From: Sedimentisphaera cyanobacteriorum
GTDB taxonomy: Bacteria > Planctomycetota > Phycisphaerae > Sedimentisphaerales > Sedimentisphaeraceae
Assembly: GCF_001997385.1 (NCBI RefSeq)
Contig: NZ_CP019633.1
Span: 1,770,001-1,802,000 of the forward strand
Length of the DNA stretch: 32,000 nt
Reading direction: 5' to 3'
Shown: positions 1 through 32,000 of the stretch, one piece after another
Position numbering within the stretch: position 1 is the stretch's first letter
Layout of the letters: each line of letters begins with the position of its first letter
Translations under genes and position numbers: made by a program
The notes under the pieces: generated by a model
What the model saw: only the letters and a program-made list of their open reading frames with translations
What the model was told of the DNA's origin: nothing
Databases searched by the model: none

Positions 1-2
1 GC

Positions 3-1619
3 CTTCTGCTTGGTGCTGTAACTTATTCAGGGGCTCTGACAATCAAATCCCTCGGCGGGAACATGGGCATGGATATAAGCCTTTTTAAGGGCTCTGTGGC
101 TATTGGCCTTATAGCTATGTTCTATGTGGCCTCGGGCGGGCTTAAGGCCTGTGCGTGGGCTGATTTGCTTCAGGGTTCTGCTCTGATTGTCGGCGGAGCT
201 ATTATTCTTTTCTTCGCAATGGACAAGATGGGCAATGCAGATGAGCTTACAAAGGTAGTGGATGCTACATCAGGAAAAGTTGTTGAACAGACATTCAGCG
301 CAGACAAATCAGCCCTTGAACGTTTCTGGTCTCTGAATAAGGAACGAATGAATATGTTCCTTCCTGCAAGCGATATGACCCTCCCTTGGACAGCCCTGAT
401 AATCGGACTGTGGATTCCGAACTTCTACTACTGGGGTTTGAACCAGTACATTACCCAGAGAACTCTCGGTTCTGCTTCCCTTGCAGAAGGTCAAAAGGGC
501 ATTGTGTTTGCGGCAGCGATGAAGGTGGTTGTTCCGTTTGTGATTGTTGTGCCGGGTATAATGGCTTTCAACCTGTTTGCAGGCAATATGCAGGTGGCAG
601 CGGTTGACGGAAATACGCCTGTATTCGCCCAATACTACAAGACTAATCCGGATACAGAAGCGATCATTGTTGATAAATCACCCACTAAAGAGGAAATACA
701 GTCTTGGCCAAAAGAAGATCAGGTTATGCTTGCTGTATTCGATACTGAAGAAGCTTTAAGCGAGACATACACAAACCACCCGTATGTATATCCTATAACA
801 CAAGAAGAATATAAGAACATAGAGGCAAATGAAAATGTTGAATTTGTATGCCACGATTCTTCAGTAACAAGCGCTTTTCCGACTCTAAGCAAAGAGCTGG
901 AAAAATATAATGCCTCAATAGGAGGAAAATCTGAAAAGAAATTTTTCCTTGCCTACAAATACGATACGGCGCTTGCTCAGCTGCTCGGCGGAGTGCTCCC
1001 GCAGAATACAGGTCTTACAGGATTTGTGCTTGCAGCACTGCTTGGCGCTGTTGTGAGTTCGCTTGCAGCCCTTCTGAACGCTGCTTCTACAATCTTCTCA
1101 ATGGATATCTTCAAGAAATACCTCAATCCGGGAATTTCTCAGGACGGTATCCTGAAGCTTGGAAGAATTAGTGTTTTGGTGTTCTCGGCAATTGCGATAT
1201 TCCTCGCACCTCAGCTGGGCAACCCGAAATTCAGCAGTATATTTACTGTTATTCAGGAAGGACAGGGAATCCTCAGTCCTGGCGTACTCGCTGTATTTGC
1301 ATTCGGGCTTATATCCAAGAAGGCTCCGAGGTATGCAGGGCTAGTAGGGCTTGTGCTTAATGCGGTTGTTTATATCGGGCTTATGCTTTTGGTACCTGAG
1401 CTGAACTTCCTCAACAGGATGGCAATATGCCTCGGGCTTTGCCTTGTAGCTCTTACGATTATGAGAATTGCTACGCCTCTGAAAGAGCCTGTTCAGATCA
1501 AGAAGAATACAACAATTGAACTGGATGTGCATTCAGGAGCCAAGATTGCAGGTGCTGCAGTTATTGTAGTAGTTGTGCTGCTTTACTTCCTGTTCAGCCC
1601 AATCGGCCTTATCAGATAG
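3..1619 (+). CDS. Sodium:solute symporter family (SSF/SGLT-like) transporter, N-terminus outside window
   Basis: The frame of ORF 63-1619 stays open back to nt 3, so the M at 63 is internal. Highly hydrophobic multi-TM protein with SSF-type signatures recalled from SGLT-like symporters (GGLKA..W.D..QG; WGLNQYITQR.L.A.S; C-terminal TM bundle). A hairpin terminator follows. Confidence 0.8.
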   Translation, partial: LLLGAVTYSGALTIKSLGGNMGMDISLFKGSVAIGLIAMFYVASGGLKACAWADLLQGSALIVGGAIILFFAMDKMGNADELTKVVDATSGKVVEQTFSADKSALERFWSLNKERMNMFLPASDMTLPWTALIIGLWIPNFYYWGLNQYITQRTLGSASLAEGQKGIVFAAAMKVVVPFVIVVPGIMAFNLFAGNMQVAAVDGNTPVFAQYYKTNPDTEAIIVDKSPTKEEIQSWPKEDQVMLAVFDTEEALSETYTNHPYVYPITQEEYKNIEANENVEFVCHDSSVTSAFPTLSKELEKYNASIGGKSEKKFFLAYKYDTALAQLLGGVLPQNTGLTGFVLAALLGAVVSSLAALLNAASTIFSMDIFKKYLNPGISQDGILKLGRISVLVFSAIAIFLAPQLGNPKFSSIFTVIQEGQGILSPGVLAVFAFGLISKKAPRYAGLVGLVLNAVVYIGLMLLVPELNFLNRMAICLGLCLVALTIMRIATPLKEPVQIKKNTTIELDVHSGAKIAGAAVIVVVVLLYFLFSPIGLIR

Positions 1620-1644
1620 GCAAATTACATTTAAACCAAATACC

Positions 1645-1678
1645 AAGACCCTTCCGCATATTGGAAGGGTCTTTTTTT
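1645..1678 (+). terminator. Rho-independent terminator of the transporter gene
   Basis: Perfect 11-bp stem AAGACCCTTCC / GGAAGGGTCTT (1645-1655 / 1663-1673), 7-nt loop, T-run 1672-1678. Confidence 0.8.
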
Positions 1679-1829
1679 GTCCTTACAAAACTCCAACAGC
1701 AAAAAAAACGGCCTTGAGAAACAAATAAGTTGAAAATTTTGCAATGGTTTATAGAATCATTACAGGTTATATTACTTTTGTACATTGCTGTTTTAATTGA
1801 ATTATTAGTATTACTTGCAGAGATTGTTT

Positions 1830-3209
1830 ATGCCTCCTCAAATAGTTTCAAGTATCTTTGAATCAAGAAATGGGCACAGGTGGATTTTCTGGGATCTTTT
1901 GGCGTGTTTTCTTTCGCTTTTCCTTGCGATGACTTTTACTCCAGCTAATACTCTCACCTTTTTGGGGCTAAAAGTTTCCATATCTATAGTGTATGCAGTT
2001 CTAACGACTGTTGTAATCAGGCTTTGCGGGGTAAGTGTGCCCGGTAAAGACTTTTCTTATTCGCGATTGGAGCTTTTCTTTGCAACCGCAATCGGCACGG
2101 GCGTTTCATTCCTCTGCCTGCAGTTTCTCGGGAGTTTGTGCTACTATCAGTTCGCACGTACAGTAACGGCAACAATACTCATATTCACGTTCGTTTCGAT
2201 TTTTATTCCCCGTCTTCTGGCCATAGAGTTTATGATGGTAAAGGCTGTTAAAATCGCCCTTTACCCAAGCGGGCCGAACGCAGAAGCTCTTCAGGAAAGG
2301 CTCAAGGAAAAAACCAACTTTGAAGTGGCAGCGGTTTTATGCGATTCCCGCTATTCGGGCGAACTGAAGGACGGGATTATGATAGACCTTCAGGAAAATT
2401 CAAAAGATGAAATTATCAAAGAGCTTAAAAATAAACAGGTAGAAATGGTGGTGCTTTGCGAAATAAAAGACCTGCCTCAAAAAACAGGAAAAATTCTGAT
2501 GGATGTGCCCCTTTACGGGATAGACATTTTGAGCAAGGGGGCATTTGTTGAAAATTACTTCCGCGAGATTTCCCTTAACTATGCCAACCTGCACTGGATG
2601 GCCTCTCATCGCTCACTTCCCGGAAACACAGCAATATTCTCAGCAAAAAGGATATTCGATATTTTAGTCGCCGGCATAGTTTTTCTATTATCTCTTCCTT
2701 TATGGCCTCTTATAGCTTTGGCTATTCGCATAGACAGCAAAGGCAAGGCGATGTTTGTTCAGCAGAGGGTAGGGATGTACGGCAAATTATTTAACGTTTA
2801 TAAATTTCGCACTATGGTGGACGGCGCAGAAAAAAACGGGACGCATTGGACAGTAGAGTCTGATGCACGAATAACAAAGTTAGGCTCATTTCTGCGAAAA
2901 ACACGGCTGGATGAACTGCCTCAGCTTATAAACATTCTTAAGGGTAATATGTCTATTGTAGGGCCGAGGCCTGAGGCTGTTAAGCTTGCAAGGATGTATG
3001 AGGCGCAAATCCCCTATTACCACCGAAGATATCTTGTTCCTCCCGGACTTACAGGCTGGGCTCAGATATGCTACAAATACGGTGCGAGCGTAGAGGATTC
3101 CCGCCGCAAGCTTGAGTACGACCTGTACTACATCCGTCATCTCTCGCTTTTGTTTGATGTACAGATAATAATCAAAACAATCCCTTCAATAATGAAGGGA
3201 AGCAGGTAA
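1830..3209 (+). CDS. Polyprenyl-phosphate glycosyl-1-phosphate transferase (WbaP/EpsB-type priming sugar transferase)
   Basis: N-terminal TM helices, a cytoplasmic linker domain and the C-terminal bacterial sugar transferase signature (KRIFDI, FVQQRVG..GK.F.VYKFRTM, ITK.G.FLRKTRLDELPQL.N.LKG.MS.VGPRP, PG.TGWAQ). The ORF-track start 1815 is TTG; the first ATG is 1830. Confidence 0.85.
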   Translation: MPPQIVSSIFESRNGHRWIFWDLLACFLSLFLAMTFTPANTLTFLGLKVSISIVYAVLTTVVIRLCGVSVPGKDFSYSRLELFFATAIGTGVSFLCLQFLGSLCYYQFARTVTATILIFTFVSIFIPRLLAIEFMMVKAVKIALYPSGPNAEALQERLKEKTNFEVAAVLCDSRYSGELKDGIMIDLQENSKDEIIKELKNKQVEMVVLCEIKDLPQKTGKILMDVPLYGIDILSKGAFVENYFREISLNYANLHWMASHRSLPGNTAIFSAKRIFDILVAGIVFLLSLPLWPLIALAIRIDSKGKAMFVQQRVGMYGKLFNVYKFRTMVDGAEKNGTHWTVESDARITKLGSFLRKTRLDELPQLINILKGNMSIVGPRPEAVKLARMYEAQIPYYHRRYLVPPGLTGWAQICYKYGASVEDSRRKLEYDLYYIRHLSLLFDVQIIIKTIPSIMKGSR

Positions 3210-3225
3210 GGCTATTCTTCCATCT

Positions 3226-3624
3226 TTATTTCAAGATAGAAATCTTTGATATTCTCTTCCGGGGCATAATTTTTAGTTTCGTTTTATCGCCCGCTTCTAC
3301 CTCAACGGGTGTCCAAGTTTCTGGGAATGCCCCGCCCTTTTTAGAGAAAGAGCTTTTCCAGACCGGCCTGCAGTAAAACGCCTGCCTTTCACTGCCCTTA
3401 TTAACGAAAGTAATGTAAAATGCCGCCTTTTCTCCGCCGCTGCCCGAATTGAAATCGTCTATATGTACATTTTTTTCTTCGAGCTTACCATACCCGCTGC
3501 TGTCCAGATGCACGCCCTGCTCATATAATTGGCCGCCTGAAAACGGCAGAACCGCATCAAACGCCCCGCAGCCGGCCAATGCCAGAAATGCAGCAACTGA
3601 TGCTGTAATAAAAAAGCTTCTCAT
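3226..3624 (-). CDS. Small lipoprotein of unknown function
   Basis: 132-aa ORF 13 nt downstream of leuS on the same strand. The signal peptide ends in the lipobox LAGC. No family recognised with confidence. Confidence 0.6.
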   Translation of the reverse strand: MRSFFITASVAAFLALAGCGAFDAVLPFSGGQLYEQGVHLDSSGYGKLEEKNVHIDDFNSGSGGEKAAFYITFVNKGSERQAFYCRPVWKSSFSKKGGAFPETWTPVEVEAGDKTKLKIMPRKRISKISILK

Positions 3625-3636
3625 AAATCAGCCTTA

Positions 3637-6198
3637 TCAGGTGATAATATTTACCAGCCTGCCTTTAACAGCGATTACCTTGCGTATCTGCTTGCCTTCC
3701 ACAGCCTTAGACACCTTCTCACTGCTCAAGGCGGCTTCTCTCATCTGGTCTTCTCCCGCTTCGGGATTGATCATAATCCTGTCCTTTATCTTACCCTTCA
3801 CCTGTACCGCAATTTCCACTTCCTTCTCTTTTGCAAGCTCCTCGCTGTATTCCGGCCAGCTGTGGTAGGCGAGTGTATCGCCTTCTCCCCCGCAGATCTG
3901 CCAAAGCTCTTCGGCAATATGCGGAGCAAACGGATAAAGCAGAATCACTGCATTTTTTACAGCCGAAAGCGGCTTGAACTTCAGCTTTGCGAGGTGGTTT
4001 ACAAATATCATCATCTGGCTTATGGCTGTGTTGAAGGCGAAGCTGTCTATATCACTGCTAACCTTGCGTATAGTCTGGTGCATAAGTCTTTCGGTCTGCT
4101 CGTCCGGCGGGACATCTGAAACTGTCTCAGAAAGCTTTCCGGTATTCTCGCTTACGACAACGCGCCAAAACTTCTGGAGGAATCTGTGCACGCCTTCAAG
4201 CCCGCTCATACTCCAAGGCTTTGTGGCCTCGAGCGGCCCCATAAACATCTCGTAAAGCCGCATTGAATCCGCTCCGTACTGGCTTATAACCATATCCGGA
4301 TTGATTACATTCCCGCGGCTCTTGCTCATCTTCTGTCCGTCTTCGCCGAGAATCATCCCCTGATTAACGAGCTTCTGGAAAGGCTCGGGGTAGTCCAAAT
4401 AGCCCAAATCGTAAAGCAGATTATGCCAGAATCTCGAGTAGAGAAGGTGCAGCACGGCATGCTCTGCTCCGCCTATATACAGATCCACCGGCAGCCAGTA
4501 TTTCTGTTTTTCCCTGCTGAAGGGCTCTTCGCTGTTTTGCGGGTCGAGGTATCTGAGGTAATACCAGCAGCTCCCTGCCCACTGCGGCATAGTATTAAGC
4601 TCTCTTCTGGCCTTCCGGCCGTCGGGCAGGACAACCTCTATCCAGTCTTTTGCATTTCCAAGAGGCGGCGCACCGTTTTGGGTTGGCTTGTAATCCTCTA
4701 CTTCAGGCAGCATCAGGGGCAGTTCGGATTCGTCAAGAGCGATTCTCTCGCCATCTTCTGCGTGCAGTATGGGGAAAGGCTCGCCCCAGTACCTCTGCCT
4801 GCTGAAGAGCCAATCACGAAGTTTGTAGTTTACGGCCTTTTTACCAAGCCCCTGCTCCTCTAACCAAGATATAATCTCTTCCTTCACCTCAGGCGTTTTC
4901 TTGCCGTTGAACTGGGCAGAATTAACTGCAATGCCCTCGCCATCGAAGCAGATTTCCTCTGCCTGCGCCTTAGCTGCGAGCTCAGGGTCTTCCGGTTTTA
5001 CAACCTGAATAATATCAATCCCGAACTGCTTTGCGAATTCGAAGTCTCTGCTGTCGTGCGCGGGTACTGCCATAATCGCACCAGTACCATAGCTCAGCAG
5101 GACATAATCGCTTATCCATACAGGAATCCTCTCGCCGTTTACCGGATTTACAGCATAAGCGCCTGTAAACTGACCAGTCTTTTCCTTGGCAAGGTCTGTA
5201 CGGTCTAAATCGCTCTTCATTGCAGCCTGCTGCTTATACTCAGCCACGCTTTCCTTATGCTCTTCGCTTGTAATCTTATCGACCAGCGGATGTTCCGGGG
5301 CAAGCACCATATACGTTGCTCCGAAAAGCGTATCAGGGCGCGTGGTAAACACGCTGATTACATCATCAAAACCATCGAGACGGAAATCAACCTCCGCACC
5401 GATGCTCTTTCCTATCCAGTCCTGCTGGAGCTTCTTGATTGAATAAGACCAGTCCACCCCATCCAGCCCCTGCAGAAGCCTATCGGCATACTCTGTGATT
5501 CGAAGCATCCACTGCCTCATTGGCTTTCTGATTACAGGATGCCCGCCCCGCTCGCTCACGCCGTTTACAACCTCCTCGTTGGCAAGAACAGTCCCCAATT
5601 CAGGGCACCAGTTCACCGGCGCTTCATGCTCGTATGCAAGCCTGCGGGAATCAACATACTCCCGAACCGCATCTTTGCCCGCCTGCTTTACAGAGTCAGG
5701 GATTTCAAGCTCCTCAATTGGACGTGCCTTCTGCTGTTCTCTGTCGAAGAAACTGTTGAAGAATTTCAGGAAAATCCACTGCGTCCATTTGTAGTAGTTC
5801 GGGTCGGTGGTGTTAACCTCACGGTCCCAGTCGTAGCTGAAGCCCAGCCCCTTTATCTGCCTTCGCATATTATCAACGTTGGCCTTTGTGGTTTCTGAGG
5901 GGTGTGTGCCGGTTTGAACAGCGTACTGCTCTGCCGGCAGGCCGAAGGCATCCCAGCCCATCGGATGCAAAACGTTGAACCCATTCATTCGTTTGTAGCG
6001 TGAGAAGATATCGCTCGCGGTGTAGCCCTCAGGGTGCCCCACATGCAGGCCCTGCCCGCTCGGATAGGGGAACATATCAAGCACATAATACTTTGGCTTC
6101 TCTGGCTGCATCTCTGCCTTGAAAGTTTTGTTCTTATCCCAAAACTCCTGCCACTTCTTTTCGATCTGGTTGAAATTGTATCTGCCGGGCTTTTCCAT
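3637..6198 (-). CDS. leuS: Leucine--tRNA ligase
   Basis: 853 aa. Class I aaRS HIGH-type motif ([10 protein letters not shown]) and KMSKS motif (QKMSKSRGN). N-terminus (YNF..IE.KWQ..W....F) and overall layout typical of bacterial LeuRS. Confidence 0.95.
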
Positions 6199-6395
6199 AT
6201 TGCTTTGCCTGTATATTAGTGTTTTTATCCTGTTTTCAAAACTGCGGTAAAAGAATGTAATATATTCAAGAGGGCTTTTTTTTCAACCTGAAAGATTTAT
6301 ATACAGCCTGTAGCTCTCCCATAGAATTGAACACTTTAAATTAGACGGTTCCTGAATAATATAAACCAACTCAAATATTTAGAAAGGAACTTAAA

Positions 6396-6662
6396 ATGCG
6401 AAGATCGAGGTTTAGTGAAAGCCAGATACTTTCGATTCTCAAGGAGTCAGAAGCCGGTTTAGAGGTCAGTGATTTGACCAGGAAATACGGCATATCCCGT
6501 GCCACATTTTACAACTGGAAGAGCAAGTATTCTGGTATTGGCGGCAGTGAGATAAGGCGTTTACGCGAGTTAGAGCGAGAGAACGGCAAGCTCAAAAAGA
6601 TGTATGCGGACTTATCATTAGAGAATAACGTTCTCAAGGATTTAATAGAAAAAAACTTCTAA
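6396..6662 (+). CDS. IS3-family transposase OrfA (HTH, leucine-zipper)
   Basis: 88 aa. RFSE.QI..ILKE.EAG..V.DL.RKYGIS.ATFYNWK.KY.G...SE..RL.ELE.EN.KLK is the classic IS3/IS407 OrfA pattern. Confidence 0.9.
   Translation: MRRSRFSESQILSILKESEAGLEVSDLTRKYGISRATFYNWKSKYSGIGGSEIRRLRELERENGKLKKMYADLSLENNVLKDLIEKNF
6650..6656 (+). promoter_or_regulatory. Programmed -1 ribosomal frameshift heptamer A_AAA_AAC
   Basis: A AAA AAC is phased correctly in the orfA frame, 4 nt before the orfA stop. The -1 frame is open from 6653 (KLLKPAERKDFARQ...) into orfB. Confidence 0.75.
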
Positions 6663-6715
6663 AGCCTGCCGAGCGAAAGGATTTTGCCAGGCAGGCACAT
6701 TCTAAGGGCTTATGC

Positions 6716-7540
6716 GTGCAATCATCTTGTAAAGCAGCAGGCATCAGCCGGGGCAGTTTTTACTATACTCCTTCAAGAAACGATGATGCTGAGGTAAAAA
6801 GACAGATAGAGCTGGTAATAGATTCCCGTCCTCGACGCGGATTTCCAAAGATATTCGACAGTATCCGCCGCAAGGGATATAGCTGGAATCACAAAAAGGT
6901 TTATCGTGTTTATAAGGAAAATGAATTTCAGCTTAACAACCGTAAAAAGAATTTGATAAGGCAAATAGAGCGTAAACCTATGCCAGAAGCTACGAGAGCT
7001 AATGAGATATGGAGTATTGATTTTATGAGCGATAGTTTGAGTAATGGTCGGCCATTCAGGGCTTTCAACGTTATCGATGAGTTTAACCGTGAGGCATTGG
7101 ATATTGAGATCGACACGAGCTTACCTTCGCTTCGCATAATTCGTAGCCTTGAATTAATAGGCTCTGATCGGGGTTTCCCCCGCTTTATTCGCAGCGATAA
7201 TGGGCCGGAATTTAGGAGCCTTCAATTTCGCAGGTTCTGCTGCCGAAACAGAATCAGGCACCGCCGTATAGAAGCAGGCAAGCCTCAGCAAAACAGTTTT
7301 ATTGAACGATTCAATCGGAGTTATCGAGAGGATATACTTGATATGTACAGTTTTAAGAATTTATCAGAAGCTCGTAATTTAACTTTAGATTGGCTTATAG
7401 AATATAATTATGAGCGTGGGCACGAATCACTGGGAGAGAAAACTCCTGTAGAGTATGTTCGCAGTTTTTTGCCTTTCACCCCTCAAAATAATTCTGAAGG
7501 GGCAAAAGGAAAAAACTGCTGTTTGAAGGAATTTGTCTAA
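6716..7540 (+). CDS. IS3-family transposase OrfB (DDE/rve catalytic domain), expressed as OrfAB fusion
   Basis: DDE core recognisable (WSIDFM; IRSDNGPEF; ERFNRSYREDIL). It lies in the -1 frame relative to orfA. The GTG at 6716 is only the ORF-track start; the frame is open upstream to the slippery site. Confidence 0.9.
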   Translation: MQSSCKAAGISRGSFYYTPSRNDDAEVKRQIELVIDSRPRRGFPKIFDSIRRKGYSWNHKKVYRVYKENEFQLNNRKKNLIRQIERKPMPEATRANEIWSIDFMSDSLSNGRPFRAFNVIDEFNREALDIEIDTSLPSLRIIRSLELIGSDRGFPRFIRSDNGPEFRSLQFRRFCCRNRIRHRRIEAGKPQQNSFIERFNRSYREDILDMYSFKNLSEARNLTLDWLIEYNYERGHESLGEKTPVEYVRSFLPFTPQNNSEGAKGKNCCLKEFV

Positions 7541-7553
7541 TTATTACTGTTCA

Positions 7554-7633
7554 AAGACAGGGGAGAGGCACACGAACAAGACAAGATTTTAGTTCATAGA
7601 ATTAGACACAGAAAAGATGTCTATGATAGATAG
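7554..7633 (+). pseudogene. 3' remnant of a RelE/ParE-family toxin gene truncated by the IS3 element
   Basis: The frame directly abutting the IS right end reads DRGEAHEQDKILVHRIRHRKDVYDR*. This is the characteristic C-terminus of RelE/ParE toxins (..K.L.L.IGHRKDVY). It has no start codon, the upstream frame runs into the IS, and the stop lies 9 nt before the antitoxin ATG. Confidence 0.6.
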
Positions 7634-7642
7634 GAGTATGCT

Positions 7643-7840
7643 ATGATCAAACTGCACCCGCAAATTATAGGTAAAGACGGTAAGAAACAATTTGTTGTGC
7701 TTCCGTTTGAAGAATATGAGCGTATTAAAGATAAGCTTCAGGACTATGAAGATTTGCAAGAGCTCAGAGAAGCCAAAGCTTCAGATGCCGGCAAAGACGG
7801 ATTCAATCTAAACGAGGCCAAGGAGAAGCTGGGGATATAA
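7643..7840 (+). CDS. Putative type II antitoxin (Phd/YefM- or RelB_N-like), now orphan
   Basis: 65 aa with an AGGAG RBS at 7632-7636. The pattern DGK..FVVLPFEEYE.I...L.D.EDL..LREAKA is recalled from antitoxins encoded downstream of RelE/ParE toxins. It is adjacent to the toxin remnant. Confidence 0.55.
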   Translation: MIKLHPQIIGKDGKKQFVVLPFEEYERIKDKLQDYEDLQELREAKASDAGKDGFNLNEAKEKLGI

Positions 7841-8238
7841 ATCTGCACTGGCGGGCAAGTATTATCTCGGGAAGAAACTATACTGCTGCTGGACTATTCT
7901 TGAAGCCTTTATGCTAATGATGTGTAAATTCTGAATTAGCCGCGTATGAACAGCTATTTGGTCTAAGTCTTTTAATCCGCTGATTTATCACTGACCATTC
8001 TGAGATAGAAGAGCAGATAATCAGGGGTGGTTTGTGCAGGCAGGAGTATATCAGCGTTACAGCAAATCCTGATACAGAAGCCGTCAGAAAAACAATTGTT
8101 CGAAAAGATGGGCAAACTTTGGAAAATATCTGGGCAGGTACTGTTAAATTTTAGTTGAAATTTACCTGCGTTGCGGTTAGGATTTCTGCGTTTACCCCAA
8201 AGATTTTTGATTTTAGCCTATTTCAAAGAGGTTTTTAT

Positions 8239-9354
8239 ATGATCAGTCGAATAGTGCTTCTTCTATCGGCGGCAGCTCTTCTGGCCGGCTGCCAAGAAAA
8301 CAGTAATATGTACAAGCAGTCTGCTGATGTGAGCGGTCTTGATATGGTATCTGTGCCTGTTTTAGAGAAAAACGGCTATGAACTTGAGTGGCAGCGTGAT
8401 ATGCCTATCAAGCAAAACGAAGAGATTAAATTCGTGTTTCGCAATCCGGGCTATTTTCTCGCCCTTACAAACAAAAACGTAATCCTCTGCTACAACATCG
8501 AAACTGGCAAGCAGCATTTCATACGCAGTATTTCCCGCCCCGGGCTCCCGCTTACAGAGCCAAGCGAGAGGGAAGGAATTCTCTACACCACCGTAGGAGA
8601 TGTGCTTTGGTCTATAGATGTTGAATCTGCCAATATTGGGGTAGTAAGCGAACTTGAATCCCCCACCAGAAGCCCTGTTGTGTTTAACAGCTACGCTGCT
8701 TATGTTATTGGTCTTGACAAGAGAATCTCCTGCTACGGCCTTGAAGACGGCGTTCTGAGCTTTCAGGTAACAGCGGATAATGATTCGAAAATCACTACGG
8801 CTCTTGTAAATGATGAGTATCTCTGGTTTGCCACAAAAAAAGGCAACATCTACTGCAGCAGTGCAGATGAGGCCAAAAGGATATGGGCTTTCGATGCAAC
8901 AGACGAGATAAAAGCGGATATTGCAGCTAGGGGAGACTATCTCTACGCCGCCTCAATGGACACTATGCTCTACAAGCTCAACGCCTATACCGGCGATCTG
9001 CAGTGGAAGGCACATCTTGGCTCGCCGTTATTAACAAAGCCGGTGGTTTACGATGATGTAATCCTGCAGCAGACCTCAAGAAACGGGCTGTGCGCCGTAA
9101 AAGCAGATAACGGCAAACTGCTCTGGATGGTTAAAGACGGGATAAAATTTCTCTCGCGCAAGGCAGACAGGGTGTTTGTGCTCTGCGAGGGCGGAATCGT
9201 AAAGAAGATGAGCCTCCGTCAGCAGGAATGCGTAGGCAGTATGAAGGTTGAAAATCTTGATACAGCCTTGGAAAACACAATAGACAGCCGAATTTTCCTT
9301 GTAAGCAAAGGCGGAAGAATTTACTGCCTTGACGCTATAAGAACGGTTGACTGA
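8239..9354 (+). CDS. PQQ-like beta-propeller repeat lipoprotein (BamB-like fold)
   Basis: ATG at 8239 with an AAGAGG RBS gives MISRIVLLLSAAALLAGCQ (lipobox). Repeated propeller motifs are present (LYKLNAYTGDLQWK, LCAVKADNGKLLW, IYCLDA). The ORF-track start 8155 is an upstream TTG. Confidence 0.7.
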   Translation: MISRIVLLLSAAALLAGCQENSNMYKQSADVSGLDMVSVPVLEKNGYELEWQRDMPIKQNEEIKFVFRNPGYFLALTNKNVILCYNIETGKQHFIRSISRPGLPLTEPSEREGILYTTVGDVLWSIDVESANIGVVSELESPTRSPVVFNSYAAYVIGLDKRISCYGLEDGVLSFQVTADNDSKITTALVNDEYLWFATKKGNIYCSSADEAKRIWAFDATDEIKADIAARGDYLYAASMDTMLYKLNAYTGDLQWKAHLGSPLLTKPVVYDDVILQQTSRNGLCAVKADNGKLLWMVKDGIKFLSRKADRVFVLCEGGIVKKMSLRQQECVGSMKVENLDTALENTIDSRIFLVSKGGRIYCLDAIRTVD

Positions 9355-9377
9355 TATTTAATCAGCGATAATCACAG

Positions 9378-9405
9378 AGACGCATTTTAGGATGCGTCTT
9401 TTTTA
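9378..9405 (+). terminator. Rho-independent terminator
   Basis: Stem AGACGCAT / ATGCGTCT (9378-9385 / 9392-9399), 6-nt loop, T-run to 9404. Confidence 0.75.
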
Positions 9406-9460
9406 AGTTTTACGAATATAGCGGTCTTTGCCGCAAATGATTACAAATTACGAGTGTAGA

Positions 9461-11074
9461 ATGGATATTAAAATCAAGACAGCTCTGATTAGCGTATCAG
9501 ATAAGACAGGCGTTGCTGAGTTTGCAAAGGAGCTCAGCGAGATGGGCGTTAGAATCATCAGTACCGGCGGAACTGCAAAGAAGATTCAGCAGGCGGGGGT
9601 TGATGTAGTAAGCATTGACTCTGTTACCGGTTTCCCTGAGATGATGAACGGCAGAGTTAAGACCCTCCATCCGATTATTCACGGAGGACTTCTCGGCCTT
9701 CGAGACAACGATGAACATACCGCCGCTATGAGTGAGCACGGGATAGACCCTATTGACCTGGTATGCGTAAACCTGTATCCGTTTGAGAAGACTGTTGCAA
9801 AAGAAGACTGCACTCTTGAAGATGCTATTGAGAATATCGATATCGGCGGCCCGAGTATGGTTAGGTCTGCCTCTAAGAATTATAAATTCGTTACTGTTGT
9901 AACAAATCCTTCCGACTACGGCGAAATAATATCGCAGATGAAGAATAACAGCGGCAGCACAAACTTCCAGCTCCGTGAAAGGCTTGCAAGAGAGGCCTTC
10001 TCTCTCACTGCCGGCTACGATGCTGCGATAAGCAAATACCTCTCCGGCAGAGCTGAAGAAAGGTTTCCGAAGAAGGTATCAATTCCGGTTAAAAAGGTTA
10101 AAGACCTTCGATACGGTGAAAACCCACATCAGCAGGCAGCGTTCTACCGTGCAAGCGATTCCAAAGAGGTTTGCGTTGCAAATGCCGAGATGATTGAAGG
10201 CGGCGAGAAAGACATTAGCTTTAACAACCTGCTTGATGCGAATGCCGCATTTGAGCTGGTAAAAGAATTCGATGCCCCTGCTGCTGTTGTAGTAAAGCAT
10301 CTCAATCCCTGCGGCTGCTCATTTGACGATAATATCAAAGAGGCCTACAGAAGGGCCTATCTTGGAGATGTAGTGAGCGCGTTCGGCGGTATTATCGCCC
10401 TGAACAGGCCTGTTGATAAAGAGCTTGCAGAAGTGATTATGGAATCATACTCCCGTTTCGGGAAGGAAAACGGGGCGAGCGGCTTCTTTGCTGAGGTTAT
10501 CATAGCCCCCGATTACGACCAGAACGCCCTTGAAACAATACGAACCCTCAAAGGTTGGGGCAAAAGGGTAAGACTGCTCAAAACAGGCGAGGTTAGCAGG
10601 GATAACATTAACGAATCAGAATATGATGTTCGCTGCATTACCGGCGGACTGCTCCTTCAGCAGAGAGACCTTATCGGCTGGGAGCCCGAACTGATAACCT
10701 GCCCCACAAAGCTAAAGCCTACAGATGCCCAGATGGAAGACCTCAAGATGGCTTGGATATGCGCAAAGCATGTAAAGAGCAATACGATAACGCTGGTGAA
10801 CGGACGCAAGCTGGTAGGCTGCGGTGCAGGCCAGATGAACAGGGTGGAATCAGGGCTCATTGCATTCAAGAATGCCGGCAAGCAGGCTCAGGGCGCAGCT
10901 CTGGGCTCGGATGCATTCTTCCCGTTCCCCGATAATGTGGAAAATGCGGCTCAGGCGGGCGTTAAGTGTATTGTTCAGCCGGGCGGTTCGAAGAAAGATG
11001 ATGAGGTTATTGCAAAGGCCGATGAGCTCGGAATTGCTATGATTTTCACAGGTAAACGGCATTTCAGGCATTAA
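9461..11074 (+). CDS. purH: Bifunctional AICAR transformylase / IMP cyclohydrolase
   Basis: N-terminal MGS-like IMPCHase domain (ALISVSDKTG...STGGTAK, GRVKTLHP.IHGG.L) and C-terminal AICARFT domain (LRYGENPHQ.AA.Y, KH.NPCG). Start placed at ATG 9461, which gives the canonical N-terminus; the ORF track starts at TTG 9428. Confidence 0.95.
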   Translation: MDIKIKTALISVSDKTGVAEFAKELSEMGVRIISTGGTAKKIQQAGVDVVSIDSVTGFPEMMNGRVKTLHPIIHGGLLGLRDNDEHTAAMSEHGIDPIDLVCVNLYPFEKTVAKEDCTLEDAIENIDIGGPSMVRSASKNYKFVTVVTNPSDYGEIISQMKNNSGSTNFQLRERLAREAFSLTAGYDAAISKYLSGRAEERFPKKVSIPVKKVKDLRYGENPHQQAAFYRASDSKEVCVANAEMIEGGEKDISFNNLLDANAAFELVKEFDAPAAVVVKHLNPCGCSFDDNIKEAYRRAYLGDVVSAFGGIIALNRPVDKELAEVIMESYSRFGKENGASGFFAEVIIAPDYDQNALETIRTLKGWGKRVRLLKTGEVSRDNINESEYDVRCITGGLLLQQRDLIGWEPELITCPTKLKPTDAQMEDLKMAWICAKHVKSNTITLVNGRKLVGCGAGQMNRVESGLIAFKNAGKQAQGAALGSDAFFPFPDNVENAAQAGVKCIVQPGGSKKDDEVIAKADELGIAMIFTGKRHFRH

Positions 11075-11199
11075 ACCGGAATTGCTCAAAATCTTTGAAA
11101 TTCGCTTAACCAAAGTTTGAAGATATCCGCTTCGCTGTTACAATAGACTGCTGAAATCAAGGCCTCCAAAAATTTTATAGCTGTATCAGGGTTTGCGAT

Positions 11200-11595
11200 A
11201 TGTACAGGATATTTTGTTTTCTATCAGCAGTATTTCTCATTATGTTTATACTGGCAGGCTCTTCAGACAGGCTTCCCGCCAATGCGGTAAACGTTGACAC
11301 CTCCAAATCGCTGGACGAAGTTCGAGCCTTAGCCTCCAGGATGAGCGAAAAACAGCTTTCAAAGGCCATTTCAAACTATAAAAAAGCCCTCGACAAGGAA
11401 TCTGAAACGCTTCGCATTGCCACAGAACAGCTCAAGCAGCTTCCTGCTGACGAGAAATTGAGCGAAGATGCCCATAAACTTCACGATGAAATTTCACTCT
11501 CTGTAGAAAGGATCAGCAAAATCAGCGAGAGGATGCAGGTCTATATAGAAGAGCGTAAAAGCAGAAATAAACAAGAGGAAGCCAAAACTTTATGA
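11200..11595 (+). CDS. Hypothetical secreted/membrane-anchored coiled-coil protein
   Basis: 131 aa with a hydrophobic N-terminus, then charged helical sequence. Its stop overlaps the next gene start (ATGA, 11592-11595). No family recognised. Confidence 0.5.
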   Translation: MYRIFCFLSAVFLIMFILAGSSDRLPANAVNVDTSKSLDEVRALASRMSEKQLSKAISNYKKALDKESETLRIATEQLKQLPADEKLSEDAHKLHDEISLSVERISKISERMQVYIEERKSRNKQEEAKTL

Positions 11596-13115
11596 GCTAT
11601 CTTACAGTTCCTGTTTGCGAGAAAAAGAAGAAGGATTTTTCCAAGCGGATAGACAAACTTGCCTCCAGCGGAGCAGTAGCTCTTGAGCTTCGTTTTGATT
11701 GCCTTTCGAAATTCGACCATGATAACGTGAGAACTCTCACTCAGCAGGCCTCTAAAACAGGGCTCAAGGTGATATGCACGTGCCGAGACCCTCGGGAAGG
11801 CGGGGAAAACGACTTGAGCGAAGCTTTTCGTATGTCTGTCCTGAGGGAGGCCGCCCTGAGCGGTGCAGATTTCATTGACTGCGAGTTCGCAAATTTTGAA
11901 GCTAATTTCAAGGAGCTCTATGAAGCTCTCACGCCCGATACCGGCTGCCGGCTTATCCTCTCAGCCCACAATTTCGAAGGCAGGTTCGAGAACCTCCGGG
12001 GGCAGTACGATAAGATGCAGGAGGCAGCACCGGAGGCAGTTATAAAAATTGCTTATCAGGCGGATAATATAAATCAGTGTTTTGAGTGTTTTGACGTGCT
12101 CAAGGTGAGAAGGGGCGATGCTGTGATACTGGCTATGGGAGATGCCGGAAAGATTACAAGAATCCTCGCTCCCAAGATCGGCTCTTTTTTCTGCTATGCA
12201 AGCAAAGGCGGAAAATCAACAGCACCCGGGCAAATTCCGCTCAAACAGATGAAGAAATTTTACCGTTTCAAAGACATAAACGAGGATTCAAACCTTTACG
12301 GGATTATAGCCTCACCCGTGGAACATTCGATGAGCCCGCTGATATACAACAAGACATTTAAAAAAGAGGCCTCAAGCAGTGTCTTTCTCCCGCTTCTGCT
12401 CGAGGAAGGTGCTGAAAATTTCAATACATTTCTGGATAACGTGCTTTCAAGGCCGTGGCTGAGCTTCAAGGGCTTCTCTGTTACACTGCCTCATAAAACA
12501 AACGCCTTCCAATACGCCGCCCGAAAGGGCGAGCTTACAGAGAGGGCGAAGAAAATCGGGGCGGTAAACACGCTGAAAACAAGCTTCCTTATAGGCGAAA
12601 ACACCGACTGCAGCGGCGCTCAAAAACCGCTTGAAGAGGCCGCAGGCGATTTGAACGGGCTAAAAACAGCCGTTCTCGGAGCAGGCGGAGCTGCGAAGGC
12701 TGTGGTGGCGGCGCTTACAGACAAGGGAGCAGAAGTTACCATTTTCAACAGAACCCTAAGCAAGGCCGAATCGCTGGCAGAGCAGTTCGGATGCAAGGCA
12801 TGCCAGATTGGGTATTTCCCTATGGGCGAGGCGTTTGAGGCAGTCGTAAACTGCACGAGCCTCGGTATGAGCCCTAAGGTGGAGGCGTGCCCTATAGACA
12901 CAACCTTCCTTCAAAAGGGCTGCATCGTGTTTGATACAGTTTACAACCCCCCTGAAACGAGACTGCTCAAAGAGGCAAGGCATGTTGGTGCGAGGCCTCT
13001 TGGCGGGATTGAGATGTTTGTTCAGCAGGCGGTTGAACAGTACAATTTCCTCACCGGCAGAGAGATGGACAAGGCCTACATCCGCAAAAAGGTGCTAAAG
13101 AAGATTAAGCAGTGA
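11592..13115 (+). CDS. aroDE: Bifunctional 3-dehydroquinate dehydratase (type I) / shikimate 5-dehydrogenase
   Basis: N-terminal ~230 aa are type I DHQase-like (ELRFD, ILSAHNFEG, KIAYQA with catalytic-type Lys). The C-terminal part is AroE (YGIIASPVEHSMSP..YN, TLPHK, GAVNT, GENTD, VLGAGGAAKAV). Confidence 0.85.
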   Translation: MSYLTVPVCEKKKKDFSKRIDKLASSGAVALELRFDCLSKFDHDNVRTLTQQASKTGLKVICTCRDPREGGENDLSEAFRMSVLREAALSGADFIDCEFANFEANFKELYEALTPDTGCRLILSAHNFEGRFENLRGQYDKMQEAAPEAVIKIAYQADNINQCFECFDVLKVRRGDAVILAMGDAGKITRILAPKIGSFFCYASKGGKSTAPGQIPLKQMKKFYRFKDINEDSNLYGIIASPVEHSMSPLIYNKTFKKEASSSVFLPLLLEEGAENFNTFLDNVLSRPWLSFKGFSVTLPHKTNAFQYAARKGELTERAKKIGAVNTLKTSFLIGENTDCSGAQKPLEEAAGDLNGLKTAVLGAGGAAKAVVAALTDKGAEVTIFNRTLSKAESLAEQFGCKACQIGYFPMGEAFEAVVNCTSLGMSPKVEACPIDTTFLQKGCIVFDTVYNPPETRLLKEARHVGARPLGGIEMFVQQAVEQYNFLTGREMDKAYIRKKVLKKIKQ

Positions 13116-13121
13116 TCGCTC

Positions 13122-13502
13122 TCAGCCCAGAACAAAGCCCGCAAGCACCTTCTGCAGGTCGTATATATTCACCTTCCTGTTGAATTTCTTGTCTATCGTT
13201 GGGGTATCCTCGCCGGAGAGCCAAATCTTTAGCTCAGCATCAAGGTCGAAATGGCCTGCGGTTTCAATGCTGAATCTGGAAACTCTGTTGTAGCATATCG
13301 AAAGATACTGCGTCTTTTTGCCCGTAACGCCCTGCTTGTCGATTAGAATCATACGCTTGTTCGTGAAGATATAAGTATCCCGCACGAGCTTGAAGCCAAC
13401 CTCAATATTTTCGTTCTCAGTTAGGAGTTTGCCGTAGTCCTCTTCGAGCTTCTCCGGCGGGACAACTCCCGCATTTCCAATAATACCTGAAATAATACCC
13501 AT
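13122..13502 (-). CDS. Bacterial PH-domain protein (YokE/bPH_1-like)
   Basis: 126 aa. Pattern L...E.I...FK..RD...FTNKR.I..D.QG.TGKK.....I.Y..I..F..ET.G..DLD.EL recalled from the bPH_1 (DUF1696) family. Confidence 0.55.
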   Translation of the reverse strand: MGIISGIIGNAGVVPPEKLEEDYGKLLTENENIEVGFKLVRDTYIFTNKRMILIDKQGVTGKKTQYLSICYNRVSRFSIETAGHFDLDAELKIWLSGEDTPTIDKKFNRKVNIYDLQKVLAGFVLG

Positions 13503-13536
13503 TATTTCTCCTTAGCTATAAATTTGCTGGAAACTT

Positions 13537-14268
13537 CTACCACATCTGGTCTTCTCTGAAAGGGTGAATTGTCTTGGGCGTTTTTTTCTCTCGTGAGCTG
13601 ATAACAGCATTGGCAACAGCTATATCGGCCTTTTTTGTAACTTTTATGTTCGTATCGTCAGTTTCTACAATATGCACTTCTGCCCCGATATTTTCTGCCA
13701 TCATTGAATCGTCGCTGAATTCAGCGAGGTTTTCGCATTTGGCCAGAGCCTTTGCAAAAAGCTCTCTCGAGAACGCCTGAGGGGTCTGCGCGCTGTAAAG
13801 CGAGTTCCTGTTTACAGTTTCGCTGATTACGCCCTCCTCGGAAACCCTCTTGAGCGTAGCGGTAACAGGGGAAGCAGGTATTGCTGCTCCGGTTTGGTAT
13901 GCCTTCTGAAGAACCTTCCTCGCCCACTGCTCTGTGAGGCAGCACCTTGCTGCATCGTGAACAGCAACTATATCAGCAGCCTCACTTACCATCTCAAATG
14001 CCTTTGCCACTGTTTCGCCTCTTGTCTGCCCCCCTGCGGAGAGCTGCACGCCTGCAAATGCGAGATTTGCCTCCCAATTAAGCTTTATCTTTTCGTGGTC
14101 TTCCTCTGCGGCGGCAAGGATAATCTGAACCACCTCATCCATCTCAGAAAATAAATTTACAGAATGCAGAAACAAAGGCTTGCCCGCTGCTTTCTCAAAT
14201 ACTTTCTTCGTTTTCCCTTCAAAGCGGGTGCTTCCGCCTGCTGCGCATATTATTACTGCTGCTTTCAT
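13537..14268 (-). CDS. ispD: 2-C-methyl-D-erythritol 4-phosphate cytidylyltransferase
   Basis: 243 aa. AVIICAAGGSTRF (nucleotide-binding loop), VAVHDAARC, AQTPQAF and TDD...K.T motifs typical of IspD. Confidence 0.9.
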   Translation of the reverse strand: MKAAVIICAAGGSTRFEGKTKKVFEKAAGKPLFLHSVNLFSEMDEVVQIILAAAEEDHEKIKLNWEANLAFAGVQLSAGGQTRGETVAKAFEMVSEAADIVAVHDAARCCLTEQWARKVLQKAYQTGAAIPASPVTATLKRVSEEGVISETVNRNSLYSAQTPQAFSRELFAKALAKCENLAEFSDDSMMAENIGAEVHIVETDDTNIKVTKKADIAVANAVISSREKKTPKTIHPFREDQMW

Positions 14269-14592
14269 AATCGCTCCTTTGAGCAGATAAATATAAAAAA
14301 TACACGGGGAGATTCGCGACTGCCAGGATTATAAGAATTTTTTCACTGAACACCAAACCCAGCAAACCGGCTGAGAAACAAAAACTTATAAAAAAATCAC
14401 CAAACATAGGCATACCATAAAAACAATATTCATTGGTTATGATAGGTTTATAAAATAGAGATTCAATTAAATTTTGAAAAAAAAAGACTTATCCATATAA
14501 TCACTCGCTGTGAAGGTCTTCCCGCTTTTAGCCGGGCAGACCCAGAATGGACTACTTCTTGGGAACTTAACTGCCCGGGGCTGTTAAAAATA

Positions 14593-15201
14593 ATGACCAA
14601 ATCCACAAAAAAACGGGAAGAGAAAGAACTGCTCAGGCGATTCTGCTCAGGCGATGAAGCAGCGTTCAGGGATATTGTGCAGGAATACAAAGACCCTCTG
14701 TTTAATTTTCTGAGGCGTTTTGTGGGCAATCAGGACCTCATTGAAGACGTTTTTCAGGACACGTTTATGCAGCTTTATCAGTCCAGGGAATCTTTCGACC
14801 TCGACCGCCCGCTAAAACCATGGCTTTTTACAATTGCAGCGAACAAAGCCAAGGACCTGCTACGTAAGAGAAAACGCAACAGCTCGATTTCAGTGGGTTC
14901 GATAGCAGATGAGTCTGAATCGTCGATAGAAGACGTTTTTAGCTCTGTTTCTTCTGAAGACACTACTCCGCTTGACAGCTACATCACTGAAGAAACCGAA
15001 CATAGAGTAAGAGAAGTTGTTGAGAATATGCCAGAAAAACTACGAGAAATTTTGCTGCTGGCGTATTTTGAACAATTTTCATACAAACAAATGGCCGAAA
15101 TGCTGAGTATACCTATAGGAACAGTTAAAAGCAGGTTGCATTCAGCGGTGGCGCGTTTTGCCAAAGACTTGAAAAATGCTGAGCCTGATTTTGAAAGGTA
15201 A
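14593..15201 (+). CDS. ECF-type RNA polymerase sigma-70 family factor
   Basis: Region 2 (F..IV..Y.DPLFNFL.RFVGN.DL.EDVFQDTF...Y......F...R.LKPWLFTIA.N.A.D) and region 4 HTH (LP.KLREILLLAYFEQFSYKQMAEML.IP.GTVKSRLH.A). A long acidic/Ser-rich linker joins them. Confidence 0.9.
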   Translation: MTKSTKKREEKELLRRFCSGDEAAFRDIVQEYKDPLFNFLRRFVGNQDLIEDVFQDTFMQLYQSRESFDLDRPLKPWLFTIAANKAKDLLRKRKRNSSISVGSIADESESSIEDVFSSVSSEDTTPLDSYITEETEHRVREVVENMPEKLREILLLAYFEQFSYKQMAEMLSIPIGTVKSRLHSAVARFAKDLKNAEPDFER

Positions 15202-15206
15202 AAGAT

Positions 15207-16208
15207 TTGAATCGTAATACTGCAATTTTCGATTATTTTTTTGATTCCTGTCCCGACCAGGACAAAGAAAACATAAGAAAAAGCATAGAAGAGAGCAGCG
15301 ACTGCTCAAGATTTTACAGAGACTTAAAACAAGCACTCGAGCCTCTGGACTCACTCAAAGAAGAGCCATGCCCCGATTATCTTATTGATAATCTTTTCGC
15401 ACGTACTGAGAAAAGCGGAAGTCAAAACGATCTTGAGCTGCTCCTTGAGAAGGAATCTGCTGCCGGAAGCGATAACCTGTACTTCTGGAACAAGGTTGGC
15501 AGGATAGCAGCAGCGGCAGCAATGATAGCGATTATCGCAGCGACCTATTTCCCCGCTACAAATAAAATGAGAGCTGTTGCAGATTCCATCGCCTGCAAAC
15601 ACAATATGGCAAGAATCGGAACCGGCCTGCATAATTATGCCTTCGACAACGCAGGTATGATGCCTGTTGCCAGTTCGAGCAGTGATTCGTGGTGGAAAGT
15701 GGGCTCGCAGAGAGAAGATGACTACTCAAACACCCGAAATGCCTGGCTGCTTGTGAAGAACGGATACTGCCAGATGGAAGATTTCGAATGCCCGGCAAGA
15801 CCTATAAAAGCCGAAATCAAACTGGAAAGAGTCGATGTTTGCGATTATGAGCACGACTTCCCCCACAAAGAATTCATAAACTACAGCTTCCCTGTAATCA
15901 GCGGAAACGTAAAGCTCGAAAAACACAACAAAAGAGCAATAGCGGCAGACTCAAACCCCCTTTTCGAGGGCAACTGCCTTGATCAGCAGACCTTCTTCAA
16001 GACTGTTAGGCTTGATGAGAAAATGAAAAATTTCCGCAGCGTAAATCATAACGGCGCCGGACAGAATATACTGCTTCTGGATAACAGCGTAAAATTCAAT
16101 AAAACCAGCTTCTATAACGGCGACAATTTCTACACTGTAGAGGGCTTAAAAAGCTATTCAGGCAACGAAAGACCCAGCGAGAAAAACGACACTTTCCTTG
16201 CTCCTTAA
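15207..16208 (+). CDS. Putative anti-sigma factor: cytoplasmic N-domain, one TM helix, DUF1559/H-X9-DG-like extracytoplasmic domain
   Basis: Starts (TTG) 5 nt after the sigma gene stop. A short Cys-containing N-domain is followed by a single TM (IAAAAAMIAIIAATYF). After that, C.HNMARIGTGLHNYAFDNAGMMP and the C-terminal HNGAGQNILLLDNSVKF resemble the DUF1559 core and H-X9-DG motif of planctomycete prepilin-like proteins. Confidence 0.6.
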   Translation: MNRNTAIFDYFFDSCPDQDKENIRKSIEESSDCSRFYRDLKQALEPLDSLKEEPCPDYLIDNLFARTEKSGSQNDLELLLEKESAAGSDNLYFWNKVGRIAAAAAMIAIIAATYFPATNKMRAVADSIACKHNMARIGTGLHNYAFDNAGMMPVASSSSDSWWKVGSQREDDYSNTRNAWLLVKNGYCQMEDFECPARPIKAEIKLERVDVCDYEHDFPHKEFINYSFPVISGNVKLEKHNKRAIAADSNPLFEGNCLDQQTFFKTVRLDEKMKNFRSVNHNGAGQNILLLDNSVKFNKTSFYNGDNFYTVEGLKSYSGNERPSEKNDTFLAP

Positions 16209-16236
16209 CCAGAAATGACTAAATAAGCATATCTAC

Positions 16237-16271
16237 AGCCCCCTGCCTTATTCGGCAAGGGGCTTTTTTTT
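16237..16271 (+). terminator. Rho-independent terminator of the sigma/anti-sigma operon
   Basis: Stem AGCCCCCTGCC / GGCAAGGGGCT (one mismatch), 6-nt loop, T8 run 16264-16271. Confidence 0.8.
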
Positions 16272-16406
16272 GGCACGGGAACCCATAATTCTGAAAATTT
16301 AGTTTGAAAATGAATTTGATTGAATTATAATGCGCTAAGTAAATTAGTCGCCCCTGAAAAAGTTTAAAATTTTCCTTAAATTCTTTCCTGATAATGGTTT
16401 ATATGA

Positions 16407-16434
16407 TTGAAAAGCTTTCGAGATATGGTATAAT
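16407..16434 (+). promoter_or_regulatory. Candidate sigma-70-type promoter of the IS5 transposase
   Basis: TTGAAA (16407-16412), 16-nt spacer, TATAAT (16429-16434), about 55 nt upstream of the transposase ATG. Sequence match only. Confidence 0.4.
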
Positions 16435-16488
16435 ATTGCAAGTGTTTATCTTACATCTATCAAAACATTGCAATATTGGGACAAAATA

Positions 16489-17832
16489 ATGAAGGCAAAA
16501 AACAATAAAGCAGGCTTACTCTTTCAGCAGCCATTAAAACCTCTTGTAAATCCTGATCACTCTTTAGTCCAACTCTCAGAGGTTGTCAACTGGTCTCGCT
16601 TTGAAGAAAAGTTTGGCAGTTTATACAGTCCTGATTCAGGCAGGCCGGCCAAGCCGATTCGCCTGATGGTCGGCCTTCAGTATCTCAAGTACACTTTCAA
16701 TCTCAGCGATGAAGCAATCGTTGCCGGCTGGGTTGAGAATCCTTACTGGCAGTATTTCTGCGGCGAAAGATACTTCCAGCACGAGCCTCCTATTGATCCA
16801 ACCAGTATGACTAAGTGGCGTAATAAGGTAAAATCTGATGGTCTTGAAGAGCTGCTCGAAGAAACTATCAAAGCCGGCTTGAAGCTTAAGGTTATCAAAA
16901 AGAACGATTTCAACAAGCTCGTTGCAGATACAACCGTTCAGCAGAAGAACATCACTTATCCGACCGACGCAAAACTCTGCCACAAACTGCGCATTAAGCT
17001 TGTAGATCTTGCAAAAGCATCAAAACTCCAACTTCGCCAAAGCTACGAAAGGGTTGGAAAAAGGGCGTATGTAATGCAGGGCAGGTATCGACGTGCAAGA
17101 CAGTTCAAAAGAGCTAAAAAAGAAGTGAAGAAATTAAGGAACTACCTGCGGCGAATTACGAAAGAGGTCGAGCGGAATATAGCAGGCAATGAGCAGTTAA
17201 GAATAATTTTTGATACATTGCTTCAAGCCGCTAAGAAGCTTTTAGCCCAGACAAAGAAAAGCAAAAATAAGCTCTACAGTATTCACGAACCTCACGTCTG
17301 CTGCATTGGGAAAGGCAAAAGCCACAAGAAATATGAGTTTGGAAATAAGGTTGGAATTGTAACTACTGCCAAGAATAATTTTATCGTAGGAGCGTTGGGC
17401 TTTGAAGGAAACCCTTATGATGGCCATACTCTTCGGGCTAATCTGAAGCAGACAATGAATTTAATCGGGAGAGAAAAGCTTGGAGATGTTTATGTTGATG
17501 GAGGATACAAGAAACATGGCTGCGAAGATATTGGAAATGTTGAAATTGTAGAAAAGGGCTGGCGAAAAAAGAAACGAAGTATCAAGAGGTGGATTAAGAG
17601 AAGATCGAGCATAGAACCAACGATAGGCCACCTCAAAGAAGACAACAGGTTGGGAAGAAACTTCTTGAAAGGTGTAGAAGGGGACAAAATGAACGCCCTC
17701 GGCAGCGCTTTTGGGTACAATATGCGTAAACTTCTAAAGAAGTTTACTTTTGCCTATATTTTTATGCTTAAAATTATTGAATTTTACAGAAATTTGGCAA
17801 TGAAAAGCAAATTAAAGACTCGATTAGCCTGA
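16489..17832 (+). CDS. IS5-family DDE transposase
   Basis: InsH/DUF772-type N-domain (GRPAKPIRLMVGLQYLKYTFNLSDE), DDE_Tnp_1 core, and the C-terminal IEPTIGHLKEDNRLGRNFLKG motif typical of IS5-family enzymes. The first ATG is 16489; the ORF track starts at TTG 16468. Confidence 0.85.
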   Translation: MKAKNNKAGLLFQQPLKPLVNPDHSLVQLSEVVNWSRFEEKFGSLYSPDSGRPAKPIRLMVGLQYLKYTFNLSDEAIVAGWVENPYWQYFCGERYFQHEPPIDPTSMTKWRNKVKSDGLEELLEETIKAGLKLKVIKKNDFNKLVADTTVQQKNITYPTDAKLCHKLRIKLVDLAKASKLQLRQSYERVGKRAYVMQGRYRRARQFKRAKKEVKKLRNYLRRITKEVERNIAGNEQLRIIFDTLLQAAKKLLAQTKKSKNKLYSIHEPHVCCIGKGKSHKKYEFGNKVGIVTTAKNNFIVGALGFEGNPYDGHTLRANLKQTMNLIGREKLGDVYVDGGYKKHGCEDIGNVEIVEKGWRKKKRSIKRWIKRRSSIEPTIGHLKEDNRLGRNFLKGVEGDKMNALGSAFGYNMRKLLKKFTFAYIFMLKIIEFYRNLAMKSKLKTRLA

Positions 17833-17927
17833 TATATTTTTTTAGTTTCCCCAAAATCATTGATTTTTCAGGAACGACTAAATTAGGAAAGACTAACTTT
17901 TTTTCAAAAGCAATTAGGGAAAGATTT

Positions 17928-18164
17928 ATGAAGCTTACTGAAGTGCCCAAAGGTAAATTTTGCAAGATAAAAAGCATATCCGCGCAAGACAGATATCTGA
18001 AGCGATTTGCAGAGATGGGGCTGAGAACCGGGGCCTGCGTTAAGGTTCTTCGTTTTGCACCTCTCGGGGATCCAATAGAGGTTAAGATAGGCAATGCCTT
18101 CCTCTCAATTAGGTGTGAGAACGCAGGTCGCATTGAAGTGGATCTTGCAGACAAATCAAACTAA
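17928..18164 (+). CDS. feoA: Ferrous iron transport protein A
   Basis: 78 aa with the FeoA SH3-like pattern (L.E...G....I......D..L.RF.EMGL..G..V.V.R.AP.GDPIEV). Located immediately upstream of feoB. Confidence 0.9.
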   Translation: MKLTEVPKGKFCKIKSISAQDRYLKRFAEMGLRTGACVKVLRFAPLGDPIEVKIGNAFLSIRCENAGRIEVDLADKSN

Positions 18165-18187
18165 AAACCAATCATCGGAATAATAAA

Positions 18188-20236
18188 ATGGAACAAATAA
18201 CAGTAGGACTTACCGGCAATCCCAACTGCGGGAAAAGCTGCGTTTTCAACAGCCTAACAGGGGCAAAACAGCATGTAGGCAACTACCCGGGCGTTACCGT
18301 TGAAAAGGTAGAGGGTTGGTGCGAGCATAAGGGCTTCAAAATACGAATTGTTGATTTGCCCGGTACATACAGCATCTCGGCTCATTCAATGGATGAAAAG
18401 GTGGCGAGAGATTTTGTGCTCAGCGAAGAGTGCGATGTCATTGTAAACGTAATAGATTCGAACAACTTCGAGAGAAATCTCTTTCTTACCACCCAGCTTT
18501 TCGAACTGAACAAGCCATTGGTTGCAGCGCTGAATATGTATGATGTGGCAACAAAGAACGGCCTTGAATACGATAAAGAAAAAATCGGCACCTTTCTGAA
18601 CGGAACTGCGGTATCAACTGTGGGCAACAAGGGCGAGGGGATAAAAGAGCTTCTGGATGCTGTGGTTTACGAATACAACTGCCAGAGAGAATTCGACAAC
18701 AGAATCAACTACGGCAGCGATATAGAAGAAAGGCTCGAAAGGCTCACCTGCCTTATATCCAAAGAGATTACCGGCGGAGATGAGAAGAAAGCCCGCTACC
18801 ACGCCCTTCAGCTTCTTCAGATGGACTGCGATATAAACGAATTCGGCAAGGATGCCGCTGAAGTTGCCCAGGAGGCAATATCCGAGCTCAACCGCATGTA
18901 CGGAGACAACCCGCACATACTTATGGCAGAGAAGAGATACGGATTTATCTCCGGTCTTTTCGAGCAGACTGTCCGAAAGACAGTTGAGATAAGACACGAT
19001 GCCAGCGATGCTATAGACAAAATCCTGCTGAACAGGGTTCTCGGGCTGCCGATATTCTTCGGGATGATGTATCTGGTTTTCAAGCTCACATTCTGGCTCG
19101 GCGATCCTGTTATGACGGTAATAGAACACGGCTTCGATATACTCAAAGGGTTTGTTTTGAGCTCTTGGCCTGCCGGCGGCGAGGGACCGCTTCAGTCTCT
19201 GATTGTTGACGGAATCATAGGCGGGGTAGGCGGAGTAGTGGTGTTTCTGCCTAATATTATATTTCTGTTTCTTGCGATTGCGGTGCTTGAAGATTCCGGC
19301 TATATGGCAAGAGCCGCTTTTCTTATGGACAGGATTATGAAAAAAATCGGTCTGCACGGGCAGAGCTTTATTCCTATGCTTATAGGCTTCGGCTGCACCG
19401 TACCTGCTATAATGGGCACGAGAATCTTGAACGAACGTAAAAGCCGGCTTACTACAATAATGATTCTTCCGCTGATAAGCTGCGGGGCCAGGCTCCCGAT
19501 ATACGCCCTGATAATACCTGCTTTCTTCCCGAAACATCTGCACGGGTTTATGATGTGGAGCATGTATGTAATAGGCATACTGATTGCGATTATTCTGGCA
19601 AAAGTCCTGCGCAAAACGCTGTTTAAGGGGAGAAATACAGTGATGCTGATGGAGCTGCCTCCATACCGCGTGCCAACGCTGAGGAGCGTGTTTACGCATA
19701 TGTGGCAGAAGAGCTGGCTCTATCTCAAGAAGGCCGGTACACTGATACTTGCGATCTCAATAATCCTCTGGGCTATGACAAGCTACCCCAAACTCCCCGA
19801 GGAACAAACCGCAGGAATGGAGCCGAAACAAGCGCAGGCTGCAGAGCTCAAGCACACAGCAGCGGGCAGAATAGCAACAACTATCGAGCCGGCAACCGAG
19901 CTTATGGGCTTTGATTACAAGATTGGCACTGCCCTTATCGGAGCATTCGCCGCCAAAGAGGTGTTCGTGGCTCAGATGGGAATCGTTAATTCGCTCGGAG
20001 AGGCGGGAGCTGAATCAAAACCGCTCAGAGAAAAGCTCAAAGACCAATACACCCCGCTGCAGGGTTTCTGCGTTATGCTGTTCTGCCTTATTTCTACGCC
20101 GTGCATCGCAACTGTTGCGATATGCCGAAAAGAGACGCAGTCTTGGGCATTTGCTATGGGGCAGTTTATGGGGCTTACGGTGCTTGCATTTGTGATTACC
20201 GCTGCGGTGTATCAGATTGGCATGCTGCTTACTTAG
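18188..20236 (+). CDS. feoB: Ferrous iron transporter B
   Basis: 682 aa. N-terminal G domain (GNPNCGKS G1, DLPGTYS G3, NMYD G4-like) followed by the polytopic gate/membrane domain. Confidence 0.95.
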   Translation: MEQITVGLTGNPNCGKSCVFNSLTGAKQHVGNYPGVTVEKVEGWCEHKGFKIRIVDLPGTYSISAHSMDEKVARDFVLSEECDVIVNVIDSNNFERNLFLTTQLFELNKPLVAALNMYDVATKNGLEYDKEKIGTFLNGTAVSTVGNKGEGIKELLDAVVYEYNCQREFDNRINYGSDIEERLERLTCLISKEITGGDEKKARYHALQLLQMDCDINEFGKDAAEVAQEAISELNRMYGDNPHILMAEKRYGFISGLFEQTVRKTVEIRHDASDAIDKILLNRVLGLPIFFGMMYLVFKLTFWLGDPVMTVIEHGFDILKGFVLSSWPAGGEGPLQSLIVDGIIGGVGGVVVFLPNIIFLFLAIAVLEDSGYMARAAFLMDRIMKKIGLHGQSFIPMLIGFGCTVPAIMGTRILNERKSRLTTIMILPLISCGARLPIYALIIPAFFPKHLHGFMMWSMYVIGILIAIILAKVLRKTLFKGRNTVMLMELPPYRVPTLRSVFTHMWQKSWLYLKKAGTLILAISIILWAMTSYPKLPEEQTAGMEPKQAQAAELKHTAAGRIATTIEPATELMGFDYKIGTALIGAFAAKEVFVAQMGIVNSLGEAGAESKPLREKLKDQYTPLQGFCVMLFCLISTPCIATVAICRKETQSWAFAMGQFMGLTVLAFVITAAVYQIGMLLT

Positions 20237-20255
20237 GAAAGGGAAAGGAGATATT

Positions 20256-20459
20256 ATGATTGAAAAGATTATCGTAGGGGCTGTGGTAGTTTTGGCGGCA
20301 GTCTTCCTTGTGTATTCGTTTGTCAAATCCTCTAAGGGAGAAACGCCCTGCGGGAAAAGCTGCCCGGCAGACTGCCCGGGGAGAAACAAAAACTGCAGCG
20401 AAGAGGAAACAAAGCAAAACTCAGGCAGCGAAAATAATCAAAACACAACATCTGAATGA
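20256..20459 (+). CDS. FeoB-associated Cys-rich membrane protein
   Basis: ATG 20256 with an AAGGAG RBS. One TM helix (IIVGAVVVLAAVFLVYSFV) followed by a Cys-rich tail (PCGKSCPADCPG..NC). The ORF-track start 20217 lies inside feoB. Confidence 0.7.
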   Translation: MIEKIIVGAVVVLAAVFLVYSFVKSSKGETPCGKSCPADCPGRNKNCSEEETKQNSGSENNQNTTSE

Positions 20460-20482
20460 AAAACTAAATTGCATAAAAAAAA

Positions 20483-20512
20483 CCGCCCTCTGCTAAAGCT
20501 TGCAGAAGGCGG
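20483..20512 (-). terminator. Rho-independent terminator oriented for the minus-strand tRNA gene remnant
   Basis: 10/11-bp stem CCGCCCTCTGC / GCAGAAGGCGG. On the minus strand it is followed by T8 (A8 at 20475-20482 on +). It starts 5 nt after the tRNA 3' end. It may also stop the converging feo operon. Confidence 0.8.
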
Positions 20513-20517
20513 CAGAT

Positions 20518-20564
20518 TGGGCGATGAGGGATTCGAACCCGCGACCCGCTGATTAAGAGTCAGC
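20518..20564 (-). tRNA. tRNA-Lys(CUU) 3' half only (anticodon arm to discriminator): displaced att-site fragment, not a functional gene
   Basis: The minus strand reads GCTGA-CTCTTAA-TCAGC (anticodon arm, CUU), GGGTC, GCGGG-TTCGAAT-CCCTC (T arm, one C.U mismatch), ATGCCC-type 3' acceptor strand ATCGCCC plus discriminator A. No complementary 5' acceptor strand (GGGCGAT) or D arm exists upstream. Confidence 0.75.
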
Positions 20565-20785
20565 AGACCGAAAACGCTAAAAACATACAAGATAAAGACT
20601 TACAGCAAGGCGAAACCGGCGCTTACAAACCAGCTTACAAAGAAAACACAAAAACAAGCGAAAATCAAGCCAAAAACCTGCCGGATGATTTAGCGGAAAT
20701 TGTAGCGGTTTGGCCAACACTGCCCGAACATATTAAGGCGGCAATCAAAGCGATGATAGAGACGTTCAAGGCAAATTCAAAGTAG
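20528..20785 (+). pseudogene. Start-less 85-codon reading frame that begins inside the tRNA-derived sequence (possible C-terminal tail of a gene split at the att site)
   Basis: Checked codon by codon and open from the TGA at 20525 to the TAG at 20783. It reads GIRTRDPLIKSQQTENAK...LPDDLAEIVAVWPTLPEHIKAAIKAMIETFKANSK. No ATG/GTG/TTG occurs before the last 11 codons, so it cannot be an independent gene. Confidence 0.45.
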
Positions 20786-20858
20786 CGGTTATGTAGTCAA
20801 TACGTGTGCGGAATCCTTAATGATTTCGGTAATGAAAATTTAGTATGGAGTTGAAACT

Positions 20859-21470
20859 ATGCCAAGATACTTTTACTGGGATAAGAAAACCACTGTTGAA
20901 GAAGCAACGCAATTAAGCATATTTAAGCTTAAAGAGTTTGGTTTGTTGTGTGGTTATGCCGCTACGACCTTGACTTGGACACGCAAATTATCCGACCATA
21001 AAAGCTCTATCGGCATAGTAGTCGATACTGAAAATCTATACGCAAAAGTCAATTACACTATCACCGACCGAAACACAGACGAAAAAACGGATTATGACTA
21101 CAAAATCAGCCTTACAACAACGCCCTGTAATTTCGGGGGCAAGCGCTACTGGTTTATCTGTCCGTTAAGTGTGAACGGCTTATATTGCGGACGCAGGACG
21201 GGTACGCTTTATCTTGCTTCTGGGGGAAATTATTTCGGCTGTCGGCACTGTTATAACCTGTCTTATGAGAGCCGGAACGAATGTCGTTTAGGGCGGTTCG
21301 GCCAGATGGGATATGTTTTGAAGGCTGATAGGCAAATCGAAGAGCTTTACAAACAAATTAAGAGGTGGACTTGGGCAGGCAGGCCGACAAGGAAGGTACG
21401 GAAACTGCAAGCTCTTGAACAAAAAATGAATCGGGCAATTTCTTTGAGTGAAAGATTTCTTCTGGATTAA
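20859..21470 (+). CDS. Hypothetical protein with C-terminal zinc-ribbon-like Cys cluster
   Basis: 203 aa with GGAG upstream of the ATG. Motif C.FGGKRYWFICP....LYCGRR...LY......F.CRHCY.L.Y.S (four-Cys ribbon) is followed by a basic helical tail. No function known to me. Confidence 0.6.
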   Translation: MPRYFYWDKKTTVEEATQLSIFKLKEFGLLCGYAATTLTWTRKLSDHKSSIGIVVDTENLYAKVNYTITDRNTDEKTDYDYKISLTTTPCNFGGKRYWFICPLSVNGLYCGRRTGTLYLASGGNYFGCRHCYNLSYESRNECRLGRFGQMGYVLKADRQIEELYKQIKRWTWAGRPTRKVRKLQALEQKMNRAISLSERFLLD

Positions 21471-21635
21471 CCAACAGCTTTAATAGCCTTTTGCATTCGT
21501 CTGTCGTGTCATATAACTGCTTATGCAACACGATCTTATATTACTGAAAAAACGCTGGTGCTGTCTCATGTCTCCATTTTGTCACTGATTTGGCTTTCTT
21601 TTCCGGCTTGATTCGCCCCCATATATTTACGATAT

Positions 21636-21644
21636 AATCAATAT
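21636..21644. repeat. 9-bp target-site duplication (left copy) AATCAATAT
   Basis: Identical 9-mer directly abuts both IS4 ends (21636-21644 and 23059-23067). Confidence 0.9.
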
Positions 21645-23058
21645 CACTCTTGTCCAAGATAAATTATTGAAAAGTGAATAAAAAGCATCTCCGGTATGGT
21701 GTATATTATTTTTGCCGAATAACAGACACCTTAACACCGGAGATAAAAATATGATAAAGGTTGGCAGTTTATTTTCGCAAGTGCTTTCTTTGGTAAATCG
21801 CCATGATTTTTCGCGTGCGGTCAAGCAATGGGACGCTGAGAAAGGGGCCAAAGGCTTTCGCTGCTGGGACCAGTTTGTGGCAATGGTTTTTGGCCAACTG
21901 GCCGGGGCGGACTCGCTGCGGGAGATTGAAGGCGGCTTATCGACGGCCCTGGGCAAGCTGCGGCATCTGGGACTGAAGCAGGCTCCGGCCCGCTCGACGC
22001 TCAGTTATGCCAACGAGCATCGGCCGTATCAGCTCTTTGAAACGATGTTCTATTACCTGTCCGATCAAGCTCAAACACTGGCCGCCGGACAGAAGCGGCG
22101 GTTTCGGTTCAAGAATCCGTTGGTCAGCATCGATGCTTCGACGATTGAACTGTGCCTGTCGCTGTACGACTGGGCCAGGTTCCGGCGTAAAAAGGGAGCG
22201 GTTAAACTGCATTTGATGCTGAATCATCAGGGCTGCCTGCCGCAGTGGGCCTGGCTGACCGATGGGAAGGTCCATGACGTGAAAATGGCCAAAACCCTTG
22301 AATTTGAGCCGGGAACGATTGTTGCGGTGGATCGTGGCTATATTGATTACGATCTGTTTGACTATTGGACCGGTGAAGGCGTTTGGTTCGTGACCCGTGC
22401 CAAAAAGAATATGGCTTATCGGGTGGTCAAGACACGCGATATTCCCGACTATGGCAATATCCTGCGTGATGAAGAAATCGAGTTTACCGGCTACGATGCT
22501 TCCCATAAGTATCCGCACCGGCTGCGTCGGATTGTGGTTTGGGATGACGAAAACCAGCGTGAGATTGTGCTGCTGACCAATCATATGAACTTTGCGGCCA
22601 GTACCATTGGCCGAATTTATAAGGATCGCTGGCAGATTGAGTTGTTTTTTAAGGCAATCAAGCAGACTCTGAAGATTAAAACCTTTGTCGGCACCAGTGA
22701 AAATGCCGTGCAGATTCAGATTTGGACAGCATTATTGTGTATGCTGATCCTGAAGATCTTGCAGATGCGTTCGACGTTTGGCTGGAGCCTGTCGAATCTG
22801 GCGGCTATGTTGCGGTTTAACCTGCTGACGTACAGGGACTTGTGGGTATGGCTGAATAAGCCTTACCAAACTCCGGCCATCGGACCGCCGGAGGGCCAGT
22901 TATTATTGTTTGAATAGGATTTGGACAGCAAGAAGTGAACGATGAAATAAAATAGGGTAACCTGAACTTGAAAATTGGAACAAGTTGTCCGAAACAGACG
23001 TTTCGGTAAAGAATGTACGGAGATAGTCTGAAATCACAGATTATCTTGGACAGCAATG
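21645..23058 (+). mobile_element. IS4-family insertion sequence, intact, with 9-bp target duplication
   Basis: 1414 bp. Terminal inverted repeats: CACTCTTGTCCAAGATAAAT (21645-21664) vs the reverse complement of 23039-23058 (CATTGCTGTCCAAGATAATC). An extra subterminal copy TTGGACAGCAAG lies at 22921-22932. The element is flanked by a perfect 9-bp direct repeat. It is visibly more GC-rich than its flanks. Confidence 0.9.
21751..22917 (+). CDS. IS4-family DDE transposase (DUF4372-type N-terminus + DDE_Tnp_1)
   Basis: ATG 21751 with a GGAG RBS. N-terminus FSQVLSLV.RHDF...V....AEKG.K.F.CWDQFVAMVFGQL....SLREI. DDE core VSIDASTIELC, VAVDRGYIDY, IYKDRWQIELFFKAIKQ. Confidence 0.85.
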   Translation: MIKVGSLFSQVLSLVNRHDFSRAVKQWDAEKGAKGFRCWDQFVAMVFGQLAGADSLREIEGGLSTALGKLRHLGLKQAPARSTLSYANEHRPYQLFETMFYYLSDQAQTLAAGQKRRFRFKNPLVSIDASTIELCLSLYDWARFRRKKGAVKLHLMLNHQGCLPQWAWLTDGKVHDVKMAKTLEFEPGTIVAVDRGYIDYDLFDYWTGEGVWFVTRAKKNMAYRVVKTRDIPDYGNILRDEEIEFTGYDASHKYPHRLRRIVVWDDENQREIVLLTNHMNFAASTIGRIYKDRWQIELFFKAIKQTLKIKTFVGTSENAVQIQIWTALLCMLILKILQMRSTFGWSLSNLAAMLRFNLLTYRDLWVWLNKPYQTPAIGPPEGQLLLFE

Positions 23059-23067
23059 AATCAATAT
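23059..23067. repeat. 9-bp target-site duplication (right copy) AATCAATAT
   Basis: See left copy. It is followed immediately by the integrase ATG at 23068. Confidence 0.9.
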
Positions 23068-24066
23068 ATGAGAAAAGTATGGATTTACAAGCGAAAAAAC
23101 ATTAAAGGCTTTTGGGTGGGCTGGTACGAAAGCGGCATACGTAAAGCCAAAGTACTGCCCACAAAAGAACAAGCCGAGCACTTCAAACAGATAAAATACT
23201 CCCAACTCAATTCCGATGTTTTTACGGGCCAAGTATTAGCCGATTGGTCCCAGATGTGTAATGAATACAGAGAAGCAAAAAAAGTACAGGGTGTTACAGA
23301 TGGCACGCTTTATGAACATGCATTGACATTAAGAAATTTTGAACGTATTGTCGGAAAATGTAATTCAAAGCAAATCACTCAATGCATCATTGACAAGTTT
23401 ATACTTGAACGAGGAAAAGAAGTCAAAAAAGTCACGTTGAATAAAGATATCAGGAATATCAAAACTTTTGTTTACTGGTGTAGGGAACAACGATATTTAA
23501 ATGGCAACCTTAAGCTCAAGGAATTGAAATTAGAGGAACGCCCGGTGAAATCGCTCAATCATACCTAGGTAAGACAATTATTGAAAGCGGCTGAACTATA
23601 TCCAGCTATCAAAATGAGAATCGTGCTGGCGCTGGGAACAGGGCTTCGACGGGGTGATATAGAATCGCTGAAGATCACCGATATTGATTTTGAGAATAAC
23701 AGTATTACCACAACCAGTAAAAAGACTAAAAAGAGTATGGGCAATCGTCCGGTGCCGGAATCCATCATGAACATACTTAAGGTTTACATAAATAAATTAA
23801 GTCCCGATCAGGAAAAACTGTTCACCAAAAAATTCAATCCCCGGCAGTGGAGAAAAATTTGCATAGCCGCCGGTTTGAATGATCTTAAGTTTCACGATCT
23901 TCGCAAAATATTTGCTTCAGTGCTTGCTCAAAATGGAGTTTCGACTGCTGTGACACAGAGACTGCTTGAACACTCTTCACCGAATCTAACAAACAAGGTT
24001 TATACAAATATTGATCCTGTGCTTCGCCAATCTGTTGAAAAGCTGCCAATTCAGAAATGGCTGTAA
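23068..24066 (+). pseudogene. Tyrosine recombinase/integrase interrupted by one in-frame TAG (23566-23568)
   Basis: ORFs 23056-23568 and 23581-24066 are in the same frame. Read-through gives ...RPVKSLNHT*VRQLLKAAELYP..., a continuous integrase with an N-terminal SAM-like domain, catalytic Arg (GLRRGD), H-x-x-R (FHDLRKIF) and the terminal Tyr region (NKVYTNI). 23056-23067 is the IS end plus target duplication, so the native start is ATG 23068. Confidence 0.75.
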
Positions 24067-24195
24067 AATCACCTTAGCATATGGGTTCTTTAAATTCCTT
24101 TTCATACGGAAATTCCGTCCATTCTCTGCTTTTTTGGGTAACAATTCGTCTTGCCCGAACATAAGTACCTGTTATTAAACAAGTTAAAAAATTCA

Positions 24196-24207
24196 GGGGG
24201 GGGGGGG
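24196..24207. repeat. G12 homopolymer tract
   Basis: Twelve consecutive G counted directly. It ends 8 nt upstream of the -35 element of the promoter below. Confidence 0.95.
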
Positions 24208-24215
24208 TATTTCGG

Positions 24216-24244
24216 TTGCATTAAGTCAGGTTTGATGGTATAAT
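24216..24244 (+). promoter_or_regulatory. Near-consensus sigma-70-type promoter upstream of the FGE-domain gene
   Basis: TTGCAT (24216-24221), 17-nt spacer, TATAAT (24239-24244), about 90 nt upstream of ATG 24337. Sequence match only. Confidence 0.45.
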
Positions 24245-24336
24245 CGAGACCGTTTTAATGGATGCGGAAGGTGGTCTATACTCCCTCCCGCTATTTCTTG
24301 TTTGTGATCAACAATTATCTTATAGGAGATTTTGCT

Positions 24337-25383
24337 ATGAAACGTACAATCCTTATTGTCACGGCGGCTTTAACTGTACTTTTATCTACCCAGGTTTTTG
24401 CCAATTCAGCACCGGTGGTAAGTAATGTTTCAGCTTATCAGCGGGATGATGGCAGCGGGGTGTTGGATATTTCCTTTAAGCTGACCGATGCGGATAATGA
24501 TCGGTGCAGCATCTCGGTGGTGGCCAGCAATGACGGCGGCAGTACGTGGACGATTACGCCGTCATCATCGGCTTTGTCAGGTGCCTTAACGAATGTCTAT
24601 CCCGGCAATCGGAGTATCGCCTGGAACAGCAAGGTGGACCTGCCGGGAGTGTTCGGGCCCAATTACCGTGTGAAGGTAACGGCGGATGACGGCCAGGGTC
24701 CTTCGGGCATGGTGTGGGTGCAGATTAATGACCCCGGTGTATCGGGCCATGAGGGTTTCAATGGCGAAATGAGCAAGTATGAGACGACTAACGCCCAGTA
24801 CTGCCACTTTTTAAACGAAGCCCTTGCTTCCGGTGATATTGTTATAAGCGGCGGTGATGTTTACGGCAGCGGCGCCCCTTACGACGGACAGATTTACTAT
24901 GATTTAGATAGTAGCATTGCCCAGATTTCTTACAATGGAAGTTCTTTTTATGTCAAAACCCGCGATGGCTACAGTATGGCTAATCACCCTGTATTAGAAG
25001 TAAGCTGGTATGGTTCGATGGCGTTTGCCAGTTTCTACGGCTGGCGGTTGCCGACGGAGTGGGAGTGGCAGGCGGTGGCTGATTACAACGGTACTTTTAC
25101 TTACGGCTGCGGGACAACGATCAATACCAGTATTGCTAATTATCGATACTCCACCCATCCGCACGGCACGACGGCGGTTGGTGCGTTTGGGACGTATGGT
25201 TACGGGATGTGTGATATGGCGGGCAATGTCTGGGAGTGGACAAACTCTATCTACAGTGGCAGCTATCGACTTATCCGCGGCGGCTGCTGGTCCGGCCCCG
25301 ACCACTACTGCTCGGTCTCGCGCCGGAGCCCCACCAGCCCGTACCACTCGAGCTACGGCCTCGGGTTCCGGGTGTGTCGTTGA
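24337..25383 (+). CDS. Secreted formylglycine-generating-enzyme (FGE-sulfatase/SUMF1) domain protein with N-terminal beta-sandwich domain
   Basis: ATG 24337 with an AGGAG RBS gives the signal peptide MKRTILIVTAALTVLLSTQVFA. The C-terminal half has FGE-sulfatase signatures (HPV..VSWY...AF....GWRLPTE.EWQ.VA, GMCDMAGNVWEWT, R.IRGG.W, YGLGFRVCR). Clearly higher GC than neighbouring genes. Confidence 0.8.
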   Translation: MKRTILIVTAALTVLLSTQVFANSAPVVSNVSAYQRDDGSGVLDISFKLTDADNDRCSISVVASNDGGSTWTITPSSSALSGALTNVYPGNRSIAWNSKVDLPGVFGPNYRVKVTADDGQGPSGMVWVQINDPGVSGHEGFNGEMSKYETTNAQYCHFLNEALASGDIVISGGDVYGSGAPYDGQIYYDLDSSIAQISYNGSSFYVKTRDGYSMANHPVLEVSWYGSMAFASFYGWRLPTEWEWQAVADYNGTFTYGCGTTINTSIANYRYSTHPHGTTAVGAFGTYGYGMCDMAGNVWEWTNSIYSGSYRLIRGGCWSGPDHYCSVSRRSPTSPYHSSYGLGFRVCR

Positions 25384-25451
25384 GTATTGTGTCCCCTGGA
25401 TTTTTTTGTAAAACTTTGTACTTTGTTCTTTTACCCTGTTAGAGTTACAGA

Positions 25452-25709
25452 ATGTATTATGTTTACGTATTAGTCAGTGAAGTTGATGGGCAGTTCTATA
25501 CGGGAGCTACAGGAGACTTGAAAAAGCGTGTAAAAGAACACAATGAAGGCAAAGTGACTTCGACAGAGAAGAGAGGACCTCTTCATCTGGTTTACTATGA
25601 AGCTTGTCTCGACAAACGGGATGCTTTCAGAAGAGAGAAGTACCTGAAAACAGGTATGGGCAAACGTTATTTGAGAAACAGATTACGGGATACGTTGGAA
25701 AAACTCTAA
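25452..25709 (+). CDS. GIY-YIG nuclease family protein (small, stand-alone)
   Basis: 85 aa. YYVYVL....G.FYTG.T.DL.KRV.EHN.GK...T....P..LVYYE.......A..REK.LK matches the GIY-YIG/UPF0213 pattern. Confidence 0.85.
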   Translation: MYYVYVLVSEVDGQFYTGATGDLKKRVKEHNEGKVTSTEKRGPLHLVYYEACLDKRDAFRREKYLKTGMGKRYLRNRLRDTLEKL

Positions 25710-26256
25710 CAGGGTGAACCCTTTGCATCCGAGCGAAGCGAGGACCGAATTTAAAAATTTGAGATGGATATGAGTCAGGAATTGAAAACGCTTCATAACT
25801 TTTTTGGTGCAAACAAACAACGAAATCCTTGACACCGTTTTGTCTCCACTCGCATGTTTTTTTGCTAGCTATATGCACCCGAAAAAATCTGCGATAAAAG
25901 CCAAAAAACACAGATTGATAAAAATTTTTTAAGAAAATAGTATTTAATAGCCGGATGCTTTAATTGGGGGTAAGGGGGGATAAAAAGCTACAGCCTGAAA
26001 CAATATAGACCGTGTGTGCAGTGTTCTCTTTTTTTTGTCAAAATTCAGAGGGGGGATAGGGCTTTGAGGTAAGGCGAAGCGGCAGCGGCTCTATCGCGCA
26101 CGCGCGTAGAAATTTGTAGAAAAGAGACTCCTTTTTCAGTCAGAATCTTAGCCACGCCCCCCGCCGGTGTTTGCGATACTACCGGTACATAGGCCGTCTG
26201 CCGAGAGATAAGATTTTTCGGTTTAATTGAATAGTGGTGAGGTTCAATGAAAATTG

Positions 26257-26284
26257 TTGCCAAATGTCCTAAAGTGCGTATAAT
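26257..26284 (+). promoter_or_regulatory. Candidate promoter of the PLD-SNF2/MTase operon
   Basis: TTGCCA (26257-26262), 16-nt spacer, TATAAT (26279-26284), about 165 nt upstream of ATG 26450. Sequence match only. Confidence 0.45.
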
Positions 26285-26309
26285 ATCACTTCAAAAAGAT
26301 ACGTCAGGG

Positions 26310-26438
26310 ATGATAAATGCTAGAAAATACTTGAAGGATTGAAGACACAAGAATATGCCTGCTAATGAGGCTTGACGCTTGTGGAAGTTCCGCAAGAAGG
26401 AAGTTGACAAATGGATCGAGTCAGGTAAAGCAGTTTAA
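26310..26438 (+). pseudogene. Decayed excisionase/AlpA-type HTH (HTH_17-like) ORF with two in-frame TGA codons
   Basis: A single frame reads MINARKYLKD*RHKNMPANEA*RLWKFRKKEVDKWIESGKAV*. The last 20 aa match the C-terminal (G)R.WRFRK.E.D.W motif of excisionase-type HTH proteins. The N-terminal HTH part is shortened and interrupted. Confidence 0.4.
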
Positions 26439-26449
26439 TTGAGGACGAA

Positions 26450-29400
26450 ATGGCAAAGAAATTACCGGTCATAATAGACAATCGCAGCGGCAACACCGTA
26501 TTACAGGCACTTCAAAAACTTCTGCCTAATCTTCAGAAAATGGATATTGCTACTGGTGTTTTTGAGGTAGGCTCACTTTTGCATTTGGAGGGCCTATGGC
26601 AAGAGTTAGATAAAATCCGCATTATGATGGGAAATGAGACTACGAAAACCACTAAAAAAGTAATTATCGAAGGTCTTTTGAAAACCTCTGATGAGAGTAT
26701 TGAGCAGGAAAAGCAACGTGATGATGCTCTAACAGGACTTGCAGCTGTCCGGGAAGCTATTTCAAATAAACAAATTGTCCTGAAAACCTATTCCAAAGCC
26801 AAATTTCACGCCAAATCATACTTAATGGAATCCAAAGAGGTCAGCCCTGTCGATTTTGCTATTGTCGGCAGCTCAAATTTTACTCGACCGGGGTTAACGG
26901 AAAACCTTGAGCTTAACCTCTTTAGTACTGACCAAGCCCATATTGAGGGTCTGAGGAGCTGGTATGATCAAGTTTGGAAAGAAGGTGAGGATGTCAGTCC
27001 TGAGATTATTAACGTAATTGCCCCACACCTGAAAGAATACGCTCCATTCACGGCTTATGCTAAAGCTCTCTATGAATTTTTCGCTGGCCGTGAAAAAAGT
27101 CAAGATGAATGGGAACTTACCGAGTCGGTATTGTATTCCAGGCTTTCCCAATACCAAAAGGACGGCTATCATCAGGCGCTTCAGATAGCGGACAGATGGG
27201 GAGGTTCACTTGTTTGTGACGGTGTTGGTCTCGGAAAAACATTTATAGGTTTGATGATATTGGAGCGATGTCTTCACGAAGATCAAAGAATACTCTTGAT
27301 TGTTCCAAAATCCGCAGAAGAAAGTGTTTGGCGAGCTAACATACAGCGGTATTTAAAACCACATTATGCGATAGAATTAAATGAGCGACTCAGAATAGAA
27401 AGACATACAAGTTTTGGTCGTGAAGGACTGATTAATGAGGACTGGCTTAACTATTACCGCAAACGTTCAGATGTAATCATCATGGATGAAGCCCACCATT
27501 TCCGCAATCCTCGAACTAACCGCGGGCAGCTATTTATGGATTTAGCTGCTGATAAGAAGCTCTATATGCTCACGGCAACACCGATCAATAATTCTCTCGA
27601 TGATTTATACCACTTGATTAATTATTTCGCGCAGGGCAAAAAAGACCACTTCTCCAGCATTCGTATTCAAAACCTTAGAGGCCATTTTCTTGACGCTGAG
27701 AAGCGGATGGAGAAAAAACATCCCGAAACAGAAGTTGCTGAAATAGCTGAGGATGAAGATTTTCTCCGTACTGATGACTTACTGCGTAACGTCTTAATTC
27801 AGCGAAGCCGTAAATACGTTAAAAAATCAGAAGGTATTGATGGTGATGGGCCATTATTTCCTCAAAGACAAAAACCAAGGGTTGTTCATTATTCGCTGAA
27901 AAGCGTTTATGAAAGTTTATATGGCGAAATCAAAGAGGCGTTCGACAAGAAAAATCCATTCCTGTCTTTGGCAATATATAACACCTCAGCCTATCACAAA
28001 GACCCCGACAAACAGACAGCTGAGTACCAAAAGCTGGTAGTTGGCCTCATTCGAACATTATTGCTTAAACGGCTTGAAAGCTCATTCAAAGCTTTCGAGG
28101 CCAGCGTTGAAGATTTACTGGCCAAAATGGCACAATTCTTAAAATACTTTTCGCCCGGGCTATTCCAGGCATGGGAAACTAAAAATACGCGGTGGTGGAA
28201 ACTTGCCCAGAGCCATATAGTCGAAAGGCTTGAACTTAATGAAAAAGACACAGAAAACGAAGAAGAAGACGACATTCCTGAATTTGCTCAGGACTTCGAT
28301 CCTGACCAGCACGATATGGATAAGCTGATGGCTGATGTTGAAGAGGATATGGAACTGCTAACCAACTTCCTCAGTAAAATCTACAGACGTTTTTATATAA
28401 AAGGTAAAGAAGGCGAAGCCGAAGACCCGGAGAAAGACAGCAAGCTTCAAAACCTGCTTGCACTGTTCTCCGATGAGCCGCTGCTGAATAATCAAAAGGC
28501 CATCATATTCACTGAATTTAGAAATACTGCCCGATACCTGAAAGACCAGCTTACAAAAGCCGGCCTTGAAAATGTCGAGCAGGTTGACAGCGGCAGAAAT
28601 GTAACAAATCGCGAAATGGTAATCAAACGCTTCGCTCCTTACTATAACTGCGGCTTAGCTGATTCTCCTGATTTGCTTGGCCAGACCGAGCTTTCAAAAT
28701 GCCTGGATGATCCAATCGACATTCTCATTTCAACAGATGTTCTCTCTGAAGGCTTGAACCTCCAGGATGCCAGTCTAATTATCAATTATGACCTGCATTG
28801 GAATCCGGTTCGGCTGATGCAGCGTATAGGCCGTGTTGACAGGCGGCTTAATCCGGATATAGAAGAAATGCTTGATAGGCCCCCGGAGCTAAAACATAAA
28901 GTGTATTTCTGGAATTTTCTGCCGCCAAAGGAGCTTGAAGACTTACTGCACCTAAAGAAAAAACTGGATGGCAAGATATTGCGAATAAATAAAACGCTCG
29001 GTATCGAAGGTGCGCTGCTTACACCGGATGACCCCGATATGGCAATGAAACTTTTCAACGAGCGTTATGAAGGCAAAGAAACTATAGAAGAGCTGATGCG
29101 GCTGGAAAAACAGCGAATCGAAGCAGAAAACCCACAAATCTGGCAATCGCTCGAAAAACTCCCCAAACGCCTGTTCAGCGGCAAGAAAGCTGGTGCCGGT
29201 TTTGGTGCTATTGTCAATCGCAGAGGTGAGGAAATCGACCGCCTTGAACCGAATACCAAGCCCGGTTTATTTGCCTGCTACCGTATGCCGCCTATTATTG
29301 GAAAAGCGGCTGAGTATCTCGAAGAAGTCACCCAAGAAAAATACGACCCCGAAAAACACCCGCAGGGCGAGGTGAAATGGTATTTCCGGGACGACGAAAC

Positions 29401-29605
29401 CGGTAAAATCAGCGAGGTACTGGAAGAAACCTGGACGGCTGTCAGATGTGCTAAAGATACCGCCCGCACTGTTGAGCAGGGAGTAACCAAACTTGCCCCT
29501 GCCCGAAAAGATATAGAAAAACACATTAAAAATACCTACCTGAAAGACATACAGGCCCCGATAGGAGCAAAGCCGACTTTAATCTCATGGATGGAGATAA
29601 GCTGA
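26450..29605 (+). CDS. PLD-nuclease domain fused to SNF2-family (SF2) helicase/ATPase
   Basis: 1051 aa. N-terminal HKD motif (FHAKSYL ... GSSNFT; His codon at 26807). Helicase motif I DGVGLGKT (27218-27241) and motif II DEAH (27485-27496). Helicase_C region (LISTDVLSEGLNLQDAS..INYDLHWNPVRLMQRIGRVDR). Confidence 0.85.
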   Translation: MAKKLPVIIDNRSGNTVLQALQKLLPNLQKMDIATGVFEVGSLLHLEGLWQELDKIRIMMGNETTKTTKKVIIEGLLKTSDESIEQEKQRDDALTGLAAVREAISNKQIVLKTYSKAKFHAKSYLMESKEVSPVDFAIVGSSNFTRPGLTENLELNLFSTDQAHIEGLRSWYDQVWKEGEDVSPEIINVIAPHLKEYAPFTAYAKALYEFFAGREKSQDEWELTESVLYSRLSQYQKDGYHQALQIADRWGGSLVCDGVGLGKTFIGLMILERCLHEDQRILLIVPKSAEESVWRANIQRYLKPHYAIELNERLRIERHTSFGREGLINEDWLNYYRKRSDVIIMDEAHHFRNPRTNRGQLFMDLAADKKLYMLTATPINNSLDDLYHLINYFAQGKKDHFSSIRIQNLRGHFLDAEKRMEKKHPETEVAEIAEDEDFLRTDDLLRNVLIQRSRKYVKKSEGIDGDGPLFPQRQKPRVVHYSLKSVYESLYGEIKEAFDKKNPFLSLAIYNTSAYHKDPDKQTAEYQKLVVGLIRTLLLKRLESSFKAFEASVEDLLAKMAQFLKYFSPGLFQAWETKNTRWWKLAQSHIVERLELNEKDTENEEEDDIPEFAQDFDPDQHDMDKLMADVEEDMELLTNFLSKIYRRFYIKGKEGEAEDPEKDSKLQNLLALFSDEPLLNNQKAIIFTEFRNTARYLKDQLTKAGLENVEQVDSGRNVTNREMVIKRFAPYYNCGLADSPDLLGQTELSKCLDDPIDILISTDVLSEGLNLQDASLIINYDLHWNPVRLMQRIGRVDRRLNPDIEEMLDRPPELKHKVYFWNFLPPKELEDLLHLKKKLDGKILRINKTLGIEGALLTPDDPDMAMKLFNERYEGKETIEELMRLEKQRIEAENPQIWQSLEKLPKRLFSGKKAGAGFGAIVNRRGEEIDRLEPNTKPGLFACYRMPPIIGKAAEYLEEVTQEKYDPEKHPQGEVKWYFRDDETGKISEVLEETWTAVRCAKDTARTVEQGVTKLAPARKDIEKHIKNTYLKDIQAPIGAKPTLISWMEIS

Positions 29606-29606
29606 T

Positions 29607-32000
29607 ATGACCCCGCTGGATATAGATAGAATAAGACAGGTTGATGATTTTGAATCGCTTGTTGTGTTTTTACGAGATGAGCTTGAATGGCCGCTGCAAG
29701 CAGAAGATATTGAAGACCTTTCATTTGATTATGAACCCGAAGAACTCGGCATATCAGATGAAGTCGCCGTCAAGATAAACTATATAAAACAGCTTCGGCC
29801 ATTGGCAGATAATCAGCCGTGGGGCATTTTTTATATCGACTTTGAACCGAAAAAGCTGCCTGTGGTGGTGCTTCGCAGAGTACTTCAAAAACTGGTAATC
29901 AAAAAGCGTTCAACCTCACAGAAATCAAACATGCCCGGTTGGCAGATGAATGACTTGCTTTTCATCAATTCTTTTGGCCAGCAGGACCAAAGGGAAATCA
30001 CTTTTGCTCATTTCAGGCAGGAAGATGATAATCAACTTCCGACATTGAAAGTTATTGGCTGGGATGGACAGGATACTCCGCTTCATCTTGACCGCTGCCA
30101 AAATGAATTGGGCCACCTAAGATTTGATCCTGACACCGATGCCGAAACATGGCGAACAAACTGGTCGACGGCGTTCACAACTACACACAGACATACTATC
30201 AGCACTTCTAAGAAGTTGGCACAGGAACTTGCCGAATTGGCGAAAATAGTGCGAGTGAACGCAGAACACATCCTCAAATATGAAACCGAGGGCGGGCGAT
30301 TCAAAAAAGCAATGGCAAAATTCAAAACCGCCCTGATTCACGATCTGACCGAAGAAGATTTTGCCGATATGTACGCTCAGACCATCGCTTACGGCCTGCT
30401 TTATACCGCTATCCGCAGTCACGTCTCCGGCGAAGCGAACGCGGTTTCCACTGAACGCGTCCAGCAGCTTGTCCTGCCAACTAATCCATTTCTAAAAGAA
30501 GTGATGGAGGGCTTTTTCAATATCGGTGCTCGTAAATGGGATTCTGAAAAGGAGATGATAACCGGCATTGAGTTTGATGAACTGGGTATCAATGAAATCA
30601 TCAGCACCTTAAAGGACGAGAGAACAGATTTCGATGCTATCCTGCGGGACTTCGGCAACAAAAACCCAAACGAAGACCCCGTTATTCACTTCTATGAGCT
30701 TTTTCTCAAAGAATACGATGCCCTTAAGCGAAAATCCAGAGGTGTCTATTATACCCCTCAGCCGGTTGTATCTTTTATTGTCAGAAGTGTTGACCAAGTC
30801 TTAAAACGTGATTTTAAACTGCCGCTCGGCCTTGCCGATACTACAACCTGGGGACAGATGCACAAAAATAATCCTGATATTAAGATTCCTGACGGGGTAA
30901 GTGAGGATGATTTCTTCGTGCAGATTCTCGACCCTGCTTTAGGGACCGGTACTTTCCTTGTCGAGACAATAGATTTAATTCACAAGACAATGATCGAAAC
31001 CTGGCAAGACAAGGGTAAAAATGAAGAAGAAATCAAACAGCTATGGAATCAATATGTACCGGATTGCCTGCTGCCGCGTCTTTACGGTTTTGAACTTATG
31101 ATGGCTCCGTATGCCATTGCCCATATGAAAATCGGAATCAAACTCTTTGAAACCGGCTATCAGAATTTTCAGCAGGATAACCAACGCGTCCGTGTTTATC
31201 TTACCAATACGCTCGAAGAACCTGTCGATACCACCGAATATCTTGCCACCCTTGACCCTGCTATGGCTGAAGAAACCCGTCAGGCAAATGAAGTTAAAAA
31301 GAAAGACTCAATCACGGTAGTTATTGGAAACCCCCCATACTCCGGTTTATCGTTTAATATGAATTCGTGGATAGACGGTTTACTAAAGGGTCAAATCCCT
31401 AACGGTCCCAAAGTTCGCAGTTATTATGAAGTTGATGGTCAGCCTTTGGGCGAAAGAAAACTTTGGCTTCAGGATGATTATGTTAAATTCATTCGTTATA
31501 GCCAATTTCGTTTAGATAATACTGGCATTGGAGTTATGGGCCTGATTACCAACCACGCCTATCTTGATAATCCAACATTTAGAGGTATGAGACAGGCATT
31601 GCTGGAAAGTTTTGACATTCTGAATTTCGTAGATTTACACGGTAACGCCAAGAAAACAGAAGTGCCTCCAGAAGGTTTAGCTAATGAAAATGTCTTTGAT
31701 ATTCAACAGGGTGTAGGTGTTTGCCTACTAAGAAATACTCAAAAAACAGATCAATCACACGTTTCTTATGCAAGCTTTTGGGGAAGCCGTGAAAACAAAT
31801 ACACCCTTTCTCTGAAGAATACAACTTATACCGTAGATTGTGATAGGCTATCACCTAATTCTCCATACTATTTCTTTGTTCCCAGAGATGAAGACAATCG
31901 TGATGAATATGAAAATTGCTATAAGATTAACGATATTATGGCAGTTAATGTTACCGGAATTGTTACCGCAAGAGATGAGTTTGTAATCGATTTTGACAGC
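29607..32000 (+). CDS. Large N6-adenine DNA methyltransferase (type IIG/DrmMI/PglX-like), 3' end outside window
   Basis: Not in the ORF track because no stop is reached. I translated it by hand: ATG 29607 lies 1 nt after the SNF2 TGA and the frame is open for 798 codons to the window end. Motifs: RGVYYTP, motif I DPALGTGTF (30930-30956), motif IV NPPY (31329-31340). A ~300-aa N-terminal region was not recognised. Confidence 0.85.
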   Translation, partial: MTPLDIDRIRQVDDFESLVVFLRDELEWPLQAEDIEDLSFDYEPEELGISDEVAVKINYIKQLRPLADNQPWGIFYIDFEPKKLPVVVLRRVLQKLVIKKRSTSQKSNMPGWQMNDLLFINSFGQQDQREITFAHFRQEDDNQLPTLKVIGWDGQDTPLHLDRCQNELGHLRFDPDTDAETWRTNWSTAFTTTHRHTISTSKKLAQELAELAKIVRVNAEHILKYETEGGRFKKAMAKFKTALIHDLTEEDFADMYAQTIAYGLLYTAIRSHVSGEANAVSTERVQQLVLPTNPFLKEVMEGFFNIGARKWDSEKEMITGIEFDELGINEIISTLKDERTDFDAILRDFGNKNPNEDPVIHFYELFLKEYDALKRKSRGVYYTPQPVVSFIVRSVDQVLKRDFKLPLGLADTTTWGQMHKNNPDIKIPDGVSEDDFFVQILDPALGTGTFLVETIDLIHKTMIETWQDKGKNEEEIKQLWNQYVPDCLLPRLYGFELMMAPYAIAHMKIGIKLFETGYQNFQQDNQRVRVYLTNTLEEPVDTTEYLATLDPAMAEETRQANEVKKKDSITVVIGNPPYSGLSFNMNSWIDGLLKGQIPNGPKVRSYYEVDGQPLGERKLWLQDDYVKFIRYSQFRLDNTGIGVMGLITNHAYLDNPTFRGMRQALLESFDILNFVDLHGNAKKTEVPPEGLANENVFDIQQGVGVCLLRNTQKTDQSHVSYASFWGSRENKYTLSLKNTTYTVDCDRLSPNSPYYFFVPRDEDNRDEYENCYKINDIMAVNVTGIVTARDEFVIDFDS

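Follow-up and report, generated by a model that had tools for sequence, protein, structure and literature searches.

Why should a reading frame that has no start codon run directly out of one half of a tRNA gene? We addressed this question in a stretch of 32,000 bp of the Sedimentisphaera cyanobacteriorum chromosome (hereafter the window). On its minus strand, positions 20564 to 20518 read as the displaced 3' half of a tRNA-Lys(CUU) gene, i.e., anticodon arm, variable loop, T arm and 3' acceptor strand. Read from the sequence, the anticodon stem GCTGA (20564-20560) leads into the loop CTCTTAA, which holds the anticodon CTT (20557-20555), and then into the partner strand TCAGC (20552-20548). 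The variable loop GGGTC separates this arm from the T arm (20542-20526), composed of stem GCGGG, loop TTCGAAT and stem CCCTC with one C-U mismatch, and the acceptor strand ATCGCCC plus the discriminator A (20525-20518) completes the fragment. ARAGORN reported zero tRNAs over the whole window, and the Rfam tRNA model matched only in part (18.3 bits, short of its gathering score of 29), with good alignment for the anticodon and T arms only; the 5' acceptor strand and the D arm are therefore absent. A terminator scan and inspection of the sequence placed the native intrinsic terminator of the tRNA-Lys gene, still in chromosomal DNA, at 20513-20482 of the same strand: its hairpin of 12 pairs (8 of them G-C), followed by T8, starts 4 nt past the discriminator. 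The tRNA fragment and its terminator had been pointed out in an initial annotation and were borne out here.

The fragment also separates two kinds of gene content, as that annotation had described. To its left lie core genes encoding LeuRS, PurH, AroD/E, IspD, FeoA/B and a FeoB-associated protein, and to its right accessory or mobile genes for a transposase, a recombinase, an HKD+SNF2 helicase and a type IIG restriction-modification enzyme. The window carries at 20564-20518 of the minus strand what marks one end of an Islander-type island, a displaced tRNA 3' fragment, and we read this fragment as the att core at the left junction of such an island. Readings in which the locus produces a functional RNA (a split or permuted tRNA, a tmRNA-like RNA, a tRNA intron) were rejected, since the break lies 5' of an anticodon arm that is itself complete, and since the DNA upstream is conserved as coding sequence and repeats rather than as structure. 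Rfam gave no RNA match other than the partial tRNA.

On the plus strand, a frame of 85 codons (20528-20785, ending with TAG at 20783-20785) begins inside this tRNA-derived sequence. It passes from the antisense of the tRNA core through a linker to a conserved tail, and its translation runs from GIRTRDPLIKSQ to AMIETFKANSK at the stop. A TGA precedes it, and the ORF scan found no ORF of at least 40 aa with ATG, GTG or TTG start at these positions, in agreement with the start-less frame reported initially. The tail frame is intact, without stop or frameshift, and only 2 of its last 35 residues differ from those of the closest relatives, L020 and L022.

A word-indexed search found 298 homologues of the frame, with E-values down to 2e-29, and an exhaustive profile search found 1,461 homologous cluster representatives. 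Nearly all of these clusters are short ORFs of Planctomycetota that abut tRNA 3' halves, and at least 13 different tRNAs are involved (Lys CUU, Ser UGA and GCU, Cys, five Arg isoacceptors, Phe, Tyr, Met, Thr and Asp). Among the best 150 homologues, lengths ranged from 42 to 229 aa, and in most the match extended to the C-terminus or nearly so. The N-terminal parts of the homologous ORFs are antisense translations of varied tRNA 3' halves; indels in the alignment come in multiples of three and the position of the stop is conserved. The loci with related frames came almost entirely from Planctomycetota metagenome-assembled genomes (MAGs), and a scan of genome contigs returned relatives only, the best being 72% identical. 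Open frames of 85 codons do arise by chance at 45% G+C, and the tRNA gene could simply have decayed around a fortuitous frame, without any island junction. The presence of so many homologous clusters speaks against this, as do the direct-repeat island boundaries and in-frame excision joins of relatives (see below) and the synteny of the flanking element genes with related loci; we consider this explanation refuted and its probability negligible.

Codon-level conservation differed along the frame. Its last 30 codons are under purifying selection at the protein level (pN/pS 0.22, from pS 0.69 and pN 0.15), with codon positions 1 and 2 conserved at 0.9-1.0 and position 3 at 0.33-0.7. Codon conservation, pN/pS and AlphaFold delimit here a conserved C-terminal tail domain, LPDDLAEIVAVWPTLPEHIKAAIKAMIETFKANSK (20684-20782), for which AlphaFold predicted helices at residues 41-48 and 55-71 with pLDDT of about 90, consistent with the helical look ascribed to it from the start. 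The C-termini of the tails are variable and polar (e.g., ...THNKETK and ...FKANSK); an ssrA-like degron at the tail end was rejected, as the alignment of tails gives it no support. The DNA between core and tail evolves almost neutrally at the protein level: positions 20565-20683, which we read as the P'-arm region of a former attP, encode a weakly constrained linker (pN/pS 0.67-0.85) that is predicted to be disordered, residues 1-40 of the tail model having pLDDT of 54-61. These first ~40 codons are conserved as DNA, through repeats of the arm type, and not as protein.

The repeats in question are two direct copies of GCTTACAAA on the plus strand, at 20621-20629 and 20633-20641, i.e., 12 nt from start to start, which translate as AYKPAYK in the frame of the window. 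The window contains four copies of this 9-bp sequence against 0.36 expected, and two of the four make up this pair. The pair is equally conserved at all three codon positions, and in the repeat segment pS is halved and pN/pS reaches 0.85. In L034, L035, L038, L040, L041 and L052 the DNA of this repeat is translated in a different frame, to SLQTSLQT, after which the tail returns to the frame encoding LPxDLAEI.... L024, L052 and L009 have a matching pair within the linker part of the integrase gene, ~190 nt before the core; pairs thus flank the core on both sides in these loci and are absent elsewhere in their 14-20 kb. In a second subfamily, TTGACACC repeats take their place on either side. Of this arrangement, only the P' pair is visible in the window. 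Repeated arm-type sites on both sides of a core are characteristic of heterobivalent integrases, and the position of the GCTTACAAA copies suggests that they are probably arm-type integrase sites, to which the N-terminal domain of the integrase would bind.

It could be argued that conservation is purely a matter of DNA, i.e., of an attP arm with sites for the integrase or accessory proteins, and that the open frame is a by-product. The conservation of the repeat pair and its surroundings at all codon positions, their reading in two frames and the pN/pS of 0.67-0.85 over the first 40 codons would agree with this. Such a reading is nevertheless very improbable for the frame as a whole: over the final 30 codons, the first two codon positions hardly vary whereas the third is near saturation, the indels keep the frame and the stop its place, the tail is recovered in its own frame in spite of the frame change at the repeats, and two helices are predicted with confidence.

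The remainder of the gene was found in relatives for which both island ends are available. L001, L024, L042, L052 and L058 contain perfect direct repeats of 48-67 nt, each covering the tRNA from its 3' end up to a point just 5' of the anticodon stem. The displaced fragment constitutes one copy, and the other is part of an intact tRNA encoded by the same strand at a distance of 1.9-9.4 kb, in support of the island junction proposed for the window. This block of identity, from the anticodon stem to the tRNA 3' end, reportedly corresponds to the anticodon-loop sublocation class of Williams 2002. In L024, L042 and L052 the body of a tyrosine integrase is located immediately before the intact tRNA, and simulated excision joined this far-end ORF in frame with the tail through the core. 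The products were 552 aa long for L024 (tRNA-Lys CUU), 567 aa for L042 (Ser GCU) and 563 aa for L052 (Ser UGA), whereas the integrated forms stop 14, 150 and 94 nt past the core, respectively. The joined frame was free of stops over ~170 codons in all three testable loci. The initial annotation had suspected that attP lies inside a gene of the element, and the in-frame partner across the shared core supports this; what the relatives add is that the interrupted gene is the integrase itself.

Fused integrase-tail proteins also exist naturally, in the related loci L009 (569 aa) and L059 and as the database proteins P0140 (557 aa) and P0189 (551 aa), although those of L009 and L059 could be junctions of tandem arrays rather than free elements; L080 has a contiguous variant of the tail on its integrase. 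Among the best 120 homologues of the L009 integrase, 118 lack the tail, and many tail-less integrases end in the antisense of an intact tRNA, e.g., ...DPLIKSQLLCQLS at the stop. The integrase homologues number more than 1,300, mostly from Phycisphaerae and other Planctomycetota. In the relatives, the att core lies within the integrase ORF downstream of the catalytic domain, and the integrated form has a different and shorter integrase C-terminus; for the window, the evidence is one of frame compatibility, its core frame (...DPLIKSQ...) being shared by 15 Lys-targeting integrase bodies of the family where they reach the same core. The split point falls at least ~100 residues downstream of the catalytic Tyr motif (...RYTH.../...LYTH...), and the body retains after the split its start and all its domains.

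We therefore interpret positions 20482-20785, with good confidence, as the left junction of an island belonging to a group of planctomycete elements whose integrase gene extends across its own attachment site. The frame at 20528-20785 is read as the detached 3' end of the integrase gene because the att site of this element family lies inside that gene; it was never a separate gene, which explains the missing start codon.

The frame could instead be an independent small gene, e.g., for an excisionase-like or regulatory peptide, with a non-canonical start or one embedded in the core. Hundreds of such ORFs are annotated, some with ATG or TTG exactly at the core boundary (P0018, P0028 and P0099), and the tail is under purifying selection; since starts are called at that boundary in some relatives, separate expression of the tail is possible in some elements. 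However, no start codon is conserved and the window copy has none, gene callers draw the N-termini from antisense tRNA or unrelated flanking sequence, and the region from core to tail is near-neutral as protein. The in-frame join to the integrase over ~170 stop-free codons in three of three loci, the natural fusions and the contiguous tail variant of L080 also argue against this alternative, which we regard as improbable. The division of the integrase gene is shown in the relatives, just as selection on the tail is seen at the protein level and conservation of the repeats at the DNA level.

Domain searches and structural models agree on the kind of enzyme involved. Pfam family PF00589 was precomputed on all of the best 120 listed integrase homologues, and the relatives present the tyrosine-recombinase motifs ...FHALRHE...LYTH... 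and ...FHSLRHS...RYTH.... Foldseek matched the integrase model to Brujita Int, XerA and lambda Int with E-values of 1e-8 to 6e-10, and full-length lambda integrase was among the best PDB matches, with ~400 columns aligned. In the AlphaFold model of P0140, the N-terminal, core-binding and catalytic domains are folded, the linker (residues 395-520, pLDDT below 50) is disordered, and helices of the tail occupy residues 528-556; residues 12-74 form a predicted three-stranded sheet plus helix with pLDDT above 90. Docking of the tail in this model is uninterpretable, because only one row of the alignment contained both body and tail. A tblastn search of 50,697 phage records yielded only remote matches to the catalytic domain, in which the tail was absent.

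From these data a cycle may be proposed. The free form, as reconstructed, would encode an integrase of about 550-570 aa composed of an N-terminal beta-sheet domain, core-binding and catalytic domains, a disordered linker of ~125 aa and a two-helix tail of ~30 aa, and the DNA encoding the linker would be the attP. Within it, two or three 9-bp repeats would lie ~190 bp before the core, the core, copied from the 3' half of a tRNA over 48-67 bp, would be translated in antisense, and two further repeat copies would follow ~55 bp past the core. Recombination in the anticodon arm of a host tRNA gene would rebuild the tRNA at one island end, where the frame of the integrase body would continue in antisense to the 5' half of the tRNA but soon stop; the rest of the linker and the tail would be carried to the other end, beside the native tRNA 3' half and its terminator, which is the arrangement read at 20482-20785. 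Loss of the tail may alter the activity, stability or directionality of the integrase, in which case the enzyme would differ between free and integrated elements, and the complete gene would be regained upon excision.

We suggest, though with somewhat less than even confidence, that the archaeal 'suicidal' integrases have in Planctomycetota a large bacterial counterpart, in which removal of a selected C-terminal domain upon integration would act as a built-in switch of directionality or commitment, and in which attP, with its arm sites and tRNA core, is hidden in linker DNA, letting the family hop among at least 13 tRNAs with one ORF kept. These elements would offer a natural system for asking if directionality is controlled by the covalent remodelling that an integrase undergoes in its own reaction. 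They also illustrate how protein-coding DNA can double as a recombination site, the att functions being placed where the protein tolerates change, in a disordered linker. In practical terms, the split accounts for hundreds of 'hypothetical protein' calls beside tRNA fragments and for 'integrase' calls overlapping tRNA genes in planctomycete MAGs, and provides a simple rule for locating both ends of such islands.

The island in the window continues past the end of the sequence. Its first complete gene, conserved directly behind the tail, encodes a Cys-rich protein of 203 aa (20859-21470, plus strand) that had no match in Pfam, PHROG or PADLOC. By tblastn, homologues of this protein occur downstream of the tail in at least 20 related loci, with identities of 95% in L022, 93% in L020, 92% in L039 and 69% in L009. 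Over tail and 203-aa gene, the window and L020 are 88% identical in nucleotide sequence, yet they are located at different tRNAs. A secondary insertion (21499-25942), outside the split-integrase module and flanked by the 10-bp direct repeat TTTAATAGCC, is nested behind this gene; according to Pfam it contains an IS4-like transposase, a small tyrosine recombinase with an in-frame TAG, an FGE-sulfatase-domain protein and a GIY-YIG protein. L020 and L022 lack this insertion and pass directly from the equivalent of window position 21488 to that of 25943. The cargo of the element (26450-32000) comprises, on the plus strand, an HKD(PLD)+SNF2 helicase (26450-29605; PADLOC C3a139 'HKD+Snf2', 5.5e-64) and a type IIG restriction-modification-like enzyme (from 29607 to beyond 32000; PADLOC REase_MTase_IIG, 1.1e-146). 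The same helicase and IIG genes follow the tail in L047 and L026, with ~68-71% nucleotide identity. Tail, 203-aa gene and helicase/methylase cargo are syntenic with L020, L022, L009, L047 and L026, the content shared with L009 being limited to the tail and the 203-aa gene. Such defence cargo makes these elements likely vehicles of defence-island mobility in Planctomycetota.

The recombinase at 23056-24066 was considered as the integrase of the element and rejected, as it is small, lacks linker and tail, has an in-frame TAG, is only 27% identical to the family integrase and sits inside the nested insertion; the small recombinases found beside tails (L024 compared with the window) share generic similarity only. 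Apart from this unrelated pseudogene, integrase sequence in the window is confined to the 3' end at 20528-20785. In the 11.4 kb to the right of the junction there was no tRNA and no family integrase body, and an exact 50-nt search of metagenome contigs with the last bases of the window found no match. The intact tRNA-Lys and the integrase body of this island presumably lie, or once lay, beyond base 32000.

The wording 'once lay' reflects the alternative that the island in the window is a dead remnant, with tail and tRNA fragment as fossils and the integrase body and far junction lost or rearranged. Two traits hint at an old island: a secondary element of 4.45 kb, IS included, has been inserted into it, and the T stem of the displaced fragment has a C-U mismatch. 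Besides these, the lack of a tRNA or family integrase body within 11.4 kb and the existence of degenerate islands of 1.3-6.3 kb without integrase (L001, L045 and L058) would fit a remnant. On the other hand, the tail frame is intact and, over its last 35 residues, nearly identical to those of L020 and L022, and the cargo behind it consists of long intact ORFs. Since comparable islands with such cargo are plausibly longer than 11 kb, the lack of a far end in the window says little. We consider a dead island unlikely, although a good deal less so than the alternatives discussed above; it concerns only the state of the window copy and leaves unchanged the identity of the feature as a detached integrase end.

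Several known systems share parts of this organization. In Islander-type islands, a displaced 3' fragment and a regenerated tRNA form direct repeats that mark the ends, as they do in the planctomycete elements; however, the integrase gene of most described islands is complete and lies beside the att site, not across it. With heterobivalent integrases of the lambda type, the planctomycete enzyme appears to share, judging from the models, a three-domain body, and there are likewise short direct repeats on both sides of the core, the repeat differing between planctomycete subfamilies and being the same within one. The lambda attP is intergenic, whereas in the planctomycete elements arm sites and core are all within the integrase ORF, in the DNA of the disordered linker, and the planctomycete integrase has in addition a conserved C-terminal tail domain.

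Integration-dependent immunity provides a bacterial precedent for integration as a covalent switch. In mycobacteriophages BPs, Brujita, Charlie and their relatives, attP is inside a gene whose 3' end is removed by integration, resulting in a prophage protein that is shorter at its C-terminus and differs in its properties (PMC4557955). In phages of the BPs type the interrupted gene is that of the repressor, in contrast to the integrase in the planctomycete family, and the removed 33-residue segment has an ssrA-like degradation tag, whereas the planctomycete tails are not ssrA-like. The planctomycete elements thus have neither an attP within a repressor gene nor an ssrA-like degron.

The archaeal SSV1-type integrases of viruses and plasmids (SSV1/2, pTN3 and pT26-2), whose integrase gene and att site form a compact module (PMC8371274), were the comparison made in the initial annotation. 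As the ORF at the far end is a tyrosine integrase, the comparison is apt, and it holds for a recombination site inside the integrase ORF, for a gene parted by its own att site to opposite ends of the element, and for tRNA targets. It fails at the kind of split: in SSV, Int(N) is cut from the catalytic Int(C) and neither piece is a complete enzyme, whereas the planctomycete gene loses not its N-terminus but only a C-terminal tail behind a disordered linker, and the body keeps promoter and start. The Pfam families also differ, PF16795 (Phage_integr_3) in the SSV type as opposed to PF00589 in the planctomycete family, and the hosts are not archaea. Self-disrupting integrases of the SSV type have been described in a review as exclusive to archaea (PMC8371274), a claim to which Mx8 is the usual, isolated bacterial counter-example.

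Myxococcus phage Mx8 is also the precedent that qualifies the initial remark that an attP within a gene is rarely described in bacteria. In Mx8, the int ORF contains attP towards its 3' end, and int receives a new 3' end upon integration (PMC6070905, PMC4383910). Mx8 IntP/IntX, which targets tRNA-Asp, resembles the planctomycete elements in being bacterial, in having attP within the int coding sequence and in keeping the catalytic domain intact in the prophage form. In the Mx8 record (AF396866), the antisense of the tRNA T arm is translated in frame (...ARSTGLEPV...) and followed by ~115 residues. Apart from the generic tyrosine-recombinase fold, no homology to Mx8 Int was detected: BLASTP of Mx8 Int against the reconstructed L024 Int gave a best E-value of 0.29, i.e., no detectable similarity, the tail is unrelated, and Mx8 was not among the phage tblastn matches listed for the planctomycete integrase. 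The architecture of the planctomycete elements therefore matches that of Mx8 IntP/IntX without detectable sequence similarity. Mx8 is a tailed phage of 49.5 kb, whereas the planctomycete elements range from 6.7 kb up and carry primase, HTH and defence cargo; the tRNA-derived stretch comprises T arm and acceptor in Mx8, but the whole 3' half from the anticodon stem in the planctomycete core. In contrast to Mx8, the planctomycete elements make up a large family with at least 13 different tRNAs as targets; the finding points to a whole bacterial family of this build, with more than 1,300 integrase homologues and ~1,460 clusters of detached tails.

The minus strand of the window carries at 20564-20518 the displaced 3' half of a tRNA-Lys(CUU) gene described in the initial annotation, and all its parts could be read from the sequence: the anticodon arm (GCTGA / CTCTTAA / TCAGC, anticodon CUU), the variable loop (GGGTC), the T arm at 20526-20542 (GCGGG / TTCGAAT / CCCTC, its stem containing one C-U mismatch) and the acceptor 3' strand ATCGCCC with discriminator A. 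ARAGORN found no tRNA across the entire 32-kb window, and the Rfam tRNA model gave only a partial, sub-threshold match (18.3 bits vs a gathering score of 29). The proposed terminator was recovered by a terminator scan as a 12-pair hairpin followed by T8 (20513-20482, minus strand), 4 nt downstream of the fragment. The reported division between core genes on the left and accessory or mobile genes on the right also held, with LeuRS, PurH, AroD/E, IspD, FeoA, FeoB and a FeoB-associated protein on one side and mobile and defence types on the other. Two more IS transposase genes lie among the core genes on the left (6716-7540 and 16468-17832), one with an rve integrase core and the other with DUF772 and a DDE domain. 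The T stem mismatched in the displaced fragment is perfectly paired in the intact tRNA-Lys of L024, a related locus retrieved by similarity; the mismatch may reflect decay in a fragment that is not under selection, and is a hint that integration into the window's tRNA-Lys was not recent.

The plus-strand frame reading out of this fragment (20528-20785) comprises, as first described, 85 open codons preceded by TGA and without a usable start; no ORF of 40 aa or more begins there with ATG, GTG or TTG. That it is a chance open frame is ruled out by its conservation: a search of 5.8 billion proteins gave 298 homologues (E down to 2e-29, 60-75% identity, 60-141 aa long among the matches listed), and 1.84 billion cluster representatives, searched with a profile, yielded 1,461 matches, the best 150 of which were 42-229 aa long and mostly aligned to the C-terminus or nearly so. 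The aligned conserved core reads …NKDLQQxxxGAYKPAYKxNPKTAENQxxxLPxDLAEIVAVWPELPEHIKAAIKALVQT…; stops fall at similar positions, indels are whole codons, and none of the alignment's columns conserves a start codon. The variable N-terminal parts are antisense-translated 3' halves of differing tRNAs, e.g., …DPLIKSQ (Lys), …DLRFRKP (Arg) and …GFEPP…KRFSRPS (Ser). We retrieved 79 genome loci, nearly all from Planctomycetota MAGs and several per genome, in which the fragments directly upstream of this module derived from tRNAs for Lys (CUU), Ser (UGA, GCU), Cys, Arg (CCU, UCU, UCG, ACG, CCG), Phe, Tyr, Met, Thr and Asp. In two loci (L053, 1-591; L057, 1735-2487) the tail frame is not closed at its usual stop but runs on into an extra domain of ~130 aa (…VIYNVGYQFRTLEDVL…VLVDVRSIPYSRKNKDF…), so that the tail is fused to a downstream gene.

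The reading of the tRNA as an island junction was borne out in related loci, where the fragment and an intact tRNA form perfect repeats: 52 nt in L001 (tRNA-Arg(CCU), 6.3 kb off on the same strand), 50 nt in L024 (Lys CUU, 9.4-kb island), 67 nt in L042 (Ser GCU, 9.4 kb), 61 nt in L052 (Ser UGA, 6.7 kb) and 48 nt in L058 (Thr UGU, 1.9 kb). Every repeat begins at the 3' end of the tRNA and reaches 2-3 nt past the anticodon stem on its 5' side, the pattern that would be expected from a crossover in the anticodon loop.

Every module frame was extended upstream to the preceding stop. Two loci, L009 and L059, encode a complete tyrosine integrase that continues in frame through a linker, the antisense tRNA half and the tail, the fused form of L009 being one ORF of 569 aa. 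Both loci could represent free elements or junctions in tandem arrays, for which the sequence arrangement is identical. They were binned in 'Candidatus Paceibacterota' and 'Proteobacteria' MAGs, the family being otherwise planctomycete, and their contigs may be mis-binned free circular elements. A tblastn search with the L009 integrase body located its homologues in L024, L042 and L052, each directly before the intact tRNA and on the strand that carries the module. The in-frame test proposed in the initial annotation was then run: excision was simulated by joining the far-end sequence through the repeat end to the near-end sequence after the repeat. Continuous ORFs of 552, 567 and 563 aa resulted in L024, L042 and L052, respectively, where the integrated gene stops 14, 150 and 94 nt past the core. 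These were all the runnable loci, and represent three different cores, long-variable-arm tRNAs included. The suggestion that attP lies inside a gene of the element, completed in frame across the shared core, is thus supported, and the simulated excisions and the fused L009 and L059 forms sharpen it: the interrupted gene is the integrase.

The L009 integrase had 1,372 database homologues at E <= 1e-20. Among the best 120, the tail was present only in P0140 and P0189; the remainder end in or just past the antisense of an intact tRNA, e.g., as …RTCDPLIKSQLLCQLS and a stop or as …DLRFRKPTLYPTELRAQ…. Fifteen of these enter a tRNA-Lys core as …D(P/R)LIK(S/N)Q…, using the frame of the window ORF over the same nucleotides, so the window piece is frame-compatible with the family's Lys-targeting integrases. 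Comparative reconstruction shows how the integrase gene is split; losing the tail would, by analogy, have a functional consequence. L024 encodes a second, small tyrosine recombinase (10205-10855, 216 aa) right after the tail stop codon, with only generic similarity to the small recombinase of the window (26% identity, E 2e-4).

Codon-wise pN/pS analysis of 33 distinct modules distinguished three regions. The last ~30 codons (LPxDLAEIVAVWPxLPEHIKAAIKALVQ) had pS 0.69, pN 0.15 and pN/pS 0.22, with positions 1 and 2 nearly invariant and position 3 near saturation; judging from these values, the tail protein is under purifying selection. The AYKPAYK segment (pS 0.34, pN 0.29, pN/pS 0.85) is nearly always GCTTACAAACCAGCTTACAAA, with all three codon positions equally conserved, and the rest of the frame is weakly constrained (pS 0.57-0.62, pN 0.41-0.43, pN/pS 0.67-0.75). 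In L052, L034, L035, L038, L040 and L041 the AYKPAYK DNA is read in another frame (…SLQTSLQT…), past which the reading frame encodes the tail once more. GCTTACAAA is also present as 12-nt-period pairs ~190 nt before the core, in the integrase linker of L024, L052 and L009, and nowhere else in these 14-20-kb loci; a second subfamily (L042) has TTGACACC repeats instead, on both sides of the core. The two-frame reading, the repeats flanking the core and the subfamily swap indicate that the segment is conserved as DNA, and the repeats have properties of candidate arm-type integrase sites.

AlphaFold models agree with this division: residues 1-40 of the tail are disordered and 41-71 form two helices (pLDDT ~90). 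Full-length P0140 has confidently folded N-terminal sheet-plus-helix, core-binding and catalytic domains, a disordered stretch at 395-520 and tail helices at 528-556; full-length lambda integrase was among the best structural matches (~400 columns). The repeats, the core position and the disordered linker place attP, with its P arm, tRNA core and P' arm, inside DNA encoding an intrinsically disordered tether. Starting at the second arm repeat (window 20629, L020 2543) and continuing through the tail and the following 203-aa gene, the window is 88% identical in nucleotide sequence to L020/L022; upstream of that repeat they diverge, and their tRNAs differ (Lys CUU vs Arg UCG). This suggests modular exchange between elements with a breakpoint at the arm site.

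The 203-aa gene directly after the tail (20859-21470) is 95%, 93% and 92% identical to the same-position genes of L022, L020 and L039, respectively, and 69% to that of L009, and lies behind the tail in at least 20 loci. Its Cys-rich product had no Pfam, PHROG or PADLOC match; given where the gene lies, a possible role is as an accessory factor in recombination. Since L020 and L022, the closest related elements, run directly from window 21488 to 25943, window 21499-25942 is a nested insertion, 4.45 kb long and situated between copies of the 10-bp direct repeat TTTAATAGCC. It encodes an IS4-like DDE transposase with DUF4372 (21712-22917), a small tyrosine recombinase with SAM-like N and catalytic domains (23056-24066), an FGE-sulfatase-domain protein (24262-25383) and a GIY-YIG protein (25452-25709). 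A single in-frame TAG (23566-23568) cuts the recombinase into two ORFs, so it is either a pseudogene or dependent on read-through; with 27% identity it is unrelated to the split-integrase family. The region 26450-32000 holds a predicted defence-type cargo pair: an HKD(PLD)+SNF2 helicase (PADLOC C3a139, 5.5e-64), whose stop codon overlaps the gene for a type IIG restriction-modification-like enzyme (REase_MTase_IIG, 1e-146) that continues past the right edge of the window. L047 and L026 likewise have this pair after the integrase tail, and related small elements bear primase-like, HTH and replication-type genes. By gene content, the right side of the window is assigned to an element of the split-integrase type. 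Neither an intact tRNA nor a body of the family's integrase is present in the window; the island extends past 32000 and, its far end lying beyond, this copy is either still complete or a remnant like L001.

The literature searched, which excluded most subscription journals, held no description of the planctomycete family. In Mx8, attP likewise lies within int, and integration gives the gene a new 3' end (PMC6070905); Mx8 Int contains an in-frame antisense T arm (…ARSTGLEPV…) followed by ~115 residues, but has no detectable sequence similarity to the planctomycete integrases. The SSV-type suicidal integrases share the att-in-ORF principle, but are archaeal, come from a different Pfam family and are divided close to the N-terminus (PMC8371274). 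Integration-dependent immunity in mycobacteriophages applies the principle to the repressor gene (PMC4557955), whereas here the integrase gene is interrupted. The arrangement is known but rare, and the planctomycete family is a new, large bacterial variant of it.

Follow-up and report, generated by a model that had tools for sequence, protein, structure and literature searches.

Two adjacent genes at the end of the window, i.e. the whole 32,000-nucleotide stretch of Sedimentisphaera cyanobacteriorum DNA analysed here, probably encode a self-contained two-subunit ATP-dependent restriction-modification system; we put the probability of this reading at roughly 0.65. Gene 1 carries an HKD/PLD nuclease fused to a Snf2-type ATPase, and gene 2 is an N6-adenine methyltransferase with a new N-terminal domain. 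The two form a widespread and apparently unnamed DNA restriction-modification module, which has been mentioned once in passing in the literature and is uncharacterised so far. The initial annotation had considered two possibilities, either that the pair opens a class 1 DISARM system or that it is a compact, unclassified module of nuclease-helicase and methyltransferase. Our results support the latter and make it more specific: a methylase and target-recognition domain (TRD) of the Type ISP/IIL kind joined to a PLD-SF2 effector similar to MANTIS MtsD and SauUSI.

The nuclease-motor gene

Gene 1 is an ATG open reading frame of 1051 amino acids on the forward strand (26450-29605). The initial annotation placed the start of the feature at 26257, which is not the gene start; this position instead opens a sigma-70-like promoter candidate (26257-26284, forward strand; TTGCCA-16 nt-TATAAT, 11/12 consensus matches) 166 nt 5' of gene 1. 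The PLD-SNF2 fusion and the motifs described there agree with the reading frame and with Pfam, and a suggested search for PLDc_2, SNF2-rel_dom, Helicase_C and N6_Mtase/Eco57I matched all of them.

In gene 1 every Pfam match lies above the gathering score. The nuclease domain covers residues 65-176 (26642-26977; PLDc_2, 34.5 bits against a cut-off of 27). It is followed by the N-lobe of the Snf2 ATPase at residues 235-405 (27152-27664), where SNF2-rel_dom (57.7 bits) and ResIII (36.7 bits) match within residues 235-403, and by the C-lobe at residues 673-798 (28466-28843; Helicase_C, 69.1 bits). The two lobes are separated by an insertion of about 270 residues (406-672). The C-terminal region, residues 799-1051 (28844-29602), has no match in a Pfam search and no assigned domain; it is conserved, with many invariant residues such as W977, W995, R999 and C1000 (alignment A1).

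Each gene 1 chain has a single HxK...GSxN motif, made up of FHAKSYL (residues 119-125, with H120/K122 encoded at 26807-26815) and GSSNFT (residues 140-145, with GSSN encoded at 26867-26878). The motor has the Walker A motif DGVGLGKT (residues 257-264, 27218-27241), a DEAH box (residues 346-349, 27485-27496) and motif VI, QRIGRVDR (28820-28843). H120, K122, G140 and S141 are kept in 84/84 homologs covering the site, K263, D346, E347 and H349 in 85/85 sequences, and Q791, G794 and R795 of motif VI again in 84/84 homologs covering the site; H120, K122, GSSN, Walker A, DEAH and motif VI show no variation across these 84-85 homologs. Judged from this alignment, where the catalytic residues are invariant, the motif features of gene 1 are not due to chance.

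The gene 1 product is 100% identical to P0001, named 'ATP-dependent helicase HepA', of Sedimentisphaera cyanobacteriorum. Its top PADLOC match is C3a139 'HKD+Snf2' (215 bits), and the closest PDB matches of its ATPase are Sso1653 Snf2, ISWI and RapA. No target-recognition domain is recognisable in gene 1 by Pfam, phmmer gives no match between its motor and LlaBIII/LlaGI, and there is no sequence match to SauUSI at E<=0.001.

The methyltransferase gene

At the gene junction (29603-29609, forward strand) the TGA stop of gene 1 (29603-29605) is followed by 1 nt and then by the ATG of gene 2 at 29607, with GGAG at 29593-29596, 10 nt 5' of this ATG. The 5' part of gene 2 (29607-32000, forward strand) runs without a stop for 798 codons, up to the window end; both the spacing and the open length had been noted initially. 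This part holds the N-terminal domain, a helical spacer, a gamma-class N6-adenine methyltransferase and the start of a specificity domain.

The methyltransferase core spans residues ~350-720 (30654-31766). It has the gamma-class motifs named in the initial annotation, i.e. motif X, RGVYYTP (residues 378-384, 30738-30758), motif I, DPALGTGTF (442-450, 30930-30956), and motif IV, NPPY (575-578, 31329-31340), together with Pfam matches to N6_Mtase, Eco57I and MmeI_Mtase. In a profile search the Type IIG model scores 489 bits on gene 2, and (N/D)PP(Y/F/W) is kept in all 51 full-length partner methylases. Full-length relatives of gene 2 are 1120-1190 residues long, carry Type_ISP_C (starting near residue 747 in the relative from locus L095) and bear the NCBI name 'type ISP restriction/modification enzyme'. 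In PDB such relatives match DrdV, LlaBIII and LlaGI; for P0126 the best match is DrdV (7lo5, E 2e-31), and LlaBIII is matched at residues 898-1254 (E 1.7e-29). By these similarities gene 2 is a member of the Type ISP / Type IIL (LlaBIII, DrdV) methylase-specificity lineage.

The target-recognition domain starts at residue ~700 and runs to the window edge (31707-32000). Here the identity to the closest relatives drops from ~90% (residues 1-550) to 24-45%, with ~25-35% as the general level at the TRD, and on this comparison the specificity domain is hypervariable. Further, gene 1 has an exact database match whereas gene 2 reaches only 78% identity with its best one; gene 2, whose end lies outside the window, may therefore lack annotation in this genome or be disrupted.

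The N-terminal region of about 300 residues, which the initial annotation could not assign, splits into two parts. The second of these is a helical spacer (residues ~191-345, 30177-30641) common to MmeI/DrdV-like enzymes. Similarity to the stand-alone enzymes of this kind starts here: matches to L003-L013 begin at residues 185-200, helices are predicted in 201-307, and partner proteins match MmeI_hel or DUF7814 at this position. The first part is a conserved domain, residues 1-190 (29607-30176), which is the hallmark of the family and has no Pfam match. Its AF2 model is an alpha/beta fold (pLDDT 77, pTM 0.74) with no significant neighbour in PDB by Foldseek (best E 0.026) and no nuclease among the neighbours. 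The domain has a near-invariant E80-x-K82 just before a helix and an invariant D116, while a conserved Asp at the expected first metal-binding position is absent.

The stand-alone relatives L003-L013 instead begin with a nuclease motif, APD...IE(A/C)K, and have no helicase within 10 kb. There is no profile similarity between their nuclease and the N-terminal domain of gene 2 (hhalign probability 0.1). In gene 2, as far as the aligned proteins tell, the PD-ExK nuclease of the stand-alone relatives is replaced by the ~190-residue domain, a putative adaptor to gene 1.

Gene pairing and modularity

We compared 84 metagenomic or genomic loci whose gene 1 homologs are 39-85% identical, taking at most 10 kb of flank. 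The pairing is strict: in 70 of the 84 loci a downstream ORF on the same strand begins with the gene 2 N-terminal domain, whatever the type of methylase, and each of the remaining 14 has at most 2.4 kb of downstream sequence. The junction between the two genes is <=70 bp in 49/70 of the loci. The pair is also present on predicted viral contigs, where full-length gene 1 homologs in IMG/VR have the same partner in 9/9 cases. Among the 736 neighbouring ORFs, only the gene 1 and gene 2 families are conserved; across the 84 loci no third family occurs in more than four, and no DrmA/DrmB/DrmC or DUF499 gene is recurrent.

The methylase bodies are exchanged as modules. The N-terminal domain heads at least three of them (Type_ISP_C, Eco57I+TaqI_C and Eco57I+DUF7008), always adjoining the same helicase family, and differing bodies are paired with helicases that share 82-85% identity with gene 1. 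The identity of the N-terminal domain follows the methylase type and not the helicase, which is not as tight co-evolution of an interface would predict; in L016, for instance, the helicase is 82% identical to gene 1 and the N-terminal domain just 28% identical to that of gene 2. In 19 loci the two genes are separated by variable cargo such as Fic, ORF6N, Peptidase_M78, AAA_16 and Roc-COR, an operon behaviour typical of restriction-modification loci.

Genomic context

The 5' flank of gene 1 contains, as first described, IS transposases (16468-17832 and 21712-22917), integrase fragments (23056-24066) and a GIY-YIG ORF (25452-25709). Toxin-antitoxin genes and Cas2 and Gabija-like neighbours are also part of the context. 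The proposal of a tRNA-linked island has no support in the window, as ARAGORN finds 0 tRNAs in the window and an Rfam search of 13000-32000 gives no match. No DUF499, DUF3780 or YprA-like gene is found in the 26 kb upstream of gene 1.

Alternative explanations

The order of a Snf2 helicase gene and an adenine methylase gene is that of class 1 DISARM, so that the pair could be drmD and drmMI with drmA, drmB and drmC just past the window, which stops short of the sequence that follows gene 2. The weaker matches to gene 1 do include DrmD models. However, gene 1 reaches 138 bits against the NCBIfam DISARM_DrmD cut-off of 610, the DrmMI models cover ~40 residues of gene 2 (E ~0.002-0.01) against the 489 bits of the Type IIG model, and the 84 loci have neither a common third family nor recurrent DrmA/DrmB/DrmC. 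Where the helicase is closest to gene 1 (85% and 82% identity), small unrelated genes or an ion channel come after the methylase. We have rejected the start of a DISARM system, which is very improbable. A reduced MANTIS (BREX-related, BR type 2, Gao_RL) or ARMADA-like system, with further ATPase or helicase partners encoded elsewhere, is improbable too. 'HKD+Snf2' is the top defence-HMM match of gene 1, BR type 2 pairs an N-terminal HKD plus Snf2 effector with an N6-methylase (PMC12839542; bioRxiv 10.64898/2026.09.23.753747), and in ARMADA II a PglX-like methylase comes after a Snf2 helicase. But the 215-bit match spans a profile of 948 positions, which indicates a sibling family, and distant plasmid relatives score about equal; DUF499, DUF3780 and YprA-like genes are absent upstream and do not recur among the homologous loci, and the methylase, with a TRD of its own, is a Type ISP/IIL one.

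The two genes might instead be functionally independent neighbours, gene 2 being a self-sufficient Type IIG/IIL enzyme with a very divergent N-terminal nuclease, or a plain methylase, and gene 1 a SauUSI-like (Type IV-like) motor nuclease that works on its own, or else a back-up effector. This is unlikely, though it ranks above the other alternatives. Stand-alone relatives of gene 2 such as DrdV act as single chains, SauUSI is autonomous, E80-x-K82 and D116 are compatible with a degenerate PD-(D/E)xK core, and the identity of the N-terminal domain is unlinked to that of the helicase. Against this stand the co-occurrence of the genes, nearly without exception and often with translational coupling, the missing Asp, the lack of profile similarity to the MmeI/DrdV-type nuclease and of a Foldseek nuclease neighbour, and the absence of a recognisable target-recognition domain in gene 1. 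A role without cleavage, with the methylase serving epigenetics or regulation beside a RapA-like remodeller, or with the pair as a non-cleaving exclusion system, draws on the fact that RNA polymerase is the target of Snf2 proteins like RapA. Against it stand HKD residues that are invariant across 84 homologs, a hypervariable TRD, defence and toxin cargo between the genes, mobile-element flanks and the presence on predicted viral contigs, and we consider it improbable.

Proposed mechanism

In a two-subunit restriction-modification system, gene 2 would be the subunit that recognises and modifies DNA, combining a gamma N6-adenine methyltransferase and its target-recognition domain in a single chain. 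By analogy with the Type ISP / Type IIL lineage it would bind a short asymmetric site and methylate one strand, so marking self DNA. Gene 1 would be the restriction subunit, with a Snf2-type ATP motor and a PLD/HKD nuclease. Since there is one HKD motif per chain, the catalytic site should need two chains, as in BfiI, SauUSI and MANTIS MtsD, and gene 1 may act as a dimeric HKD-Snf2 motor nuclease resembling the latter two. The N-terminal domain of gene 2, in the place of the PD-ExK nuclease of stand-alone relatives, might dock or activate gene 1, and an unmethylated site, once recognised, would permit ATP-driven translocation and cleavage, giving a defence phenotype. Cleavage would probably favour inverted site pairs, by analogy with Type ISP, Type III and MANTIS. 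In MANTIS, two extra proteins are needed to load the methylase and MtsD could not be activated in vitro (bioRxiv 10.64898/2026.09.23.753747), so a two-protein mechanism is not to be assumed here.

Comparison with known systems

Class 1 DISARM (DrmD, DrmMI, DrmA, DrmB, DrmC) shares the gene order and the involvement of a PLD nuclease, but PLD is here fused to the helicase and not a separate DrmC, the DrmD and DrmMI models do not fit, and DrmA/DrmB are not conserved. The Type III systems (Mod + Res, e.g. EcoP15I) likewise combine a methylase with built-in TRD and an SF2 ATPase-nuclease subunit, and hemimethylate asymmetric sites and need inverted ones, both of which are only presumed for gene 1 and gene 2. 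However, the Mod methylase belongs to the beta class, Res combines a Rad25-like motor with a PD-ExK nuclease at its C-terminus (PMC2292703), and the subunits are non-homologous beyond generic SF2 and methylase folds.

The ATP-dependent Type IV enzyme SauUSI is a dimeric PLD nuclease with an SF2 motor (as cited in the MANTIS preprint), but it is directed at methylated cytosine, contains a TRD itself and lacks a methylase partner. MtsD of MANTIS, likewise a dimer, joins PLD (catalytic H122) to an SF2 ATPase and has a structure similar to SauUSI, and MANTIS restriction is best at inverted site pairs (bioRxiv 10.64898/2026.09.23.753747). Gene 1 has the same N-terminal single-HKD nuclease fused to an SF2 ATPase (H120 here for H122), and its best PADLOC model, 'HKD+Snf2', is one that we infer to represent the MtsD family. 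In both systems an N6-adenine methylase sets asymmetric sites, in the present one putatively. In MANTIS, however, a DUF499 AAA+ ATPase, MtsA, and the small MtsB load a different methylase, MtsC; all three are absent here and not conserved.

Type IIL/IIG enzymes (DrdV, MmeI) share the helical spacer, the gamma methylase and the TRD with gene 2, and L003-L013, stand-alone enzymes of ~1030-1090 residues, are 37-44% identical to it. In contrast to gene 2, with its unrelated ~190-residue domain and constant HKD-Snf2 neighbour, they have an N-terminal PD-ExK nuclease (APD...IEAK) and no helicase partner. In the Type ISP enzymes (LlaGI, LlaBIII), too, a Type_ISP_C specificity domain comes after a gamma N6-adenine methylase, and the overall logic of nuclease, ATP motor, methylase and TRD is alike. 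In Type ISP all of this sits on one chain, whose nuclease is of the Mrr-type PD-(Q/E)xK class and which also supplies the SF2 motor and a coupler domain (PMC3874165), whereas here the nuclease is HKD/PLD, the motor is Snf2-type, both are on a separate protein, and a new N-terminal domain takes the place of the link between the two halves.

Gene 1 and gene 2

We consider it probable, with a likelihood of roughly two in three, that gene 1 and gene 2 together form a two-subunit ATP-dependent restriction-modification (R-M) system. Gene 1 is an ATG-initiated ORF of 1051 aa at 26450-29605 on the plus strand. The initial annotation had begun its region at 26257; that position is a promoter-like TTGCCA-16-TATAAT and not the start of the gene. 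The protein matches PLDc_2 (residues 65-176), SNF2-rel_dom/ResIII (residues 235-403) and Helicase_C (residues 673-798), all above the Pfam gathering score; at 36.7 bits, the ResIII match is that of a generic SF2 N-lobe. All four motifs proposed from the sequence are present: FHAKSYL at residues 119-125, GSSNFT at 140-145, DGVGLGKT at 257-264 and DEAH at 346-349. There is one HKD-type motif per chain. Across 84-85 helicase homologs H120, K122, GSSN, Walker A, DEAH and motif VI show no variation. P0001, a database protein of Sedimentisphaera cyanobacteriorum (Planctomycetota) labelled 'ATP-dependent helicase HepA', matches gene 1 with 100% identity. Directly 5' of gene 1, at about 26373-26432 (+), an in-frame stop is followed by a peptide that ends in ...RLWKFRKKEVDKWIESGKAV and a stop codon; this peptide, probably left over from a gene, is like the C-terminus of an HTH protein of the excisionase/AlpA type.

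Gene 2 does begin 1 nt past the gene 1 stop, as had been proposed (TGA at 29603-29605, ATG at 29607), with GGAG located 10 nt 5' of the ATG, and it is uninterrupted for all 798 codons up to the window end. The expected motifs were recovered here as well, RGVYYTP at residues 378-384, DPALGTGTF at 442-450 and NPPY at 575-578; their order (X, I, IV) is that of the gamma class, and Pfam matches are to N6_Mtase, Eco57I and MmeI_Mtase. All 51 of the 51 full-length gene 2-type partners contain (N/D)PP(Y/F/W). Full-length relatives are 1120-1190 aa long, nearly all have a Type_ISP_C specificity domain, and some are named 'type ISP restriction/modification enzyme' by NCBI. When a relative that is 76% identical to gene 2 (P0126) was compared with the PDB, it matched DrdV (Type IIL, 7lo5) with an E-value of 2e-31, LlaBIII residues 898-1254 with 1.7e-29 and LlaGI with 4.9e-29.

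The identity of gene 2 to its closest relatives is about 90% over residues 1-550, about 62% over 551-700 and 24-45% from about residue 700. Judged from the sequences, this drop at the start of the specificity domain is the turnover of the target recognition domain (TRD) that is typical of R-M enzymes. Some 50-100 residues of the Type_ISP_C region lie inside the window; they have no Pfam call there and are 24-45% identical to relatives. Programmed TRD inversion, an idea taken from PMC9881135, was rejected, as inverted repeats of at least 25 bp are absent in four sampled loci. Unlike gene 1, gene 2 has no exact database match, its closest database relative being 78% identical; in the source genome it may be an annotated pseudogene or be disrupted past the window, or it may be missing from the collection.

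Length variants are found among the relatives of gene 2. Those of about 1330-1350 aa (P0173, P0176, P0186, P0216, P0226 and others) have a C-terminal Peptidase_S24 (LexA-like) domain, and one partner methylase has an extra C-terminal GmrSD_N (DUF262); the homologous locus L095 (8076-12887) is listed together with relatives bearing these two domains. Shortened forms of 831-865 aa are recurrent (loci L118, 8001-12009, and L117, 8001-10499; proteins P0132, P0139, P0189 and P0199). L118 has an 832-aa ORF and, after it, Type_ISP_C and Peptidase_S24 on ORFs of their own, and in L117 the shortened ORF stops 83 bp short of the contig end. The shortened relatives may be breaks or assembly problems where the hypervariable TRD begins.

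A distinct N-terminal domain in gene 2

A genome scan returned eleven relatives of gene 2 (L003-L013) that are 37-44% identical and align only from residue ~190. Their N-termini carry a PD-ExK nuclease motif, APD(F/Y)...IE(A/C)K, and no gene 1 homolog was found within 10 kb of them; by their sequences they are Type IIL-like enzymes of the usual stand-alone kind. Gene 2 has a different domain of about 190 aa where these enzymes carry the nuclease. This domain has no match in Pfam. Its AF2 model is alpha/beta with six strands (pLDDT 77, pTM 0.74), and a Foldseek search against the PDB gave no significant neighbour and no nuclease neighbour. That the domain is a divergent MmeI/DrdV-type nuclease was rejected, since hhalign against the domains of the stand-alone relatives gave a probability of 0.1. 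Within the domain E80-x-K82 is near-invariant and D116 is invariant, and given these residues a degenerate nuclease core is formally possible. W72, G73, F75, F79 and R129 are invariant as well.

As a protein query the domain alone returned only short fragments and told us little about architectures. A profile of the domain plus the helical spacer matched 1588 representatives (50% identity clusters) at E<=0.001 and 391 at E<=1e-30; among the best 150 of the 1588 matches, nearly all full-length proteins align from their first ~15 residues. At a few loci the domain is a separate small ORF (L040, 4723-5181; L069, 13111-13950; L077, 4721-5590), and L022 (13090-14640) is listed with the loci that have such an ORF or a split methylase gene. 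Long contigs also carry short proteins of this type, P0250, P0304 and P0308 among them. These separate or short ORFs could be genuine splits or pseudogenes.

The two genes are paired across loci

When metagenomes were scanned with aligned homologs of gene 1, 80 further loci were obtained, with identities of 39-85%. Of the 84 loci with a gene 1 homolog, 70 have the N-terminal domain at the start of a same-strand ORF that follows the helicase; in the other 14 the downstream sequence is at most 2.4 kb, and less than 1.1 kb in 11 of them. In 49 loci the helicase-methylase junction is no longer than 70 bp. On IMG/VR contigs the partner is kept by all nine of the nine full-length gene 1 homologs with at least 39% identity.

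We clustered 736 non-overlapping ORFs of at least 100 aa from the 84 loci, with up to 10 kb of flank. Two families are conserved, that of gene 1 in 84 loci and that of gene 2 in 68; the next largest has members in 4. DrmA, DrmB, DrmC, a DUF499 ATPase and a YprA-type helicase were not recurrent in this clustering. As only two families are conserved in the 84 loci, the module is self-contained.

Behind the N-terminal domain there are at least three types of methylase body: Type_ISP_C, which is the type of the window, Eco57I+TaqI_C (L016, L020) and Eco57I+DUF7008 (L025, L075, L078). Helicases that are 82-85% identical to gene 1 are paired with different body types, and when helicase regions were compared by partner type the identity profiles were flat, without a localised signal. 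Similar helicases with different bodies, together with the lack of a localised helicase difference, indicate that the genes are exchanged as modules. Further, the identity of the N-terminal domain tracks the methylase type and not the helicase, which calls for caution against the idea that the domain is an interface.

In 19 loci the two genes are separated by a gap of 300-1600 bp occupied by unrelated cargo: ORF6N, Peptidase_M78, an AAA_16 ATPase, Fic+MarR, an IS200 transposase, a Roc-COR GTPase and several ORFs without Pfam match (cargo loci L028, L031, L032, L043, L051, L054, L065, L082, L087 and L094). A conserved third gene in these gaps was considered and rejected, because the inserts are mutually unrelated and of varied families. 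It is possible that other defence or toxin genes insert preferentially at this junction; similar insertions are known from Type I R-M and Hma operons (PMC11232893).

Genomic surroundings

The mobile-element context that had been noted for the window holds: there are three IS transposases, a broken tyrosine recombinase and a small GIY-YIG ORF. The transposase genes, all on the plus strand, lie at 6716-7540 (rve), 16468-17832 (DUF772+DDE_Tnp_1) and 21712-22917 (DUF4372+DDE_Tnp_1), with feoB (18188-20236) between two of them. A 170-aa ORF without Pfam match (23056-23568, +) is followed by a 161-aa ORF with the catalytic half of a Phage_integrase tyrosine recombinase (23581-24066, +), and the two look like one integrase gene split by a stop or frameshift. 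These elements lie among housekeeping genes, for example leuS, purH, aroDE, ispD and feoB. The description of the region as a tRNA-linked island could not be confirmed, as ARAGORN found 0 tRNAs in the window and Rfam no RNA in the region examined. The GC of the module is 0.42-0.45, against 0.40-0.52 elsewhere in the window, and is uninformative.

In the homologous loci the flanks contain integrases, toxin-antitoxin genes, ArdC, Cas2 and Gabija-like genes. In L118 (75-4431 and 12044-15162) we observed Cas2, two Uma2, DUF4276 and a GajA/GajB-like pair (DUF2813/AAA_15 + UvrD_C); the flanks of this locus are a defence-island setting. Flanks of these kinds, the cargo between the two genes, the invariant catalytic residues and the TRD turnover speak for a functional R-M system.

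A possible mechanism and its significance

Gene 2 would act as Type ISP and Type IIL enzymes do, reading an asymmetric site and modifying one strand by methylation. Its N-terminal domain, in place of a built-in nuclease, may recruit or license gene 1 at unmethylated sites, and translocation driven by the Snf2 motor would then bring two complexes together, leading to cleavage. With a single HKD motif in each gene 1 chain, a dimer would be needed for the PLD active site. BfiI dimerises to form such a site. The PLD active site also comes from a dimer in SauUSI and in MtsD, the effector of MANTIS (preprint bioRxiv 10.64898/2026.09.23.753747); the MtsD dimer has a catalytic H122 and one shared PLD site (bioRxiv 10.64898/2026.09.23.753747). 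Restriction by MANTIS is strongest with inverted site pairs (bioRxiv 10.64898/2026.09.23.753747).

More tentatively, the pair may represent an unrecognised class of ATP-dependent R-M, in which a new ~190-aa adaptor plugs several unrelated methylase-TRD bodies into a shared HKD-Snf2 motor nuclease; we regard this as possible rather than probable. Such a class would occur in Planctomycetota, Desulfobacteria, Acidobacteriota and predicted proviruses. The pair also shows one way in which such a system may evolve: an enzyme of the Type IIL-like kind seems to have given up the nuclease on its own chain and gained an adaptor to a PLD nuclease powered by ATP. Full-text searches of the literature gave no paper naming or characterising the pair; an earlier description, for example in REBASE or newer defence catalogues, is possible. 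The arrangement itself has already been met in passing in the literature.

In annotation pipelines gene 2 goes under 'Type IIG' or 'type ISP restriction/modification enzyme', and gene 1 appears as 'HepA' or 'helicase-related protein'. Such labels conceal a methylase chain without its own nuclease, to which the neighbouring gene supplies both nuclease and motor, and recognising the pair would bring out a family of hundreds of clusters. If the proposal is true, the pair would be a minimal two-protein model of the way in which a PLD-SF2 effector is activated once a methylase has recognised its target, a step that resisted reconstitution for MANTIS (bioRxiv 10.64898/2026.09.23.753747). As a two-protein system it would also lend itself to studies of how MtsD/SauUSI-like effectors are activated and of how presumed hemimethylation distinguishes self from non-self.

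Comparison with known systems

The initial annotation had weighed class 1 DISARM against a compact nuclease-helicase plus methylase system. Of these two readings DISARM is rejected, as the DrmD and DrmMI models failed and no DrmA/DrmB is conserved in the homologous loci. Gene 1 scores 138 bits with the NCBIfam model DISARM_DrmD (cut-off 610), 97 bits with DrmD_b (cut-off 950) and about 100 bits with the PADLOC DrmD models, against 215 bits with 'HKD+Snf2'. For gene 2 the PADLOC DrmMI models give E-values of 0.002-0.01 over ~40-100 residues, against 489 bits with the Type IIG model REase_MTase_IIG (PDLC03610). Neither an adjacent DrmA (YprA-type helicase) nor DrmB (DUF1998) is present in L014, L015 or L016, or conserved in the 84-locus clustering; as the sequence past gene 2 is outside the window, this comparison applies to the family and not to the source genome. 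In L014 and L015, whose helicases are 85% identical to gene 1, the methylase is followed by small unrelated genes (Mrr_N, DUF4230, HNH_5), and in L016 (82%) by an ion channel. DISARM also has its PLD nuclease, DrmC, as a separate gene, whereas here the PLD domain is fused to the helicase. The compact-system reading is supported, and can now be sharpened: its parts are a Type ISP/IIL methylase-TRD and a PLD-SF2 effector.

Gene 2 resembles Type ISP in its gamma N6-adenine methylase, which is homologous to that of LlaBIII/LlaGI, as seen through P0126 and the motifs in the window. However, Type ISP has all activities on one polypeptide, while here two ORFs are parted by a stop codon, a split that is kept in 70 loci. 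Type ISP also has an N-terminal Mrr-type PD-(Q/E)xK nuclease and its own SF2 motor with coupler, where gene 1 has PLDc_2 and SNF2-rel_dom, and gene 1 has no phmmer match to LlaBIII/LlaGI at E<=0.001. With Type IIL/IIG enzymes gene 2 shares the helical spacer, gamma methylase and TRD, and its alignment to L003-L013 extends from residue ~190 onward; in contrast to MmeI and DrdV, it lacks an N-terminal PD-ExK endonuclease on the methylase chain. Type III combines a beta-class Mod with a Res that has a PD-ExK nuclease, unlike the gamma-class methylase and HKD nuclease found here.

A PLD-SF2 effector is known from MANTIS (BR type 2, Gao_RL; PMC12839542), and SauUSI is one as well. Gene 1 has the same architecture as MtsD, an HKD nuclease plus SF2 ATPase, in a comparison of domain architectures. 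The 215-bit match to 'HKD+Snf2' covers profile positions 46-850 of 948, a score that indicates, on sequence grounds, a sibling family rather than a member. The MANTIS operon contains the DUF499 AAA+ ATPase MtsA and the small DUF3780 protein MtsB, whereas the module is without both: neither DUF499 nor DUF3780 is found in the 26 kb upstream or in annotated homolog loci, and no such family appears in the clustering. The pair is outside Type ISP, Type IIL, MANTIS, DISARM, ARMADA and Type III, each of which differs from it in at least one of the defining features tested.

Distant HKD-Snf2 relatives (at most 30% identity) are found on plasmids of Nostoc and Deinococcus. In Nostoc plasmid pn2 (L097, 4021-12288) and Deinococcus radiophilus pRadio5 (L098, 2730-12153), both with ~29% identity, the HKD-Snf2 gene lies downstream of a large Type IIG-like methylase (TaqI_C type), which is the opposite gene order. 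These methylases are without the N-terminal domain, and variable genes lie between, e.g. a DUF262 protein. In L097, viperin and EVE-domain genes are located close by. Haloarchaeal plasmids have HKD-Snf2 matches of similar or lower identity. The Nostoc and Deinococcus relatives indicate that combinations of a large methylase and an HKD-Snf2 protein extend beyond the gene 1/gene 2 family. In general, we rate the system as one of a known kind, ATP-dependent restriction-modification, in which the undescribed adaptor domain is new.
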